DNA of 62,672 bases, the filler included, from Sanchytrium tribonematis (taxonomy: Eukaryota), in assembly GCA_018985235.1 (NCBI GenBank). It is 12 parts of 12 records of this genome, joined end to end, with 100 filler letters (N's around TTAATTAATTAA, not from the genome) between each part and the next. Parts side by side here need not be neighbours in the genome. Positions count along the whole stretch, not along the records: positions 59,133 to 62,672 come from JADGIG010000850.1; 11 more parts are not named here. One strand, given 5' to 3'. Below, piece after piece: positions 1-62,672 of this stretch; position 1 is the first letter of the stretch; each line of letters opens with the position of its first letter. The notes under the pieces are model-generated. The model was not told the DNA's origin. It saw only the letters and a program-made list of their open reading frames with translations, and did not search any database. The translations under genes and the position numbers were made by a program.

Positions 1-39
1 TCAATCAAAACATCTCTCCACTGAAACAGATTCAAAAAC

Positions 40-891
40 ATGAGTTTAACAAATTATGAATTACTCTGTTCTAAAACCACATTACCAGTCTGTCCATTAT
101 TCCAATCTGATGCCATAGCCCCATGTTATGCTAGAAATGGAGATTTAGGCGCCATTTTAATATTTCAACCTGCATTGGGAATGGTTTACGTAGGTGCTTT
201 AATTATGACATCTATCATGATTTATAACATTAAACAAAAGTATACTGCAGTCGGAAGACGAGAAATTAGCTGGTTCATGTATATTTACATTTTAACAATC
301 ATGATTGAAGCTTTATTAATGCATGGCTTTTTTACATCTCAAAGTATCGGGTATAAAATACTAGCAGCACTGTATATTGGCCATGTCATTGCCATATTCG
401 GTGTTTTATTTTATAATGGTCTCGTCCCACTGCAATTAATTGAAGATGGAACCACCAAAAGCATGATGATTTTATGGATGATTTATGGTGTTTGTGTGGG
501 TGTGGGTGCTGCATTAGGCTTTATTACATTTAATGGAGACGGTACACTCGTTTTTATAGTCATGAATGGCATTCCGTTGATTTTACTCATTTTATACACA
601 TGCATTCAAATCTACATTGTTTTAACCCGTCTAGACAACAAATGGCCATTAGGTGCCTTGTTTTTCAGCGTACTCTTCTTTTTTATTGGAATTGCCTTTT
701 TATTTACGAGTGATTTGGTGTGTGCGAGTGCGTCTCATTATTTAGATGGTTTATTTTTTACTGCTTTATTTATGCTGTTGAGTGTGATGATGCTTTATAA
801 ATATTGGGATTCTATTACGAAAGAAGATTTAGAATTTAGTGTGGGTGGCAATGTGGGATGGGAGAGTAAAAGATTAATTGACAGTTATTAA
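40..891 (+). CDS. CHS7: Chitin synthase III export chaperone (Chs7)
   Basis: Multi-TM protein with the Chs7 motifs LPVC..CYARN, KYTAVGRRE and C-terminal YKYWDSITKEDLEFSVG. Confidence 0.9.
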   Translation: MSLTNYELLCSKTTLPVCPLFQSDAIAPCYARNGDLGAILIFQPALGMVYVGALIMTSIMIYNIKQKYTAVGRREISWFMYIYILTIMIEALLMHGFFTSQSIGYKILAALYIGHVIAIFGVLFYNGLVPLQLIEDGTTKSMMILWMIYGVCVGVGAALGFITFNGDGTLVFIVMNGIPLILLILYTCIQIYIVLTRLDNKWPLGALFFSVLFFFIGIAFLFTSDLVCASASHYLDGLFFTALFMLLSVMMLYKYWDSITKEDLEFSVGGNVGWESKRLIDSY

Positions 892-931
892 AATAAATTT
901 GAATTATTAAAGGGGTTCAAGGCCTAAATCT

Positions 932-1318
932 TTATAAAACAGGTTCGTCAGATGGTCCTATCGTAATACCTTGAGTTGTAGACAATTGTTGTTTTAAATC
1001 AGTTCTTTGCTTATTTGACTGACTACCATGACCTTCAGGCTGTTCTGCGGGTCTCTTTGGTGAGACTGTCTTTGGCTGAGCATTTCCAGACTTGTTTTTC
1101 TGCTTACCTTTCTTTGATGTTGTCTGAATATTCGGCAAATCAGCGAGTGAATAGGATTTTAGTTTTTCTCTGAGTTGTTGCTCAAGTTCAATAATCTGAC
1201 TCTCTATTAGTACATTATTACGATTATTTCTGATGAGATTATTGCCTTGTAATTGAATAAAATTTAATTTCTTCAAATTATCCAAGGAAGGTTTTTTCAT
1301 TTCAACAAATTCCTTCAA
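932..1318 (-). CDS. Hypothetical low-complexity protein or gene fragment
   Basis: 128-aa ORF with TTG start; an upstream ATG frame (~1386) is out of frame; no family recognised. Confidence 0.25.
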   Translation of the reverse strand: MKEFVEMKKPSLDNLKKLNFIQLQGNNLIRNNRNNVLIESQIIELEQQLREKLKSYSLADLPNIQTTSKKGKQKNKSGNAQPKTVSPKRPAEQPEGHGSQSNKQRTDLKQQLSTTQGITIGPSDEPVL

Positions 1319-1508
1319 ATCATTCTTTGAAATTGAGGATCCACGATATTAGGAGCAAACAAATCTTTCAATTCCGTTGTCCACATAGTTACATTATGTA
1401 AATTTAGTTTATTTCTCTAATTGTTTACTAAATTGTTGCTGATTTAAAGCCTCTATAACATTATCAATTGTTGCTAGTAGTTTAAATTTCATAAAATATT
1501 TATTTCCA

Positions 1509-2429
1509 TCAGCTAATAATACATTCTACACCATGATAATGAACAGTGGGTTCCAAGATCGTGTGTGTTAGAGCTCTTTTTTGACATAATCTTAGTAATT
1601 TTGACCTAAACTCTGCTAATTTGTCACCACTTAAAAGTAGAGAATCAAGTGTATAATTCCAATCATTATATCTGAATAAATCTTTGAGTTTCGTCGCCAC
1701 ATCATCGTTGTCATTGCCCTTGCGAATAATGTCATCTCCTTTGACTCTAATGAGAGCCAATTCAAACATTAAAGACATTTCTACTATTTCATGATTTCCT
1801 ACTTCCTCATTTAATTCAGTAAATAAAAGAGTCCACGCTAATTGCAAATCATCATCTACCCTAAATACCCATGATGAAAATAAAGCAGGAATGGGATAAT
1901 TCCGTACTCTATCAATTTCTAGATACGACTTACTATAATCTAGCAAACTCTGCTCTATAAACTTTCTCATTCCAGATTTTAAATAATTGACTCTACCATC
2001 AATAATAGATTTCCAAGTTACGAAAAAATGTTGGTCTTTTTGTGCCATTTGCGACAAACTTGGAAGACTCTGGAAGTCACCAGTCATAGAACTATCATCT
2101 TTAATTATATAAATTAAAAGATACAAAGTGTCCGCAATTGACATTTCGACAAATTGAAGATTCAACTCGGTCACTTTGTTCAGCAGTTCCGAGATAAAGT
2201 CATTTGTCGCGTAGTCAAAATTCTTTGCAATCAAAGTCTGCATCATCATGTTCCAAATATTTAAAGGATGATCATCAGGTGCAGCTATTGCAAATTTTTG
2301 GAACAATTGCAACAATGGCGTTTTAAGCAAAGTAGGCTCATCAATTTGAACTTCGACTGGATTATCGAAAGCGTTTGTCAACGCTGGCATTGCATTTGCA
2401 GTAAATAGAAAAAAGAGCATCATGAACAT
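1509..2429 (-). CDS. Putative secreted helical protein, lineage-specific
   Basis: 306-aa ORF with signal-peptide-like N-terminus MFMMLFFLFTANA; degraded paralog immediately upstream. Confidence 0.6.
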   Translation of the reverse strand: MFMMLFFLFTANAMPALTNAFDNPVEVQIDEPTLLKTPLLQLFQKFAIAAPDDHPLNIWNMMMQTLIAKNFDYATNDFISELLNKVTELNLQFVEMSIADTLYLLIYIIKDDSSMTGDFQSLPSLSQMAQKDQHFFVTWKSIIDGRVNYLKSGMRKFIEQSLLDYSKSYLEIDRVRNYPIPALFSSWVFRVDDDLQLAWTLLFTELNEEVGNHEIVEMSLMFELALIRVKGDDIIRKGNDNDDVATKLKDLFRYNDWNYTLDSLLLSGDKLAEFRSKLLRLCQKRALTHTILEPTVHYHGVECIIS

Positions 2430-3087
2430 GTTTTCTCCTCCATCGGATCAGAGATTTATTTGTATTCCATTTCCATACACAAAGGTGTCACAATGTCACA
2501 CAAATATTACAAATTACAAAAGGATGTAATGAAACATCAAAATGAAATACAGGTCAATTAATAGAATTTTTGACTACATTTGATGAGTAGGCATCTTAAA
2601 TGCATGAAATAATTGTTGGCAAAATGGGCACTCAAGTGACCCATTGCCAGAATGATCACGCTGATTATATTGTCAAACCACAGAAGGAACGACTTGGTTA
2701 TTATGAGTTATTTTGCACGGACTTTGGAAATGATCACGTTGATCATTTCATGCTATTTAAGGAGACGAATTCCAAATAAAGAATGCATTCACGAATTAAC
2801 AATTTGAACAGACTTATTGAAAAACAAATTAAGGACCTGGTGGTCAATGGCCAAGGGGCCAGTCGCGATTTCAATAATGATTAATGTATTTATTGGACAC
2901 AGCAGCCATCATAATGAATGTTTTGAATAACAGGAATTGGATTATCTGCATATTTGAATCGCTGCTTCTTTATTTGATCCATTTGGTACTGTTCAAGTTG
3001 ATCGCAACTAACTAGCAAGTAATCTATGAATGAGACAATTGATCACATTTGAATAATCTATGAGTAAAAATTCCACTTTGTGAAAGT

Positions 3088-3938
3088 CTACACTATTGCA
3101 AATGATTCATTCCCTTGATGTCTAATCACAGACAATTGAATAAGTAATAAAATATTTGAATTTGAATGAATCTGTACATTTGCATATAATTCATTAAACA
3201 CATTTTCCCATGCTGTGTTGATTCCATCGCGCGCTTGGATCCATATTTCTGGTAATTGATTATTTAAATTCAAATGACTCGTTTCTCTAGATATCCAAGT
3301 TGAAATCACAGTAAGGATACGATATTCCCATGCTTGATCTGATGGGATGTTATATGATATTTGGGATTTAATGGCGCTCTTTCAGTATATTCTGCAATTG
3401 CATCTTTTTTTTTTAAAGTGGTTCAAAATTTAATCTTTGATGATTTGTTGTCTATCGAAAATAATACTATTCCAACAAGCTAATTCAGTGTCACTTTTCT
3501 TTGATAATTGTGCAGTAGATTCTAAATGACCACACAAATGATGATCACTATTACAAATATTAAAAGACGCATTTGATTCAAGATTGTTAATTCAAATTCT
3601 AAATTGATCGCAGTAGCACGTCCGGCATTTTGAATCTTAAGCAATAAGATCTTTACTCGCATATCAACAGAATAACTTTTTAATTGTCCAAACATTTCAT
3701 TCCAAACAATGGCAGAGGTTTGTCCAAACATTTCATTCCAAACAATGGCAGAGGTTTGTCCAAACATTTCATTCCAAACAATGGCAGAGGTTTTAATTTG
3801 ACCTTCAAATTTTAATTGAGCAAAATGCTTAAATAATTCTACTATAGAAGTATTTTGGATTTGATGTGATGCCGGTGTTTTGATAGAGTAGATGATGAGT
3901 AACAAATAAATCAGTTTGTAGATGTTTAGAGGGGTCAT
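3088..3938 (-). pseudogene. Frameshifted paralog of the 1509-2429 secreted protein
   Basis: Collinear blocks: IVELFKHFA/LLQLFQKFA, IVWNEMFGQL/IWNMMMQTL, CWNSII/TWKSII, ISTWISR/FSSWVFR, TAWENVFNEL/LAWTLLFTEL, LSVIRHQG/LALIRVKG; split by frameshifts and stops. Confidence 0.6.
3685..3792. repeat. Perfect tandem repeat, 3 x 36 bp
   Basis: tgtccaaacatttcattccaaacaatggcagaggtt x3; encodes QTSAIVWNEMFG on the minus strand. Confidence 0.97.
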
Positions 3939-4329
3939 TTTGTTATCCCCCTTGTATTTGTTTGCACTACTTTGTACTCGATTTTGGATACGATATCACA
4001 GTTTAATGGAACTTATTAACATTTAATTAAGAGAGAGAGCAATTTATTGACGAAATCATTTGATTGAAACACCAAGAAATGAGAATCGAAAAATTAATAG
4101 AGCTGTCAGCAGCTAATTGATTCGAGAGCTCATTGTATTCATGCCCAATATGGCCAAAATTCATTGAAAAGTCAATGGAATGCCTCTGGATTTTAAGAAA
4201 TGAATTTGATTGGAAATAAATTTACCAAATTGAAATTTAAATAGATCCTCTCCTTGAAATAGTTTGGTGGTCACAAAGATTGTGGAATTGATGAGATTGA
4301 TGATCTTTTTGATTTCACAAATGAATCAT

Positions 4330-5880
4330 GTGATATTGCACAACTGGGTAATATAGATATGACGAGTGATAATAAAATAATTATATTATTGCGTAATGTT
4401 TTACCTCAGGAAATGGAGATGTACTAATTTTCACAACGCCGAACGACATAACAATTGTAGATTAACTTGCTTAGCCTTTAAAAATGCAATTAAGAAAATG
4501 GTAAAAGATTAAGTTGATGAAGAAGCATTTTGGGACTGCAGAATAAAGACTGATGAGGAAGTGGCATCATATGCCGCTAGATTTAAACGATTGGCAGAAG
4601 ATTCTGGTTTAGACAGTTTAAACTGTCTGTTAAAAAGGAGATTAGAATGGCGTTGGGTGCAGTTCAGTATGGTACTTTAAAAGATGCAGTTGAGGCAGCA
4701 AGAATGGTGGAACAATGTGTAGAGGAGTCTTGCGAGAAGAATGAATTTGTACAGCAACATCCAAAATGTGGAAGATGTGGGAGATTTCATGCTGACCAAT
4801 GTTGGGAATGCACTGTTTGCGGTGAGTTGGGACATAGATCGTTCATGTGTCGAAAGCGAAAAGTGCAAGAAAGACCTTGGAAAGAAAACAGGCTTCTCCT
4901 ACCAATTTAATTCAAGAAGCTGTAGAAATACTTGCGAATACAGGTGCAGCTGTCTCGGTGGTCAGTCGAAAATATATTGATATGGGAAACCTACCAATGA
5001 ATATATCCAAGGGATATGTGAAGACTAGGAATTCATAAAGATATTGGGAAAAGTTGATCTGGAATTGAAACTGCCCAATAGAGGTGCAATTATTCAAGAA
5101 TTCAAGGTATTACAAGGTACATTCCCTCAACGACCAATAATTGGGCGAGATTGTTTAGTTGGTCAACTTGAAGCCAAATTGGTCTTTATCAAAAGAGAAA
5201 GATGAGTTCATGACCTTGCTGGAGGCTAAATTGATTCACTTAATGAAATAGATAAGAATGATTTCATGGAAATCATTTGCAATTATAAAGTGTTTAGAAA
5301 TAAGCCAATGGATGTGGAGCCAGTTCGTGGCAAATTTAAATTAGTAGTAGATTATTCGGCTCTATACAAAATGACGGTGAACGTATCTTTTCCATTTCGT
5401 TAATCAAGGATTTATTGCAAGCATTGAATTGATTTGGAATAGAAGATAGTTATTTCCAACTCCCTGTCTCTGAGGACGCGGGTGAGCTTCTTTCATTTGT
5501 AGTGAGTTCTGGGGACCAATATTTAATAGCACGTGCCTGTCAAGGTGGGAAGTACAATTTTCTATTATTGTCACCATAGAAGAGAAAAGGGCTTTATGTG
5601 GATGACTTAATTGTTTATGACAGAGACATGGAAGATCACAAGCATCAGATTAAAGAATTGATTGAAATTTGCAACACTAAGAATTTGAGGATTAATTGGG
5701 CAAAATCACAAATTGCTAAGCAAGCTGTTAATTATCTAGGATTCCATATGACCAAGGACGGTTATAAACCAACAAGGGGATATATTAATCAAATGCATTC
5801 CATTCAGAGTCCAAATAATAAAGAGAAGTTAGTAGAATTCTAGGAATGTTAAATTGGATAAGTGGATTTGTCGTGTATCT
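4330..5880 (+). mobile_element. Degenerate Ty3/Gypsy LTR retrotransposon (gag, protease, partial RT)
   Basis: Zn knuckles CGRCGRFHADQC and CTVCGELGHRSFMC; mutated protease site LANTGAAVSVVS; RT YVDDLIVY and NYLGF; many stops; ends approximate. Confidence 0.85.
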
Positions 5881-8800
5881 CAAGTGTTCATGAATAGTAA
5901 AATGACTTAGTTCGCATATTCCATTGCATTGTGGATTATATGGATTGTTTTATTCCATATGATTTGCACAATTCTTCAAATTCATTGCCTTTGACCTTTA
6001 TCACTTAAAAGCACCTCTGGGCGTGGATATCCAGATTGCCACCAATCATCAACGACTTTACACAGTGTTTTGGATTTGGTATCCAATACTGGAATGATTT
6101 CAATCCATCTTGTGGCCACATCAATAATTGTCATAAAGTGTTTGTGTTTTCTTTTATCCACCTTACAAACTGGTAATGGACCACAAATATCTATAACAAT
6201 CACTTCAAATTTGGAAACATTCTGGTCAATATCAGTTGTTTCTAATTTCCCATATTGTTTTCTATTCTTTTTATTCAACTGACATTCCTTGCATTTGCGA
6301 ATGTATTCTGCCACCTCATTTTTCATTCCACTCCACCAGAAATAGCATTTAATCACATTGTACATTCTAGTAATACGTGGATGAAACAAATTCTCGTGAT
6401 ACCAAGTGATAATGCGGCGTGTTTCAGATTTGGGAACAACAATTTGTTGCAATGGAGAGGTTGCAATTAATTCATGTTGCTCAACAGATTTAAATATGAA
6501 ATCAGGATAGTCAATGATCTGAAGAATGTCAGAATCCTCAGTTTGTTTGATTTGCAAATACTGAGGAGAGAGTGGGAAATCCTCAATGAGTTGGATTTCA
6601 TTTGAGGTTGAGGCAAAATTCATACGGGACAAATAATCCGCAAAGATATTATTATGACCATCAATGTGATGAATCACTTGATTGTAATCTTGAATTCGGT
6701 GAAATTATCGCATCAATTTAAAGGATTTGGATGTTTCCAAGTAGCTCAAATTCAAATTATCCGTATAAATATACAGTTTTTAGCCAAACAACATCATTCT
6801 CAAGTGCTCAAGTGTGGCAAACACTGCTAATGCCTCTTTCTCTACAACTGTGTATTTTAGTTGGGTGGAGTTTAATTTTCTGCTAAAGAAATAAATTGGT
6901 TGTGGTATTTTATTGTCGTCAAATTGGAATAAATGACCCCCAATTCCAAAGTCACTGGCGTCAACTTGCAAGTGAAATTCCCTGTTATAATAAGGGTAAA
7001 CAAGCAAGCTGTGTTGGACCAGCAAATTATTTGCGTCTTTTAAGATCTTAGCATGAGTAGAATCGAATTCGTAATTGCAATCCTGCTTTAATAAATCAGT
7101 GATTGGACTGGTTAATGACGACATTTGGGGAATTAATCGGCGATAAAATGAAAAACAACCTAGAAATTGTCTCAATTGTTTACGAATGTTTGGCATTGGC
7201 ATGGAGCATAAAACCTTGATTTTCTTGAGATTTGGTCGTACGCCATCCTCAGTTATTGTAAAGCCATGATAGTTCAATTGGAAAGACACAAAGTCACTTT
7301 TTTTAAGTTAATGTGTACATTGTTTTTAATACAGATTTTCAGTACACAATAGGTGTTATTGAGATTCTCCTTGATGGATCCTCCCAGAATGGGCACATCA
7401 TCAAAGTAGATGAGAACAAATGGCAAATGCGCAAGAATTGATTCCATGTAGGCTTGGAATGTCTCTGGACTAGTACAAAATCCCATTGGCATCTTCCGAT
7501 ACGCATAGATTCCCCAAGGAAGAGTAAAACAAGTGAATTTGGAGAATTCTTCATCCAATAAAAGCTGATGATATCCTCCCGTCAAGTCTGCCTTGGTTTA
7601 GACACAATTTTTGGTTATTTTCTGGAGTGATTCATCTATAGTGGGCAGATGGACTGACAAACGAATAAGATATTCATTAAGATCCTTAAAATTCACAACG
7701 AGACGTACTTACCTTTTTCCTAATTTCTTGTTAAATGCTTTCCATACGAAGAATGCTGGGCTACAATAATCAGTACTACTTGCTTTGTATATGGTGCCTT
7801 CTTTTTCAAGATGATCAATCAATTTCTTTCCTAATTTTTCCATTGCTCTTGGAATTGGTTAGGGGCGACATCTCTTGTAACTGAGTGCCTTTTTCAATTG
7901 GTTTTTAAATTTGTATCCTTTAACATTTTTGGGTTTATCAATCATTGCTTTAGTGTAAAATATCAACACTCCTTGAAGCAGAATCATCTTTGTTAATGCC
8001 GGAGCCTTCAATCACCTGCTTAATAGTGTCATTGTCATAGTGAGATACCTCCAATAATTCATATCGATCAACATCCTCTAATTCAGGTATATCATTCAGT
8101 AATTTACTAAATTGATAGGAATGATCTTTCCATCAGATTGTCTCCATTATAGGATCCACAATGAGACCAACTTGTTTCATAACATCATATCCAATAATAC
8201 AGTCATGGGAGATATTAGATATGTAGAATTTAGTGTTGACAGACATGAAAGGAGCCAAAGTTTGAAACTTGATTTGGGTTTCAACGTAGCACTTTACATT
8301 CAACTGACTATTCCCAACTCCCGTGAATGATTCATTGCATTGATTGGAGTTGATTTGAGTGATTTGAATGTTTGTTCATCAATAAATGATTTAGTTGCCC
8401 ATGATCTATCAAGGTGTTGATTTTAATTCCATTAATCTTAATCGGAATTTTTGGTCTTGAATCATGTGAAAGATACTGTTTAACTTCATTACTGTGTTGA
8501 TATCCATAGGATCATCCTTCAATTGTTTTTTGCCGAATTTCTTTGATTTATCTCGTAATTCCGGATATTTTTAAAAACACTTTTCTTCCAAATGACAACT
8601 TGTTTTCAGAAATCGCAAAATGGCTTGCATCAGGTTTCTCTTTGTCAGTAAAAGACTTGCTACCATGATTGGATCTATATTTGTTGTTCTTTTGTCTAGG
8701 AGATCAACCAAAGGATTTTTCTGCCTCCTTTGCTAGTGACACGGCTTCTTGAAACTTATATGGCTTACGGAATTCTACATGTCCGCAAATATCATCGTTT

Positions 8801-8923
8801 AAACCTCGAACAAATGCCTTTGATCTAATTTTATTGGAGACAATCAACTTTTTGTCTCCATCTGCTATTGTGTTTACTAGATCAGCTTTTTCATTTAAGT
8901 AAAATTCATATCGCTCCACTGTA

Positions 8924-8989
8924 TGATTGAGGAGCATCTTAGCGTCCGAAATTGATTGATTGGGGAGCATCTTAGCGTCCGAAATTGAT
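8924..8989. repeat. 33-bp tandem duplication within gag
   Basis: tgattg(a/g)ggagcatcttagcgtccgaaattgat x2. Confidence 0.9.
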
Positions 8990-9315
8990 CATAGAATGTT
9001 TGATACATCGATCATCAATGTATCGACTTTTTAGAGTTTCTCTAATCTTGTCTAAAGTGAGTTCTTCAATTTTCATTTGTTGAACAAGTCGTAGTGCTTG
9101 ACCTTCCAAGCAAGCTACACATTTTAAAACTGCCACTTTTTCAGTCCATTCACCCCAATCCTTGTAGTGAATGAAAGTGTTCCACCATAATATCAAGTTC
9201 TCATTTGTTCCGTTAAATCGTAAAACCTTCACTTTGACATCATTAACAAGTTTTAGCGTGGCGTATTGCACCTCTTTTTCAGTTCCTTTTCTAGCCATGG
9301 CTATTGAGCTCAATA

Positions 9316-9452
9316 TGTCAGGAACTAATAAAACGTTATTTATTTACTTCTTGGGGGTTTATATACCCGCTTCTGAGACCACGTGTTCGGTCACAAATCC
9401 ATGCGGCGCGTGACCTTCGATTTCAGGTGATTCATATACGCTGTTCACGACA
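9316..9452 (-). repeat. Putative 5' LTR (137 bp)
   Basis: TGTC...GACA inverted termini, internal TATATAAA and AATAAA, directly upstream of gag ATG (9298); second LTR absent. Confidence 0.7.
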
Positions 9453-9458
9453 TGTATT

Positions 9459-9562
9459 ATGAAACATTAATCGGACCAATTAGTGAGGTTTTGAAATTTA
9501 AACTATTTAAATGAAACATTAATCGGATTGATTAGTGAGGTTTTGAAATTTAAACCATTTAA
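9459..9562. repeat. Tandem duplication, 2 x 52 bp (imperfect)
   Basis: atgaaacattaatcgga...tagtgaggttttgaaatttaaac.atttaa x2. Confidence 0.9.
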
Positions 9563-9644
9563 ATGGACCGATGACGCAGAAAAGTGATTTAGAGAAATCA
9601 TCAAAAGAGCAGACACAGCGGGGTTGAATTTCTTTAGTCGTGGG

Positions 9645-9710
9645 ACATTCGAGATGTATGGTTATTTCAAATACACAACATTCGAGATGTATGGTTATTT
9701 CAAATACACA
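9645..9710. repeat. Perfect tandem duplication, 2 x 33 bp
   Basis: acattcgagatgtatggttatttcaaatacaca x2. Confidence 0.95.
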
Positions 9711-10206
9711 ACGTTATTTGGGATATTGGGTAAATTTGTCGGGAATAGATAGAAAAATGATGTTTAATAAGAAATTAGAAAGAATGAATTGTAAAATGCA
9801 CGAAATGCGCAAATTGGATGTCTTTCGTTTGGGCTTACCCCTAGAAATATGTAGTGACGCCGTGCATTGTCATGTTTTAAAGATACACAGCACAAGAATC
9901 TTCAACTAAAAGTGTGAAAATATATGAAATCACTTCTTCATTCTTTAAATTGAATTCCCACAAATTTATTAAAATCATTTTGCGTTTATCCAGATACAAT
10001 CAAACGAAATAAGTATTTGAGAAAGAAACAAGAAGTACATTACAGTTGGAGATTTGGAATTGATTATTCTAACATTTCATTTTCACGTGGAAGTTGATTA
10101 TTCAAATTTCATCCATATATTATTTGTAATGCTTGCTGTCAATTTCATCCATATGTGAAAAATAAGTTGCAATGTTTTCAAAAGCAACAGGGGATTTTTT
10201 GACTGT

Positions 10207-10560
10207 TTGCCATTATTCACAAATCAACAAATGCAGCCAACTACTACAAATGGCAATTATAAGGGGTTTGGGATCACCTTATCTCCATCAAACTCAACCA
10301 ATATAATCAATGAATATCAATTGAGATTGAAAAATACATCCAAATACAATATTTCATCATCCACTGAATTAGAATGTATTGAAATCGATAAATGTTTGGA
10401 ATTGGCCAATCAATTGCATTTATCGGATTTTCGGATTTATTGTGATAATTAAGCATCCGTAAAGGTTGCTAGTTATTAATTAAAAGATAAAGATCCGTAT
10501 AAACATGCTTTATATAAAGCATATCCAAATATCAATTATTGTTTCCTCAAAATACACTAC
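10207..10560 (+). pseudogene. RNase H relic, probably retroelement-derived
   Basis: GFGI..SSSTELE..CLELA..RIYCDN resembles RNase HI E and second-D motifs; in-frame stop follows. Confidence 0.5.
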
Positions 10561-11299
10561 AAATTATTTGGTGTAAAGGGCATAATGGCAATTATTTGAA
10601 TGATTGGGCAGATTGGTTAAGCAAACTTGCAAACACGCACACAATGCATATGTCATATCATTTGATTCAGTATCATCAATGAAAAAAAAGTTGCAGAATA
10701 ACTTATTTATTTCAAAATAGTCTGAATTTGGACAGATTGAATACCAGACATAAATTAGTATTAAATACAAGGATAAGAGGAGACTTTATTAATTTTAATT
10801 AGGTGTTTCCTAAATTTTATTGACTTTGAAAAACCACTTGGGAAAGAAAGAAAGAAGAAATAAATTAGTGAGATTCATATGCCAACTTACTTTGGAAATT
10901 GATGTTAGATAGTTAAATGGATCAAAAGGAGATATTTGAGACTTGTTGAAAGCTAAAAAAACAAGGGTCTAATTTGTCTCACCACTTTTTATTAATTTAT
11001 CAATCACCCCACAATCATGAGATGCCGGAAATATTATTCTTCCAAATATAGAAATGATCTGGCCCATAAATATCCCCATGTAATGGATTATATTGTCAAT
11101 TCAAATTAGACAAATACGTCACCCAAGCAATCTATCATTTTATTAAATGACCTACAATATCCACGTATCAATAAATATTATGAACAATTAAAAAATGTAC
11201 TATTTTGATTTCATGGATATATTAGATCAACTTTCGCATTTGAAGAGATATATATTTCGTCAACTTACATCTTTTATATGGAAAAACTCATGATGTTGC

Positions 11300-11545
11300 C
11301 ATGTTTGCTGTTGCACCAAGTTTAAACGCGCCGTTACTATTGAGATGTAGCTTATTTGCTAATGACGAGGATTCGGGGGCTAATTCCCATAAAATATTGA
11401 TAAATGGCACCACTAAAATATTTATTTGACTATTAGAAACATTTTATTTATAATGGGTGATAATTGTGTAACTAACAAAAAAGTAGCCAACATCACTGAT
11501 ATTCCACTCCTAGGGTGTTACAGTCACCGTTTGGTTACAATTAAT
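11300..11545 (+). mobile_element. hAT-type DDE transposase relic
   Basis: ILFIMGDNCVTNKKVA...PLLGCYSHRL (second catalytic D followed by CxxH). Confidence 0.65.
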
Positions 11546-11649
11546 ATTTGTAATGTGACTGGTCTACATTTGGTTAATTTTGTGCTAGAGACATGCCAGG
11601 CAAGATAATAAATGTGGCAGCTGTCCACTTGTAGAAAGAGACAAACTGT

Positions 11650-12402
11650 TTGGGGGAACATAAATATGTTGATGGGATATTCAAATGCCATTCTATTTTG
11701 AAATCCCAACCAACAGAAAAATGTAAGAAATTTGAGGGTGTGACTTATCTCTCCTTCCCAAATTCATGGCATTCTGTGATTCAACAACAACAAACAAAAT
11801 CAAATAGTTACCTACTAGTGTATACGGACGCTAGTCTACATTTAATTCCAGATCTACATGCAACGGGTGCTGCAATTGCAATGTCACTATCTCATTTTCA
11901 CGTGAAATCTTACAATGTATATATTAAATTCACAACTCGATCCGAATTAGCCACTGTGGTGTGTATTTTAAAAGATATACAACAAATTAGTAGCTACAAT
12001 ACGCATAAAATCACTATTTACACGGATTCAAAAAGCACTATTGACATTTTAAAAGCAGCAAAATATAACACTATTTCACTTTATAAATTATATGTATGCG
12101 ATCTCATCAAACATGTGCTAAATATACTAGATAGAGTGTCATTGGTTTATACGCCAGGGCATGATGAATCCAACCCTAACTCATTGAATCATCTATGTGA
12201 CTATCTGAGCCATTCTCACGACATTGCATTACCAGCACCAATTGAATTGACTGTTGATCCTGATTGGGTGAAATACTACAGGAAAATGAAGGCCGAAAGA
12301 GCAAAAGAAAACAATTTATTTAGACTAAATCACATAATGAGCACGGAAATGAATAAGAATGTACTATATGAAGTACACATCAATTGCATTTCAACAACCT
12401 AA
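11650..12402 (+). mobile_element. 3' fragment (RNase H) of a non-LTR retrotransposon
   Basis: VYTDASLH, TTRSELAT, IYTDS, PGHDESNPNSLNHLCDYLSH; same motifs as 44618-45481. Confidence 0.8.
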
Positions 12403-13449
12403 CGATTGTCAATCTACCTAAGCTAATACTCAATAAATAACCAAAAAAAGTCGCAATTTGTGATTGATTCAGCAAATTACAGAACCATTTGAGTGTTAAT
12501 TCTTATAAATCACACCAGTGCTACAAACTGTTAACTTAGTGGATTCTTTTAGTCTATTAAAAAAGAAATATAAGCGATGACCCATTGTACATGATTGGAA
12601 AGAACAAAATTTTAGTATATTATATATTCAATCTGGCTATTACCACATTTCATTATACCCTGGTTCAATTAATTTACAGGTTTTTGTCTTCGATTTGAAA
12701 CTTTCCAATTTAAACGACCACCAATTGGAATTTCAACAATTTTCTGCCAGAGAATTATAAAATGGTAATTTTCTACTTTATTTAAAGACAAAATAGTCAT
12801 TTCAAATTCGAGAACATCTTATTTAACCGTACTAAGAAGAGTATGATAGTTAGAATATTCGCACATGTCAAGTCACATTGCGACTTTGATACAATGATAA
12901 GCAATTGAAATAAAAAATTTAATAAATACTTTTTCCTCACACAACGAGAATGGGGAACAATGTCTCTACAAATCGAAATACCAATATTGACCATATTATC
13001 ACCCCATGCATATCTCACATTAGATAAATTGCGTGAAATTACGTATCTTTTGTTCCAAAATTATTATATCACCTTAATCGACTGTATGAATTGAAAAAAT
13101 GGATTAAAATTTCCATTCAAAATCAAGATGTTATTAAAAATGTGCTGGGGAGATCAAAAATGGCGTTGGAGTTCAGTCTCCCAGCTCATAATCATGATTT
13201 ACAAGACTCCAATATTATAAGACGGTTTAAAGATCGAGTATCATAATTATGATCACATTATAATACTAAAGTGAGGTTATAACACGCCCCTACAAATACA
13301 TCAGATTATTCGCAATCATTTAAAGTTCGTGTTGGCTTGAAACTAATCAGTAATATTTGCCCCAATTTATACGATTTATAAATATCTTGAATTCATTAGA
13401 CGAGGAAAAAGTGGAGTATATTTTTAATAATAATACAAGGAGTCTTCAT

Positions 13450-16400
13450 GTCTGAAGAGAAGCAGCAGAATAATGGCAACATTGAATGAAGCCAGGCGCA
13501 AACAATGCAATAACACCAGAACTAGATCCGACAAGCCATAATACACCGGAAAAGCGTTTAAAAAGTGAAATCGGAAAAATAAATGAAAACTCGACTTGTA
13601 ATGATCAAATGCAAGTCGATTTGACATCAAAAGTATCCGTGTTTCCCCTTAAACCAAAAGCTGTTTCAGCAGGAAATTTGATTAATAGATGTTTGAATCC
13701 TTTAAAAGGAGCCAAAAGTGCATACGATCTTTTGTTTAAAAAGCATGTTTCGACCCTATATTGCCCACTACATACTGCAAATCAGCCCCATATAATCTTG
13801 GTGTCTCTCATTGGACGGACAATTATTCATTTTGGATGTACTGGACTTGAATGGAAGCATCAGACAACCAGCAAAGCGCAAAAAACACGAAATATCACTA
13901 GATTCCATCAAATCACAATTAGTCCAAAATTGGTTCAGATCTGCAAAGCAAGAAGAACTGGGCAAGAAATTTTTTATTTTTAATCAAATTCTTGATTCAT
14001 TATTTATAGAAGCCAATGGCACACAATTCAAAATGCATATGAATGTATTTCGACCTTGTAAAGAATTTGAGATTTTTGAGTTTTGTGATTTACTTTCATT
14101 CATATTGGTCATTCCAATTGTCCCAGATGATTGGAGCAGCTATTCTGACCCCTTTAAACTAGCACTGATTGGCAATAGAGAAATTGTCAAGTCAGTTAAC
14201 TCTAAATTACTTTTATTTGCTAATCCAAAAAAGTAGAGTATCAGTTTATCAAAGGAGCCATTGCATTACATCCTGTTTTTGTAACCAGTTTAAAGATGCC
14301 ACAACACCCTTCTACTAAAGAGCAGTATGTTACAATGTATTATGAGCATGATGAAAATGATAAAAGAATTTGAGGGGAAGTTACAGTATTTTATTGAGTA
14401 TTTGAGAGATTTTGGAGAGTTGATACCTATTGATACTTTCCGAATTCATGATTGGATTAAAATGTGTGGCGTATTTGTATTCACTAGACTCTTTGATTTG
14501 CAACAAGAACAGCTTTCATTGGATGCTGCTGAAGTGGTGGATGTGAACCACCCATATCACATTGCAATGTTCAGTTTCTTTGAAAAGGAAGTTCAATTCA
14601 TCGAATCATTTGGCCTCATTTGATAGAGATTACAATGCTGTGAAATCTAAAATTCAAACTAAGAGATTGCAAATTGCACGTGATACTAGCCAATTAGATG
14701 ACAAGGGAAAGTTGACAACATCTAACTCATTTGCAACAGACACACCAAAATTGGTGCGTAACACTGTAAATGTCTCAGTGGTAATTTCCATCACATGCCT
14801 CAATCATGGTGATGGGGAATGCTATGAATCTACAAGCAAAGTACCACGAGTGAGACAGTCATCTGCTGCCAAAGATGTCATTCAAGCAATTATTCCAAAC
14901 TATTTTGAAAATCCTCAGGTTTTATCAATTAGATTGTGTGGCACAACGAATGGACGCAAGATGATTCAAAATTCAGATTAAATTGAGTCATTTATTGCAT
15001 TCGGAAATGAAATTGACGTGACAAGCAAGAGGAATTTTTATAAATTATGCTCAACATCGAATCTCATGGGGAATGAGACTTCTATTGCCCAATACTGTTA
15101 TTGATGAATTGTGTAATACCATCGCAATAGATCACAGAGGATTTGGAGGTGCCAGAATGCCTAGAGCGACACAACCACGAAATTTTGATTTGGCCACTCA
15201 AGTGACTTCAGTCGGAGATTTGAGATTTTGCGCGTATAATTTGAATGGAATACAGTCCAAAGAGGCCTATATATTGTATTTACCATTCTGGGTGCAATCA
15301 ACAAGGAAACTCGGGAATTGCACTTGCAATCAACCCGATTAAGCATAATAATGAGTTCTTTAATGTGACTAGTTCCAGATCAAATGTAAATCGGGTACAT
15401 GATCTTGCAATTCTGGATTTGGGTTTCACAAAAATAATGGGATTCTATATCCCCAGTTCAGTGACTGACAAGAAACAGCGCTGGCTAGAATTTAAGGGCA
15501 ATTGCGGGCCCCAATACACTGATGATAGGCGACGCGAATATGGACATGACAAATAATTCAGCTAGTGGTAGAGGATTTGTGGAGTTTCTCAAAAACGAAA
15601 ATTATGAAGCATTTATTCCCAATAACACCCACTTTACTTTCATATCATATGATTTGCAAAGATCTAGTCTTGTTGACTTTGCCATTTTGCCAGAAAATTA
15701 CATTTACAATTACAAGTTGAAGCCCTCCCAGAAACAGTCTCTGACCATCTTCCAATTCTGGTTTGTTTACACACGGAATCTATTTCATTGCCTCTCTCTG
15801 TTCCTAAAGAATCTAAAATTAAATTATACAAGTTTAAAGAATCCAGAAAAACACATGTTACGAATGAAACATATTTCCCAAAACAGGACGAATATCGATC
15901 TGTGACTGGTGCCAGATTACGTCAATTATCCCCAGAATTTCGTTCTTTGTTGGACTTGGATGACATCCCATCTGCCACTGCTCTTCTATTTAACACCATT
16001 AGGGATGTAGCAATAGAGATTGTTGGTGAAATATGCCCAAAACAATTTTTTGTTCCACAACACTTAATAGAATTGTCTCTTGCATATGGTCAAAATCTAA
16101 CTAATGAGGATTTGCTACTTGAATACAATCGCTACAACACTAATAGATCGATTTGCTTCCAAAATGTGCGAAGATTCAGAGATAATTTATCTCGCACAGA
16201 ATTACTGAAAATTGTCAATTATTCCAAAAAGAAGCGATTTAGAACCCCAATGCTACTAAATATCAATGATATCGAGCCTTTGACAGATCAGGTACAAAAA
16301 AGATGGCATTTGGTAGAGGATGAAAATTTGCGAGATGTATCCAATGTATTTATTGATGATAATGATTCTTAGGAGCCATTTTCCTTGGGTGAATTGATTT

Positions 16401-18110
16401 CCGCAATTAGGTCAATGCCAAATTGCAAATCTGAGGGATTTGATCGATTTGCAGTGGAGTTATTAAAGTATTGTGATGAATATGTTCATGATTTGATTTT
16501 GGCATTAATCAACAAAATGCGTAAAATTGCCATTTATCCACAACAATTTAATGTAAATATCGTATGTCCTATTTCCAAAGGTCTGAATAGTGTAGAAATA
16601 ATACAATATCGATTTATTGGGTTATTCACAAACTTTAAAAAAATCATCGAGAAAATCCTCAAAGAGAGGTATTTTTATCACGTTTTACAAACATCTGATG
16701 CTCAGTATGGTATGAAAAAGAGAATGGGGCGCGATGATTTAGCAACTGATTTGCAAATCTATTTAGAAACAGTGCCAAAAAAGGAGAAAAATTGCAAAAA
16801 AATGCAAAAATATGATTTTGCCAAAGCATTTGATCGCACCAGTCATAGAGCAACCTGTGAGATGCTGCAACTACTCATCCCCAATAAGTACGATAGAAGA
16901 TTAATGATAAATAGGGTGATTAATCAAATGGTGGTTGTCAGAATTGGTCCTGTTTATTCTACCCCTCGTAGTTTGCAAACTGGTCTTTATCAGGGATCTG
17001 TATTATCGGCATTGTACTTTGTGAAGTTGCTGGATATGAAAACAGCTAATAGACGTACATCAACCCGTTTTATTGGATATTTTGTGGATGATTTATTAGA
17101 ACATGATTATATTGCAAATGAAGACCAGAATATTGATAAATTGATTGGACTAGTTGCTCCTTTATGATTAACACTTAACTTGAATAAGTCTAGACCTATT
17201 GATGATCATGATGACTCATATGTTGGCTATTTCATCACTATAAGTGGTTTCAGCGTTGTTGAGCAAATTAATAGAAATTTCGCAGAAGCAAAAATAAGAT
17301 TAAGATCTTTGAGATTTGCAGGCGTGTTTAAACGGGCACTAGGCCTATTTGGATTACCAGCGGTCTTTCAGAGCATGATTATAAGTATTGTTGAGAAATC
17401 AATCAAAATATTTGAACCAACCAATGATCAGTGTAAATTGGTTAATAAGTTTATTAGGATTAGTATAAGGAGTTTAACTAGATGTGCACGTGGAACTAAC
17501 CTAGGTGACCTGTATAACATGTGCCAATTTTGTGGTTTTAAAGTAAGATGGTCAGAATAGTACATTCGACATTTCAATAGATCCACCCAGCGACTGGACA
17601 GAAACAGGTCATATGGTGCATATTTTAATTGCAGAAATAAGTCATATTTCACATTTAACATGAACAGTCTTTCAGTGACAAGTTCTACCAGATCTAAGTG
17701 TGGTATAATTGTTGCGACTGCCAATTTATCAGCAAATAATGGTAAGAAAGTATATATTTTGACAGATAGCAAAGGGGCAATTAGCCATTTTAATCGATTT
17801 TCAAATAAGGAATACTGCAGCAAAACCAAGAATATAGACATATTATTACAACTTCAAAATACAGATATAAATATTAGATGGGTCAAAAGACACACAAATA
17901 GTGATGTCAACCAAGTTAATATTGGAAATATTATTGCAGATCTGTGCGCCAAATTGCACATGAGATCCACCAAAAATACCGCTAAATATGAACAAACATC
18001 CCCTTCATGCTCATTATAGAGATCATTACAAGGAAACCACGACAAATTAATATATTCATAAATTAATGAAAAATGTGGGAAACATGAATCCATTGGCAAT
18101 CAGCAGGATT
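13450..18110 (+). mobile_element. Degenerate LINE (ORF1-like region, APE, RT, RNase H)
   Basis: APE AYNLNG, IGDAN, LVDFAI, SDHLPI; RT KSEGFD, YDFAKAFD, GLYQGSVLS, YFVDDL; RNase H ILTDS..WVKRH..GNIIADL; many stops and frameshifts; 5' limit uncertain. Confidence 0.88.
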
Positions 18111-18599
18111 AATAGAACATTTCATGAATTGCTGTGCAAACAAGTTGAGAGAAGTAGGAATAATCCATAGTGCACTTCAATAAATAAATTCGTAGTAAAT
18201 AAAATACTTGACCAACTTGTGGCAGAACAGAGAAAGGTGGGTCTACTCTGTGTATTCAAGATTCGTTTATTTCCTTAGCATTGTCAGCAGTCAAATGAGA
18301 GTACAAATAGAGTTTATAAAATGTAGACAAATAAAAACAAATACCATTGGAAGAAGCGCGCAAATTACTAATACTGTAAAGTCACAAGTGAATGTATTTT
18401 ATCTCGAAATGAATATGACGGCAAAGTTGGCCTATAAGGTTGAAAATGTTCTAAAAAATCAGCCTCGTTTATCAACTTAAACAAATAGGCAAATTTGAAG
18501 CAGATGTTTGACCTTGAGTTATTAGCCAATCAGGCTCGTCAGCTTTTTCATTAGTTTCTTCATTATTACAACTCAAGAGGTCTACTACAATAGTCAAAC

Positions 18600-19636
18600 T
18601 TATTATTATGATTTTGGTAAAAGAAATCGCTTTTTTTTAAACTTCGCTTCAAACAAGAATACCTTGAAGCCTGCTAGCCTAGAATCAAAAAGAAGTGCTT
18701 TATCGCATTATTATAGAGGCAAAGGATTGGGAAATATTTGTACAAATGACTCAAATGGAAATGTTACTGGAAATTCAACACAACATATTTTGTTGAGTCA
18801 ATTTATTGCAGGATATACTCTTAGATACAATATATTGCATCCTGAGTCTATAGAATGGAGTCATCTACATCCACCATCGGCCAGTTTTTCAACACACAGT
18901 TTCCCAAAAGAAAAATGGGATTTAACTAGATGTAGGCGATGGAATGGTTGGGCAGATGAATGATTAAATTCTGCGTCAGTTGGTGCGAGGTGGCATCGGA
19001 ATCAATGATTGCTTATATGAAACCAAAATAATCTAAACTAAGTGATACCTCTAATTTAAATGCCAATGTGGGAAATATTGAATTAGTAGATACAGTAACA
19101 TCCACATTAGAAACCAAATTGGAGAAATTAGAAAGTCAATTAATGCATCAAGTCGAAAATACACAAACTCAAAATTTGCGAATTAAACAGCTTTTGAGCA
19201 ACAACACTTAATCCACCACATCTGTAAATACAATAAATTACATTAATGCAACAGTTAATGTTGTAAACAATGCCATGGAACAGTTTAATGATCCAAAATA
19301 CAGGACATTTCGAAAAATATCAAATCAATAGTATAATAAGGACACAAATAACGGATTTGTAAAGGGACTTAAGTCTTTTCCACCGTCTGACATGATTATT
19401 GGGGATGGGAAGCAAAATCATGGTATGCAAACTTGAATTTTGAAAGGAAAATGATTGTATACTGCATTGAGAGATTGGGTATGACTCAATTTGAAGCTGA
19501 TTTCAATGATTACCTTAAGCCACGTAAATACACTGCATTGAAGCTGGCGATTCGTAAGAAATATGGTCCAAATCTAAAATCAGAAATAGAAGGAAATGTA
19601 TCGATTTTAAAGACGTTTAGCAGTAATAACCAATAA
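18600..19636 (+). mobile_element. Internally deleted Crypton-like tyrosine-recombinase element relic
   Basis: SKRSALSHYY N-terminal helix; FSTHSF/KWDLTRCRRWNGWA catalytic-end remnant lacking RRGGA; coiled coil; C-terminal ERKMI..F...F..YTALKLAIRKK. Confidence 0.55.
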
Positions 19637-20646
19637 ATAGTTAATATAGTGTCATTTTAATTACTCTAATATACGCCTTGTTGATGTTAAAGAAGTAATC
19701 AATTTCAAGGGACTTTCGTCAAGTGTTTCAAGAAAATTGTTACCAATAAAAAGGTTTCTTTAATCACTTTTTTCAGGTACTTGTATGATGAACAAACAAC
19801 ATTCAAATACATTGAACTAATCAAATCAACATACCCAATTGCATGAAGAATGATTATGTTAAATGATTTGCTTGACTGAGATTGTGAATTCTTAATTTAT
19901 TTTTATTATTCAATTACCATCTTTGTCAAAATTGCCTCGATTATTTTAGAAAATACATGAGTATCTTTCAAAATATATTTAATTAATTTTACATTGCTTT
20001 AAAATAGAAATGTATAACAATTTAATGCAAGATGTATTAATTTTGGTAATACTATCGGAAGTCGATATGGGGATTCTGGGGTTAACTCAAATTTTGCTAT
20101 TTTGTATTAATGTCAAATATTTATTAAAATATAGTTCCATAGCTTAACTCACAAGATATTCTCCTAATTTTAACTTTTTATTAAAATTTTCTTTTCTATT
20201 TTCGTTTCTTACAAATGCAGTGGTTCAAAAAAAGAACTATATGGGATGGGAAAAAAATAGAAGGTTAGTACCTGAAAATTGAATGACGTAAGCCGAAAAT
20301 TATTATTATTGGTCGAAATGACAATTTTTTTTATGTTATATTATGGTTCGATCTCTAATTACGGCTTACGACGTAATAAGACTCACTCCCTTGTTTATGC
20401 ACAACAACACAATAAACCATTACTTAAGTTTGTGTCAATTTTTGACCAATCAACTTATCAATTTTAAGCCAATTAGATGCCGTAAAACACCCAAAAAAGT
20501 CATTATTAAAGAACTTATAAGCCAATCAAGCGATTGTATTTTAGTAAACTCAATCATAAAGAGATAACATACTTTTTGCTCCTTTAACAATTCATTGGTT
20601 CCTTTTTCATTAAAAGCCACCGCGGTCCGAAATTAGGGAACCTTTA

Positions 20647-21453
20647 ATGATACTGATTAATTTGCCCGAGATTGTAATCTTTAGAATGTTTTCCTATTTA
20701 AATGAAACTGATATTCGCAATTTAGAAAGAGTGTGCAAAAACTTGGAAACAGTTGTTCGAGAATATGCAAAGCCACTAGGTGATATTGAATTGCGATTAA
20801 AATTATTTGTATCAAACTTTTCTGATTTTAGATCTTTACTGATGAAAAATCAGGCTGTTGTAGGTGGGTCTTTGATTTTAGAGACTCTTTTACAAACAAG
20901 AACACTAGAGAAGCCAGTTCTAGAAATTTTTGTCCCTGATAATACTCTTAGTTTTGAAATCTTGAAAGATTTTTTTACAGCTCAAGATAAATATGCTGTA
21001 AAACAAGGTACTGGAGATAACAAAGACTTAAATGACTCTATGAAATTAGTAAGTACAGCAAAATTAAAGCAACAAATTCATATTTATAAATGCAACAAAA
21101 ATCCAAAAGCCTGGATTAGAAAAAACTTTGTTCTATCAACCTATCAAGGTTGGTATGATGGTAATACTTTGAATAATCGTTTTGGTGCGGACATTCAAAA
21201 AAAATATTGCTATTACATTTCTTATTTTGCCTGGCTAGCGTGCGAAAGTACACGAGATTTGATTGAAAAGTACCAAAAAATGGGTTTCACGATTATGATC
21301 AAAAGACTTAATATCTCTATACATTATTTAAAAAACTTATATTTAGTTGGTTTTATTAAAGAATTGCCATATAAACATGAAAAAAAAATTGATTTTGTCG
21401 AGATCTCAAATTTAAAAAGTTGGTGTCACTTTGTTTGTTTACAATTTGAATAA
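20647..21453 (+). CDS. F-box protein with nucleotidyltransferase-like C-terminal domain
   Basis: F-box LINLPEIVIFRMFSYLNETDIRNLERVCK; then FRSLL..AVVGGSLIL..LEIFV and IEKYQKMGF. Confidence 0.75.
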   Translation: MILINLPEIVIFRMFSYLNETDIRNLERVCKNLETVVREYAKPLGDIELRLKLFVSNFSDFRSLLMKNQAVVGGSLILETLLQTRTLEKPVLEIFVPDNTLSFEILKDFFTAQDKYAVKQGTGDNKDLNDSMKLVSTAKLKQQIHIYKCNKNPKAWIRKNFVLSTYQGWYDGNTLNNRFGADIQKKYCYYISYFAWLACESTRDLIEKYQKMGFTIMIKRLNISIHYLKNLYLVGFIKELPYKHEKKIDFVEISNLKSWCHFVCLQFE

Positions 21454-21532
21454 AGTAGTTTCTTGGTAGCATTTTAATCTTAAATGCAACAGACTGGGAT
21501 GAAACTTCGTTCCCATAAAATTATCTCCAAAA

Positions 21533-22457
21533 TTGCAATCCATAAAATTAAGAACAGGTAAATCTAGCGGTGAGGTGTTTACAATAGACGATGAAAAAAC
21601 TTTTGAAAATGCTGGAATGGAAGACTCTGACATCAGAATATTACCAGTTGGTGAAGCAATAAGAAATGGAGTAAAGGAAGTTGTATCCTATACCTTTCAT
21701 GACATAGATGCTCGACTTTTTCCATATTTATATGTGAAAGGGAGACATTTTATTCCAGATAAAATCACTGGTAGAACTATGATACTGCGAAATATGATTT
21801 TTAATCTGGACAGTCGATTTCGTAATTGTAATGATTGGTTATTTTATCATTTTGATTTTATCGAAAAAAGCCGAATTATGGAAAATAACATTCGAACAAC
21901 TAGAAATTCGGACAAAGTATATTCTGTTAAAGATATCCTAAAAGAATCAAAATATGGATTTGGAGACATATTTGATGACGAAAACACCACAACTGTTCCT
22001 GTATCAGTTCGAGGATCTTCTTCGTTTTTCAAGAGAATAAGAATTGGACTTTTTGCAATGACGAAACATTTTGGAACACCTCATCTATTTGTCACTTTTT
22101 CTTGTTCAGAATCAACTTGGCCACCACTAATAGATTATTTAAAAAAGTTTGGTAAGCAACCTGGTTCTAATGAAACTTGGTATACAGCAAATCCTGTTCT
22201 TTCTAACCATTATTGCTATGAAAGACTACAATCTATGCACAAATATATTATTAAGGATGGCTATATGGGCAAAAAAGTTGCCCAATATTTTCAAAGGTTT
22301 GAATTTCAAAAGCGTGGTTCGGTTCATATGCACTTGCTTCTTTGGCTAGATAACTCAAAAGACTATAACGAACTACTTGGAGGAATCAAAGCATTTCAGC
22401 CTAGCTTCCAAGATGATGCTTTGATGCACTTGTTAGTCCGATTTCACCAAAAACATA
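21533..22457 (+). mobile_element. Helitron Rep (HUH endonuclease), partial
   Basis: LFPYLYVKG, DSRFR, RGSSSFF, FGTPHLFVTFSC (motif 1), RFEFQKRGSVHMHLLLW (HUH motif 2); runs into contig end. Confidence 0.92.
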
Positions 22458-22557
22458 NNNNNNNNNNNNNNNNNNNNNNNNNNNNNNNNNNNNNNNNNNN
22501 NTTAATTAATTAANNNNNNNNNNNNNNNNNNNNNNNNNNNNNNNNNNNNNNNNNNNN
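22458..22557. other. Artificial contig spacer
   Basis: N44-TTAATTAATTAA-N44, stops in six frames. Confidence 0.99.
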
Positions 22558-23130
22558 CAATGTTTGCCATTTCTTATCTGGTAATGGAGGGACAATCATG
22601 GTAGATGCAAAATATGTAAATGGTGCTATTTCTCCATTTGTGTACCAATTGGCCCACGCACATACTGTTGTATGTAAAAACATGGCGTGTTTCGGCTCTT
22701 TTTGGTTATAAATAACTCCAAATGCTTGGCATAATTTTATTGGTACTTGAAAATAAGCAAGAGACTTGCACTCATTTGCGGTTAATGTCACGGTAAATGG
22801 TAATTGCTTGCCACATAAATTTCAATATTAATTTATTTACAATGCCATTCCAATACATCCTGGAATATTAGTTTATCTACATACTTTAATTCACCATTTA
22901 TTAAAAATGGTACAAATAAATGGTCTTGATAATCTAATGGAGGTGTTTGCAGTAATGATTTCGATATCCAAAAATCAAAGTCATTCATTTTGATAATGGA
23001 CGCAACTGCATTTGGGAGGGATGATTTGGGAATTAATCTGTCATCATTCAAGACCTGGATGTATTCTGTCGAATTGCAACTAGCTGGCATATGTTTCACG
23101 GTGACATTGGGGCAACTTGACTATTGTCAC

Positions 23131-23597
<467 letters not shown>

Positions 23598-23688
23598 TAA
23601 AATGAGATTTACTCGCAACTATTCGCAATCTTAATTCTCAAAAAGATGTTTGTGATTGATTGGGATCCCCTGAGGAGTTTCCCATGAA

Positions 23689-24747
23689 ATGATTTGGACA
23701 TTACTTTTTGCAATCAGTTTGAATTGCGAAAGACCCATGCCAAATGGTGATGTAGAGAAAATCGAATTCAATAGCAAAAACCATCTATTTCACAATGGCT
23801 ATGAAATCAAGATAAGTGATCGTAAAATCCGATTTGCTCAATTACATCACAAAACATTTTCCATTAGAGTCATCAATGTCTATGGATATACTCAATTCCG
23901 TGTTCAACCGCACAACATGGTTCAAATTTATGAAAAGAAGTTTGTCTTTAAAGGATTGACTTGTAATATGGACATTAATCAATTGGCAGATGATGCTTCA
24001 AATGCACTTTTCATTTGCTCTCATCGCGGCATTAGTTTAGAAGGCAATTTTGGCAACAATTTGGTGAAATATTATGAATTTCATTCATCACATAAAGAGA
24101 ATCCAATCATTTTGGAATTTGGCAATCAAATTTCTACACGAATAGGAAAGAATGACGAGCAACAGTGGCAAGCTGTCATTAATGGCAATGAAGAATCACA
24201 CACTACAATTCAACTGACTAATGATCAGGACAAGTATTCCTTTTTTCATCAAAATGACATTCCTAATGAAGAAACTGAGCAACGATCTATTGTATCCTGT
24301 TATGTTCTCATTATAGGCAAAGCATATCTGATTAAAAGACTCACAATTGAAAGGCCATTCTACACTGATCTCAAGCAAATTCGAGCTGAAATTGGAAATA
24401 TAAATTACGAGGGAGATTTGGATGAATATGGCGATGTATTAGAATTAGGTGGCAATGGCCAATATATATACGCATTTATGGGTCCAGCTATGACTATTTC
24501 AGAGAAATATTTATTAGAAAATGACATTTATATTGTAACAGAAAATGGGAAATATTACAAGATTCCAGAAGATATGTGGACTAATATTAAATTTAAAATT
24601 GGGGATTGGACTATAAATGGAATGGATAAGAATTTGGAGGAAGTACCTTTTATCGAAAACTATAATTACGTAGTACCAATTGATTTGGAATTAGAAGCTG
24701 ACACTACAAAGACTTATGCTCAATTATTGAGAAATTTAAATCAATAA
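23689..24747 (+). CDS. Putative secreted protein of unknown function
   Basis: 352-aa ORF with short signal-like N-terminus MIWTLLFAISLNC. Confidence 0.6.
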   Translation: MIWTLLFAISLNCERPMPNGDVEKIEFNSKNHLFHNGYEIKISDRKIRFAQLHHKTFSIRVINVYGYTQFRVQPHNMVQIYEKKFVFKGLTCNMDINQLADDASNALFICSHRGISLEGNFGNNLVKYYEFHSSHKENPIILEFGNQISTRIGKNDEQQWQAVINGNEESHTTIQLTNDQDKYSFFHQNDIPNEETEQRSIVSCYVLIIGKAYLIKRLTIERPFYTDLKQIRAEIGNINYEGDLDEYGDVLELGGNGQYIYAFMGPAMTISEKYLLENDIYIVTENGKYYKIPEDMWTNIKFKIGDWTINGMDKNLEEVPFIENYNYVVPIDLELEADTTKTYAQLLRNLNQ

Positions 24748-24861
24748 ATAGTAAGTACATTTTTGGTCCAAGTTTGACGAGTCACGATGTCTCACGTGAG
24801 ACGTTATTCACGTGTTTAAAACATCGCATCTTCAAGCCACTCGTAGTTTTTGGACCACTTC

Positions 24862-26139
24862 ATGTCAATTAAACACGCGATATTGACTCTATTTTCTCTA
24901 TTATGGATTCCAATTGCGTATGGCGTATCACCAGATTGTCCATTAATCATTTCATTTGCTAATGGATTGAATATGCATATTCAGAATGTAAATTTGTATA
25001 ATCAATTGAAAACAGATTGTTGCTCAGCGAATTCTGGATTATATTGTGGGGGAAATACGATTTATTCGATTACTTGGAATGGGATGAATTTGGATGGATT
25101 TATGAATATGAGTGCGATTCCATCTAGTGTGAATTTAATCAATTTGGCAGCGAATAAGATACCTGGTAATATTCCAACGAAATGGCCTGTTGGGTTACAA
25201 TATTTGAATTTGGGATCAAATCAGTTGACGGGGACTGTCACAAAATTACCTGATTCTTTGACATTATTACATTTGGATACGAATCAATTGACTGGGAGTG
25301 TGGTATTACCACCTAATATTCAAGAATTTTGGATATTTGGAAATCAAATTACGGGACCTGTGAGTTTTAAAGATTTATCAAAAATCAGTTATTATGGTGA
25401 AAATGGGAATAGAGGGTGTGATTTGAGTACAAATCCAATGTATTACAATCAGACACTGCAGCCATATTGTAAAATGGATCAATTAAAGTCATCAGATTGT
25501 CCAAATGTGATTCAACTTGCATTTGGGTTAAATTTGAATCAGAATATGCCAAACAAATACCAGGAAATTGTAAATAATTGCTGTTACGTGAGTAGTGTTG
25601 GTTCAAAGTATAGCAGTGCGCCATTATTAATCATAGAATGCAGTGGGGATGTCGTGACTGGTATTTTTATGGAAAATCTCAATTTAAATGGATATTTGAA
25701 TGGGACAGCTATTCCAAATAGATTGAGTAGTTTATTACTTGGTAATAATCTCATTACTGGCAGTATTCCATCTCTACCTCCGAATCTAGTCCAATTGAGT
25801 CTGTCTAAAAATCCAATGAAATCCGTGCTTCCCCCTTTGCCAGCTTCATTGCAGCTCATTCATTTAAATAATTGCCCCAATTTATATGGATCTGTTGTCA
25901 TTAGTGGTACTCCAAATGATGTTCAATTAGAATCTAGCTATTTCACATCCATTTCCATCTCAAATCCATCCCAATTATCAACTTCAAGCTGTGATATCTC
26001 AAATAACCCATTGATACCCTCACAAGTCTCTTATTTGGCAAACAAGTGCACTATCAGCAATATTTACTCTCCAGATTGTCCAATCTTGACTAAAATGACT
26101 GAAAAGATTCAAAATGCAAATGTCCTTCAAATCTCAAAT
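24862..26139 (+). CDS. Secreted/surface leucine-rich-repeat protein, 3' partial
   Basis: Signal peptide; repeated modules of Cys cap (DCPxxIxxAxGLN..CC..C) plus LxxLxLxxNxLxGx repeats. Confidence 0.85.
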
Positions 26140-26239
26140 NNNNNNNNNNNNNNNNNNNNNNNNNNNNNNNNNNNNNNNNNNNNTTAATTAATTAANNNNN
26201 NNNNNNNNNNNNNNNNNNNNNNNNNNNNNNNNNNNNNNN
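26140..26239. other. Artificial contig spacer
   Basis: N44-TTAATTAATTAA-N44. Confidence 0.99.
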
Positions 26240-26534
26240 CAAGTGTTCCAAATTAATTATAATGGATGAAGCAACAGCCAGTATCGACTCGGAGACTGAC
26301 ACTAAAATTCAACAGACCATCCGTACTGAATTTAAAGATTCTACAATTTTATGTATCGCTCATCGATTGAGAACTGTCATTGACTTTGATCGTATTATGG
26401 TACTTGATCATGGAGAAATAGTTGAATTTAATACTCCATTTACACTGATTATGAAAGATAATGGGCTGTTCATGAAAATGTGTAAAGAATCTGGAGATTT
26501 TGATTTTTTGAAGAAAAGAGCCACAAAAAGCTGA
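26240..26534 (+). CDS. ABCC (MRP/Ycf1-type) transporter, C-terminal end
   Basis: IIMDEATASID..IQQTIRTEF..TILCIAHRLRTV. Confidence 0.92.
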
Positions 26535-26590
26535 TAATGCACTTTATTTTTTAATATCCCTATAAAATTATGTGGAAATGAATATGCAAA

Positions 26591-27754
26591 TTATTTAACC
26601 CAATTCAAAGCTCGAAAAGTATCCAAAAAGGAGCACCAACTCACATAGGTCCCTCTCAAATGCCGGTCACCCGTAAATGCACGCCTGCCATGTGCAATTC
26701 TATTATTCGCAAACACAACTGCTTCATTGTCTTGCAATTTGAATTCAATTAAATTGGACGACAAAATCCGTTCATATGCATTCATACTTTTATACCAATT
26801 ATTAATTTGTGAGACTGTGGAACCAAATAAGGTGCCTTGAAAGGGAGGACTGTAACTAACCTGCTGTACCTTGTCATTTTCCATTGTAATTAATGGCCTA
26901 CTGTATTTTAACCAATGTGAGTCAGAATGGTATTCATAGGTTACATTAAGTCTCGTGAGTTCGTAATGTTCATCAAATCTTTGCATTACTTCATTTGCAG
27001 CATAGTGGCAATCCGCAAAAGTGTTTGCTCCACCCTCTGCAGAGTTTTTTAGGCAATGTAAAATTTGAACACCTGGTGGATCTTTAAAATACATCAGATC
27101 CATATGAAGACCCAATTCTCCAGCAGTATATGCGACATTAATAGCATTTGTGGTATTTTTGACATCCCAGGATTTTCCGTAAAATGTGTCGTAAATTGGA
27201 CCAAATTTCTGTCCAATAATTTCTACTGTGTCAGTCTTTGGCGGGCAGTTTTTGATGACCAAAATTCCATCAAAATATAATCTATTAACACATTCTTTGA
27301 AACAAGAGTTCACAAAGTCATTGTAGTCCACTTTAAGGCTTTCGATTTTTGAATTAAAATCGGATCCCCAAAGGTTGTATTCTGGTAGTTGGATATCTTC
27401 TGATCTATCAGTGTCTATTAGCCAGTTTAAGGGATATTGTGAGACCATTTCCGGTGCAGCTGTTTGATGGATTCCATTCAAAGGAGTGTCAAGTTTTGTT
27501 GAGGGCCATGTAATATTGACGAACCATTCTCCTTTAAATTCAACATCAATTTTTATTGCTTTGGCTTCGTAGAATTGACCGCTGCATTGATTTTTTTGCC
27601 CACTTGCCAGTATATTTTGGGTGGCATGATCCCGCAGCCAAGCCAATGATTTTTTTATAACCACGTTATTGTACTCAATATCTATACTCTTGCTGTGATT
27701 ATAAATTTTAGGCTTTATAAGATGTTTGGGTAGCTGAAGTGCGTATTTATTCAT
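26591..27754 (-). CDS. Gamma-butyrobetaine/trimethyllysine dioxygenase family (TauD-like)
   Basis: WLRDH N-terminal domain, NVAYT..LGLHMD, QILHC, NNRIAHGR. Confidence 0.9.
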   Translation of the reverse strand: MNKYALQLPKHLIKPKIYNHSKSIDIEYNNVVIKKSLAWLRDHATQNILASGQKNQCSGQFYEAKAIKIDVEFKGEWFVNITWPSTKLDTPLNGIHQTAAPEMVSQYPLNWLIDTDRSEDIQLPEYNLWGSDFNSKIESLKVDYNDFVNSCFKECVNRLYFDGILVIKNCPPKTDTVEIIGQKFGPIYDTFYGKSWDVKNTTNAINVAYTAGELGLHMDLMYFKDPPGVQILHCLKNSAEGGANTFADCHYAANEVMQRFDEHYELTRLNVTYEYHSDSHWLKYSRPLITMENDKVQQVSYSPPFQGTLFGSTVSQINNWYKSMNAYERILSSNLIEFKLQDNEAVVFANNRIAHGRRAFTGDRHLRGTYVSWCSFLDTFRALNWVK

Positions 27755-27871
27755 GAGTTTTAAAAATAAATTTTAACAACAGTGACATCAAAAAGAGGAG
27801 ATCGGGGATTTGTTTTGACAATTATTCACGTGTTTAATTTTGTACTATTTCTCACAAAAGACTGCCAACAA

Positions 27872-28483
27872 ATGGGAGCATACCGATATTTGGAAGAATT
27901 ATCCAACAAAAAACAATCTGATGTTGCTAGATTTTTAAACAGAATCAGAACCTGGGAATACAGACAATTACCAGTTGTACACAAATGCAAACCTTCTCGT
28001 GTTGACAAAGCACACAGAATGGGATATAAAGCAAAGCAAGGAATTGTAACATACAGAATCCGTGTTCGTCGTGGAGGTAGAAAGAAGCCTGTTCACAAAG
28101 GTATTGTTTACGGTAAGCCAGGTAGCCAGGGAGTTACTCAATTGAAAAACCAAAAGTCTCACCAATGTATTGCTGAGGGTAGAATCGGTAAGCGATGTGG
28201 AAACATGAGAGTTTTGAATTCTTACTGGGCTGGACAAGATGCAACTTACAAATTTTTTGAAGTCATTCTTGTAGACCCACAACACGCTGCTATCAGAGCT
28301 GACCCACATTACCAATGGATCTGCAGCAACAAGATGAAGCACAGAGAATCTAGAGGTTTGACAAGTGCCACTAAGAAGAGTCGTGGTATTGGAAAGGGAC
28401 ATCGTTATAATCAAACCACTGGTGGTTCAAGAAGAGCTGCTTGGAAGAGAAACAATCAATGGTCTCTCAGAAGATATCGATAA
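27872..28483 (+). CDS. RPL15: 60S ribosomal protein L15
   Basis: [30 protein letters not shown]..; true ATG at 27872. Confidence 0.98.
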
Positions 28484-28501
28484 TAAATTTATTGATTTTC
28501 A

Positions 28502-29109
28502 TTACAATTTCAGTTTGGGCTTTCCTAGAAAATTTCTTACAAACCAAACTTGAAGAATGGCACTCGTAATCATGATCCCAGACTCGATTAATGCAAAATG
28601 AAAGATTCTATTTTCGGTGTTCTCCACAGTGTGCATATTTCTACGGACTCTAACAGAATAGAATCTTGCGTTTTTCATATAATTACTCATAGAATTGTAA
28701 ATATCATCAACATATTTGTCCAAAGCATCAGTACTTGTCTGAATAAGTCATTTAATACCTTCTTCTGATGTAAGCCATATTCACCTTCTACGGTAATATC
28801 GACTGCGACTTCTTTTTGTGCCACTGATGCTTTTCCATTCCAAAAACAAAATGAATACTCGCCTTGTTTCTCAAGAGCAAATACAATATCAGTTTGTTTT
28901 TCTTTGGCTCCTTGGACTAATATGGTATTTGCAGGATCTTTGACTTCATAATCAACATCATATTCTCCTCCATTTTGAACAGCAAAGTAAAATCCCAATT
29001 TCTTCGTTTTTTGTTCTACGGTGGCCAAGTGATAAAAGCATTGCTTTTCTGTTGGTTGGATTAAAGCGTACAAGCTCATTGAATAAATTGATAAAATATG
29101 TATTAGCAT
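28502..29109 (-). CDS. p24/emp24 GOLD-domain cargo receptor, two exons
   Basis: CFY..FAVQNGG..GEYSFCF GOLD domain; RRNMHTVENTENRI plus TM; frames joined by 20-nt intron 28739-28758. Confidence 0.9.
28739..28758 (-). other. 20-nt spliceosomal intron
   Basis: gtattaaatgacttattcag; removal gives HQKK/TSTDALDKYV. Confidence 0.85.
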
Positions 29110-29190
29110 TAATTGCAAAGTTTGAAAAATTATTGAAATTTTATATTTATTACCAAAGTATCAATTACAAATTTATACTTGTGCAATGGT

Positions 29191-29808
29191 TTAATTGGCT
29201 TTGGTTAACAGTAAATGCTTTCTCCTTTTAGGTTGATTAAAATAGCCTATACTCCAAGGACCCTCGCTATTGTGAGAGTAGAAATCCATCGGATATTCGA
29301 GAATTTCAAAATTGTTTTCCAAGACATTATAAGCTTCAAATGTATTCAACAGTGGTATTTTGCTTTCGTGAGCCCAATCGACTGAGAGTCTAGGACAACT
29401 TATTTGTACAAATGCGTCAATTTTACATGATTCCAAATCTGTCAAATCAATTTCGCTCATCATAAATAAAGTAGTCTCAATTCCGTTGTCTTTGCATTTC
29501 TTTCTGAGTTCATCTACAACATAGGGATTTCCCTGCCTTCCTAGTGTTCCTTGAATAATACCCCATTTTTTAGCTTTCTTGGCAACTGTCATAGCACGTT
29601 GTCTTATCTGCTTCATTTTATTAATTTCGTATTGCTCGTGAGATATTAATTTAGTAAACGGGTCATATCTATAAAAATTTAAATGTGGATTTTGAATCAT
29701 AACGCTTTCTAAATGAAATCTGCCATCAGCAACAAATATAACCGTGCCCTCTTTAATTTTAGGACTTGTGCAGCCAAGAACCTCTCCTTTAGAAAGTGGT
29801 CTACTTTG
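29191..29808 (-). CDS. DPH1: Diphthamide synthesis protein Dph1, 5' partial
   Basis: PLSKGEVLGCTSP, DGRFHLES, GTLGRQG, CPRLSVDW, YPMDFY. Confidence 0.93.
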   Translation of the reverse strand, partial: QSRPLSKGEVLGCTSPKIKEGTVIFVADGRFHLESVMIQNPHLNFYRYDPFTKLISHEQYEINKMKQIRQRAMTVAKKAKKWGIIQGTLGRQGNPYVVDELRKKCKDNGIETTLFMMSEIDLTDLESCKIDAFVQISCPRLSVDWAHESKIPLLNTFEAYNVLENNFEILEYPMDFYSHNSEGPWSIGYFNQPKRRKHLLLTKAN

Positions 29809-29908
29809 NNNNNNNNNNNNNNNNNNNNNNNNNNNNNNNNNNNNNNNNNNNNTTAATTAATTAANNNNNNNNNNNNNNNNNNNNNNNNNNNNNNNNNNNN
29901 NNNNNNNN
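29809..29908. other. Artificial contig spacer
   Basis: N44-TTAATTAATTAA-N44. Confidence 0.99.
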
Positions 29909-30233
29909 ACGCAAATTCAATATACTGCGTATTATTCATTTGAATCGTATGAATCCATTTAAATTCATGATCTTCTAAAATAAAGGTATTCTTTCTATCT
30001 GTTTTTAAATGGGTGATATTCTTTTTAAATACCAAATTCCAATAATCTTTGGCTATCCATTTTAAACATTGCAATGGATCTGCAAATGGAGCCATTTGGA
30101 GTGAATTTAATTCTACTAATTGTTCACCAACTGATTTACCAATCTTCCTGACTTTCTCTAAATGTAATGAATCACATAATTGCCAGTAGAATAAATTGGC
30201 AAGTGGCTCATGAATAAATGCAGAAGTCGTCAT
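29909..30233 (-). CDS. TRS33: TRAPP subunit Trs33/TRAPPC6, 3' partial
   Basis: IGKSVGEQLVE..LKWIAKDYWNLVFKKNITHLKT. Confidence 0.85.
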
Positions 30234-30262
30234 TGCGTTTCAAAAAATAAAAAATCAATTTA

Positions 30263-30547
30263 TTATCGTCCATATTTCTGGAAACTCCATTGTTGATTAT
30301 CTAATGGACAAACCTGTCTACTCTGCAACCATCTACTGATACAATGATAATGAAATGCATGATTACAAGTACCCCATGCGACAGTACACTCGGTATCTTG
30401 CGCAGAATTGGATTGACATTCAATACATGGATCCATCAAGTTATTTCTGCATATAGCACATGTTTCTACTTCAATATTCCATGACCATAGTGCAACAGCA
30501 TTGAATTTCTTGATCTCAAAGAACTTTTTATTTGAAGTCGCACTCAT
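30263..30547 (-). CDS. RBX1: RING-box protein Rbx1/Hrt1
   Basis: [42 protein letters not shown]. Confidence 0.96.
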
Positions 30548-30676
30548 GTTGCACGGAGAAGCATCACAAAAAAACAATTGAAATATTAAATTCCCCATTA
30601 TTTAATGGCTATTTTAATGGCTCATTCGCACCAATCAATTCCAGATAAATGGGTATAAATAGAATCACGTCACAAA

Positions 30677-31534
30677 ATGATGATGGACGCACAGAAAGCA
30701 TCAACAGAAACAAAGATTTATGTTGGATTGTATTCATTAGCATCTCTTGCCATTGCAGTCACCCAATTCACTGAAATCCGTCAAAAACAAGTAGATCTCA
30801 TTTGGACAGTCACTCAATCATTCAATGATGCTTTTATTGTGTTTTCTTGTTTATTATTTCTATCTGGTTTAACTGGATTAGGATTAATCTACAAAGCACA
30901 CAAATTTGCATTTTATTTCAAATGTGTGTTGGATGCTGGATTGATTATTTGTGGATTAGCAGCAGTGATTGTACAAGGCATGGCACCCAATCCACTTTAT
31001 TTACAAAATGCTGGATTTAAAACTGTTTATGACTATATCATGTTCCATAATGTGCTATGGTACATCTTTTATGTGATTTTGATTCAAGGTTATTCCATTT
31101 ATCAGACTCAAAGAATGTGTTATGGCAAACAAAGCACCATTAGAGACAGAAAAGTCATGATTATTTGCACTTGCATTTTCTTTTTAGTTCAAATATGTGA
31201 AATATTCAGTATTGGTGGTATTATCTCACAAGATAAATCAGGTATTATGACTCCTGAAAAGACTGGATATTTGATTGCACCTGGTTTATTCATGATTCCA
31301 GTGATTTTTATGGGTTTTTTGACTGCATTTGTCAAATTATCTACTTTTAAATTACTTGTCGTCATGTGTTTAGAGAGTATTTTCATTCTATTATCTGTCA
31401 TCTTCTCTGGATATTTAGTTGGTGCAAATAATGTGGTATTTAACGCATTATATGATCCAGCATCTCATTTGTTAGTTGATTTATTAGTCGGAATGGCATT
31501 GGTGATTGCAACCATGAAAATCAAAGATGAATAA
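30677..31534 (+). CDS. Multi-pass membrane protein of unknown function
   Basis: About 7-8 hydrophobic segments in a 285-aa ORF. Confidence 0.65.
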   Translation: MMMDAQKASTETKIYVGLYSLASLAIAVTQFTEIRQKQVDLIWTVTQSFNDAFIVFSCLLFLSGLTGLGLIYKAHKFAFYFKCVLDAGLIICGLAAVIVQGMAPNPLYLQNAGFKTVYDYIMFHNVLWYIFYVILIQGYSIYQTQRMCYGKQSTIRDRKVMIICTCIFFLVQICEIFSIGGIISQDKSGIMTPEKTGYLIAPGLFMIPVIFMGFLTAFVKLSTFKLLVVMCLESIFILLSVIFSGYLVGANNVVFNALYDPASHLLVDLLVGMALVIATMKIKDE

Positions 31535-31632
31535 ATATACTACGTTGAAATTGGCACGTGCATCAAATTGATTCGTTTAAAATAACGACGTATTTCTTTT
31601 TAAAACGAGGAACTCCATTTTCAATCACTAAT

Positions 31633-33289
31633 ATGTTGCGTCTGATTAGTATTTTAGTAGTTTTACTCGCTGTTTATTATTTCACACCCTCTTCTACTCA
31701 AAAACAAACAAGATCACCAGTCCCTCCATCTCTAGTTTGTAAAAATGCCCCTATTTATCAACATTCTTTAGCTGGTCAACAAGATACATTCAATTTCATC
31801 ACAGGTGTAGCCAATGTAGGTACCAAATCACCTTATTTCATTGAAATCTATCCATATACACCAAATACTCAAATAACAGTCTCTAAATCTGTGAATGCAA
31901 TTTATAGTGGTTATTTATTGGCTACACTCCCAGAAGCACCTGAATCGACTTCATTACAATCTCTACTTGCTAAAACACCCAGTTATTCATATAGTCCATC
32001 ATCCACTTTAGAATTTAATGAGCATCCTGGCACTGTTGAAATTTGTGATACTCTCGACAATATCAATAATTATCAACCAGTAGATGCCAATATCCAAGTA
32101 GAAGCATCTACATGTGATTCTGGCTATAATATCCCATTTGTAACCACCTCAATCAGCAATGCGCATGGCAATTTGTACCAATTTGAAATCCAATCAGAAA
32201 CACCCCTACAATTGAATCTCGCATTCACAACCAATGCATTTACATCCATATTTGTATATTTTAATGATCAAGTCTATCAACAACCCATGGATGGCAGTCA
32301 ACCCATTATTTTACAAGGCACAGGTCAAGTGGATATTGCAATTTCTTCTCAACTCGGAATGGGTCATTTTATACTCAATAGTGTCACTGCATGTCCCATA
32401 AATCAATTAAATCCACGTACAGATGTATTTAAAGATCATAAATGTGCTACAATCCCAACTACACAATTTATTTATTATCCCACTGGTCAAACTGTTAAAT
32501 CCACCATTACAGAAACCATTTATCAATTACCATTCACTAATATCCAATTTCCAGCCAATACCATCTTTAATTCTGGTAAATCTGAATTATTTGGTCATTT
32601 TCAAGTATCTATCACCCATAATCCCATTATAGCCTCTATTCTCATCATATCTGTGTTTAATAGACAATCTGATGACATTTCAATTTGTACAGATGGGAAT
32701 ATTTTAAATCAATTATTAAATCAATTAAATTCTATAAATTCAGGTGAGAATCCATCTAATTGTAAATCACTCACTGCTACACTCGCAGAAATACCATATT
32801 TATACAATCCAGTATTATTTAATGGATATTCAGATCAGAAATACCAATTAAATGAATTAATAAACATGTCTTCTATATTTTCAATTTCAACCAATACGCC
32901 AATGAGTTACTATTTAGGACAAGCATATGCCAATTTTTTAGGAGGCTATTCGACTAGAGCAGCTGTATTGGGATTTAATAGTATTCAAATGGTGCATTCA
33001 TTTAATAAAATTCAAGTGAATTCAGATGTGGTCAAATTGGAGAATGTTCAATTGTATTTTGATGAAGATCCTGGTACTGTGACATATTGCAGTACAAATG
33101 ATTATAAAATATCATTTATCAAAGTCATATTAACTAATTTAGGAGATAGGGAGTGGGACGACAAGTGATTCAGGAACTGGGACATCACAGAATAATGCGA
33201 GTAAATTTCCAACCAATGTGCCAAAATTACAGAATAGTGGGATGCAATCAAGTGGATTATTCATGATTTTGATGATTTTGATGCAATAA
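31633..33289 (+). CDS. Putative GPI-anchored surface protein, two exons
   Basis: N-terminal hydrophobic signal; removing 19-nt intron 33124-33142 adds an S/T/G linker, NSG and hydrophobic tail LFMILMILMQ*. Confidence 0.65.
33124..33142 (+). other. 19-nt spliceosomal intron (candidate)
   Basis: gtcatattaactaatttag, phase 0; weaker donor than the other four. Confidence 0.7.
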
Positions 33290-33477
33290 AAATGAATTTT
33301 ATTACTTTTCAGGCAAATGGAGCTAAAATGCGTTGATTTAAATTTAATGGATGTTTGATATTTGGATCTTCAAATGTGATTTCATATCTACCTTGATCTG
33401 TTAATAATTCTTTAAACATGCCTCTGAAATGTCGATTAATGTAACAAATGGGTTCATTTTTGGCATTTTTGATGACA

Positions 33478-33577
33478 NNNNNNNNNNNNNNNNNNNNNNN
33501 NNNNNNNNNNNNNNNNNNNNNTTAATTAATTAANNNNNNNNNNNNNNNNNNNNNNNNNNNNNNNNNNNNNNNNNNNN
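33478..33577. other. Artificial contig spacer
   Basis: N44-TTAATTAATTAA-N44. Confidence 0.99.
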
Positions 33578-36500
33578 AGCTCATCACCTTTCAGAAAAAT
33601 CACATTATCCCAAGTAAAAAATCCCATAAGTACGTTTAAATACATTTCTGGGCAGCAATCTTTATATATCAGCTCTGTAATCTTCAACGACATGTCCAGA
33701 AATTTTGTCTGTCGTAGTGATAAAGAGTAGCGCATCAAAACCAACATAATTGACTCGCATCTTCTTTTCTGGTGAACACTTAAGAAAGACTTAAGCGCTT
33801 GGATTATAAAATCATAAAAATCAGACAGCCTACAATTTATCAAAAAGACCAAGCATTTTGAAATAATATCGTCATCATCCATCATGTTAGTATTGATCGG
33901 TAGCATAATTGTTAGTATTTTAAAAAAACTAGGAAAATAAGAATTGTGGCTCGACTTAAATCTATTAAATATTTCTTTTATCAATTCCAATGCCATTTCC
34001 ACATGCTGCGTTTTTATAATTTGTAAGATCGGTGTTAAATTCTTTGCTTTGAGTTGACTCTGTAATAGCAGCGAACTCAAATTGCGATTTTCTTCTGGAA
34101 ACGATATCAAGTTTACTAGCGTGATCAAGTAGGTACTCGGTTCAACAACCTCAAGATTCATGACTGCTAGAGAATAGTAGATAGCCTTGTTAGAGCTTAT
34201 TTGGTTAGTATATATTCTTTCAACGAGTTCACCTTGTAGATATGGATTAAGCGTAATCATATTTTTTAAACTTTGACTTGTTTTTCCGGCTCTATTTGGC
34301 AACAGAGAAACATCATCAAGAACACACTCAATGAAGTCTATATATGACATGAAATTATTAGCATCATAAACTATCTCATTTTCCGATTTGGATTCTTTTT
34401 TAAAAGACCGGCTTCCGACCTTTAAAATTAAATTTACAGACTCTTCTTGTAGCTCTAATAATGATTGATCGAATAAATAAGCAACTTTCTCTTTTTCTGA
34501 TATTTCTCTCAGACTTTCAGTCATTCTCGAGACAGCAGTGTCATGTTTATTCATCAATGCCGGCACTTTGTAATAACCAGACCAGTTTTTGACTTCATCC
34601 GTAAATTCGGAAAGTAATTTAGCTCCAAAATACAAAGTTATTTCTTCAACTAAGTCGTACAAATGACCTAATATGATATTGAAGTTGATTTTTAATGAAT
34701 AATATTCGCCATCGACAATATTATGGTCACTTTTTACATATTCAAATAATGGCGGCAACAAGATTTCGCATGTTGTGTGTAGGGTAGAAGAAATTCCGTC
34801 AGTTTTAGCGATTAAATTTGTAAATATTGATAACCATTCAATAGACTTTTGCTCTAGCTTGATGAATTTTTTTGATCGTTTTGGTGACCTGAGATTAATT
34901 TCGTTGACCAATTTCTCAAGTTCTTCGTCAAATTCCTTTAAAAGCAGCTCACTTACCAATGATTTGTACTTTCTAAACATATCAACAACCATGGTCCTAC
35001 AATTAACATTGCTCATTGACATAACATACCGAATGAGCGAGGCAAATTTTTTGATCTGCTTGGAGTGAGTGGGATCGAGAGTATTTGTAGCAAATAAAAA
35101 CATAAGGTAGCAATCAAGGTCATCGTAAACTTTATGATCCAAGTTCACTTTTGGAGACCAAATTAATGTAGCAGATTCTAACGACATATTGATTTCATTG
35201 ATTAGAATTTCTGTCGCGTGCAAAATTTCATCTCTAAAAATAAAAAATTCTGAAATATTGTCTGCTGCATACGACTTGGACACATTGAAGCACATTTCTC
35301 TCCAAGATTCTTCTTTCTTTTCTGTCTTGTAGACCTTTCTCCATGACTTCATAAATGAGTGAGTGTGATAATCCTTCGATTCAAATAGTCTTGAAAGTCT
35401 CTTTTCTAGTCCCAAATCATTGGTAATTTTTGACAAAATATCGAGCAAGTGGACACTGCAACTAGACAGCATCAAATCGTTTGATAACAAAATCATGCAG
35501 GTGTACACCTCCACGATAATGAAGGAGTCTAAAAATTGAGTAAGAGGAATATGTAATGCTCCAGATCTCATCAATTCGCACAAAGAATTTACAATTCCAA
35601 CTCTTTCAACAAATCCCAGGCCATCTGTCATGACCCATCGCAGTGGGTTGGACAGAAGCGGCAATTTTCTAATTAGGTATTCTAAGGCAAATTTTAGCAT
35701 GTCAGGAGACTCAGTTTCTTTTAGACAAAAAATTGAAGCTTGAGATACAGGTTTTGAAATACATAAGACTCCATGGATAACTGATTTAGCTCTTAGACTA
35801 AAATCAAAATTCGGAAGCAAAACTTTCTCAAATTCAAATATCAATTTATAGGTATCCAATAAAAATCTATCATTAATCGTCTGAAAATTAGACACTATTG
35901 ATGACAACTTCTCTGTGGCATTCGTAGATTGAAAAGGTAATTCAACAAATTTCTGAGGTGAGTATTTATCTCCAAAAAACGTCATATCATAAAAAAGCTG
36001 GAAAGATACATTGAGGTATCTAAAAATTACGATATGTACTATTTTGAGCACATCCTCGATCTTAAATTTCAGAATGGAACAATTTTTGGAGGTCATTGTA
36101 TCTTCGTAACTTTGATCACACTTATAATCATTCAGGCTATCATATTCTGAAATGAAATAAGAATAATAACAAAGATTTAGAATACCTAGATAAAACCTTT
36201 CATGACAAAAATTGTCAACCTTGCCATTATTGTTCATTACTAAGTCTTGTTGCAACCAAATGAGTATTATTTTTTTAAATGCGGTATCAGGATATTTAAT
36301 AAAAATCGGGAAAAAAAGTCTGATTATAAGTATTGGTGAATATTCTTGCAAATTTGCACCTCTCTTACCCGACGGAAAAATTGTGGAAAACAGAGTTAGT
36401 AGTGGCTTTAAACTGGCAACTCCAGAACTGTATTTGGAAACATAGGTGTATGTCAGTCTATTCATATAGTAAATAGCCTGATTTCTAGTTGTAGAGTCCT

Positions 36501-37140
36501 TATATTTAATTCCGATTTCAAGAAGTTGTATCCAATAAAGCACAAACTTGTCTTCTGGGCATACACACAGTATTGTTACGCATAATGGGAAATTATAACT
36601 GGCGTATTTTGATTTGCTCAAAAGTTTGAACAATTTTGCAAATATGTCTTCCACAAAAGTTGCCCATGCAGGAATTCGAAGTTCGGCTTTTAAGAGGTGA
36701 ATAGCTGGAAGAAGTAATTTGACAATTGTGTCCGATAAAGTTTTTTTCAAAGGATGTTCGTTACAGGAAATAAAAATGTCACAAATTGATTTTAAAAATT
36801 CGGCCGATTCTTCCAACTTATCAACAGGATAAAATTTTAGATTCATATGCCTTATGAATTTGCAAACCTTGTCAATATTTTTTTCATCGGCTGTCATCTG
36901 AGCTAGAAGCTTGTCAGAAACCGCTATGAACCGGACCTCTGAAATGGTCTGCAGCAGTTTGACAATATTCTTGAAGAAAAACTGAGTGAGAGGTTTTTGC
37001 TTTGTAGTGGCAAACTTGTCAATTAATCTGAAAAGAGAAGTTTCAATGGAGAATCCAAGCTTGGTTTTCTTCAATTCGGCAGGGCATCCTTCAAAAGCTG
37101 ATCCAAGTAAGCGAGCGCTCAAGGACAAGCACAAAATAAC
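33578..37140 (-). CDS. TAO3: Tao3/Mor2/Furry cell-morphogenesis scaffold, internal fragment
   Basis: RFIAVSDK, LKFYPVDKLEESAEFL, LLLPA..AELRIPAW, FPLCVTILCV, IFPSGKR; open across the whole contig. Confidence 0.8.
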
Positions 37141-37240
37141 NNNNNNNNNNNNNNNNNNNNNNNNNNNNNNNNNNNNNNNNNNNNTTAATTAATTAANNNN
37201 NNNNNNNNNNNNNNNNNNNNNNNNNNNNNNNNNNNNNNNN
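37141..37240. other. Artificial contig spacer
   Basis: N44-TTAATTAATTAA-N44. Confidence 0.99.
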
Positions 37241-38216
37241 TGGGAGAAAAGGGATAAACAGTATGGTAATAAAGTGTCAAACAACTAAGTGCAGAAGTTG
37301 CTAAGAATAAAATAACATAAAGAGGAGTATAAATTGTACGATAGTAAATTCCTTCTATTATAGGTGACACCTTAGTGTAAAATTTAATAAGCAATTGCTT
37401 CGCTTTTGAATCAGCTAAATTGACAGTTCTATAAAGCATTAAATGTCCTGACATTTTAAATGAACTAGATTCCAGCAATTTCTCTCGATCACCAATAAGC
37501 AAAAGGTCCTGCATAGCCAATGAATATTGTGCGTGGGCTCTTTGCAGCTTGATGCCCTGATCCGTTAATACACTTGGAGGTTTGTATTCAAATAAACCAA
37601 CCATTTGATGCACTTGTTGCTGAGCTTCGTTGTAGTAATCACGGTAATAAGGCAAATGACTAAGCAAAGACTCTTTGAATCGTGGAGCTTTTATAGACGA
37701 CTTTTCTAAAAAGCTCTGCGGAACTCTTAAAAGACCATTTCCCATACATAGCAAGCTGAGAAGTATACCATAAAGATTTGCTATTTGCATGCAAACAGCC
37801 TTGATAAGATCAAAGGAGAAATTTCCACGGCTGTATATGGCATAGATGACCAAAAGTACAACAGCAAGTCCGAATAGTATCACATAATATTTCAAATAAG
37901 CTTTGAGACCTAAAATGAAGCTTTGTAAAAGACTTATGGTTTGGTTATTCGCCATTGCCTTTCTTCTTACTTTAATTACAGATTGAGCATACGGGATGAG
38001 TACCCATCCTAAAGCGAACAATACCCAGTAAATGACACGAAAAGTCATGACTAAATCTACATTGCTAATATCGTAAATAATTAAAAAGGGTATTGAACTC
38101 GCAAGCAATAATGAGGCACCTGCCAATACCTTGACTACAAATGGAGTGAAGCGGTCTGAGTAGTAAATTGGTACGATCAAGATGGGCAATGAAAACGCTA
38201 GGTAATAGAAATACAT
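37241..38216 (-). CDS. LMBR1-like membrane protein, 3' partial
   Basis: FRVIYWVLFALGWVLIPYAQS and ANLYGILL..MGNGLLRVP. Confidence 0.8.
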
Positions 38217-38256
38217 TTCGTTTCAGGTTGAAATGTTTAAGAAAATATACACAGAT

Positions 38257-39060
38257 TTATTCATCAAAAGTATTCAACGGAAACTCGTAAAATAGATCAT
38301 GAACTCCCAAGTCGAATTGCGAGCCCTGGGCTTCATTTTCAACATACCACACTGGTTCATAAGGCTGAATTGGAATGTGATACTCCATCCAATCAAACGG
38401 ATTGTATAATTGTCTAGTTTCTTCGTTGTGTTTTTTAATATCACTTGGCTTGAATCCTTCGTCTCCAAATCTTGAATCTGTTCGCACCATTTTGGTATTG
38501 GCGTCAAAGGTATTGTCGGGAAAAATCAAGCCAGTTGAGGGAGTGTTTGTAATTGAGACCTTTTCCAGGCTTGGATTATCTCGCAACGAGACTGCGTTTA
38601 AAATTAATTGGCTCTCAACATTTCTGACTAATTGGTCTTCCACTTTCAACTTCATTTTTCTCTTGCGAAATGGCAAGTTGAAAATATTGCAAATTTGTTT
38701 TTCAGATTTTAATGTTTCTTTGTACACAAATTCAAATATGTTCTTAATTTCTTTCACACTAGGAATGACTACATCTTTTTTGAATAGATCTTTTAACTTC
38801 TCCACTGTGTTCTTTGGAACATAGTCGGTATCTAGAAAGATAAAAAACCTTTTCCCTTTTTTAATATAATGGAGGGGTAATAAGTGAACAAATTTAAGGT
38901 GCTTTAGGGTTTCTTCTCTGTCCTTAGATTTTATTTTTGCTTTTCCAAGCTTTTGTTCAGCGTACTTTAGCAAAATATTCCATGTTGCCACTCTTCCATC
39001 TGAATTATAAAAAAAATGCTTCACTGTCTGGGCAAATTCAAAAGATTGTGGTTCCAACAT
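38257..39060 (-). CDS. Hypothetical protein
   Basis: 267-aa ORF between conserved genes; no family recognised. Confidence 0.55.
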   Translation of the reverse strand: MLEPQSFEFAQTVKHFFYNSDGRVATWNILLKYAEQKLGKAKIKSKDREETLKHLKFVHLLPLHYIKKGKRFFIFLDTDYVPKNTVEKLKDLFKKDVVIPSVKEIKNIFEFVYKETLKSEKQICNIFNLPFRKRKMKLKVEDQLVRNVESQLILNAVSLRDNPSLEKVSITNTPSTGLIFPDNTFDANTKMVRTDSRFGDEGFKPSDIKKHNEETRQLYNPFDWMEYHIPIQPYEPVWYVENEAQGSQFDLGVHDLFYEFPLNTFDE

Positions 39061-39585
39061 CTACTTTATATACAATAAACGTTTCACATTTATTTCTTTT
39101 TTTTTCTTAAATGTGGAATTATTTTGATTTTTACGATGAATTTCTTGTGTTTTTCTTTTTAAATAAGCTTGCGTATCTGGATCACGCATCATCTCATCGA
39201 AAAGAGTTGATTTTCGTTCTTTTTTAAATAACCTAGAGGAGAAGTATTCTGATTGCGGCGCTACAATTTCTCCCATAAGGAATCGTTCCGGAAGCTTGCT
39301 CTTGTTCTTTTTGAAATGCCTCTTAGGATTAAGAACGCTTCTAGACTGTAGAGCAAGTAAATCAAGCTTTATCTCTGGTGTAATTTTTTGGACCGGTAGG
39401 GAGAACCAATTTTCAGTTTCCAAAGCCTTTGGATCCGAAGTTTTTCTGCATTTTTCTGGCAATTTACCAATCTCAACTTTTTTTACCGGCAATATACAAA
39501 ACTGCGACATGTCTACCTTGCTTTGGACAAAATCTTCGTCTTTCGTCGAAATTACTTTATCTATTAGTCCAACGATATTTGCCAT
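39061..39585 (-). CDS. FCF2: rRNA-processing protein Fcf2
   Basis: WFSLP..ITPEIKLDL..RSVLNPKRHFK..EYFSSRL.KKERKSTL.DE. Confidence 0.92.
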   Translation of the reverse strand: MANIVGLIDKVISTKDEDFVQSKVDMSQFCILPVKKVEIGKLPEKCRKTSDPKALETENWFSLPVQKITPEIKLDLLALQSRSVLNPKRHFKKNKSKLPERFLMGEIVAPQSEYFSSRLFKKERKSTLFDEMMRDPDTQAYLKRKTQEIHRKNQNNSTFKKKKEINVKRLLYIK

Positions 39586-39653
39586 TACTCCTTCGTTTTT
39601 ATTTCCTCCTTGTAATTGTATTCAATAATCCAGCTGTATTGATTTAAGGCCAA

Positions 39654-40795
39654 ATGAATTCCATTTTGGCATTAGTCAATTCACTCTTTGGTGATAATGA
39701 AGCTTTTATTGAAGAATTCAGAAATTACATAATAGACGAAGAAAATCTTTATAGGATATTTACTAAAGGTCTGGTGAACTCCGATATTAGTGATGAATTT
39801 CAGTTGAGAAAATTACTTCTTATAATTTGTAAATTTTTATCGGAAAATATTCAGGCAATATCAAAAAAAAGTTTTGACTTGTATTCAATAGCTAATGAGG
39901 CGTTTAAATGGTTTAGTGATAATTCTACAGGAGCAAATTCCTCATCAACTATATTGAAACTTATTTCTTTCGCAATAATTACATTTAGCCCCGGATTTGA
40001 ATCGTGTAGCCACATCGAAAATTTACAAACCACTATGGAAATAACTTGCTCTCTATTAGATCAAAGGGATGTTTTTGAATTTTCTAGGTTGTCTGATAAG
40101 CAAAGAAAAATTTATTTTTTTCAACTATTTAACAAAATCAATGACAGCCGAGTCAGCAATATATCTATTACCTCATTCAAAAACCATTCCAGTTTAAGAG
40201 ATTATAGTATCACTTTTAAATCTCCACCAACTCAACTGATTGAAGACGAAGCATTTTGTTGGAACCTCGAAAATTTTCGGAGTATGATATCGATTTATTT
40301 TTCAAAATTGAATGTCGAAAGAGACACTGAAATACCCCTTGCTAGTGTATACGAAGACTATTTAAACAAGAAACAACAATTGTTTCTTAAAAGTCAAATT
40401 AATTCTGCTTCATGCATATTCAAAAGCATTGTACAAATGAGCGGCTGTTGCTTTTTGTATTTGGTACCTAGTGTTGGTGTTACTGAGTTTTTTGGGCTAA
40501 ATCAATTATCCTTATCATCCAGATTGGTATTTCAATTTAATTGTATTCCACAGGGTGACGCATTTTGCAAAATTTACGATCCTTTTCTCAAATATTTGCT
40601 CAAGTTGGAGACAGTGGATCAATTGAGACCGAATGAGAAAAAACATTTGAATCAGAATACCAATATTAGTTGTCTAAATCAGGCTTATTTTGTGGAAATT
40701 GGAAATTATCTTTCCAACTGTAAAAAAATAACAACCAAGGCTCAGACTAATGATAGATATAATTTTAAGGACAAGAGCATGCAATCCTTTCCTCG
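39654..40795 (+). CDS. Hypothetical protein, 3' partial
   Basis: Long ORF divergent from FCF2, open to contig end. Confidence 0.55.
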
Positions 40796-40895
40796 NNNNN
40801 NNNNNNNNNNNNNNNNNNNNNNNNNNNNNNNNNNNNNNNTTAATTAATTAANNNNNNNNNNNNNNNNNNNNNNNNNNNNNNNNNNNNNNNNNNNN
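40796..40895. other. Artificial contig spacer
   Basis: N44-TTAATTAATTAA-N44. Confidence 0.99.
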
Positions 40896-41726
40896 CTTGA
40901 TGAGGATGTAAAGACGAACACAATCTTAAGATATTTTGACTCTAATCAGAAGCAATTTGTCGAAATAGAAAGTAAAAGCGTAAAAATTTTAAAAGAATAC
41001 CTTGACAATGGCTTAAATGAAGAAATTATTGAGTTGTTTCGGCGAAATTTGTTTATATATGAGCATCTAAGTCCAATGGTTAAGGATCTATATGTATCGA
41101 TATTTGATGATTTGTTTAAAGCAATGAAAATTTCTTCCAATATTGATTTGATTTTGTCTTTGATTCGAGTATTCAAGCAAGAAATGGGAAATACTTTAGT
41201 GTTTGACGATTACTTGGATAATCTTCATGATCAATTGATTTCCCTAATTAGTGTAGAAACAGAAAAAATACTTTCACCTAGTCAGCCCAACAAGACGCTT
41301 TTTTCTTTTGGACAACAGAACCTTGATATCAACACCAGTGACATAATTGGAAAAATTCATAGAAAAATTAGTAATTTAAGTGATGAACAATTGAAAGACC
41401 TTTATGTTCTTCAATTTGAGTACGGATTGGAGACCATTTGGGTAAACAGGATATACGATGCTCTTCGTAAAGGGCAAATCCATCATTTCAAAAACCCAAA
41501 TAAGCAACTATTATTTCGACATCAGATTGAGCTGCTCCAAGGATTTCTAAGCGAAACTTCAAAAACTAAAGACACTCAGTTTATGAAACTCAGCACAGTT
41601 CATTTGAAAATTGTTGATGTTGCATTCTCTTCTAGTACATTTAAGCAAGAGGATTACGTCGAGTTTACACAAATTGCGCAACGTGATATCCAACAATTAG
41701 TCCGCTTGGTATTTGAAATTAAATAA
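40896..41726 (+). CDS. Hypothetical helical protein, 5' partial
   Basis: Frame appears open from the contig start; family not recognised. Confidence 0.5.
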   Translation, partial: LDEDVKTNTILRYFDSNQKQFVEIESKSVKILKEYLDNGLNEEIIELFRRNLFIYEHLSPMVKDLYVSIFDDLFKAMKISSNIDLILSLIRVFKQEMGNTLVFDDYLDNLHDQLISLISVETEKILSPSQPNKTLFSFGQQNLDINTSDIIGKIHRKISNLSDEQLKDLYVLQFEYGLETIWVNRIYDALRKGQIHHFKNPNKQLLFRHQIELLQGFLSETSKTKDTQFMKLSTVHLKIVDVAFSSSTFKQEDYVEFTQIAQRDIQQLVRLVFEIK

Positions 41727-41729
41727 AAT

Positions 41730-42416
41730 TTACTTAAAAGCAGGCACCGAATAGGAAGAAATTGCGCGGGTGAAGACATCGTCCATCTTTGATTTGTGGG
41801 GCAGAAAGTTCATCGCATTAAGGGTATTTTCGTTTGCCTTAAAACCTTGGACTTTAGAATTCCATTGCATGGCGTCTTGTATGTTATTGAGTCTCAATGA
41901 AGTAACAGAAAGAAGGTTTGACAAGTGATCATTTTGACCATAGCTTTGAGCTATTTCTTGAAACGTAAAAAATGCATTTTGAATTTCTTCTTGATTGTCA
42001 CTCAGATATAATTGCGCTAAAGCTTCACAGTATTGAATAATAACATCGTGGTCGCTGAACTTTACCACCATTTCTTTCAAGTGCTTCTTAACTTCTTGAT
42101 AACAATTCATTGCAATTAAAATAAATATTCTTAAAACACTTACTTCGAAATTACCCGGATGAGGTTCTAATAATTTCAGTGCCTCTCCATATTTTTGCAA
42201 ATGCCAATAATGCATTGCCGTAAAATAAGCAGCGTACTCGTCATTCGATGTCTGAGAAAGTTTCTCTAAGTCTTGAAATTTGGTTTGAAGATACAAGTTG
42301 TACGCCTTGGCATAATTGTCATTTGTTTGCATGGGTACTTTTTTTTCCCTGGCTTGAAAATGCGGTTCCGTTGCATTATTATATCCTGCATAGAAATTCA
42401 AAATATCTCTCACCAT
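41730..42416 (-). CDS. SEC28: Coatomer epsilon subunit (short, divergent)
   Basis: NFYAGY N-terminus, TPR-like helices, EVSVLRIFILIAMN, IQNAFFTFQEI. Confidence 0.75.
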   Translation of the reverse strand: MVRDILNFYAGYNNATEPHFQAREKKVPMQTNDNYAKAYNLYLQTKFQDLEKLSQTSNDEYAAYFTAMHYWHLQKYGEALKLLEPHPGNFEVSVLRIFILIAMNCYQEVKKHLKEMVVKFSDHDVIIQYCEALAQLYLSDNQEEIQNAFFTFQEIAQSYGQNDHLSNLLSVTSLRLNNIQDAMQWNSKVQGFKANENTLNAMNFLPHKSKMDDVFTRAISSYSVPAFK

Positions 42417-42432
42417 GTTGTTACAAAAAAGA

Positions 42433-42960
42433 TTACAATTTACTTTTCAAATATATTTCATCAATAAACTTTTTGGTGAGATATCCAGTTAATCCCCATA
42501 TAACATGGCTTTTATAGCAAAATGTGCTTAAGCGTTTCGTTTTCATCATTGCTAATTCGCCTATTGGGGCTAAAAATACTTGAGACACTTCTTGCTTATT
42601 TAGCCTTAATTCATTTGTGTCTATAAAAGGCTTGTATCCAACAAAAGTACTCACTTTTGTGTCTGATGATTTTGCAGGAACTTGATAAAATTCGCCAAGA
42701 ATTTTGATATCGCTCAAGCCTATTTCTTCTTCAGTTTCCCTTATCGCAGTTTGCAATAGGCTCAAGTCAGTCGGATCTTGTTTGCCACCTGGAAATGATA
42801 TTTGACCAGCGTGATTCTTTAATGTGTCTGCACGGACTGTATATAAAATTGATAGTGGTTCATTGCATAGCAGAATCATGACTGATGCATTTTTGGGCCT
42901 TTGGACACGATTTACCTTTAACCTACCCAAAGTTTGAGATATTTTATCGATTTGAGGCAT
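42433..42960 (-). CDS. Nudix CoA pyrophosphatase (NUDT7/8, Pcd1 family)
   Basis: LYTVR..LKNHAGQISFPGGK plus Nudix box TAIRETEEEIGL, IWGLT. Confidence 0.92.
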   Translation of the reverse strand: MPQIDKISQTLGRLKVNRVQRPKNASVMILLCNEPLSILYTVRADTLKNHAGQISFPGGKQDPTDLSLLQTAIRETEEEIGLSDIKILGEFYQVPAKSSDTKVSTFVGYKPFIDTNELRLNKQEVSQVFLAPIGELAMMKTKRLSTFCYKSHVIWGLTGYLTKKFIDEIYLKSKL

Positions 42961-43182
42961 TTTTATTCAAGTTTCACATACACTTATTTTATTTACCACT
43001 TTATTCTAAAAGTGCCTTGGCGCAGATGTCACCATTTTTAAGAAGGCGTATCATAGAGGAGAGGGAATGCTGCACTGTGATGGCATTTAGCAATTTACCC
43101 CTTTCATCTTTATTCTCACACATGTACACAAATTTTCTAAAAGACTTACATGATTGTTTTAATTTTAATAAAATGGTCTAAA

Positions 43183-44427
43183 TTAGTAAAAATTAACAAG
43201 AAAATTAATATGATGAACTTTAAGCCAAATGTATTCTGGTTTAGATTTGAGCAATTTGTCAACTTGAGCCTCTCGATCTAATTGCATTTTAGAAAATAAA
43301 TGCTTCTTTATGATCATTGTCAAATCTTTTTCTTTCCCGCCTTGCTCGATATCGTAAATCCAATGAATGACTTTGTCATTAAAACTATTCCAAGTCATTC
43401 TGCTAGATTTGACATAATTTGGTGCGACCAATACTCGAGTTATGTGAAACTCAGAATGTGGAATATTCGACTCACTTAATTTAAACAAAATTTTAAGCCT
43501 TCTTTCCCTAATTTCATTTTCTCTTTTACAGATAAGTTGCAGGCCAAACTCAAGTGGTTTATAAACATACTTTAATGTCAAATGAGGACATTCCATTTTA
43601 CATAGTTCATCAATTTCCAAGAGCGTATCGTGACTAAGAGGAAGCGAATTCATATTAATAATTTGGCTTTGTATTTTCTCACAGCAAAATATATACCTGG
43701 CCAAGTATTCTGGCTGAGAAACCTTGCCTCGAACAAGTAGTTTGATGTACTCAATAAATACCTGATAATTGGATTGCAAATAATCGTACCTTAGATCTAC
43801 TAATGAGAACAATCTATTTAAAGTTTCAGAGACCGACTTGTATCGAATGCAGAATCCAAAAAGCTGATGACCTGATTGAATTTCACATGGATCTTCATAC
43901 CAGGGCAAGTAAGACAATAGATCCACTTGTTCTGGCTTACATAATTGTTCAAATGTGCTCTTCGACCATCTTGCTAATTGAATCTCTACTGATTTTTGCT
44001 CAGTGTAATCCTTTAGAAAGACATCAAAGTCAGTCAATTTGATAATGTTTTTAGCGAAATAAATAACTGCATCATTCACGAAATTATCTTTTGGTCCTAA
44101 TTCGACTTTTTTCCAAAAGTTAAATCCCTCATATTGAGAATTGAAATAATTTATAATCACTTCCTTGTAAGAAGTTCTAGTTTTTAAGTTCTGAATAAAT
44201 TTATCCAAATCCAACTCTTTAAAATCTTTGGAAATTAGCTCAAAATAGGCTGGAAGCTTAATAACCTTTTGAAAAGCATCATTACTATAAATCTTGCAAA
44301 TGGCTCTTTTAGCTTCAATGTGATTGTGGATAGTTTTAAGTAGTGGTGTTATATAAACTTGAAAAAAGTCTTGAAGTAAATCTCTATCATTAGAAATAGA
44401 ATGTAATGATCTGCTTGCCTGTATTAA
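43183..44427 (-). CDS. Hypothetical protein, 5' partial
   Basis: Long open frame; family not recognised. Confidence 0.5.
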   Translation of the reverse strand, partial: LIQASRSLHSISNDRDLLQDFFQVYITPLLKTIHNHIEAKRAICKIYSNDAFQKVIKLPAYFELISKDFKELDLDKFIQNLKTRTSYKEVIINYFNSQYEGFNFWKKVELGPKDNFVNDAVIYFAKNIIKLTDFDVFLKDYTEQKSVEIQLARWSKSTFEQLCKPEQVDLLSYLPWYEDPCEIQSGHQLFGFCIRYKSVSETLNRLFSLVDLRYDYLQSNYQVFIEYIKLLVRGKVSQPEYLARYIFCCEKIQSQIINMNSLPLSHDTLLEIDELCKMECPHLTLKYVYKPLEFGLQLICKRENEIRERRLKILFKLSESNIPHSEFHITRVLVAPNYVKSSRMTWNSFNDKVIHWIYDIEQGGKEKDLTMIIKKHLFSKMQLDREAQVDKLLKSKPEYIWLKVHHINFLVNFY

Positions 44428-44449
44428 ATTTCGCTAAAAACATTATCAA

Positions 44450-44549
44450 NNNNNNNNNNNNNNNNNNNNNNNNNNNNNNNNNNNNNNNNNNNNTTAATTA
44501 ATTAANNNNNNNNNNNNNNNNNNNNNNNNNNNNNNNNNNNNNNNNNNNN
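44450..44549. other. Artificial contig spacer
   Basis: N44-TTAATTAATTAA-N44. Confidence 0.99.
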
Positions 44550-44574
44550 AACTCCTCAAAACACCCCCAGTCAA

Positions 44575-47500
44575 TTTTTTTTTATATAAATTTATTAATT
44601 TAAGGATTATAATTTGCTCAAGTTATGGCAAATTGCATTAAATCTCGATGTAGAAGTTTCATTTTGGTCCTTAATCCAACAATATTATGGGTTTTACCTT
44701 TTATTTTATGTAATCTAAATCCCCTTACTTTTTTAGTATGATGGTGACTATGATTAGAATGTAGTATTAAATTTAGTGGTGTGGTATGATAGTGGTTATG
44801 AGATAATGCATCCACAAAATGATTTAAAGAATCAGGTTGTGTTGAATCATGCCCCTTAATTTTATATATTGAGCAGTTTTTAAGTTTGGAAGCAATTTGT
44901 GCTATCAAGTCCCCACAAATATTTTTGTGTCTTTGTAATAAATTATTTTTAAAGTCATTAAAGATGCTGATACTACCTAAAGAATCTGTGAAAATATGAA
45001 TTGCACATTGTTGTCCAAATTGATATCGGGCCTCTTGAACTGCATGACAAATTGTTGCAAATTCTGCTCTGGTGGATGAACGTGGATCTATGGTGGTTAG
45101 ATCCACGGATTGATTAAAATAAGAAGATTCTGTCAAATAAATAATTCCACCAGTCGCAATTACATTTTCAGACTCTTGTGGTAGATGCAGTGAAGCATCT
45201 GTCCAAATGTAAACCGTATTTGGAGGCACAATTATATTATCTATAATGGTTTTCCATTTTGTAGATATTGTTGAAATAAAGTTGCATTGAGTGAGATTCG
45301 AATGCGGTACATTCAAAGTAGTCATAAAACAGGCAAAAAATTGATTTATGTGTAGATGATAATGTGAGCATGTGGTACATTTGATGTTGATTGGTAATGG
45401 GAACTTACGAGTAAAAACATGCCATAGATATTGATTATGCTTAATAAATTGTTTAAATTCTGTATTTAGGGTGAAACTCATTTTGATTCTTGGGCTGTAC
45501 TAAATAAGATGTAAAGAATTAGTTTTAAAAGATAGTTGATTATTAAATCTACTAATTATATCCCTCCATCTATGAATGTATGGTTTATAATTAAACAGAA
45601 TATGCATGTCATCAATAGGATATGAGTTTGGAATTTTCATTAGTGTCCTGATGGCATTATTAAAAAATAAATCAATTTTTGATACTTCACCATCTTCCGG
45701 TTCAAAAATTCTCATTCCAATGTCAATTAATGGTAATAGAAAGCTTCCAATGCTTTTGCAAAGGTGTTCAGGGCAAAAATTATTTTGAAAAACACCCACT
45801 TTAGCCAATTGCTGTAGCTGTCTGTTGCATTTTTTGATATTAAATTGAATTTGCGTTTTCAAATTCATTCCGTATTGATTAATTTGAAAACCCAGCCATG
45901 TTGAATATTTTTCATCAATAACGACTGTTTTTGATTGGTTTAAATGTAAACCAATGTCTGCAAGACAATCACCAATTGCATCTAATGCCTTTTCAATTGG
46001 CATATTATCTTCTAAAATCAATAAAAGGTCGTCTGCATACCAAATGGTGAACAGTTTGAGCTTTATACTTTTCATTGTCTCATCTATCATCTTAATAAAC
46101 AGTTGGGGAGATAACATTGTACCTTGTAATATTCCCTTGTTAACTGATTGGGGTTTGGAAAAGGATTCTCCTATTCTTAGCTGTAAATTTTGTTTTGTTA
46201 CCAAATTTATCAAAATACATTTGATATTGGTTGATAAAGTCATATTTTGGACAAGAATTAGAAAGGCAGAGTGATCTATGCTATCAAAAGCGGCAGCTAC
46301 ATCACACTGCACTAATTTAAATGTGCGACCCTTAGAATTCAGATAATTGATTCTATTTTCTAAAGCATAAGCAGCATGTGTAGTGGAAAATCCGACCTTA
46401 AATCCAAATTGATTGGATGATGTTTTTAATTCTGGCATCACAATAACTTTAATAATAGATTCAAGCGATTTCTTAAAGATGGAGGCAAGACAAATCGGTC
46501 TGTAAGACATGATATCATTAAATTTACGATTTCGACCTTTATGAACAGGTACAATGATATTCTGATTAAATTGAGAGGGATAGATTCCTGCAAAGCAAAT
46601 AGAATTGTAAAATGCACAAATAAATGATTTGAATCTATCTGGTGCAAATTTGAGGAATTCATTCATTATTTGATCTTTACCAGATGATTTATCATTAGGA
46701 AGGTTTTTCAAATATTTCTTTAAGGATTTGCATTCATCTGGAATTGACTTATCGTTTTTAAAATCATGGACATTTTGTAAATGATCATTGAGTTTTTCTA
46801 ATGAAATATTTGACCATGATTTTGACAGATCAGATGGTAGAGCTGGGTTATTGATCGTGGTGGAAAGATTCCATTTTGATTGCCACTTTTGGAGATGTTG
46901 TTCAATTGCAAAAACATCAAGATGTTGGTGAATTCTTGATTTTCTTCTTCGATTTGATTTCATTCTTTTCAGAAATCCACATGTAGAAAGACTGTTGATT
47001 TTATCCCGGAAAGATTTGAGAGAGAGACATTTAGCACGCGAGATAATTTTGTTTGCCAGTTGATGGTTACCGTCCCTTCTTTGATAAGCAGACTCATAAA
47101 AAGAACTCATAAACAATTTCTTGTGTCTCATTGTTTTTCCAAAACTGCAGTTGCCAGCCTTGATTAGGGCATTATTTATCAAATCAAACAATTCATCTAT
47201 AATTGGCTGCTTTTCCGAATCTTCTTTAGTTTGGAATTCAAATAACATTTGATAAAGCATTTGTGAGTGTCGCACCATGAAGATATTCAACTCATTTTGA
47301 TATTTGATTTGAATATTTTCATCGTCTTTAAGTTTATTAATTCTCCACCTTGGGCATTTACCATGAATGATAACATCTGATTTATCATTTAAATCGATTT
47401 CATAATTTAGCATAAGATGATCACTGAAATTTGTTTGCGTGAAATAAGAATCTATAATATTGAATTTGCCATTGGATTTGTAAAATCCAAAATCGCAAAA

Positions 47501-48096
47501 TGATTGATGGCCACGAGAATTAATAAATGAAAATGGCGCATCGACCTCTTCAAATTTCAGATCAATGCTTGCCATTTGGGTCAAGAAATCTGATTCATTT
47601 GTAGTCAAGGTTTTTTTCAAGTTGATATTAAAATCCCCTACAAAAATACAATTCTCACATAAATGTGGTTCAATGTATTCCTTAAAAAAATTTTGAAAGT
47701 GTGGGATCTTTTTTCTGTAAATATGAATTAGTTTCACCGATTTAAACTGAATAACTGTGTGGAATTTGTCTCCTGAAATTACGTTAAGATCACCCATATT
47801 ATATTTATCAGGATTATAAAGAACGGCAGTGCCATAATGCCCTAGTGGATCCGGAAACGAGATTCCATTTTCGATAAACGGGCTTCCTTGTAACTCATTT
47901 AAAAATATTAAATCATGTTGTTCTTCTCTAAACTTTAGATTCACATCTGGAATCAGGTATTTTCCTCCATTAATGACTGTAATGAATGACTGTAATAGAA
48001 TTAAATACAAAAACCACCCATTAAGAGCATCAAATATTCGAGATATTTTTCATGAAAATGTAAATTGGCTTAAAATTGAAATCAATAAAGCAGAGA
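44575..48096 (-). mobile_element. Near-intact non-LTR retrotransposon ORF2 (APE-RT-Cys motif-RNase H) with short A tail
   Basis: APE FLNE, VGDFN, SDH; RT KSSGKD, YRPICL, QFGF, DVAAAFD, GILQG..LSP, YADD; RNase H TDAS/RAE/TDS/KGH/N..VD; one in-frame TAG at 45500-45502; AATAAA then A9 at 44575-44583. Confidence 0.95.
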
Positions 48097-48196
48097 NNNN
48101 NNNNNNNNNNNNNNNNNNNNNNNNNNNNNNNNNNNNNNNNTTAATTAATTAANNNNNNNNNNNNNNNNNNNNNNNNNNNNNNNNNNNNNNNNNNNN
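48097..48196. other. Artificial contig spacer
   Basis: N44-TTAATTAATTAA-N44. Confidence 0.99.
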
Positions 48197-48255
48197 TATG
48201 ATTGGCACTTTGTTCATTTATCAACACTTAAATTGAATGGATCACCCATTTATGA

Positions 48256-48609
48256 ATGATCTTTACCACTATCTTCGCTGCAAATGTCACTGCTACATTG
48301 GACAATGATCAACAAAAATGTTTAACAGGTTGTTTTGACACGGATGTGAATTGTCAAGCCAAATGCTTAGGAGTTCCATATCCTGATCCAGCTTTAGCAT
48401 CAAAAACATTATCATGTTACAATGACTGTAAAGATGATGTGTGCAGAAGCCAATGTCAAAATGATTTTATCACAGGAGTGGGTGTCCCAGTCAATACTTC
48501 CAGTCAATCCCCTGATAAAAATGAAGCAACGGCTTCTTCAGCATCTTACACAAGTGCTGTTGGTGTTGCCTCATTGGTTTTGTATGGTTCTGCTTATTTG
48601 TTTCAATAA
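48256..48609 (+). CDS. Small Cys-rich putative GPI-anchored protein
   Basis: Eight Cys in CxxxC pairs (C..GC..DVNCQAKC.GVP.P), S/T linker, hydrophobic tail. Confidence 0.75.
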   Translation: MIFTTIFAANVTATLDNDQQKCLTGCFDTDVNCQAKCLGVPYPDPALASKTLSCYNDCKDDVCRSQCQNDFITGVGVPVNTSSQSPDKNEATASSASYTSAVGVASLVLYGSAYLFQ

Positions 48610-48619
48610 ATCTGATTTA

Positions 48620-48823
48620 TTAAAGATTTCCTTTTGGCACAGGTCCAGTGATTGGATGTGTGGGTTGATTGTAAATTGGATCCGTGTTGTATTTACAACT
48701 AGCAATCCAATGATCTTTCATAAATAATTTGACTTTGTGCGCTTTCAAGGCAGCAGCCCATTTTTGTTCACAAGTTAATGCTTTTGCAGCAGGGATAGCG
48801 AATAAGACAGTAGTGAATAACAT
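48620..48823 (-). CDS. Small secreted peptide (family member 1)
   Basis: Signal peptide; CxxxW..HK..H.IA.C motif shared with 49311-49478. Confidence 0.65.
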   Translation of the reverse strand: MLFTTVLFAIPAAKALTCEQKWAAALKAHKVKLFMKDHWIASCKYNTDPIYNQPTHPITGPVPKGNL

Positions 48824-49310
48824 TATTTAGATGAGATGCAGCTGATTAAATACCATTTCAAATGGATTTGATTCGTGGACTTAAATAGCTAGACTTGTTT
48901 AACCTGATGACCAAGTATTACCAAGGGAAAATCATTTAGCAGGGCTAAATAAATCCAATTTATTTTGGAAAATACACATTCACTGGATTTTTGAAGTCGT
49001 CTGGACTCGGGCTCAATCATTTTGAAGGCAATTTTTGAAACAAGAATAACAGCTTTTCTTGGATGCTCTGACAATCTAGGATACTGAGCTTCCTTAACAA
49101 TTTGAAAGCCAGCACATTTTTGCACTTAAAGTCTTCTTTTAATATTCTTTGTTGAATTTTCAAATTTATTCTTAAGAAGAATTTTGATGTGATCTGTCAA
49201 TATTTATAGGCGTGGAACTCATTACATATGACTATTATTGCAATTGGAAAGGAATTTGAGTTGCACATTTATGGAAACAGAATTTTTAAAATTTGAATTT
49301 TTCAGACAAT

Positions 49311-49478
49311 TTATTTACCTCCTTTCTTTTTCTTTTCTTGTTGAATTTCACAATTGGCAACATGATGACTCAATTCAGTAATACTTAATTTATGTCGATT
49401 CACTTTATCTTGCCAAAATTTTTGGCAATCAAATTTGGTAGCAACAGCAGAGACAGAAAAGATGGTAATGAATAACAT
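49311..49478 (-). CDS. Small secreted peptide (family member 2, 55 aa, not in ORF track)
   Basis: MLFITIFSVSAVATKFDCQKFWQDKVNRHKLSITELSHHVANCEIQQEKKKKGGK; shares 5' flank with 48823. Confidence 0.65.
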   Translation of the reverse strand: MLFITIFSVSAVATKFDCQKFWQDKVNRHKLSITELSHHVANCEIQQEKKKKGGK

Positions 49479-49699
49479 TATTTAGATGGAAATCAACTGC
49501 TTAAATACTATTTTATTCCTTGTTGCTTTGAAGTAATTGGCTAATTCAAATAACTTGGGACACTGCTATATGGCTACTTAGACTTGACAAGGGAACCCAA
49601 GACCCAATCATAACTTCAGTGGTAAACGATTATCGCCTGCAAAAGATCGCTGTCTCGACTGAATCTATTAGGAGATAAGAAATTTAAATTTTACAAAAT

Positions 49700-51118
49700 T
49701 TACTTGCTATTTTTACAATTTGGTAAATGTCCACGAATATGAATGCCTTTTAATTGAATATTACACATTTGAAGGACTTGTTGATTCAAATCCGGCTTCT
49801 CTTTAAAATACATCAAATGAAAGAATTTATCATAAATTTGTTTATATTTAGAATGATGTGCTACTGCCATTAAAGTACTTTGGTATAGATCAATCGATAA
49901 AATTTTATCATTACTAGGTCTAAAGCACAATAATACTTCATCAGCAGACATGACATTCTGTAAAAATGGCCAAAACATGAAAAATGAACCACGTCTTAAA
50001 AGTGCAGCATCTGAATCATATTCTTTTAATTGATGATAACATTTGATGACGAGTGATTGCAACGATGTATTCGAACTGAGTGTAGAAAATTGACCAATGA
50101 GTTTGGAATATTCTGGATGAAGTTTGGAAAATAAAACATCAAATCGACATAATTCACATCTGCAAATAAATTGGAATTTAGAAATGAAGAAAGATTGTCG
50201 TTTATGGAATGTTGTATCTATTTCTTTGCTGAAATAGTTGATGGTCAATTCTTCACCTTTTTCCAACGACTTCAAAGCTTTTACGACCAATAAATCACCA
50301 ATATAAAACATGTGACAGTTTGCTATGCAAGAATGATTTAAATAGCCAGAATGTTCAAATAATGCATATGTATGTTGGTGCTGTGGCAGTGGGACAGCAT
50401 GTCGATTGACCAATTCAATTATCGCATTTCTATTCAATTGTGGATTTGGTGTCTCTGGATTACTTCTGAATTGTTTTAACTTGTTTGCATAGAATAAATC
50501 AGCACTTTTGACGAGACAATCTTCAATCAATCCCGCTATAGCCATTTCTTGTGATTGTGATGAAGTAAATGACATTAATGCCTTTTGAGTAAATATTAGT
50601 TGGCCACAGCTAACTGATCTAGTCAATACAATTCCCTTTCCTTTATCAGGTACTTCTTTAATCTCAATCTGTTTTAAATAGCTTGTATTATCCAAATTAG
50701 GAGATTTTAGTGATTTCGAGTAAATATCCCCAAAATCATAATAACCACGTAACATCTCACTTTGACGTTGTTTAATGAATATTCTCAATTGTTTACATTC
50801 TAATTTATTCCCATTTAACCTCTCTAAAGCATCTAGTGTCTCCAATCCCTTTTTATACCGATTAGTCAAAATATAAACTTGTGTTAGTCTTAAAAAGGCT
50901 TTTGATAATTCCGGATTTACGATTAATAGTCTATTTCCCAATTCAATCGCACATTCAAACCACCCATTGGCCGTGTAAGCCGCTATCAAATTTAATGATA
51001 ATTTCTCATCTTGTGGATTCACCTCTAACCCTTTAGAATAATATAGAATAGCCAATTGATAATCCCGTTGTTTATACGCCTCATTTCCCATATCTTTATA
51101 ATTGGATTTTTGAATCAT
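49700..51118 (-). CDS. TPR plus SET-domain lysine methyltransferase
   Basis: KDMGNEAYK..AILYYSKGL TPRs; KGKGI, YLNHSCIANC, GEELTINY, FICRCELC. Confidence 0.9.
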   Translation of the reverse strand: MIQKSNYKDMGNEAYKQRDYQLAILYYSKGLEVNPQDEKLSLNLIAAYTANGWFECAIELGNRLLIVNPELSKAFLRLTQVYILTNRYKKGLETLDALERLNGNKLECKQLRIFIKQRQSEMLRGYYDFGDIYSKSLKSPNLDNTSYLKQIEIKEVPDKGKGIVLTRSVSCGQLIFTQKALMSFTSSQSQEMAIAGLIEDCLVKSADLFYANKLKQFRSNPETPNPQLNRNAIIELVNRHAVPLPQHQHTYALFEHSGYLNHSCIANCHMFYIGDLLVVKALKSLEKGEELTINYFSKEIDTTFHKRQSFFISKFQFICRCELCRFDVLFSKLHPEYSKLIGQFSTLSSNTSLQSLVIKCYHQLKEYDSDAALLRRGSFFMFWPFLQNVMSADEVLLCFRPSNDKILSIDLYQSTLMAVAHHSKYKQIYDKFFHLMYFKEKPDLNQQVLQMCNIQLKGIHIRGHLPNCKNSK

Positions 51119-51167
51119 GTTTGAAATCGACGACGTCTGCAAAATTCAGATTTTTAAACAAATTTAC

Positions 51168-51743
51168 TTACACTTTATTTAATGCATCACAGCTATCACT
51201 CATATCTTGAGTATCTTCAATTTCCCTGTAATGTTCCATTTTCTCATCTTCTTTCACCAAATCCAAAGCATTCATCTGAATTTCAATTAAATCCAATGGA
51301 TGTGCTTCCACAGTCACAGGATTGAAGTAAACAAACCCAGAAATGATAAAATAAGTTAATGGTACTAAAGACAAGGCATAATCCAATAAATATTCACCGT
51401 CGTGTGACGTGGTATCATCCCCACTCACTTGTTGCACCACTACCAGTCTCTCTACAAATATGCACGCATATCCAATATATGCAATACACAAATGAATACA
51501 AATTAATTGATAAAATCGACTAGTTGTTTGTTTAGGCCGTGAAAATAAAGAAATTACAGAAATCACCAGTAAAATACTCGTATTGACACTAATGACCACC
51601 ATTCTATCCATATTATTGTTATTACTGACTAGATACACTAATAACAAGTACCAAATCACACTCAATAAACTCAAAATACGATGAATGATAAATCTTGTTT
51701 TTGTGATTTTGAGTAATTTAATATGCTCTACAGTGCGTGGCAT
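51168..51743 (-). CDS. Four-TM membrane protein of unknown function
   Basis: Four hydrophobic segments and acidic tail; ATG lies at the contig edge. Confidence 0.6.
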   Translation of the reverse strand: MPRTVEHIKLLKITKTRFIIHRILSLLSVIWYLLLVYLVSNNNNMDRMVVISVNTSILLVISVISLFSRPKQTTSRFYQLICIHLCIAYIGYACIFVERLVVVQQVSGDDTTSHDGEYLLDYALSLVPLTYFIISGFVYFNPVTVEAHPLDLIEIQMNALDLVKEDEKMEHYREIEDTQDMSDSCDALNKV

Positions 51744-51843
51744 NNNNNNNNNNNNNNNNNNNNNNNNNNNNNNNNNNNNNNNNNNNNTTAATTAATTAAN
51801 NNNNNNNNNNNNNNNNNNNNNNNNNNNNNNNNNNNNNNNNNNN
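51744..51843. other. Artificial contig spacer
   Basis: N44-TTAATTAATTAA-N44. Confidence 0.99.
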
Positions 51844-52315
51844 GGGACTTGTTCCATTCAACCCATTCATTTAATTTGTGATTTGATTGGTGCAACTGTG
51901 TTTGGATTTCCTGGTTGTATGTTCATTGGTGTCACTACTAATCTATCAAGCAAACAAGTAAATCATTGACTTGGGATATCCAGCATCAAAGTAGTTTCTC
52001 AATAAATCCACGAGAGGCCAAAACATTGATCTGATTTGATAAATTACAAAGAACGTGCTTTATACGCGTAATTGCAATATATAGCACTTGCCACAATATT
52101 AATGCTTCAATTTAACAAATAAAATGGTATTTTATGGATTTCTAGTTCATGGAAAAGCAGCCATAAATTTGTTCAAATATTCAAAATTTAGTTTCATCCG
52201 TGAGTAATAAATCTGATTTATAATCAGTCATACTCATTCGTTATTCAATTCATATTAGTATCATTAGACCAATAGCCATTTAAATTCGTCTAGGCCATTC
52301 AAAGTTTCATCACAA

Positions 52316-54665
52316 ATGAGTTCTGCTTTAAAATCTATGTTGATGCTCTATTTAGTCTCTATTACGCGTCTATATGCCATATCAACAGATTGCCCTGTCA
52401 TATTCAACTTTTTACAAGGTTTAAATCTACATTTGACAGATCCAGCACTTTATCAAAGTATTCCAACAAACTGCTGTAATTACTCAAATTATGCATTTGG
52501 ATATTTCAAGATTGTATGTTCAGGTACGGGTGCAAGTGAGCGTGTTACTGGTTTGACGGCTTCTTTTGTACATGTTAATGGAACTATTAAATCACAATTT
52601 CTTCCATCCAGTTTAACATTGCTGGAAATATATGACACTCCACTAAATACAACTATCCCTAATGATTTACCAGGTTCAATTACGACTATATCACTGTACG
52701 ACAATCAATTAAGAGGTTCTATCCCAAATACACTTCCATCTCAACTAGATTCTTTTTTTGTTAATAACAACCAATTAACGGGACTACCGGATTCTTTTCC
52801 CAATACTCTGCTTTATTTATATCTTGATGAGAATCTATTTGATAAATTACCAATTCTTCCACCAAATTTAAGAGATTTTTCAATATCTGGAAATTTGCTG
52901 ACTCGCTATCCAACTAGTTTTCCGTCCACATTGATTGCTTTTCGAATGAAAAATACATTAATTGGTGGTGCATTTCCAACCAATTTTCCAGCATCTCTCG
53001 AACGTTTAACACTTTCGAATAATAGATTGCAAGGAATTATCCCAAGTCTTCCCCCACAATTAATTCAATTGTATGCCGAGTTTAATTTTTTAACTGGACT
53101 ATCCTATGATCCGCCAAAAACTATGAAAACATTATATTTGAATCATAATTTATTCACTAAAATGCCAATATTGCCACCACATTTGGAGCTATTTGATATT
53201 TCCAACAACAAAGTATTTGATAAAATGCCGAGTTCATTTCCAGTCAATTTGGTGGAATTCTCAGGGGAATATAATCAATTATATGGACCAATTCCACCTC
53301 TTCCTAGTCCAATGGACTATTTGTCATTGAGCTACAATCAATTAAATGGGACATTTCCAATTTTAAGCGATTCAATTGTAGCCTTGCTTTTGGATTATAA
53401 TTTATTGACGGGCAGTCTTCCAAATACATGGCCACCTATTTTGTATAGCCTCAATGTAGCAAATAATAAAATGTCAGGAAATTTATCTGGCTTCAATAGC
53501 TCAAAACTACTAAATTTTATTAATTTATCGATGAATTCATTTTCTGGAAATTTGCCAATATTAAATTTAATGACTTACTCAATGTTGGATCTATCTCACA
53601 ATCAGCTATACGGTGATATAGATTTGAATTATACTTACATTGAAGATTTAAGATTGAGTTTCAACAAATTTACCAACTATCCAAAATCACTACCTTTAGA
53701 CATCAAAACGCTTAAATTAGACAATAATCAGATGTCTGGCAATATCAAATATGATTTACCATCATCACTCACTACTATTGATTTGTCAAATAATAATTTA
53801 ACAGGATTTATTCCAAATTGGCAAAATAATATCAATCCAATATATTTTAATATTTCCAATAATTCAATCACTGGCACTATCCCAAAATCACTCCAAAATG
53901 TTAGTACATTGGATATATCTCATAATTACTTAAGTGGGTGCATTGATTACCCATTTAGTGGCTCTAATTTCTATTTAAATGATAATTATTTAAGTGGCAA
54001 TTTCTCATTTGTAGCTCCCTCTCAGCTGTATTTACAGAATAATTATGTAAATGATGTGGTCATAAGTAATGCAACAGTATTAACCAATTGTAGTTTGGCC
54101 AATAATCCAATGGCACCCGGAGTGTTTGGTAAAACATTCAAAAATCAATGTATTTTGACTGGCATCTTCGCAAACAGTCAGAGTACTTGTAGAATATTAA
54201 CAATGGATGAAATACTACATCAAAAGATATTTACAACCACCCACACTATAGAGACTACTGCTATGACGACAGCAGCAACCTCAACGACATTTGAGGCAAT
54301 TCCAATTGATACGACAAACAGTCTTTCAGAAATCTCCTCAAAAGAATCAGATATTACCCTGTTTACTCGTAATTTACTTTCATTTAGGTCCAACCATTCG
54401 CAGTCGCATTTTAGCTACATCTACAATTCAAACTTCCATGATGCCCTCCATGACATTTGAAATGACTCACTCAAATCAAACAATCACTGTTAGTTTGGCC
54501 AATGTCAAACCAATTCAAGTGGCTTTGATTGAATTCACTTTAATGAAAGTCATTCGAATATTCATTTCCGGGATTGTATTTGGTGCTATTTCACAGCAAT
54601 TAATAATGAATATTCGACAATGGAAGAAACAAAAGCCAAAAATGAGCAATACAACTGGCATTTAA
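52316..54665 (+). CDS. Type I membrane LRR receptor-like protein, two exons
   Basis: Signal peptide, Cys cap, ~20 LRRs, T/S-rich stalk; 19-nt intron 54369-54387 joins a hydrophobic segment and basic tail RQWKKQKPK. Confidence 0.85.
54369..54387 (+). other. 19-nt spliceosomal intron
   Basis: gtaatttactttcatttag, phase 1; gives LFT-R-PTIRSRILATST. Confidence 0.85.
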
Positions 54666-54812
54666 TAAATGACTCACATCTCATTACGCCATTTATGATG
54701 CAACTACTCCACAATCCAGCATATCAATTTGCCAAAATGACGTACATTCAAGTATTTGGCAAATATAATGGCGATATCCAGTTTATAAATAGCCAATATA
54801 TCCCCCATTCTC

Positions 54813-55181
54813 ATGTTGTTTTCATTATTCACTTTATCATTTGCGATTCCTGCATTTACCATCAAAGTCATGAATGAAAAAGGTGAATTTGACAGACAAT
54901 TCAACATTGAAATGGACCAATCTGATTTCCAAGACATTAATCAACCCAAATGGTCATTCCATTATGAAGATTTAGACACGCATGTCATTGCTGATGCACC
55001 TTATAACTGGTTATCCATTACATGCAAAACTATTTTTAAAATGGTCCCAAATGGATCCAAATTAAAAATAGTCGTCAATGGCAAATTAGCAGATGAATAT
55101 TTTTTAAAGAAAGATGTATGGAATCAAGGTCAATCTCTCGTATTTGGATCTGCAGCATGGCGTCTATTCAATCACAAATAA
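54813..55181 (+). CDS. Small putative secreted protein
   Basis: Signal-like MLFSLFTLSFA; stop overlaps AATAAA. Confidence 0.6.
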   Translation: MLFSLFTLSFAIPAFTIKVMNEKGEFDRQFNIEMDQSDFQDINQPKWSFHYEDLDTHVIADAPYNWLSITCKTIFKMVPNGSKLKIVVNGKLADEYFLKKDVWNQGQSLVFGSAAWRLFNHK

Positions 55182-55188
55182 AATACAT

Positions 55189-55389
55189 TTATTGTTTTGG
55201 AAATTGACATAATCCCAATGGACCTCGAGTAGCTCCTTTTGGACACACTGTTAAATTTTCCCAATTCCCACATGTTGCAAATCCTAGTGGACATAGCTTA
55301 CATTGATTCTTGACACAATATAAACCCTTTTTACATTTCACTGTCGCGCTACATTTAGGTAATTTTGTTTGAATGGTTTTCAATTTTGC
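55189..55389 (-). CDS. Cys-rich small protein, 5' partial
   Basis: Nine Cys in ~55 aa, open to contig end. Confidence 0.55.
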   Translation of the reverse strand, partial: AKLKTIQTKLPKCSATVKCKKGLYCVKNQCKLCPLGFATCGNWENLTVCPKGATRGPLGLCQFPKQ

Positions 55390-55489
55390 NNNNNNNNNNN
55401 NNNNNNNNNNNNNNNNNNNNNNNNNNNNNNNNNTTAATTAATTAANNNNNNNNNNNNNNNNNNNNNNNNNNNNNNNNNNNNNNNNNNNN
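55390..55489. other. Artificial contig spacer
   Basis: N44-TTAATTAATTAA-N44. Confidence 0.99.
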
Positions 55490-56511
55490 CAATCACAATA
55501 TCTGCAAATTTTAAATAGCAGAATAGGACAATTTATGGATAAACACCAACTACACTAGGAATCTGATGGTATTGTTTTCATGTCAATGACATGAAATGAT
55601 CCCTTTAATAAATTCTTCTTCTTCTTCTTGACAGCCGTGAAGTGCCAAATACACCACATTTTTGGGAATAGCTGGGAATACGTTGTTAAGGGAGTGTATA
55701 TAAGCAGCATCACGGTCTGTCATGAAGCAGGGAATCTCCCTTTGATAATGTTGTTTGAATAATTTCAAGATTTCATTAATCATTAAAATAGATTCAGAGT
55801 ATACATACGCACAAGCAATATCCATACATTGATTCAATTGATTTTTACAGGTAAATATGATTAATTTTAGATTATTTAGATATGTCACATTAAATGTTGA
55901 ATCAAAAATGATTGGACCAATGAATGTATTGGATCGATATACATTCTTGAAGAAGATGAACAGATAATTGAATGCATGATACTGGAATTCATGATCAATA
56001 TTTGGGGGATAATCAATAATAAAATCAATTTCATCATCTTTTTTCATATTAAATAAATTTCTAAAATCATGGAAATCTGGCAGGATATTGTTTATTAAAT
56101 TGATAGCTAAATCCAACTGGAATGTTTCCCGGATAATTTGATAAATGCTTTTTTAAGTGTAACAACGTGTTTGAAGGCAATATGACTGATTCTGATTAGA
56201 TCCTTCAATCTAATAATAATATTTGATTGCGGCAATTCGTGGTTGTGTAGTGAAAAAGTGTGTTCTATAAATTGTTTAGGGCTCCATTGCCATTCTTCTT
56301 GACCATTTTTATCGGGTTTTAATAATAGATTGATGGCAAATTTACACTTTATGTTGGTATTAGGATATTTGTGATTACAAATAAACCGTCCATTTCGCTT
56401 TTTACGATCCATGGAATCATAAAATAAGATGTTATAGCCATGGAATAGTAAATATGTTAGATTGCGCAAATCATCCAATGAAAATGTGTCATTCTTATTC
56501 TCCTCATACAC
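55490..56511 (-). mobile_element. Mutator-like (MULE) transposase pseudogene
   Basis: WRKY/FAR1-like C..C..W..HNH finger; IFDSTFN and FMTDRD catalytic Ds; CIWH in a shifted frame; two frameshifts. Confidence 0.85.
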
Positions 56512-56901
56512 TTGAAGGTTTTACGGAGTTACAATTTGAGGCAACTCTACATGTTCGACATCAATTTCGATGTCATTGGAAGCCATTTGTGTCAAAAAAT
56601 AAATTTATTGTATTCTGAAGCAATCAGTTGCTTATCTTTGTATCAAGTTGCAATGTGGTCTCACATGTGGCAAATGATCAAAATTGCAAATTTCGAACCA
56701 ATAGGCAGTTACGGTGTACGGTGGAATAATATTGACTTGGAAAGATATCGATCATGTCGGTATAATTTTAAATCGATGAATGATTTGGTCATCAAGATAT
56801 TAACCTTACAATTAAATGGAAACTAGATTAAATAGAAAATGAGTGAATTAGCTTGAAAATTGGATTATTTTATTATTAACTATAGCCCATTCAGATTTTT
56901 T

Positions 56902-57300
56902 TTAAATTTGTAATGGAAATATCCATCGATCACCTGTTTCAGACGGAAGCTTTTTCTTTGGAGGCAATTCCTTATATGGCAACAACCTTCCCCATAAATT
57001 TTGAAGTTTCTTTTCATTAGAAAGATTATTTTGAATTTTCTTTAGCAATGTATTAACATTAAAATGCCAGTCCCTATCGGCATCATTCGCATTAATCAAA
57101 GTGCAGACAAGTGTGACAGTCTGTAATACTCGGAAGCGCATGTCACCAATTATTCCCCGATTTAAATGATTAAGTGTCATACACAGCTTACTATTCTCCT
57201 CAATCAACGCATCCAGACCGTCTTCTTCATTTGGATATTCTCCATTTGGATATCCACCAATTGCCATTGCATTCAACATGATCATAAATAGTAAGTTCAT
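56902..57300 (-). CDS. Putative small secreted protein
   Basis: Signal-like MNLLFMIMLNAMA. Confidence 0.45.
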   Translation of the reverse strand: MNLLFMIMLNAMAIGGYPNGEYPNEEDGLDALIEENSKLCMTLNHLNRGIIGDMRFRVLQTVTLVCTLINANDADRDWHFNVNTLLKKIQNNLSNEKKLQNLWGRLLPYKELPPKKKLPSETGDRWIFPLQI

Positions 57301-57555
57301 TTGCAATTTGATCTGTTTGACCCAATCTCCTAAAATGTCACCTCCTCCCTGCTTTGTACTCTATTGTACAACATGATGTTTTAGACCATCGATCGACGAT
57401 CTAGATCCATCTGGCAAATAAAAATCATAAATTTATTCTTCAAATTTGAATATTTTATTATTTGTATCGCAATTTTATAAATATCGGATATCATGTCAAA
57501 TGCAGCAGTATATACACAGGATTACACTCTTTATCAGTCATAATTTTCTAAAATA

Positions 57556-58167
57556 TCATGGCTCAAATTCAAACACATCACCATTTTCTCCATTTCCCAA
57601 CTTACTATCTAATAAATTCATTATATTCTTTAATGATACTAAATGCACATTGACAATACCAACAATATAACAGCTTCTTTCATTTCTATTCAAATAATAA
57701 AATAGTTGCTTTAATTCCTCTAGAAATCTTACAAATATTGCAATATTTCTTACATCATGAATATGCAGTCTGGCATTATTCGGACTACCATCCAGTGCAT
57801 TATTACATATTTGTGTCAATCTACGTTCTTCAATTGACATTCTATCCAATTTATAAGTTATGATATTTTTGCAAACTTTCTCGATATTCTTCTTGAGATT
57901 GAAGATAGGTTGACTGACTGATTTCATAATATTGTCGAGCTTTGTATTGAATAAATCTGCCCAAGCCGTTCTATATGGTGCATTCATGTATCCATCTGCC
58001 AAATTTAAATAAGATTTAATAAGTGGTTGCGCAAATTCAAATACCTTGATTTCACTCAATAACCTACATGTTTCTATAAATCTATAATAAATAGGAGTGT
58101 CAATATATTGTAGGTTCTGCATTTGCTGACACAGCAGTCCAACTGCCATCAAATACATGAAATGCAT
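57556..58167 (-). CDS. Putative secreted protein
   Basis: Signal-like MHFMYLMAVGLLC; 203-aa ORF. Confidence 0.5.
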   Translation of the reverse strand: MHFMYLMAVGLLCQQMQNLQYIDTPIYYRFIETCRLLSEIKVFEFAQPLIKSYLNLADGYMNAPYRTAWADLFNTKLDNIMKSVSQPIFNLKKNIEKVCKNIITYKLDRMSIEERRLTQICNNALDGSPNNARLHIHDVRNIAIFVRFLEELKQLFYYLNRNERSCYIVGIVNVHLVSLKNIMNLLDSKLGNGENGDVFEFEP

Positions 58168-58182
58168 CTCAGTTTGACCCTC

Positions 58183-59032
58183 TTAAAAATCAAATGTTTT
58201 TATTGACCCACTTCCCCTTCTTGCATTTGAGCAGCTAATCCCTCTAATTTCTTGAGTAATTTCTTTTAAATCTGTCATGTGTGAACTCAATAATGCATAT
58301 TTTAATCGTACAAAATCAGTATGCTCCAAATTATCAATATGGACTGTTCCCCATGCATATTCACGCTTATTATCAATAGAGGATGTCACTGCAAATGGCA
58401 AAAGGTCCTAAATGAGTCTAATTTACCCGCAATTCCTTGTTTTCACCCACGGTATCTTCATCATCTTGGTGATGGTCATATGGGAAATTGAAAATGGGGA
58501 TATCATAATATTCAATATCTGCAATACATCTCTTTTTTAATACAACCATTTCTTCATTGGTTAATGAATCACTTTTCGCAATCACTGGGATAATATTAAT
58601 GCGATGTCCTAATAATTTCATAAATTGGATATCCATTTCATGCAAACCATGGCCTGGTGATATGAAATATAAGCATACATGGACTCGATTATCTACGAAT
58701 TTCGGATTTCTCTTAATTCTAGACTCTTCTGCCAAGAAATCATCATATTGTTTTTCAATAAATTGAATCACAGTCTCAAATTGGGAGGTATTGTCAATGG
58801 CATCTCCATATCCAGGTGTATCAATCACACTTAGGGATATTTTAAGACCATCTTCTTCAATTTCAGTGTGATAGGGAATGATTTCCATGGTGGGCTGTAA
58901 TTGGTGATTTCTATCGATGCAGTGGGCGCCTAATGAATTGACAAATGTAGATTTGCCTAATCCGGATCTACCTGCTACGATCATGTTGAATTGGAATACT
59001 TTACGGGCATTTCTACGAGATCGTAAATCAGC
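58183..59032 (-). CDS. Septin, 5' partial, with 19-nt intron and aberrant 3' end
   Basis: GRSGLGKST, DTPGYG, DNRVHVCLYFI, AKSD, LPFAV, REYAWG. Confidence 0.93.
58408..58426 (-). other. 19-nt spliceosomal intron
   Basis: gtaaattagactcatttag; removal gives ENKELR/DLLPFAV. Confidence 0.9.
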
Positions 59033-59132
59033 NNNNNNNNNNNNNNNNNNNNNNNNNNNNNNNNNNNNNNNNNNNNTTAATTAATTAANNNNNNNNNNNN
59101 NNNNNNNNNNNNNNNNNNNNNNNNNNNNNNNN
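59033..59132. other. Artificial contig spacer
   Basis: N44-TTAATTAATTAA-N44. Confidence 0.99.
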
Positions 59133-59481
59133 AGTGTTTTGTTTGGTACCAAGTATTCTGGGTAAGATGTAAAACTGATTGCTATGATGATGGATGAAAG
59201 AAGCATTGTGTCTTAAGGGGATCCTTACTGCGTTCGAAAAATTGTTACGTCTAATACGTGTAGAATAAAAGGATCAATCCAACCTGGGATACAGAGGTAT
59301 TAATAAAGAATATTTTCTTTTTAAATGTGCATCATTTCATACGACTTAATCAAAAATATGGTAATTTTGCCGAATAACATCGAACTACTTATGGCGCTGT
59401 TCAGTGTCAAAAAATTTACCATTTGTACTCAGGTTTTGCCTTTCAAGAATTGTGTGATGTTGCCAAAATGCCCCTTCAAAT

Positions 59482-61591
59482 ATGTATGAGTATCTCATCG
59501 CAATTGCAGTATTGATCATATTACTCAAACCGAAATCGATTCATAACCAGATGACTATCACAAAGTCGAACAACGAAACAATTTATCAATCGATACATGC
59601 CAAAAATGGTCTCAGAACTGGACCTCATCAAACTGCTTCTTCATCAAGTAGTGTCACTAGTGAAGAGCCTTCCACAATGTATGAACTATTAGAATATGCA
59701 TATAAGCACCACAAATCTAAAAATCTTTTTGGGTTTCGTACTTTGATCTCCACATTAACAAAAGATAAGAGGCAGTTTTATAAATTGTCGGACTACAAGT
59801 GGATGTCAATGAGCTTATTTTATAAAAGAACAATTGCTATTGGAAAGTACATTAGACATTTGCTGCAGGACAAGAAAAGTAAGGAATCTATTCCTTCAGA
59901 TCCTGTGCTTATGATTTTCGCTTCAACCTCCGTAGAGTGGCAATCAATTGCACACGCCTGCTTTTCCCAATCTGTAACCATCTCTACTGCATATGATACT
60001 CTAGGACCATCAGGACTAGCGCATTCACTTGTTCAGACTGAAGCCACAATTTTGTATTGTACGTCAGACCAGTTTAAAGTTTTGATTGAGTGTATAAAAG
60101 AAACAAAAGAACATAAATTGAAGAATGTTATTTATAAACGTGGTATGTCACTAGATGATAATCAATTTAACAATTTATTAGGTGAATTGTCAAATTTAGT
60201 TGAAGTGCATGAATATGAGGAATGTGTTATTCATGGCGATGCATTGGATCATCCAGTGATAAAGCCTTCCCCGGACTCTCTTGCTTGCATTATGTACACC
60301 AGTGGAAGTAATTCATATTTATTTAGGCACAGGACAACCAAAAGGAGTCTCTATCTCACATTTGAATCTTTTGAGTACTGTTGGGAGTGCTGTAGATGTC
60401 ATGGGTACCATTTTGACTTCAGAAGATGTTTATTTGGCATATCTTCCACTTGCACATATTCTCGAATTAGCCATTCAAACCGTGTTAATTTATTTTGGAT
60501 GTCAAATGGGCTATGGATCACCACGTACCTTGATTCAGTATGTGACAGACTGCAAAGGAGATTTACAAGCATTACGGCCAACTGTATTTTGTGGTGTTCC
60601 TCAAGTATGGGATACAATCAAAAAGACAATTTCTCATAGGTTGCAGTCACAGAATATCATCAAGAGAAGTGTCTTTTGGACTGCTTACTACTTAAAAAGC
60701 ATTCATATTTACAATGGGTTACCAACTCATCTAATCAGTGACTTGATATTCAAATCTATCAAGGATGTTACTGGTGGTCGATTGAAAATGGGTATTTGTG
60801 GTGGTAGTCCTTTGAATGTCAACACTCAGATATTCATGAGCCATATTTTATGTCCGATTTATCTAGGATATGGAATGACTGAAACAGTTGGAATGGGTTC
60901 ATTATTGACGCCTTTAATTGGGTGGATTCCTGGTGTTGTTGGATGTGTTATGCCCTCTGTACAAATGAAATTAGTCAAGCACGAAGATATGGATTCAAAG
61001 CAGTCAAGCGATCCAAATGTTGGTGAAATTTACTTGCGTGGACCATCTATCTTTAATGGTTATTACAAAAAACCTGACTTAACAAAAGAAGCGTTTGAAG
61101 GTGAATGGTTTAAAACTGGTGATGTTGGACAAGTTGATCCTGATTTTGGAGTTTTGAAAATTATTGATAGAATTAAGAATCTCGTCAAATTAAGCAATGG
61201 CGAGTATATCGCAATTGAGCATTTGGAAAGCGTTTACAAACAATCTCAATTGATTACAAATGGAATGATTTGCGCCGACTCTCATTTAAAATTGCCAATT
61301 CTTGTATGTACGACTAGTCCTCAATTCGACAAAATGTGTGAAGAACATGGTGTAAGCAAAACGGAAGGATTTAAATCTTTACACTCGCAAGTGCTGGAGG
61401 CATTAGTTAAAAGCGGCAAAGAGCATGGACTCAAAGGAACTCAATTAATCGGTGATGTTGTCATGAGTGACTATGAATGGACAAGTGAAAATGGAATGTT
61501 AACTGCTGCTATGAAATTACAGCGAAGACACATCATGGAACATTACAAGGATGAGATCCAGTCTTGTTATAAACGATTGGGAGATGAATAA
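59482..61591 (+). CDS. Long-chain acyl-CoA synthetase (Faa1/Faa4/ACSL3-4 type), two exons
   Basis: IMYTSGSTGQPKG after splicing; YLPLAHILE, GYGMTET, WFKTGDVG, IDRIKNLVK..GEY. Confidence 0.95.
60308..60326 (+). other. 19-nt spliceosomal intron
   Basis: gtaattcatatttatttag; removal restores the AMP-binding motif YTSGSTGxPKG exactly. Confidence 0.95.
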
Positions 61592-61641
61592 ATAGATTTT
61601 GATAGTATCTCATTTCCAGATTTTAAATTATTTTTCAAGAA

Positions 61642-62672
61642 ATGAAACTCCTTGTTGCATTGCCTCAAATTGCCATGTCGTTCCAGCTTTCATTATTGGC
61701 AAAATACCCTAGTGATAGAGTTAAATCTGTGCATTTTCAAGAAGATTATTTTGTGAATTGTTTATATAATGGGCACATCAACGTATACCAGTACGAAACA
61801 AACAAATTGATAATTAGTGAAAAGATGAGTGAATTGCCCTTAAGAGCTGTTAATTGGCTGCAGATGACTGGGAAAGATTCATATTCAATTGTTTGTGGTG
61901 GTGATGATCTTTGTTTGCATTTGCTAAATATTCACACAAAAACCAAGAAAACTATTAAACAGGTTCATTCAGATTATATTCGAAGTATTATTGCGAATAA
62001 TGAATACATTATTAGTTGTAGTGATGATCTGTCTATTTCATTTACTAGCTTGACAACATTTGAAAAAGTTTGCAATATTAGTGCGCACCAGCATTACGTC
62101 ATGATGATCAATTTTATCAATACTGAGTTGTTTATGAGTTGCTCATTGGACAAGCAAATCAAAATATGGAACATAAAATTAGCTCTCAAGAATAACAATA
62201 CGCCTTTGATTACATTAGAAGGCCATGGAAAAGGAGTCAATTGTGTTTCTGCGCCTTCAGATAAGCCAATGATTTTAAGTGGTAGTGACGATCATTTTAT
62301 CAAGATTTGGGATACCACTACAAAGCACTGTATTTCCACAATGTCAGGACATACCAATAACGTGAGTTTTGCCGTTTATCATCCAAAACTGCCTTTAATT
62401 ATTAGCGGAAGTGAAGATGGCACCATCAAAGTATGGCACAGCAACACTCACAAGCTGCTCAACAGCTACAACTTTGGGATGGAGCGAATCTGGTGCTGTG
62501 ATATTATGGGAAATTACCTTGTCGTGGGGTGTGATGACGGCACATTAGTTTTACAACTTGGAAGTTTACAACCACTTACCAGTGTAAATGATGGAAAATT
62601 GCTTGTAAATAAGCATTTTGATGTTTATCAATACATGCTTAGCGCAGAAAATTGCAAGGATGGTGATATTTT
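61642..62672 (+). CDS. SEC27: Coatomer beta' subunit (WD40), 3' partial; ATG at 61642 or 61675
   Basis: Manual translation: SDRVKSV, LYNG, HSDYIRSI, LEGHGKGVN, GHTNNVSF..HPKLPLIISGSEDGT; absent from the ORF track because no stop is reached. Confidence 0.93.
   Translation, partial: MKLLVALPQIAMSFQLSLLAKYPSDRVKSVHFQEDYFVNCLYNGHINVYQYETNKLIISEKMSELPLRAVNWLQMTGKDSYSIVCGGDDLCLHLLNIHTKTKKTIKQVHSDYIRSIIANNEYIISCSDDLSISFTSLTTFEKVCNISAHQHYVMMINFINTELFMSCSLDKQIKIWNIKLALKNNNTPLITLEGHGKGVNCVSAPSDKPMILSGSDDHFIKIWDTTTKHCISTMSGHTNNVSFAVYHPKLPLIISGSEDGTIKVWHSNTHKLLNSYNFGMERIWCCDIMGNYLVVGCDDGTLVLQLGSLQPLTSVNDGKLLVNKHFDVYQYMLSAENCKDGDI

What the first reader, a model, noticed from the sequence alone, without database searches (positions are those of the whole stretch)
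60308..60326. Ultrashort 19-20 nt spliceosomal introns appear to be the norm in this fungal genome
Seen: five frame breaks on five different contigs are each repaired by removing a GT..AG segment of 19 nt (33124, 54369, 58408, 60308) or 20 nt (28739). I found no longer intron. This one restores the invariant YTSGSTGxPKG motif with no spare residue. Known: introns this small are typical of chlorarachniophyte nucleomorphs (~18-21 nt) and heterotrich ciliates (15-16 nt); typical fungal introns are several times longer. Inference: a fungal lineage with a length-constrained minimal splicing system.
Basis: partly seen in the sequence, partly recalled or inferred. Interest (0 to 1): 0.9.

Follow-up and report, generated by a model that had tools for sequence, protein, structure and literature searches.

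The report
Tiny 19-20-base introns in sanchytrid fungi
Six genes of a sanchytrid fungus (a parasite of algae) are interrupted by inserts of only 19-20 bases that are very likely spliced out as introns; relatives appear to share two of them, and they would be shorter than any fungal introns I could find in print.

Summary
Observation confirmed and extended. The window is a sanchytrid: its septin differs at 1 of 202 residues from Sanchytrium tribonematis. All five GT..AG segments are present, plus a sixth (43178-43197). Removing 60308-60326 gives a stop-free 696-aa acyl-CoA synthetase with YTSGSTGQPKG. All six end YTNAT-TYAG (A at -6) and lack G at +5. Public proteins of Amoeboradix and uncultured relatives break at the same emp24 and septin positions; their read-through tails decode best as 19 nt (4) or 20 nt (3). 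A public DNA run holds the focal insert, so an assembly error is unlikely. No RNA run was listed: splicing is inferred. Introns are rare (6 in 33 kb coding). Stop-free 18- and 21-nt introns are invisible to this method, and genome-wide uniformity rests on six positions. Likely mechanism: major spliceosome, branch site fused to the 3' site, 5' site set by distance, as in Stentor. Amoeboradix keeps most spliceosome proteins; Slu7/Prp18 labels are missing (weak). Tiny introns are known in ciliates, Mikrocytos and nucleomorphs; I found no report for sanchytrids, whose genomes were annotated without introns. This scan earlier noted 25-32-nt introns in Rozella. New variant; interest 0.68.

The parts
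60308..60326 (+). 19-nt intron GTAATTCATATTTATTTAG (phase 1, splits the Ser codon of YTSG-S-TG) in long-chain acyl-CoA synthetase; focal finding
   Evidence: only excision restoring the motif; 696 aa, no stop, full-length match to relatives; held unchanged in DNA run X1
59482..61591 (+). Long-chain acyl-CoA synthetase gene (exon 1 59482-60307, exon 2 60327-61591)
   Evidence: Pfam AMP-binding profile 12-173 and 174-384 in two frames; homologs; tree
58408..58426 (-). 19-nt intron GTAAATTAGACTCATTTAG (phase 0, in-frame TAG) in a Cdc11-like septin, after GENKELR
   Evidence: same break in P0131-P0134; present with one substitution at +4 in X1
28739..28758 (-). 20-nt intron GTATTAAATGACTTATTCAG (phase 0) in an emp24/p24 gene (28502-29109)
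   Evidence: Pfam EMP24 profile 2-122 and 112-181 in two frames; same break in P0124-P0127
33124..33142 (+). 19-nt probable intron GTCATATTAACTAATTTAG (phase 0) in an unknown secreted protein; excision adds a Ser/Thr-rich tail with a hydrophobic end
   Evidence: no homolog test (Atlas blank)
54369..54387 (+). 19-nt probable intron GTAATTTACTTTCATTTAG (phase 1) in an LRR protein; excision adds a hydrophobic, membrane-helix-like stretch and a basic tail
   Evidence: best 19-residue hydropathy 1.9 spliced vs -0.47 unspliced; no homolog test
43178..43197 (-).
   Evidence: no homolog test (representative search never ran; Atlas leads under 0.9)
44419..44441 (-). Untested 23-nt candidate GTTTTTAGCGAAATTTAATACAG, 8 nt from the contig end, at the Met-less start of the same unknown ORF
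   Evidence: upstream exon is cut off, so it cannot be judged

Best explanation
Six genes of this sanchytrid fungus carry 19-20-nt GT..AG inserts that are very likely U2-type spliceosomal introns, and two of them likely sit at the same place and length in Amoeboradix and uncultured relatives, so tiny, near-fixed length is probably the rule across Sanchytriomycota. Shown: the inserts, their GT[ACT] start, no G at +5, the end YTNAT-TYAG with A at -6, no room for a polypyrimidine tract, and frame restoration. Inferred mechanism: U2 pairs with YUNAY; the A at -6 is the branch point; the 3' site is the YAG five bases on; the weak 5' site is chosen mainly by lying 13-14 nt upstream of the branch A. 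The product would be a lariat with a 14-15-nt loop and a 5-nt tail. With so short a branch-to-3' distance the second step would be predicted not to need Slu7/Prp18. Most ancestral introns were presumably lost and the survivors shrank to near the size limit of the spliceosome.
For: Exact motif repair in two conserved proteins. All 4 sanchytrid-like emp24 homologs and all 4 sanchytrid-like septin homologs found are truncated at the window's junction. Seven tails could be decoded; best lengths 19, 20, 19, 20 (emp24) and 20, 19, 19 (septin), each giving an exon 2 in register with the window's. Shuffled tails reached the score in 0 of 200 (four tails), 0 of 500 (one), 21 of 500 (P0124) and 13 of 500 or 4 of 200 (P0126). 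A at -6 is forced by the amino acids in 4 of 4 19-mers and allowed in 3 of 3 20-mers. The residue after the first Val (L, Y, I, P) excludes G at +5 in 8 of 8 relatives (read). DNA run X1 holds the focal insert unchanged. Its septin allele differs at 17 exon sites, 16 synonymous, and once inside the intron away from GT, branch A and AG. Amoeboradix is annotated with Prp8, Brr2, SF3B1, U2AF35/65, SF1, U1-70K, Dbr1, Prp22, Prp17, Yju2, Cwc25, Isy1 and others. Stentor has the same geometry and lacks Slu7/Prp18. In yeast these factors are not needed under 7 nt (review).
Against: No transcript or lariat evidence. Only six positions, and only two tested across taxa. Lengths in relatives are decoded from protein tails, not read from DNA, and the decoding picks the best codons; two tails are short and only modestly beat shuffles. 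Three of six window introns have no homolog support and have 4 to 9 other excisions reaching the same stop. The focal intron is absent from all five sanchytrid-like relatives (full-length ORFs). The Slu7/Prp18 absence is from an annotation table covering about half the proteins; U1C, Smu1, RED and the Prp16-specific label are missing there too. Cyanidioschyzon lacks Slu7/Prp18 despite long branch-to-3' distances, so the loss is not specific. A relaxed motif also hits inside an apparently intact exon (48373-48391).
Confidence: 0.8

Rival explanations
1. The six are real spliceosomal introns, but the genome has a wider range (18-25 nt or a longer class) and no strict ruler; 19-20 reflects a small sample and blindness to stop-free lengths divisible by three.
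For: Six positions only; 18- and 21-nt stop-free introns cause no frame break; a 23-nt candidate at 44419-44441; the long-intron scan flagged only 3 of 6 known breaks.
Against: 13 of 13 measured or decoded lengths are 19 or 20, none 22, 23, 25 or more, though tails were tested from 8 to 60 nt. The same intron flips only between 19 and 20 across taxa about 20% divergent in protein.
Confidence: 0.14
2. The segments are assembly or amplification errors, or frameshifts in decaying gene copies, that resemble introns by chance in AT-rich DNA.
For: The window has at least one damaged spot: about 34 nt of septin coding sequence held by X1 are missing near 58247-58250. X1 may not be independent of the window's source.
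Against: Same breaks in Amoeboradix and in six ENA/NCBI proteins from uncultured relatives. Shared signature, 7 vs 1.52 expected. 16 of 17 exon differences between alleles are synonymous. Random errors would not give GT..AG with exact motif repair.
Confidence: 0.02
3. The inserts are removed or bypassed without the spliceosome: IRE1/tRNA-ligase cutting as for the roughly 20-nt fungal HAC1 intron (recalled, not looked up), or ribosomal hopping.
For: Similar size to the HAC1-type intron (recalled). The 5' site lacks the usual +5 G.
Against: All six have GT..AG ends and a branch-like motif, are 73-85% AT, lie in unrelated genes and vary freely in the middle between taxa. The spliceosome and the debranching enzyme Dbr1 are annotated in Amoeboradix. 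I did not fold the junctions.
Confidence: 0.04

Closest known systems
Tiny introns of heterotrich ciliates (Stentor coeruleus, 15-16 nt; PMC9505925, passages read)
   Same: GT..AG, AT-rich, GTA-rich start (commonest intron GUAAUUUUUAUAUAG, no +5 G), putative branch A with a 5-nt tail (-6), two adjacent lengths, most spliceosome proteins kept, Slu7 and Prp18 not detected
   Different: 4 nt longer here; branch motif closer to the fungal YTNAY; a compact parasite genome rather than a giant free-living cell; independent origin; RNA evidence lacking here
Chlorarachniophyte nucleomorph introns, 18-21 nt (as summarised in PMC10245619, passages read)
   Same: Nearly the same length window; reduced genome
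   Different: Over 800 introns in about 300 genes there, against about 0.18 per coding kb here; endosymbiont relic nucleus against a cell's own nucleus
Mikrocytos mackini introns, 16-17 nt (PMC10245619, passages read)
   Same: Parasite, few introns, two adjacent lengths
   Different: Only 17-19 spliceosomal proteins and no introns in metabolic genes there; here the spliceosome looks far less reduced and an acyl-CoA synthetase carries one
Short introns of Microsporidia (about 25 nt, from '76 nt is about three times longer') and Rozella allomycis (about 30 nt) (PMC6349667, passages read)
   Same: Fungal relatives, parasites, low GC, short introns
   Different: Longer; sanchytrids branch inside Fungi as sister of Blastocladiomycota (ACS tree 95/92), so the shrinkage would be separate
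Myxobolid myxozoan introns, median 22 bp (PMC13644364, first third of text and passages read)
   Same: Parasite, reduced splice-site motifs, convergent shortening
   Different: Animal; longer; that paper's list of known exceptions names ciliates, Microsporidia and Dicyemida, not sanchytrids

Membership tests
U2-type (major) spliceosomal intron | GT..AG termini | tested here: met
   6 of 6 in the window; compatible in 7 of 7 decoded tails
U2-type (major) spliceosomal intron | Excision restores the conserved protein to the residue | tested here: met
   ACS and septin exactly; emp24 by Pfam halves and relatives; three others only by frame extension
U2-type (major) spliceosomal intron | Branch-site motif with an adenosine near the 3' end | tested here: met
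   YTNAT with A at -6 in 6 of 6; A forced in 4 of 4 decoded 19-mers. Sequence pattern only; branching not mapped
U2-type (major) spliceosomal intron | Usual extended 5' consensus with G at +5 (consensus recalled) | tested here: not met
   0 of 6 window introns and 0 of 8 relatives (read); Stentor's commonest intron lacks it too
U2-type (major) spliceosomal intron | Removed from mature mRNA through a lariat | not testable with these tools
   No RNA holder listed
U2-type (major) spliceosomal intron | Spliceosome encoded in the genome | tested here: inconclusive
   No genome held for the window; no snRNA in the window. In Amoeboradix's published annotation 18 of 24 proteins were found, 1 ambiguous, 5 not found
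Length-constrained tiny-intron systems (Stentor, Mikrocytos, nucleomorph) | Nearly all introns of the genome within a 2-4-nt window at or under 21 nt | tested here: inconclusive
   13 of 13 lengths are 19 or 20, but at six positions, from 62.7 kb; one 23-nt candidate untested
Length-constrained tiny-intron systems (Stentor, Mikrocytos, nucleomorph) | Strongly reduced spliceosome (Mikrocytos/microsporidian type, 17-19 proteins) | tested here: not met
   18 of only 24 labels tried are already present in Amoeboradix, among them U1-70K, Luc7, Cwc25, Isy1, Prp17
U12-type (minor) intron | 5' RTATCCTTT consensus (recalled) | tested here: not met
   0 of 6; two minor-spliceosome labels (recalled ids) not found in the Amoeboradix table
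IRE1-cut HAC1/XBP1-type intron | Non-GT-AG ends in stem-loops, in a bZIP mRNA (recalled) | tested here: not met
   GT..AG ends in six unrelated genes, none a bZIP by Pfam; stem-loops not folded

The most novel reading that the evidence does not exclude
A whole fungal phylum, Sanchytriomycota, splices with a molecular ruler: essentially every intron is 19-20 (at most 18-21) nt, the shortest in Fungi and their relatives, with the branch A fixed at -6 and no +5 G. It converges on Stentor down to the loss of Slu7 and Prp18, and can still gain new introns of exactly this size (the acyl-CoA synthetase intron, absent in five relatives).
Probability: 0.4. Interest if true: 0.82.

Novelty: new variant of a known kind. 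Interest (0 to 1): 0.68.

Why it matters
It would add an independent origin of introns under 21 nt, inside Fungi proper, next to intron-bearing Blastocladiomycota. With Stentor, Mikrocytos and nucleomorphs it makes the lower size limit of the spliceosome testable by comparison: which proteins and snRNA contacts change when the lariat loop is 14-15 nt and the 5' site has no +5 G. Both described species have been observed on their algal host and sequenced. In practice, the published sanchytrid proteomes were predicted as plain ORFs on contigs, so intron-bearing genes are truncated or split (septin, emp24; SF1/BBP appears as two adjacent ORFs). Gene-loss claims for this phylum deserve a re-check, and aligners need a minimum intron length under 19.

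Tried and rejected
No whole genome is held, so no genome-wide scan or snRNA search. No RNA holder listed; this says nothing on expression. Searches for relatives' DNA found nothing usable: JGI metagenomes with emp24 and septin alignments, viral contigs, GTDB (one 25-residue, 48% match in a bacterial contig, treated as chance). The search of 50% representatives never ran (7 tries, queue full), so the unknown proteins at 43178 and 33124 lack homolog tests; the Atlas gave only leads under 0.9 or none. No tRNA or Rfam match in the window. In-frame 18-nt look-alikes were not accepted: 60182-60199 (relatives show no insertion there by eye) and 728-745 in Chs7 (Pfam covers 2-286 of 287). Motif hits at 10652 (no sense-strand ORF of 70 aa or more) and 48373 (inside an apparently intact Cys-patterned ORF) were taken as background. 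Long joins link neighbouring genes or transposon pieces and lack the branch motif. Outgroup septin P0172 breaks at the same position, but no length from 8 to 60 nt decodes well (best score 14), so its intron is probably longer. Pfam was run on 54 selected ORFs, not on all ORFs. Literature searches without a report on sanchytrid introns; others for comparison. The main Supplementary Information PDF and one table of PMC8371127 were too large to read, one PDF had no text, and the Sanchytrium sheet is cut at 171 rows; these and subscription journals could mention the introns.

Full report
What the window is. It is 12 contigs joined by N44-TTAATTAATTAA-N44 linkers, 31-36% GC. No genome is held. The nearest named relative of the acyl-CoA synthetase is Amoeboradix gromovi at 52%. 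The window's septin exon 1 differs at 1 of 202 residues from a Sanchytrium tribonematis protein. In a 24-sequence tree the spliced synthetase falls with Amoeboradix and four ENA proteins at 100/100, joined by Blastocladiella at 95/92 (the tool flags the window row's amino-acid composition as atypical). This matches the published placement of Sanchytriomycota as sister of Blastocladiomycota, with genomes of 10.5-11.2 Mb and about 35% GC (PMC8371127, one section read). The organism is therefore S. tribonematis or a very close relative.

The observation. At 60308, 22 GT/GC..AG excisions leave an open frame, but only the 19-nt one gives YTSGSTGQPKG; 117 of the 122 proteins then held show that spacing and 5 do not match the pattern. 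The spliced protein has 696 residues, no stop, and aligns over nearly its whole length with relatives of 684-709 aa. In the septin the 19-nt excision gives ELR-DLL-PFA, the spacing of 86 of 120 homologs, with 34 not matching and none at another spacing. Pfam finds the two halves of emp24 in two frames. For the LRR gene and the unknown gene at 33124, excision adds a hydrophobic C-terminal stretch. A sixth segment, 43178-43197(-), 20 nt, has the same signature. For these three without homologs, 3 to 9 other excisions reach the same stop, and the choice rests on the motif.

Signature. All six start GT[ACT], have no G at +5, are 73-85% AT and end YTNAT-TYAG with A at -6. The strict motif at 19-20 nt occurs 7 times against 1.52 expected; 0 of 200 resamples reach 7. 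The test is partly circular, and one hit (10652) is background. With a relaxed motif the count is 11 against 4.3 (1 of 200).

Artefact check. The one public run listed, X1 (DNA contigs), covers the focal contig in one piece with no difference inside the synthetase gene. It also holds the septin intron, with one substitution at +4, and 17 exon differences of which 16 are synonymous. X1 may share a source with the window, so it is not fully independent. No RNA run was listed.

Relatives. Public proteins predicted without introns read through into the intron, so their tails record it. All 4 close emp24 homologs (78-84% identity) and all 4 close septin homologs stop shortly after the window's junction. 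I tested every GT..AG length from 8 to 60 nt against each tail. Best lengths: emp24 19 (P0124), 20 (P0125), 19 (Amoeboradix P0126), 20 (P0127); septin 20 (P0132), 19 (Amoeboradix P0133), 19 (P0134). P0131's two-residue tail is too short to decode. The method returned 20 for the window's own emp24 tail, as it should. Shuffled tails reached the score in 0 of 200 or 0 of 500 for five tails, and in 21 of 500 and 13 of 500 for the two short ones. A at -6 is forced in all four 19-mers. The second residue of each tail excludes G at +5 in 8 of 8. So 13 of 13 lengths are 19 or 20 nt, at six positions. An outgroup septin (P0172) breaks at the same place without a short solution, which suggests an old intron that shrank. 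The focal intron is absent from all five sanchytrid-like synthetases, which are full-length ORFs with the motif intact. The tree leaves the six unresolved, so gain in this lineage and loss in the others both remain open.

How general. By my hand list, 35 gene-like ORFs cover 33.4 kb and hold 6 introns, 0.18 per kb; most genes have none. A scan for breaks of 14-300 nt found no further one with the branch motif, but flagged only 3 of the 6 known. Stop-free 18- and 21-nt introns and UTR introns are invisible to all these tests. A 23-nt candidate at a contig end (44419-44441) cannot be judged. With 6 of 6 positions tiny, simple arithmetic (0.05 to the power 1/6) puts the lower 95% bound on their share near 0.6.

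Mechanism. Shown: ends, motif, lengths, frame repair. Inferred: U2 pairs with YUNAY (CUAAU in 2 of 6), A at -6 branches, the YAG five bases on is the 3' site, and the information-poor 5' site is set by a 13-14-nt distance. This is the Stentor layout (branch A at position 10 of 15, 5-nt tail; PMC9505925, passages) with 4 more bases in the loop. In yeast, Slu7, Prp18 and Prp22 are not needed for the second step when branch and 3' site are under 7 nt apart (PMC3392075, passages), and Stentor lacks Slu7 and Prp18. In the Amoeboradix annotation table (3,755 rows held; labels recalled from memory, confirmed only where a row was shown) I found 18 of 24 major-spliceosome proteins: Prp8, U2AF35, U2AF65, SF1, SF3B1, U1-70K, Dbr1, Cwc25, Prp17, Isy1, Yju2, Prp22, Brr2, Cdc5, Cwc22, Prp6, Prp31, Luc7. 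Prp16 was ambiguous. Slu7, Prp18, U1C, Smu1 and RED were not found. The Slu7/Prp18 gap fits the prediction but is weak: the table covers about half the proteins, others are missing too, and Cyanidioschyzon lacks both despite long distances (PMC10158995, passages). The spliceosome is not minimal in the Mikrocytos sense.

What is known. Introns of 15-16 nt (heterotrich ciliates), 16-17 nt (Mikrocytos) and 18-21 nt (nucleomorphs) are in print, as are myxobolids at a median of 22, microsporidia at about 25 and Rozella at about 30. A survey of 644 fungal genomes, in the passages I saw, gives no such short lengths (PMC8476143). The sanchytrid genome paper's main text has 'intron' only in a reference title, 'splic' not at all, and predicted proteins with TransDecoder on contigs. 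A second sanchytrid paper likewise (PMC10459994). Searches (listings only) showed no report of sanchytrid introns; unread supplements and subscription journals could hold one. Earlier notes of this scan describe 25-32-nt introns in Rozella and about 38 nt in Neolecta, none in sanchytrids.

Verdict. The introns are very probably real (about 0.93). That 18-21 nt dominates across the phylum is likely (about 0.75). The ruler mechanism is the best reading but untested. It is a new variant of a known kind: a further independent origin of tiny introns, apparently the shortest in Fungi. Interest 0.68.

Noticed in passing
window 58247-58250 (-), septin exon 2: X1 holds about 34 nt here that the window lacks; read by eye they encode the conserved septin stretch LYEQYRTEKLS, so the window's copy shifts frame near its end. 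Assembly collapse or a deletion allele; not an intron.
   Followed up: partly
window 60308-60326 against P0002-P0006: The focal intron is missing in all five sanchytrid-like relatives: a candidate intron gain at the canonical 19-nt size, or loss in the others.
   Followed up: partly
PMC8371127 supplement 4, rows 1135-1136: Amoeboradix SF1/BBP is annotated as two adjacent ORFs (p11, p12) on one contig, as expected if an unmodelled tiny intron splits it.
   Followed up: no
P0172, P0139: Non-sanchytrid septins are also broken or mis-joined right after the ENxELR position, hinting that this intron position is old in fungi.
   Followed up: partly
window 4587-18016: First contig is rich in decayed retroelements: integrase, RNase H and RT pieces at 5985-7597(-); RT and RNase H at 16373-18016(+); RNase H at 11635-12399(+).
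   Followed up: no
window 44621-48049 (-) and 55586-56520 (-): An RT-bearing element split by one in-frame stop, and a frameshifted MULE transposase; X1 shows several related copies over the latter.
   Followed up: no
window 26240-33477 and 37241-44449: Very dense gene packing: many neighbours lie within tens of bases (e.g. convergent RPL15 and emp24 about 20 nt apart), and most genes have no intron.
   Followed up: no
window 24847-26139 and 52268-54665: Two secreted or membrane LRR proteins with a similar Cys-bearing N-terminal cap in 62 kb suggest an expanded family.
   Followed up: no
window 48373-48391 (+) and 10652-10670 (+): 19-nt look-alikes that seem not to be introns; both have G at -7, which none of the six accepted introns has.
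   Followed up: partly
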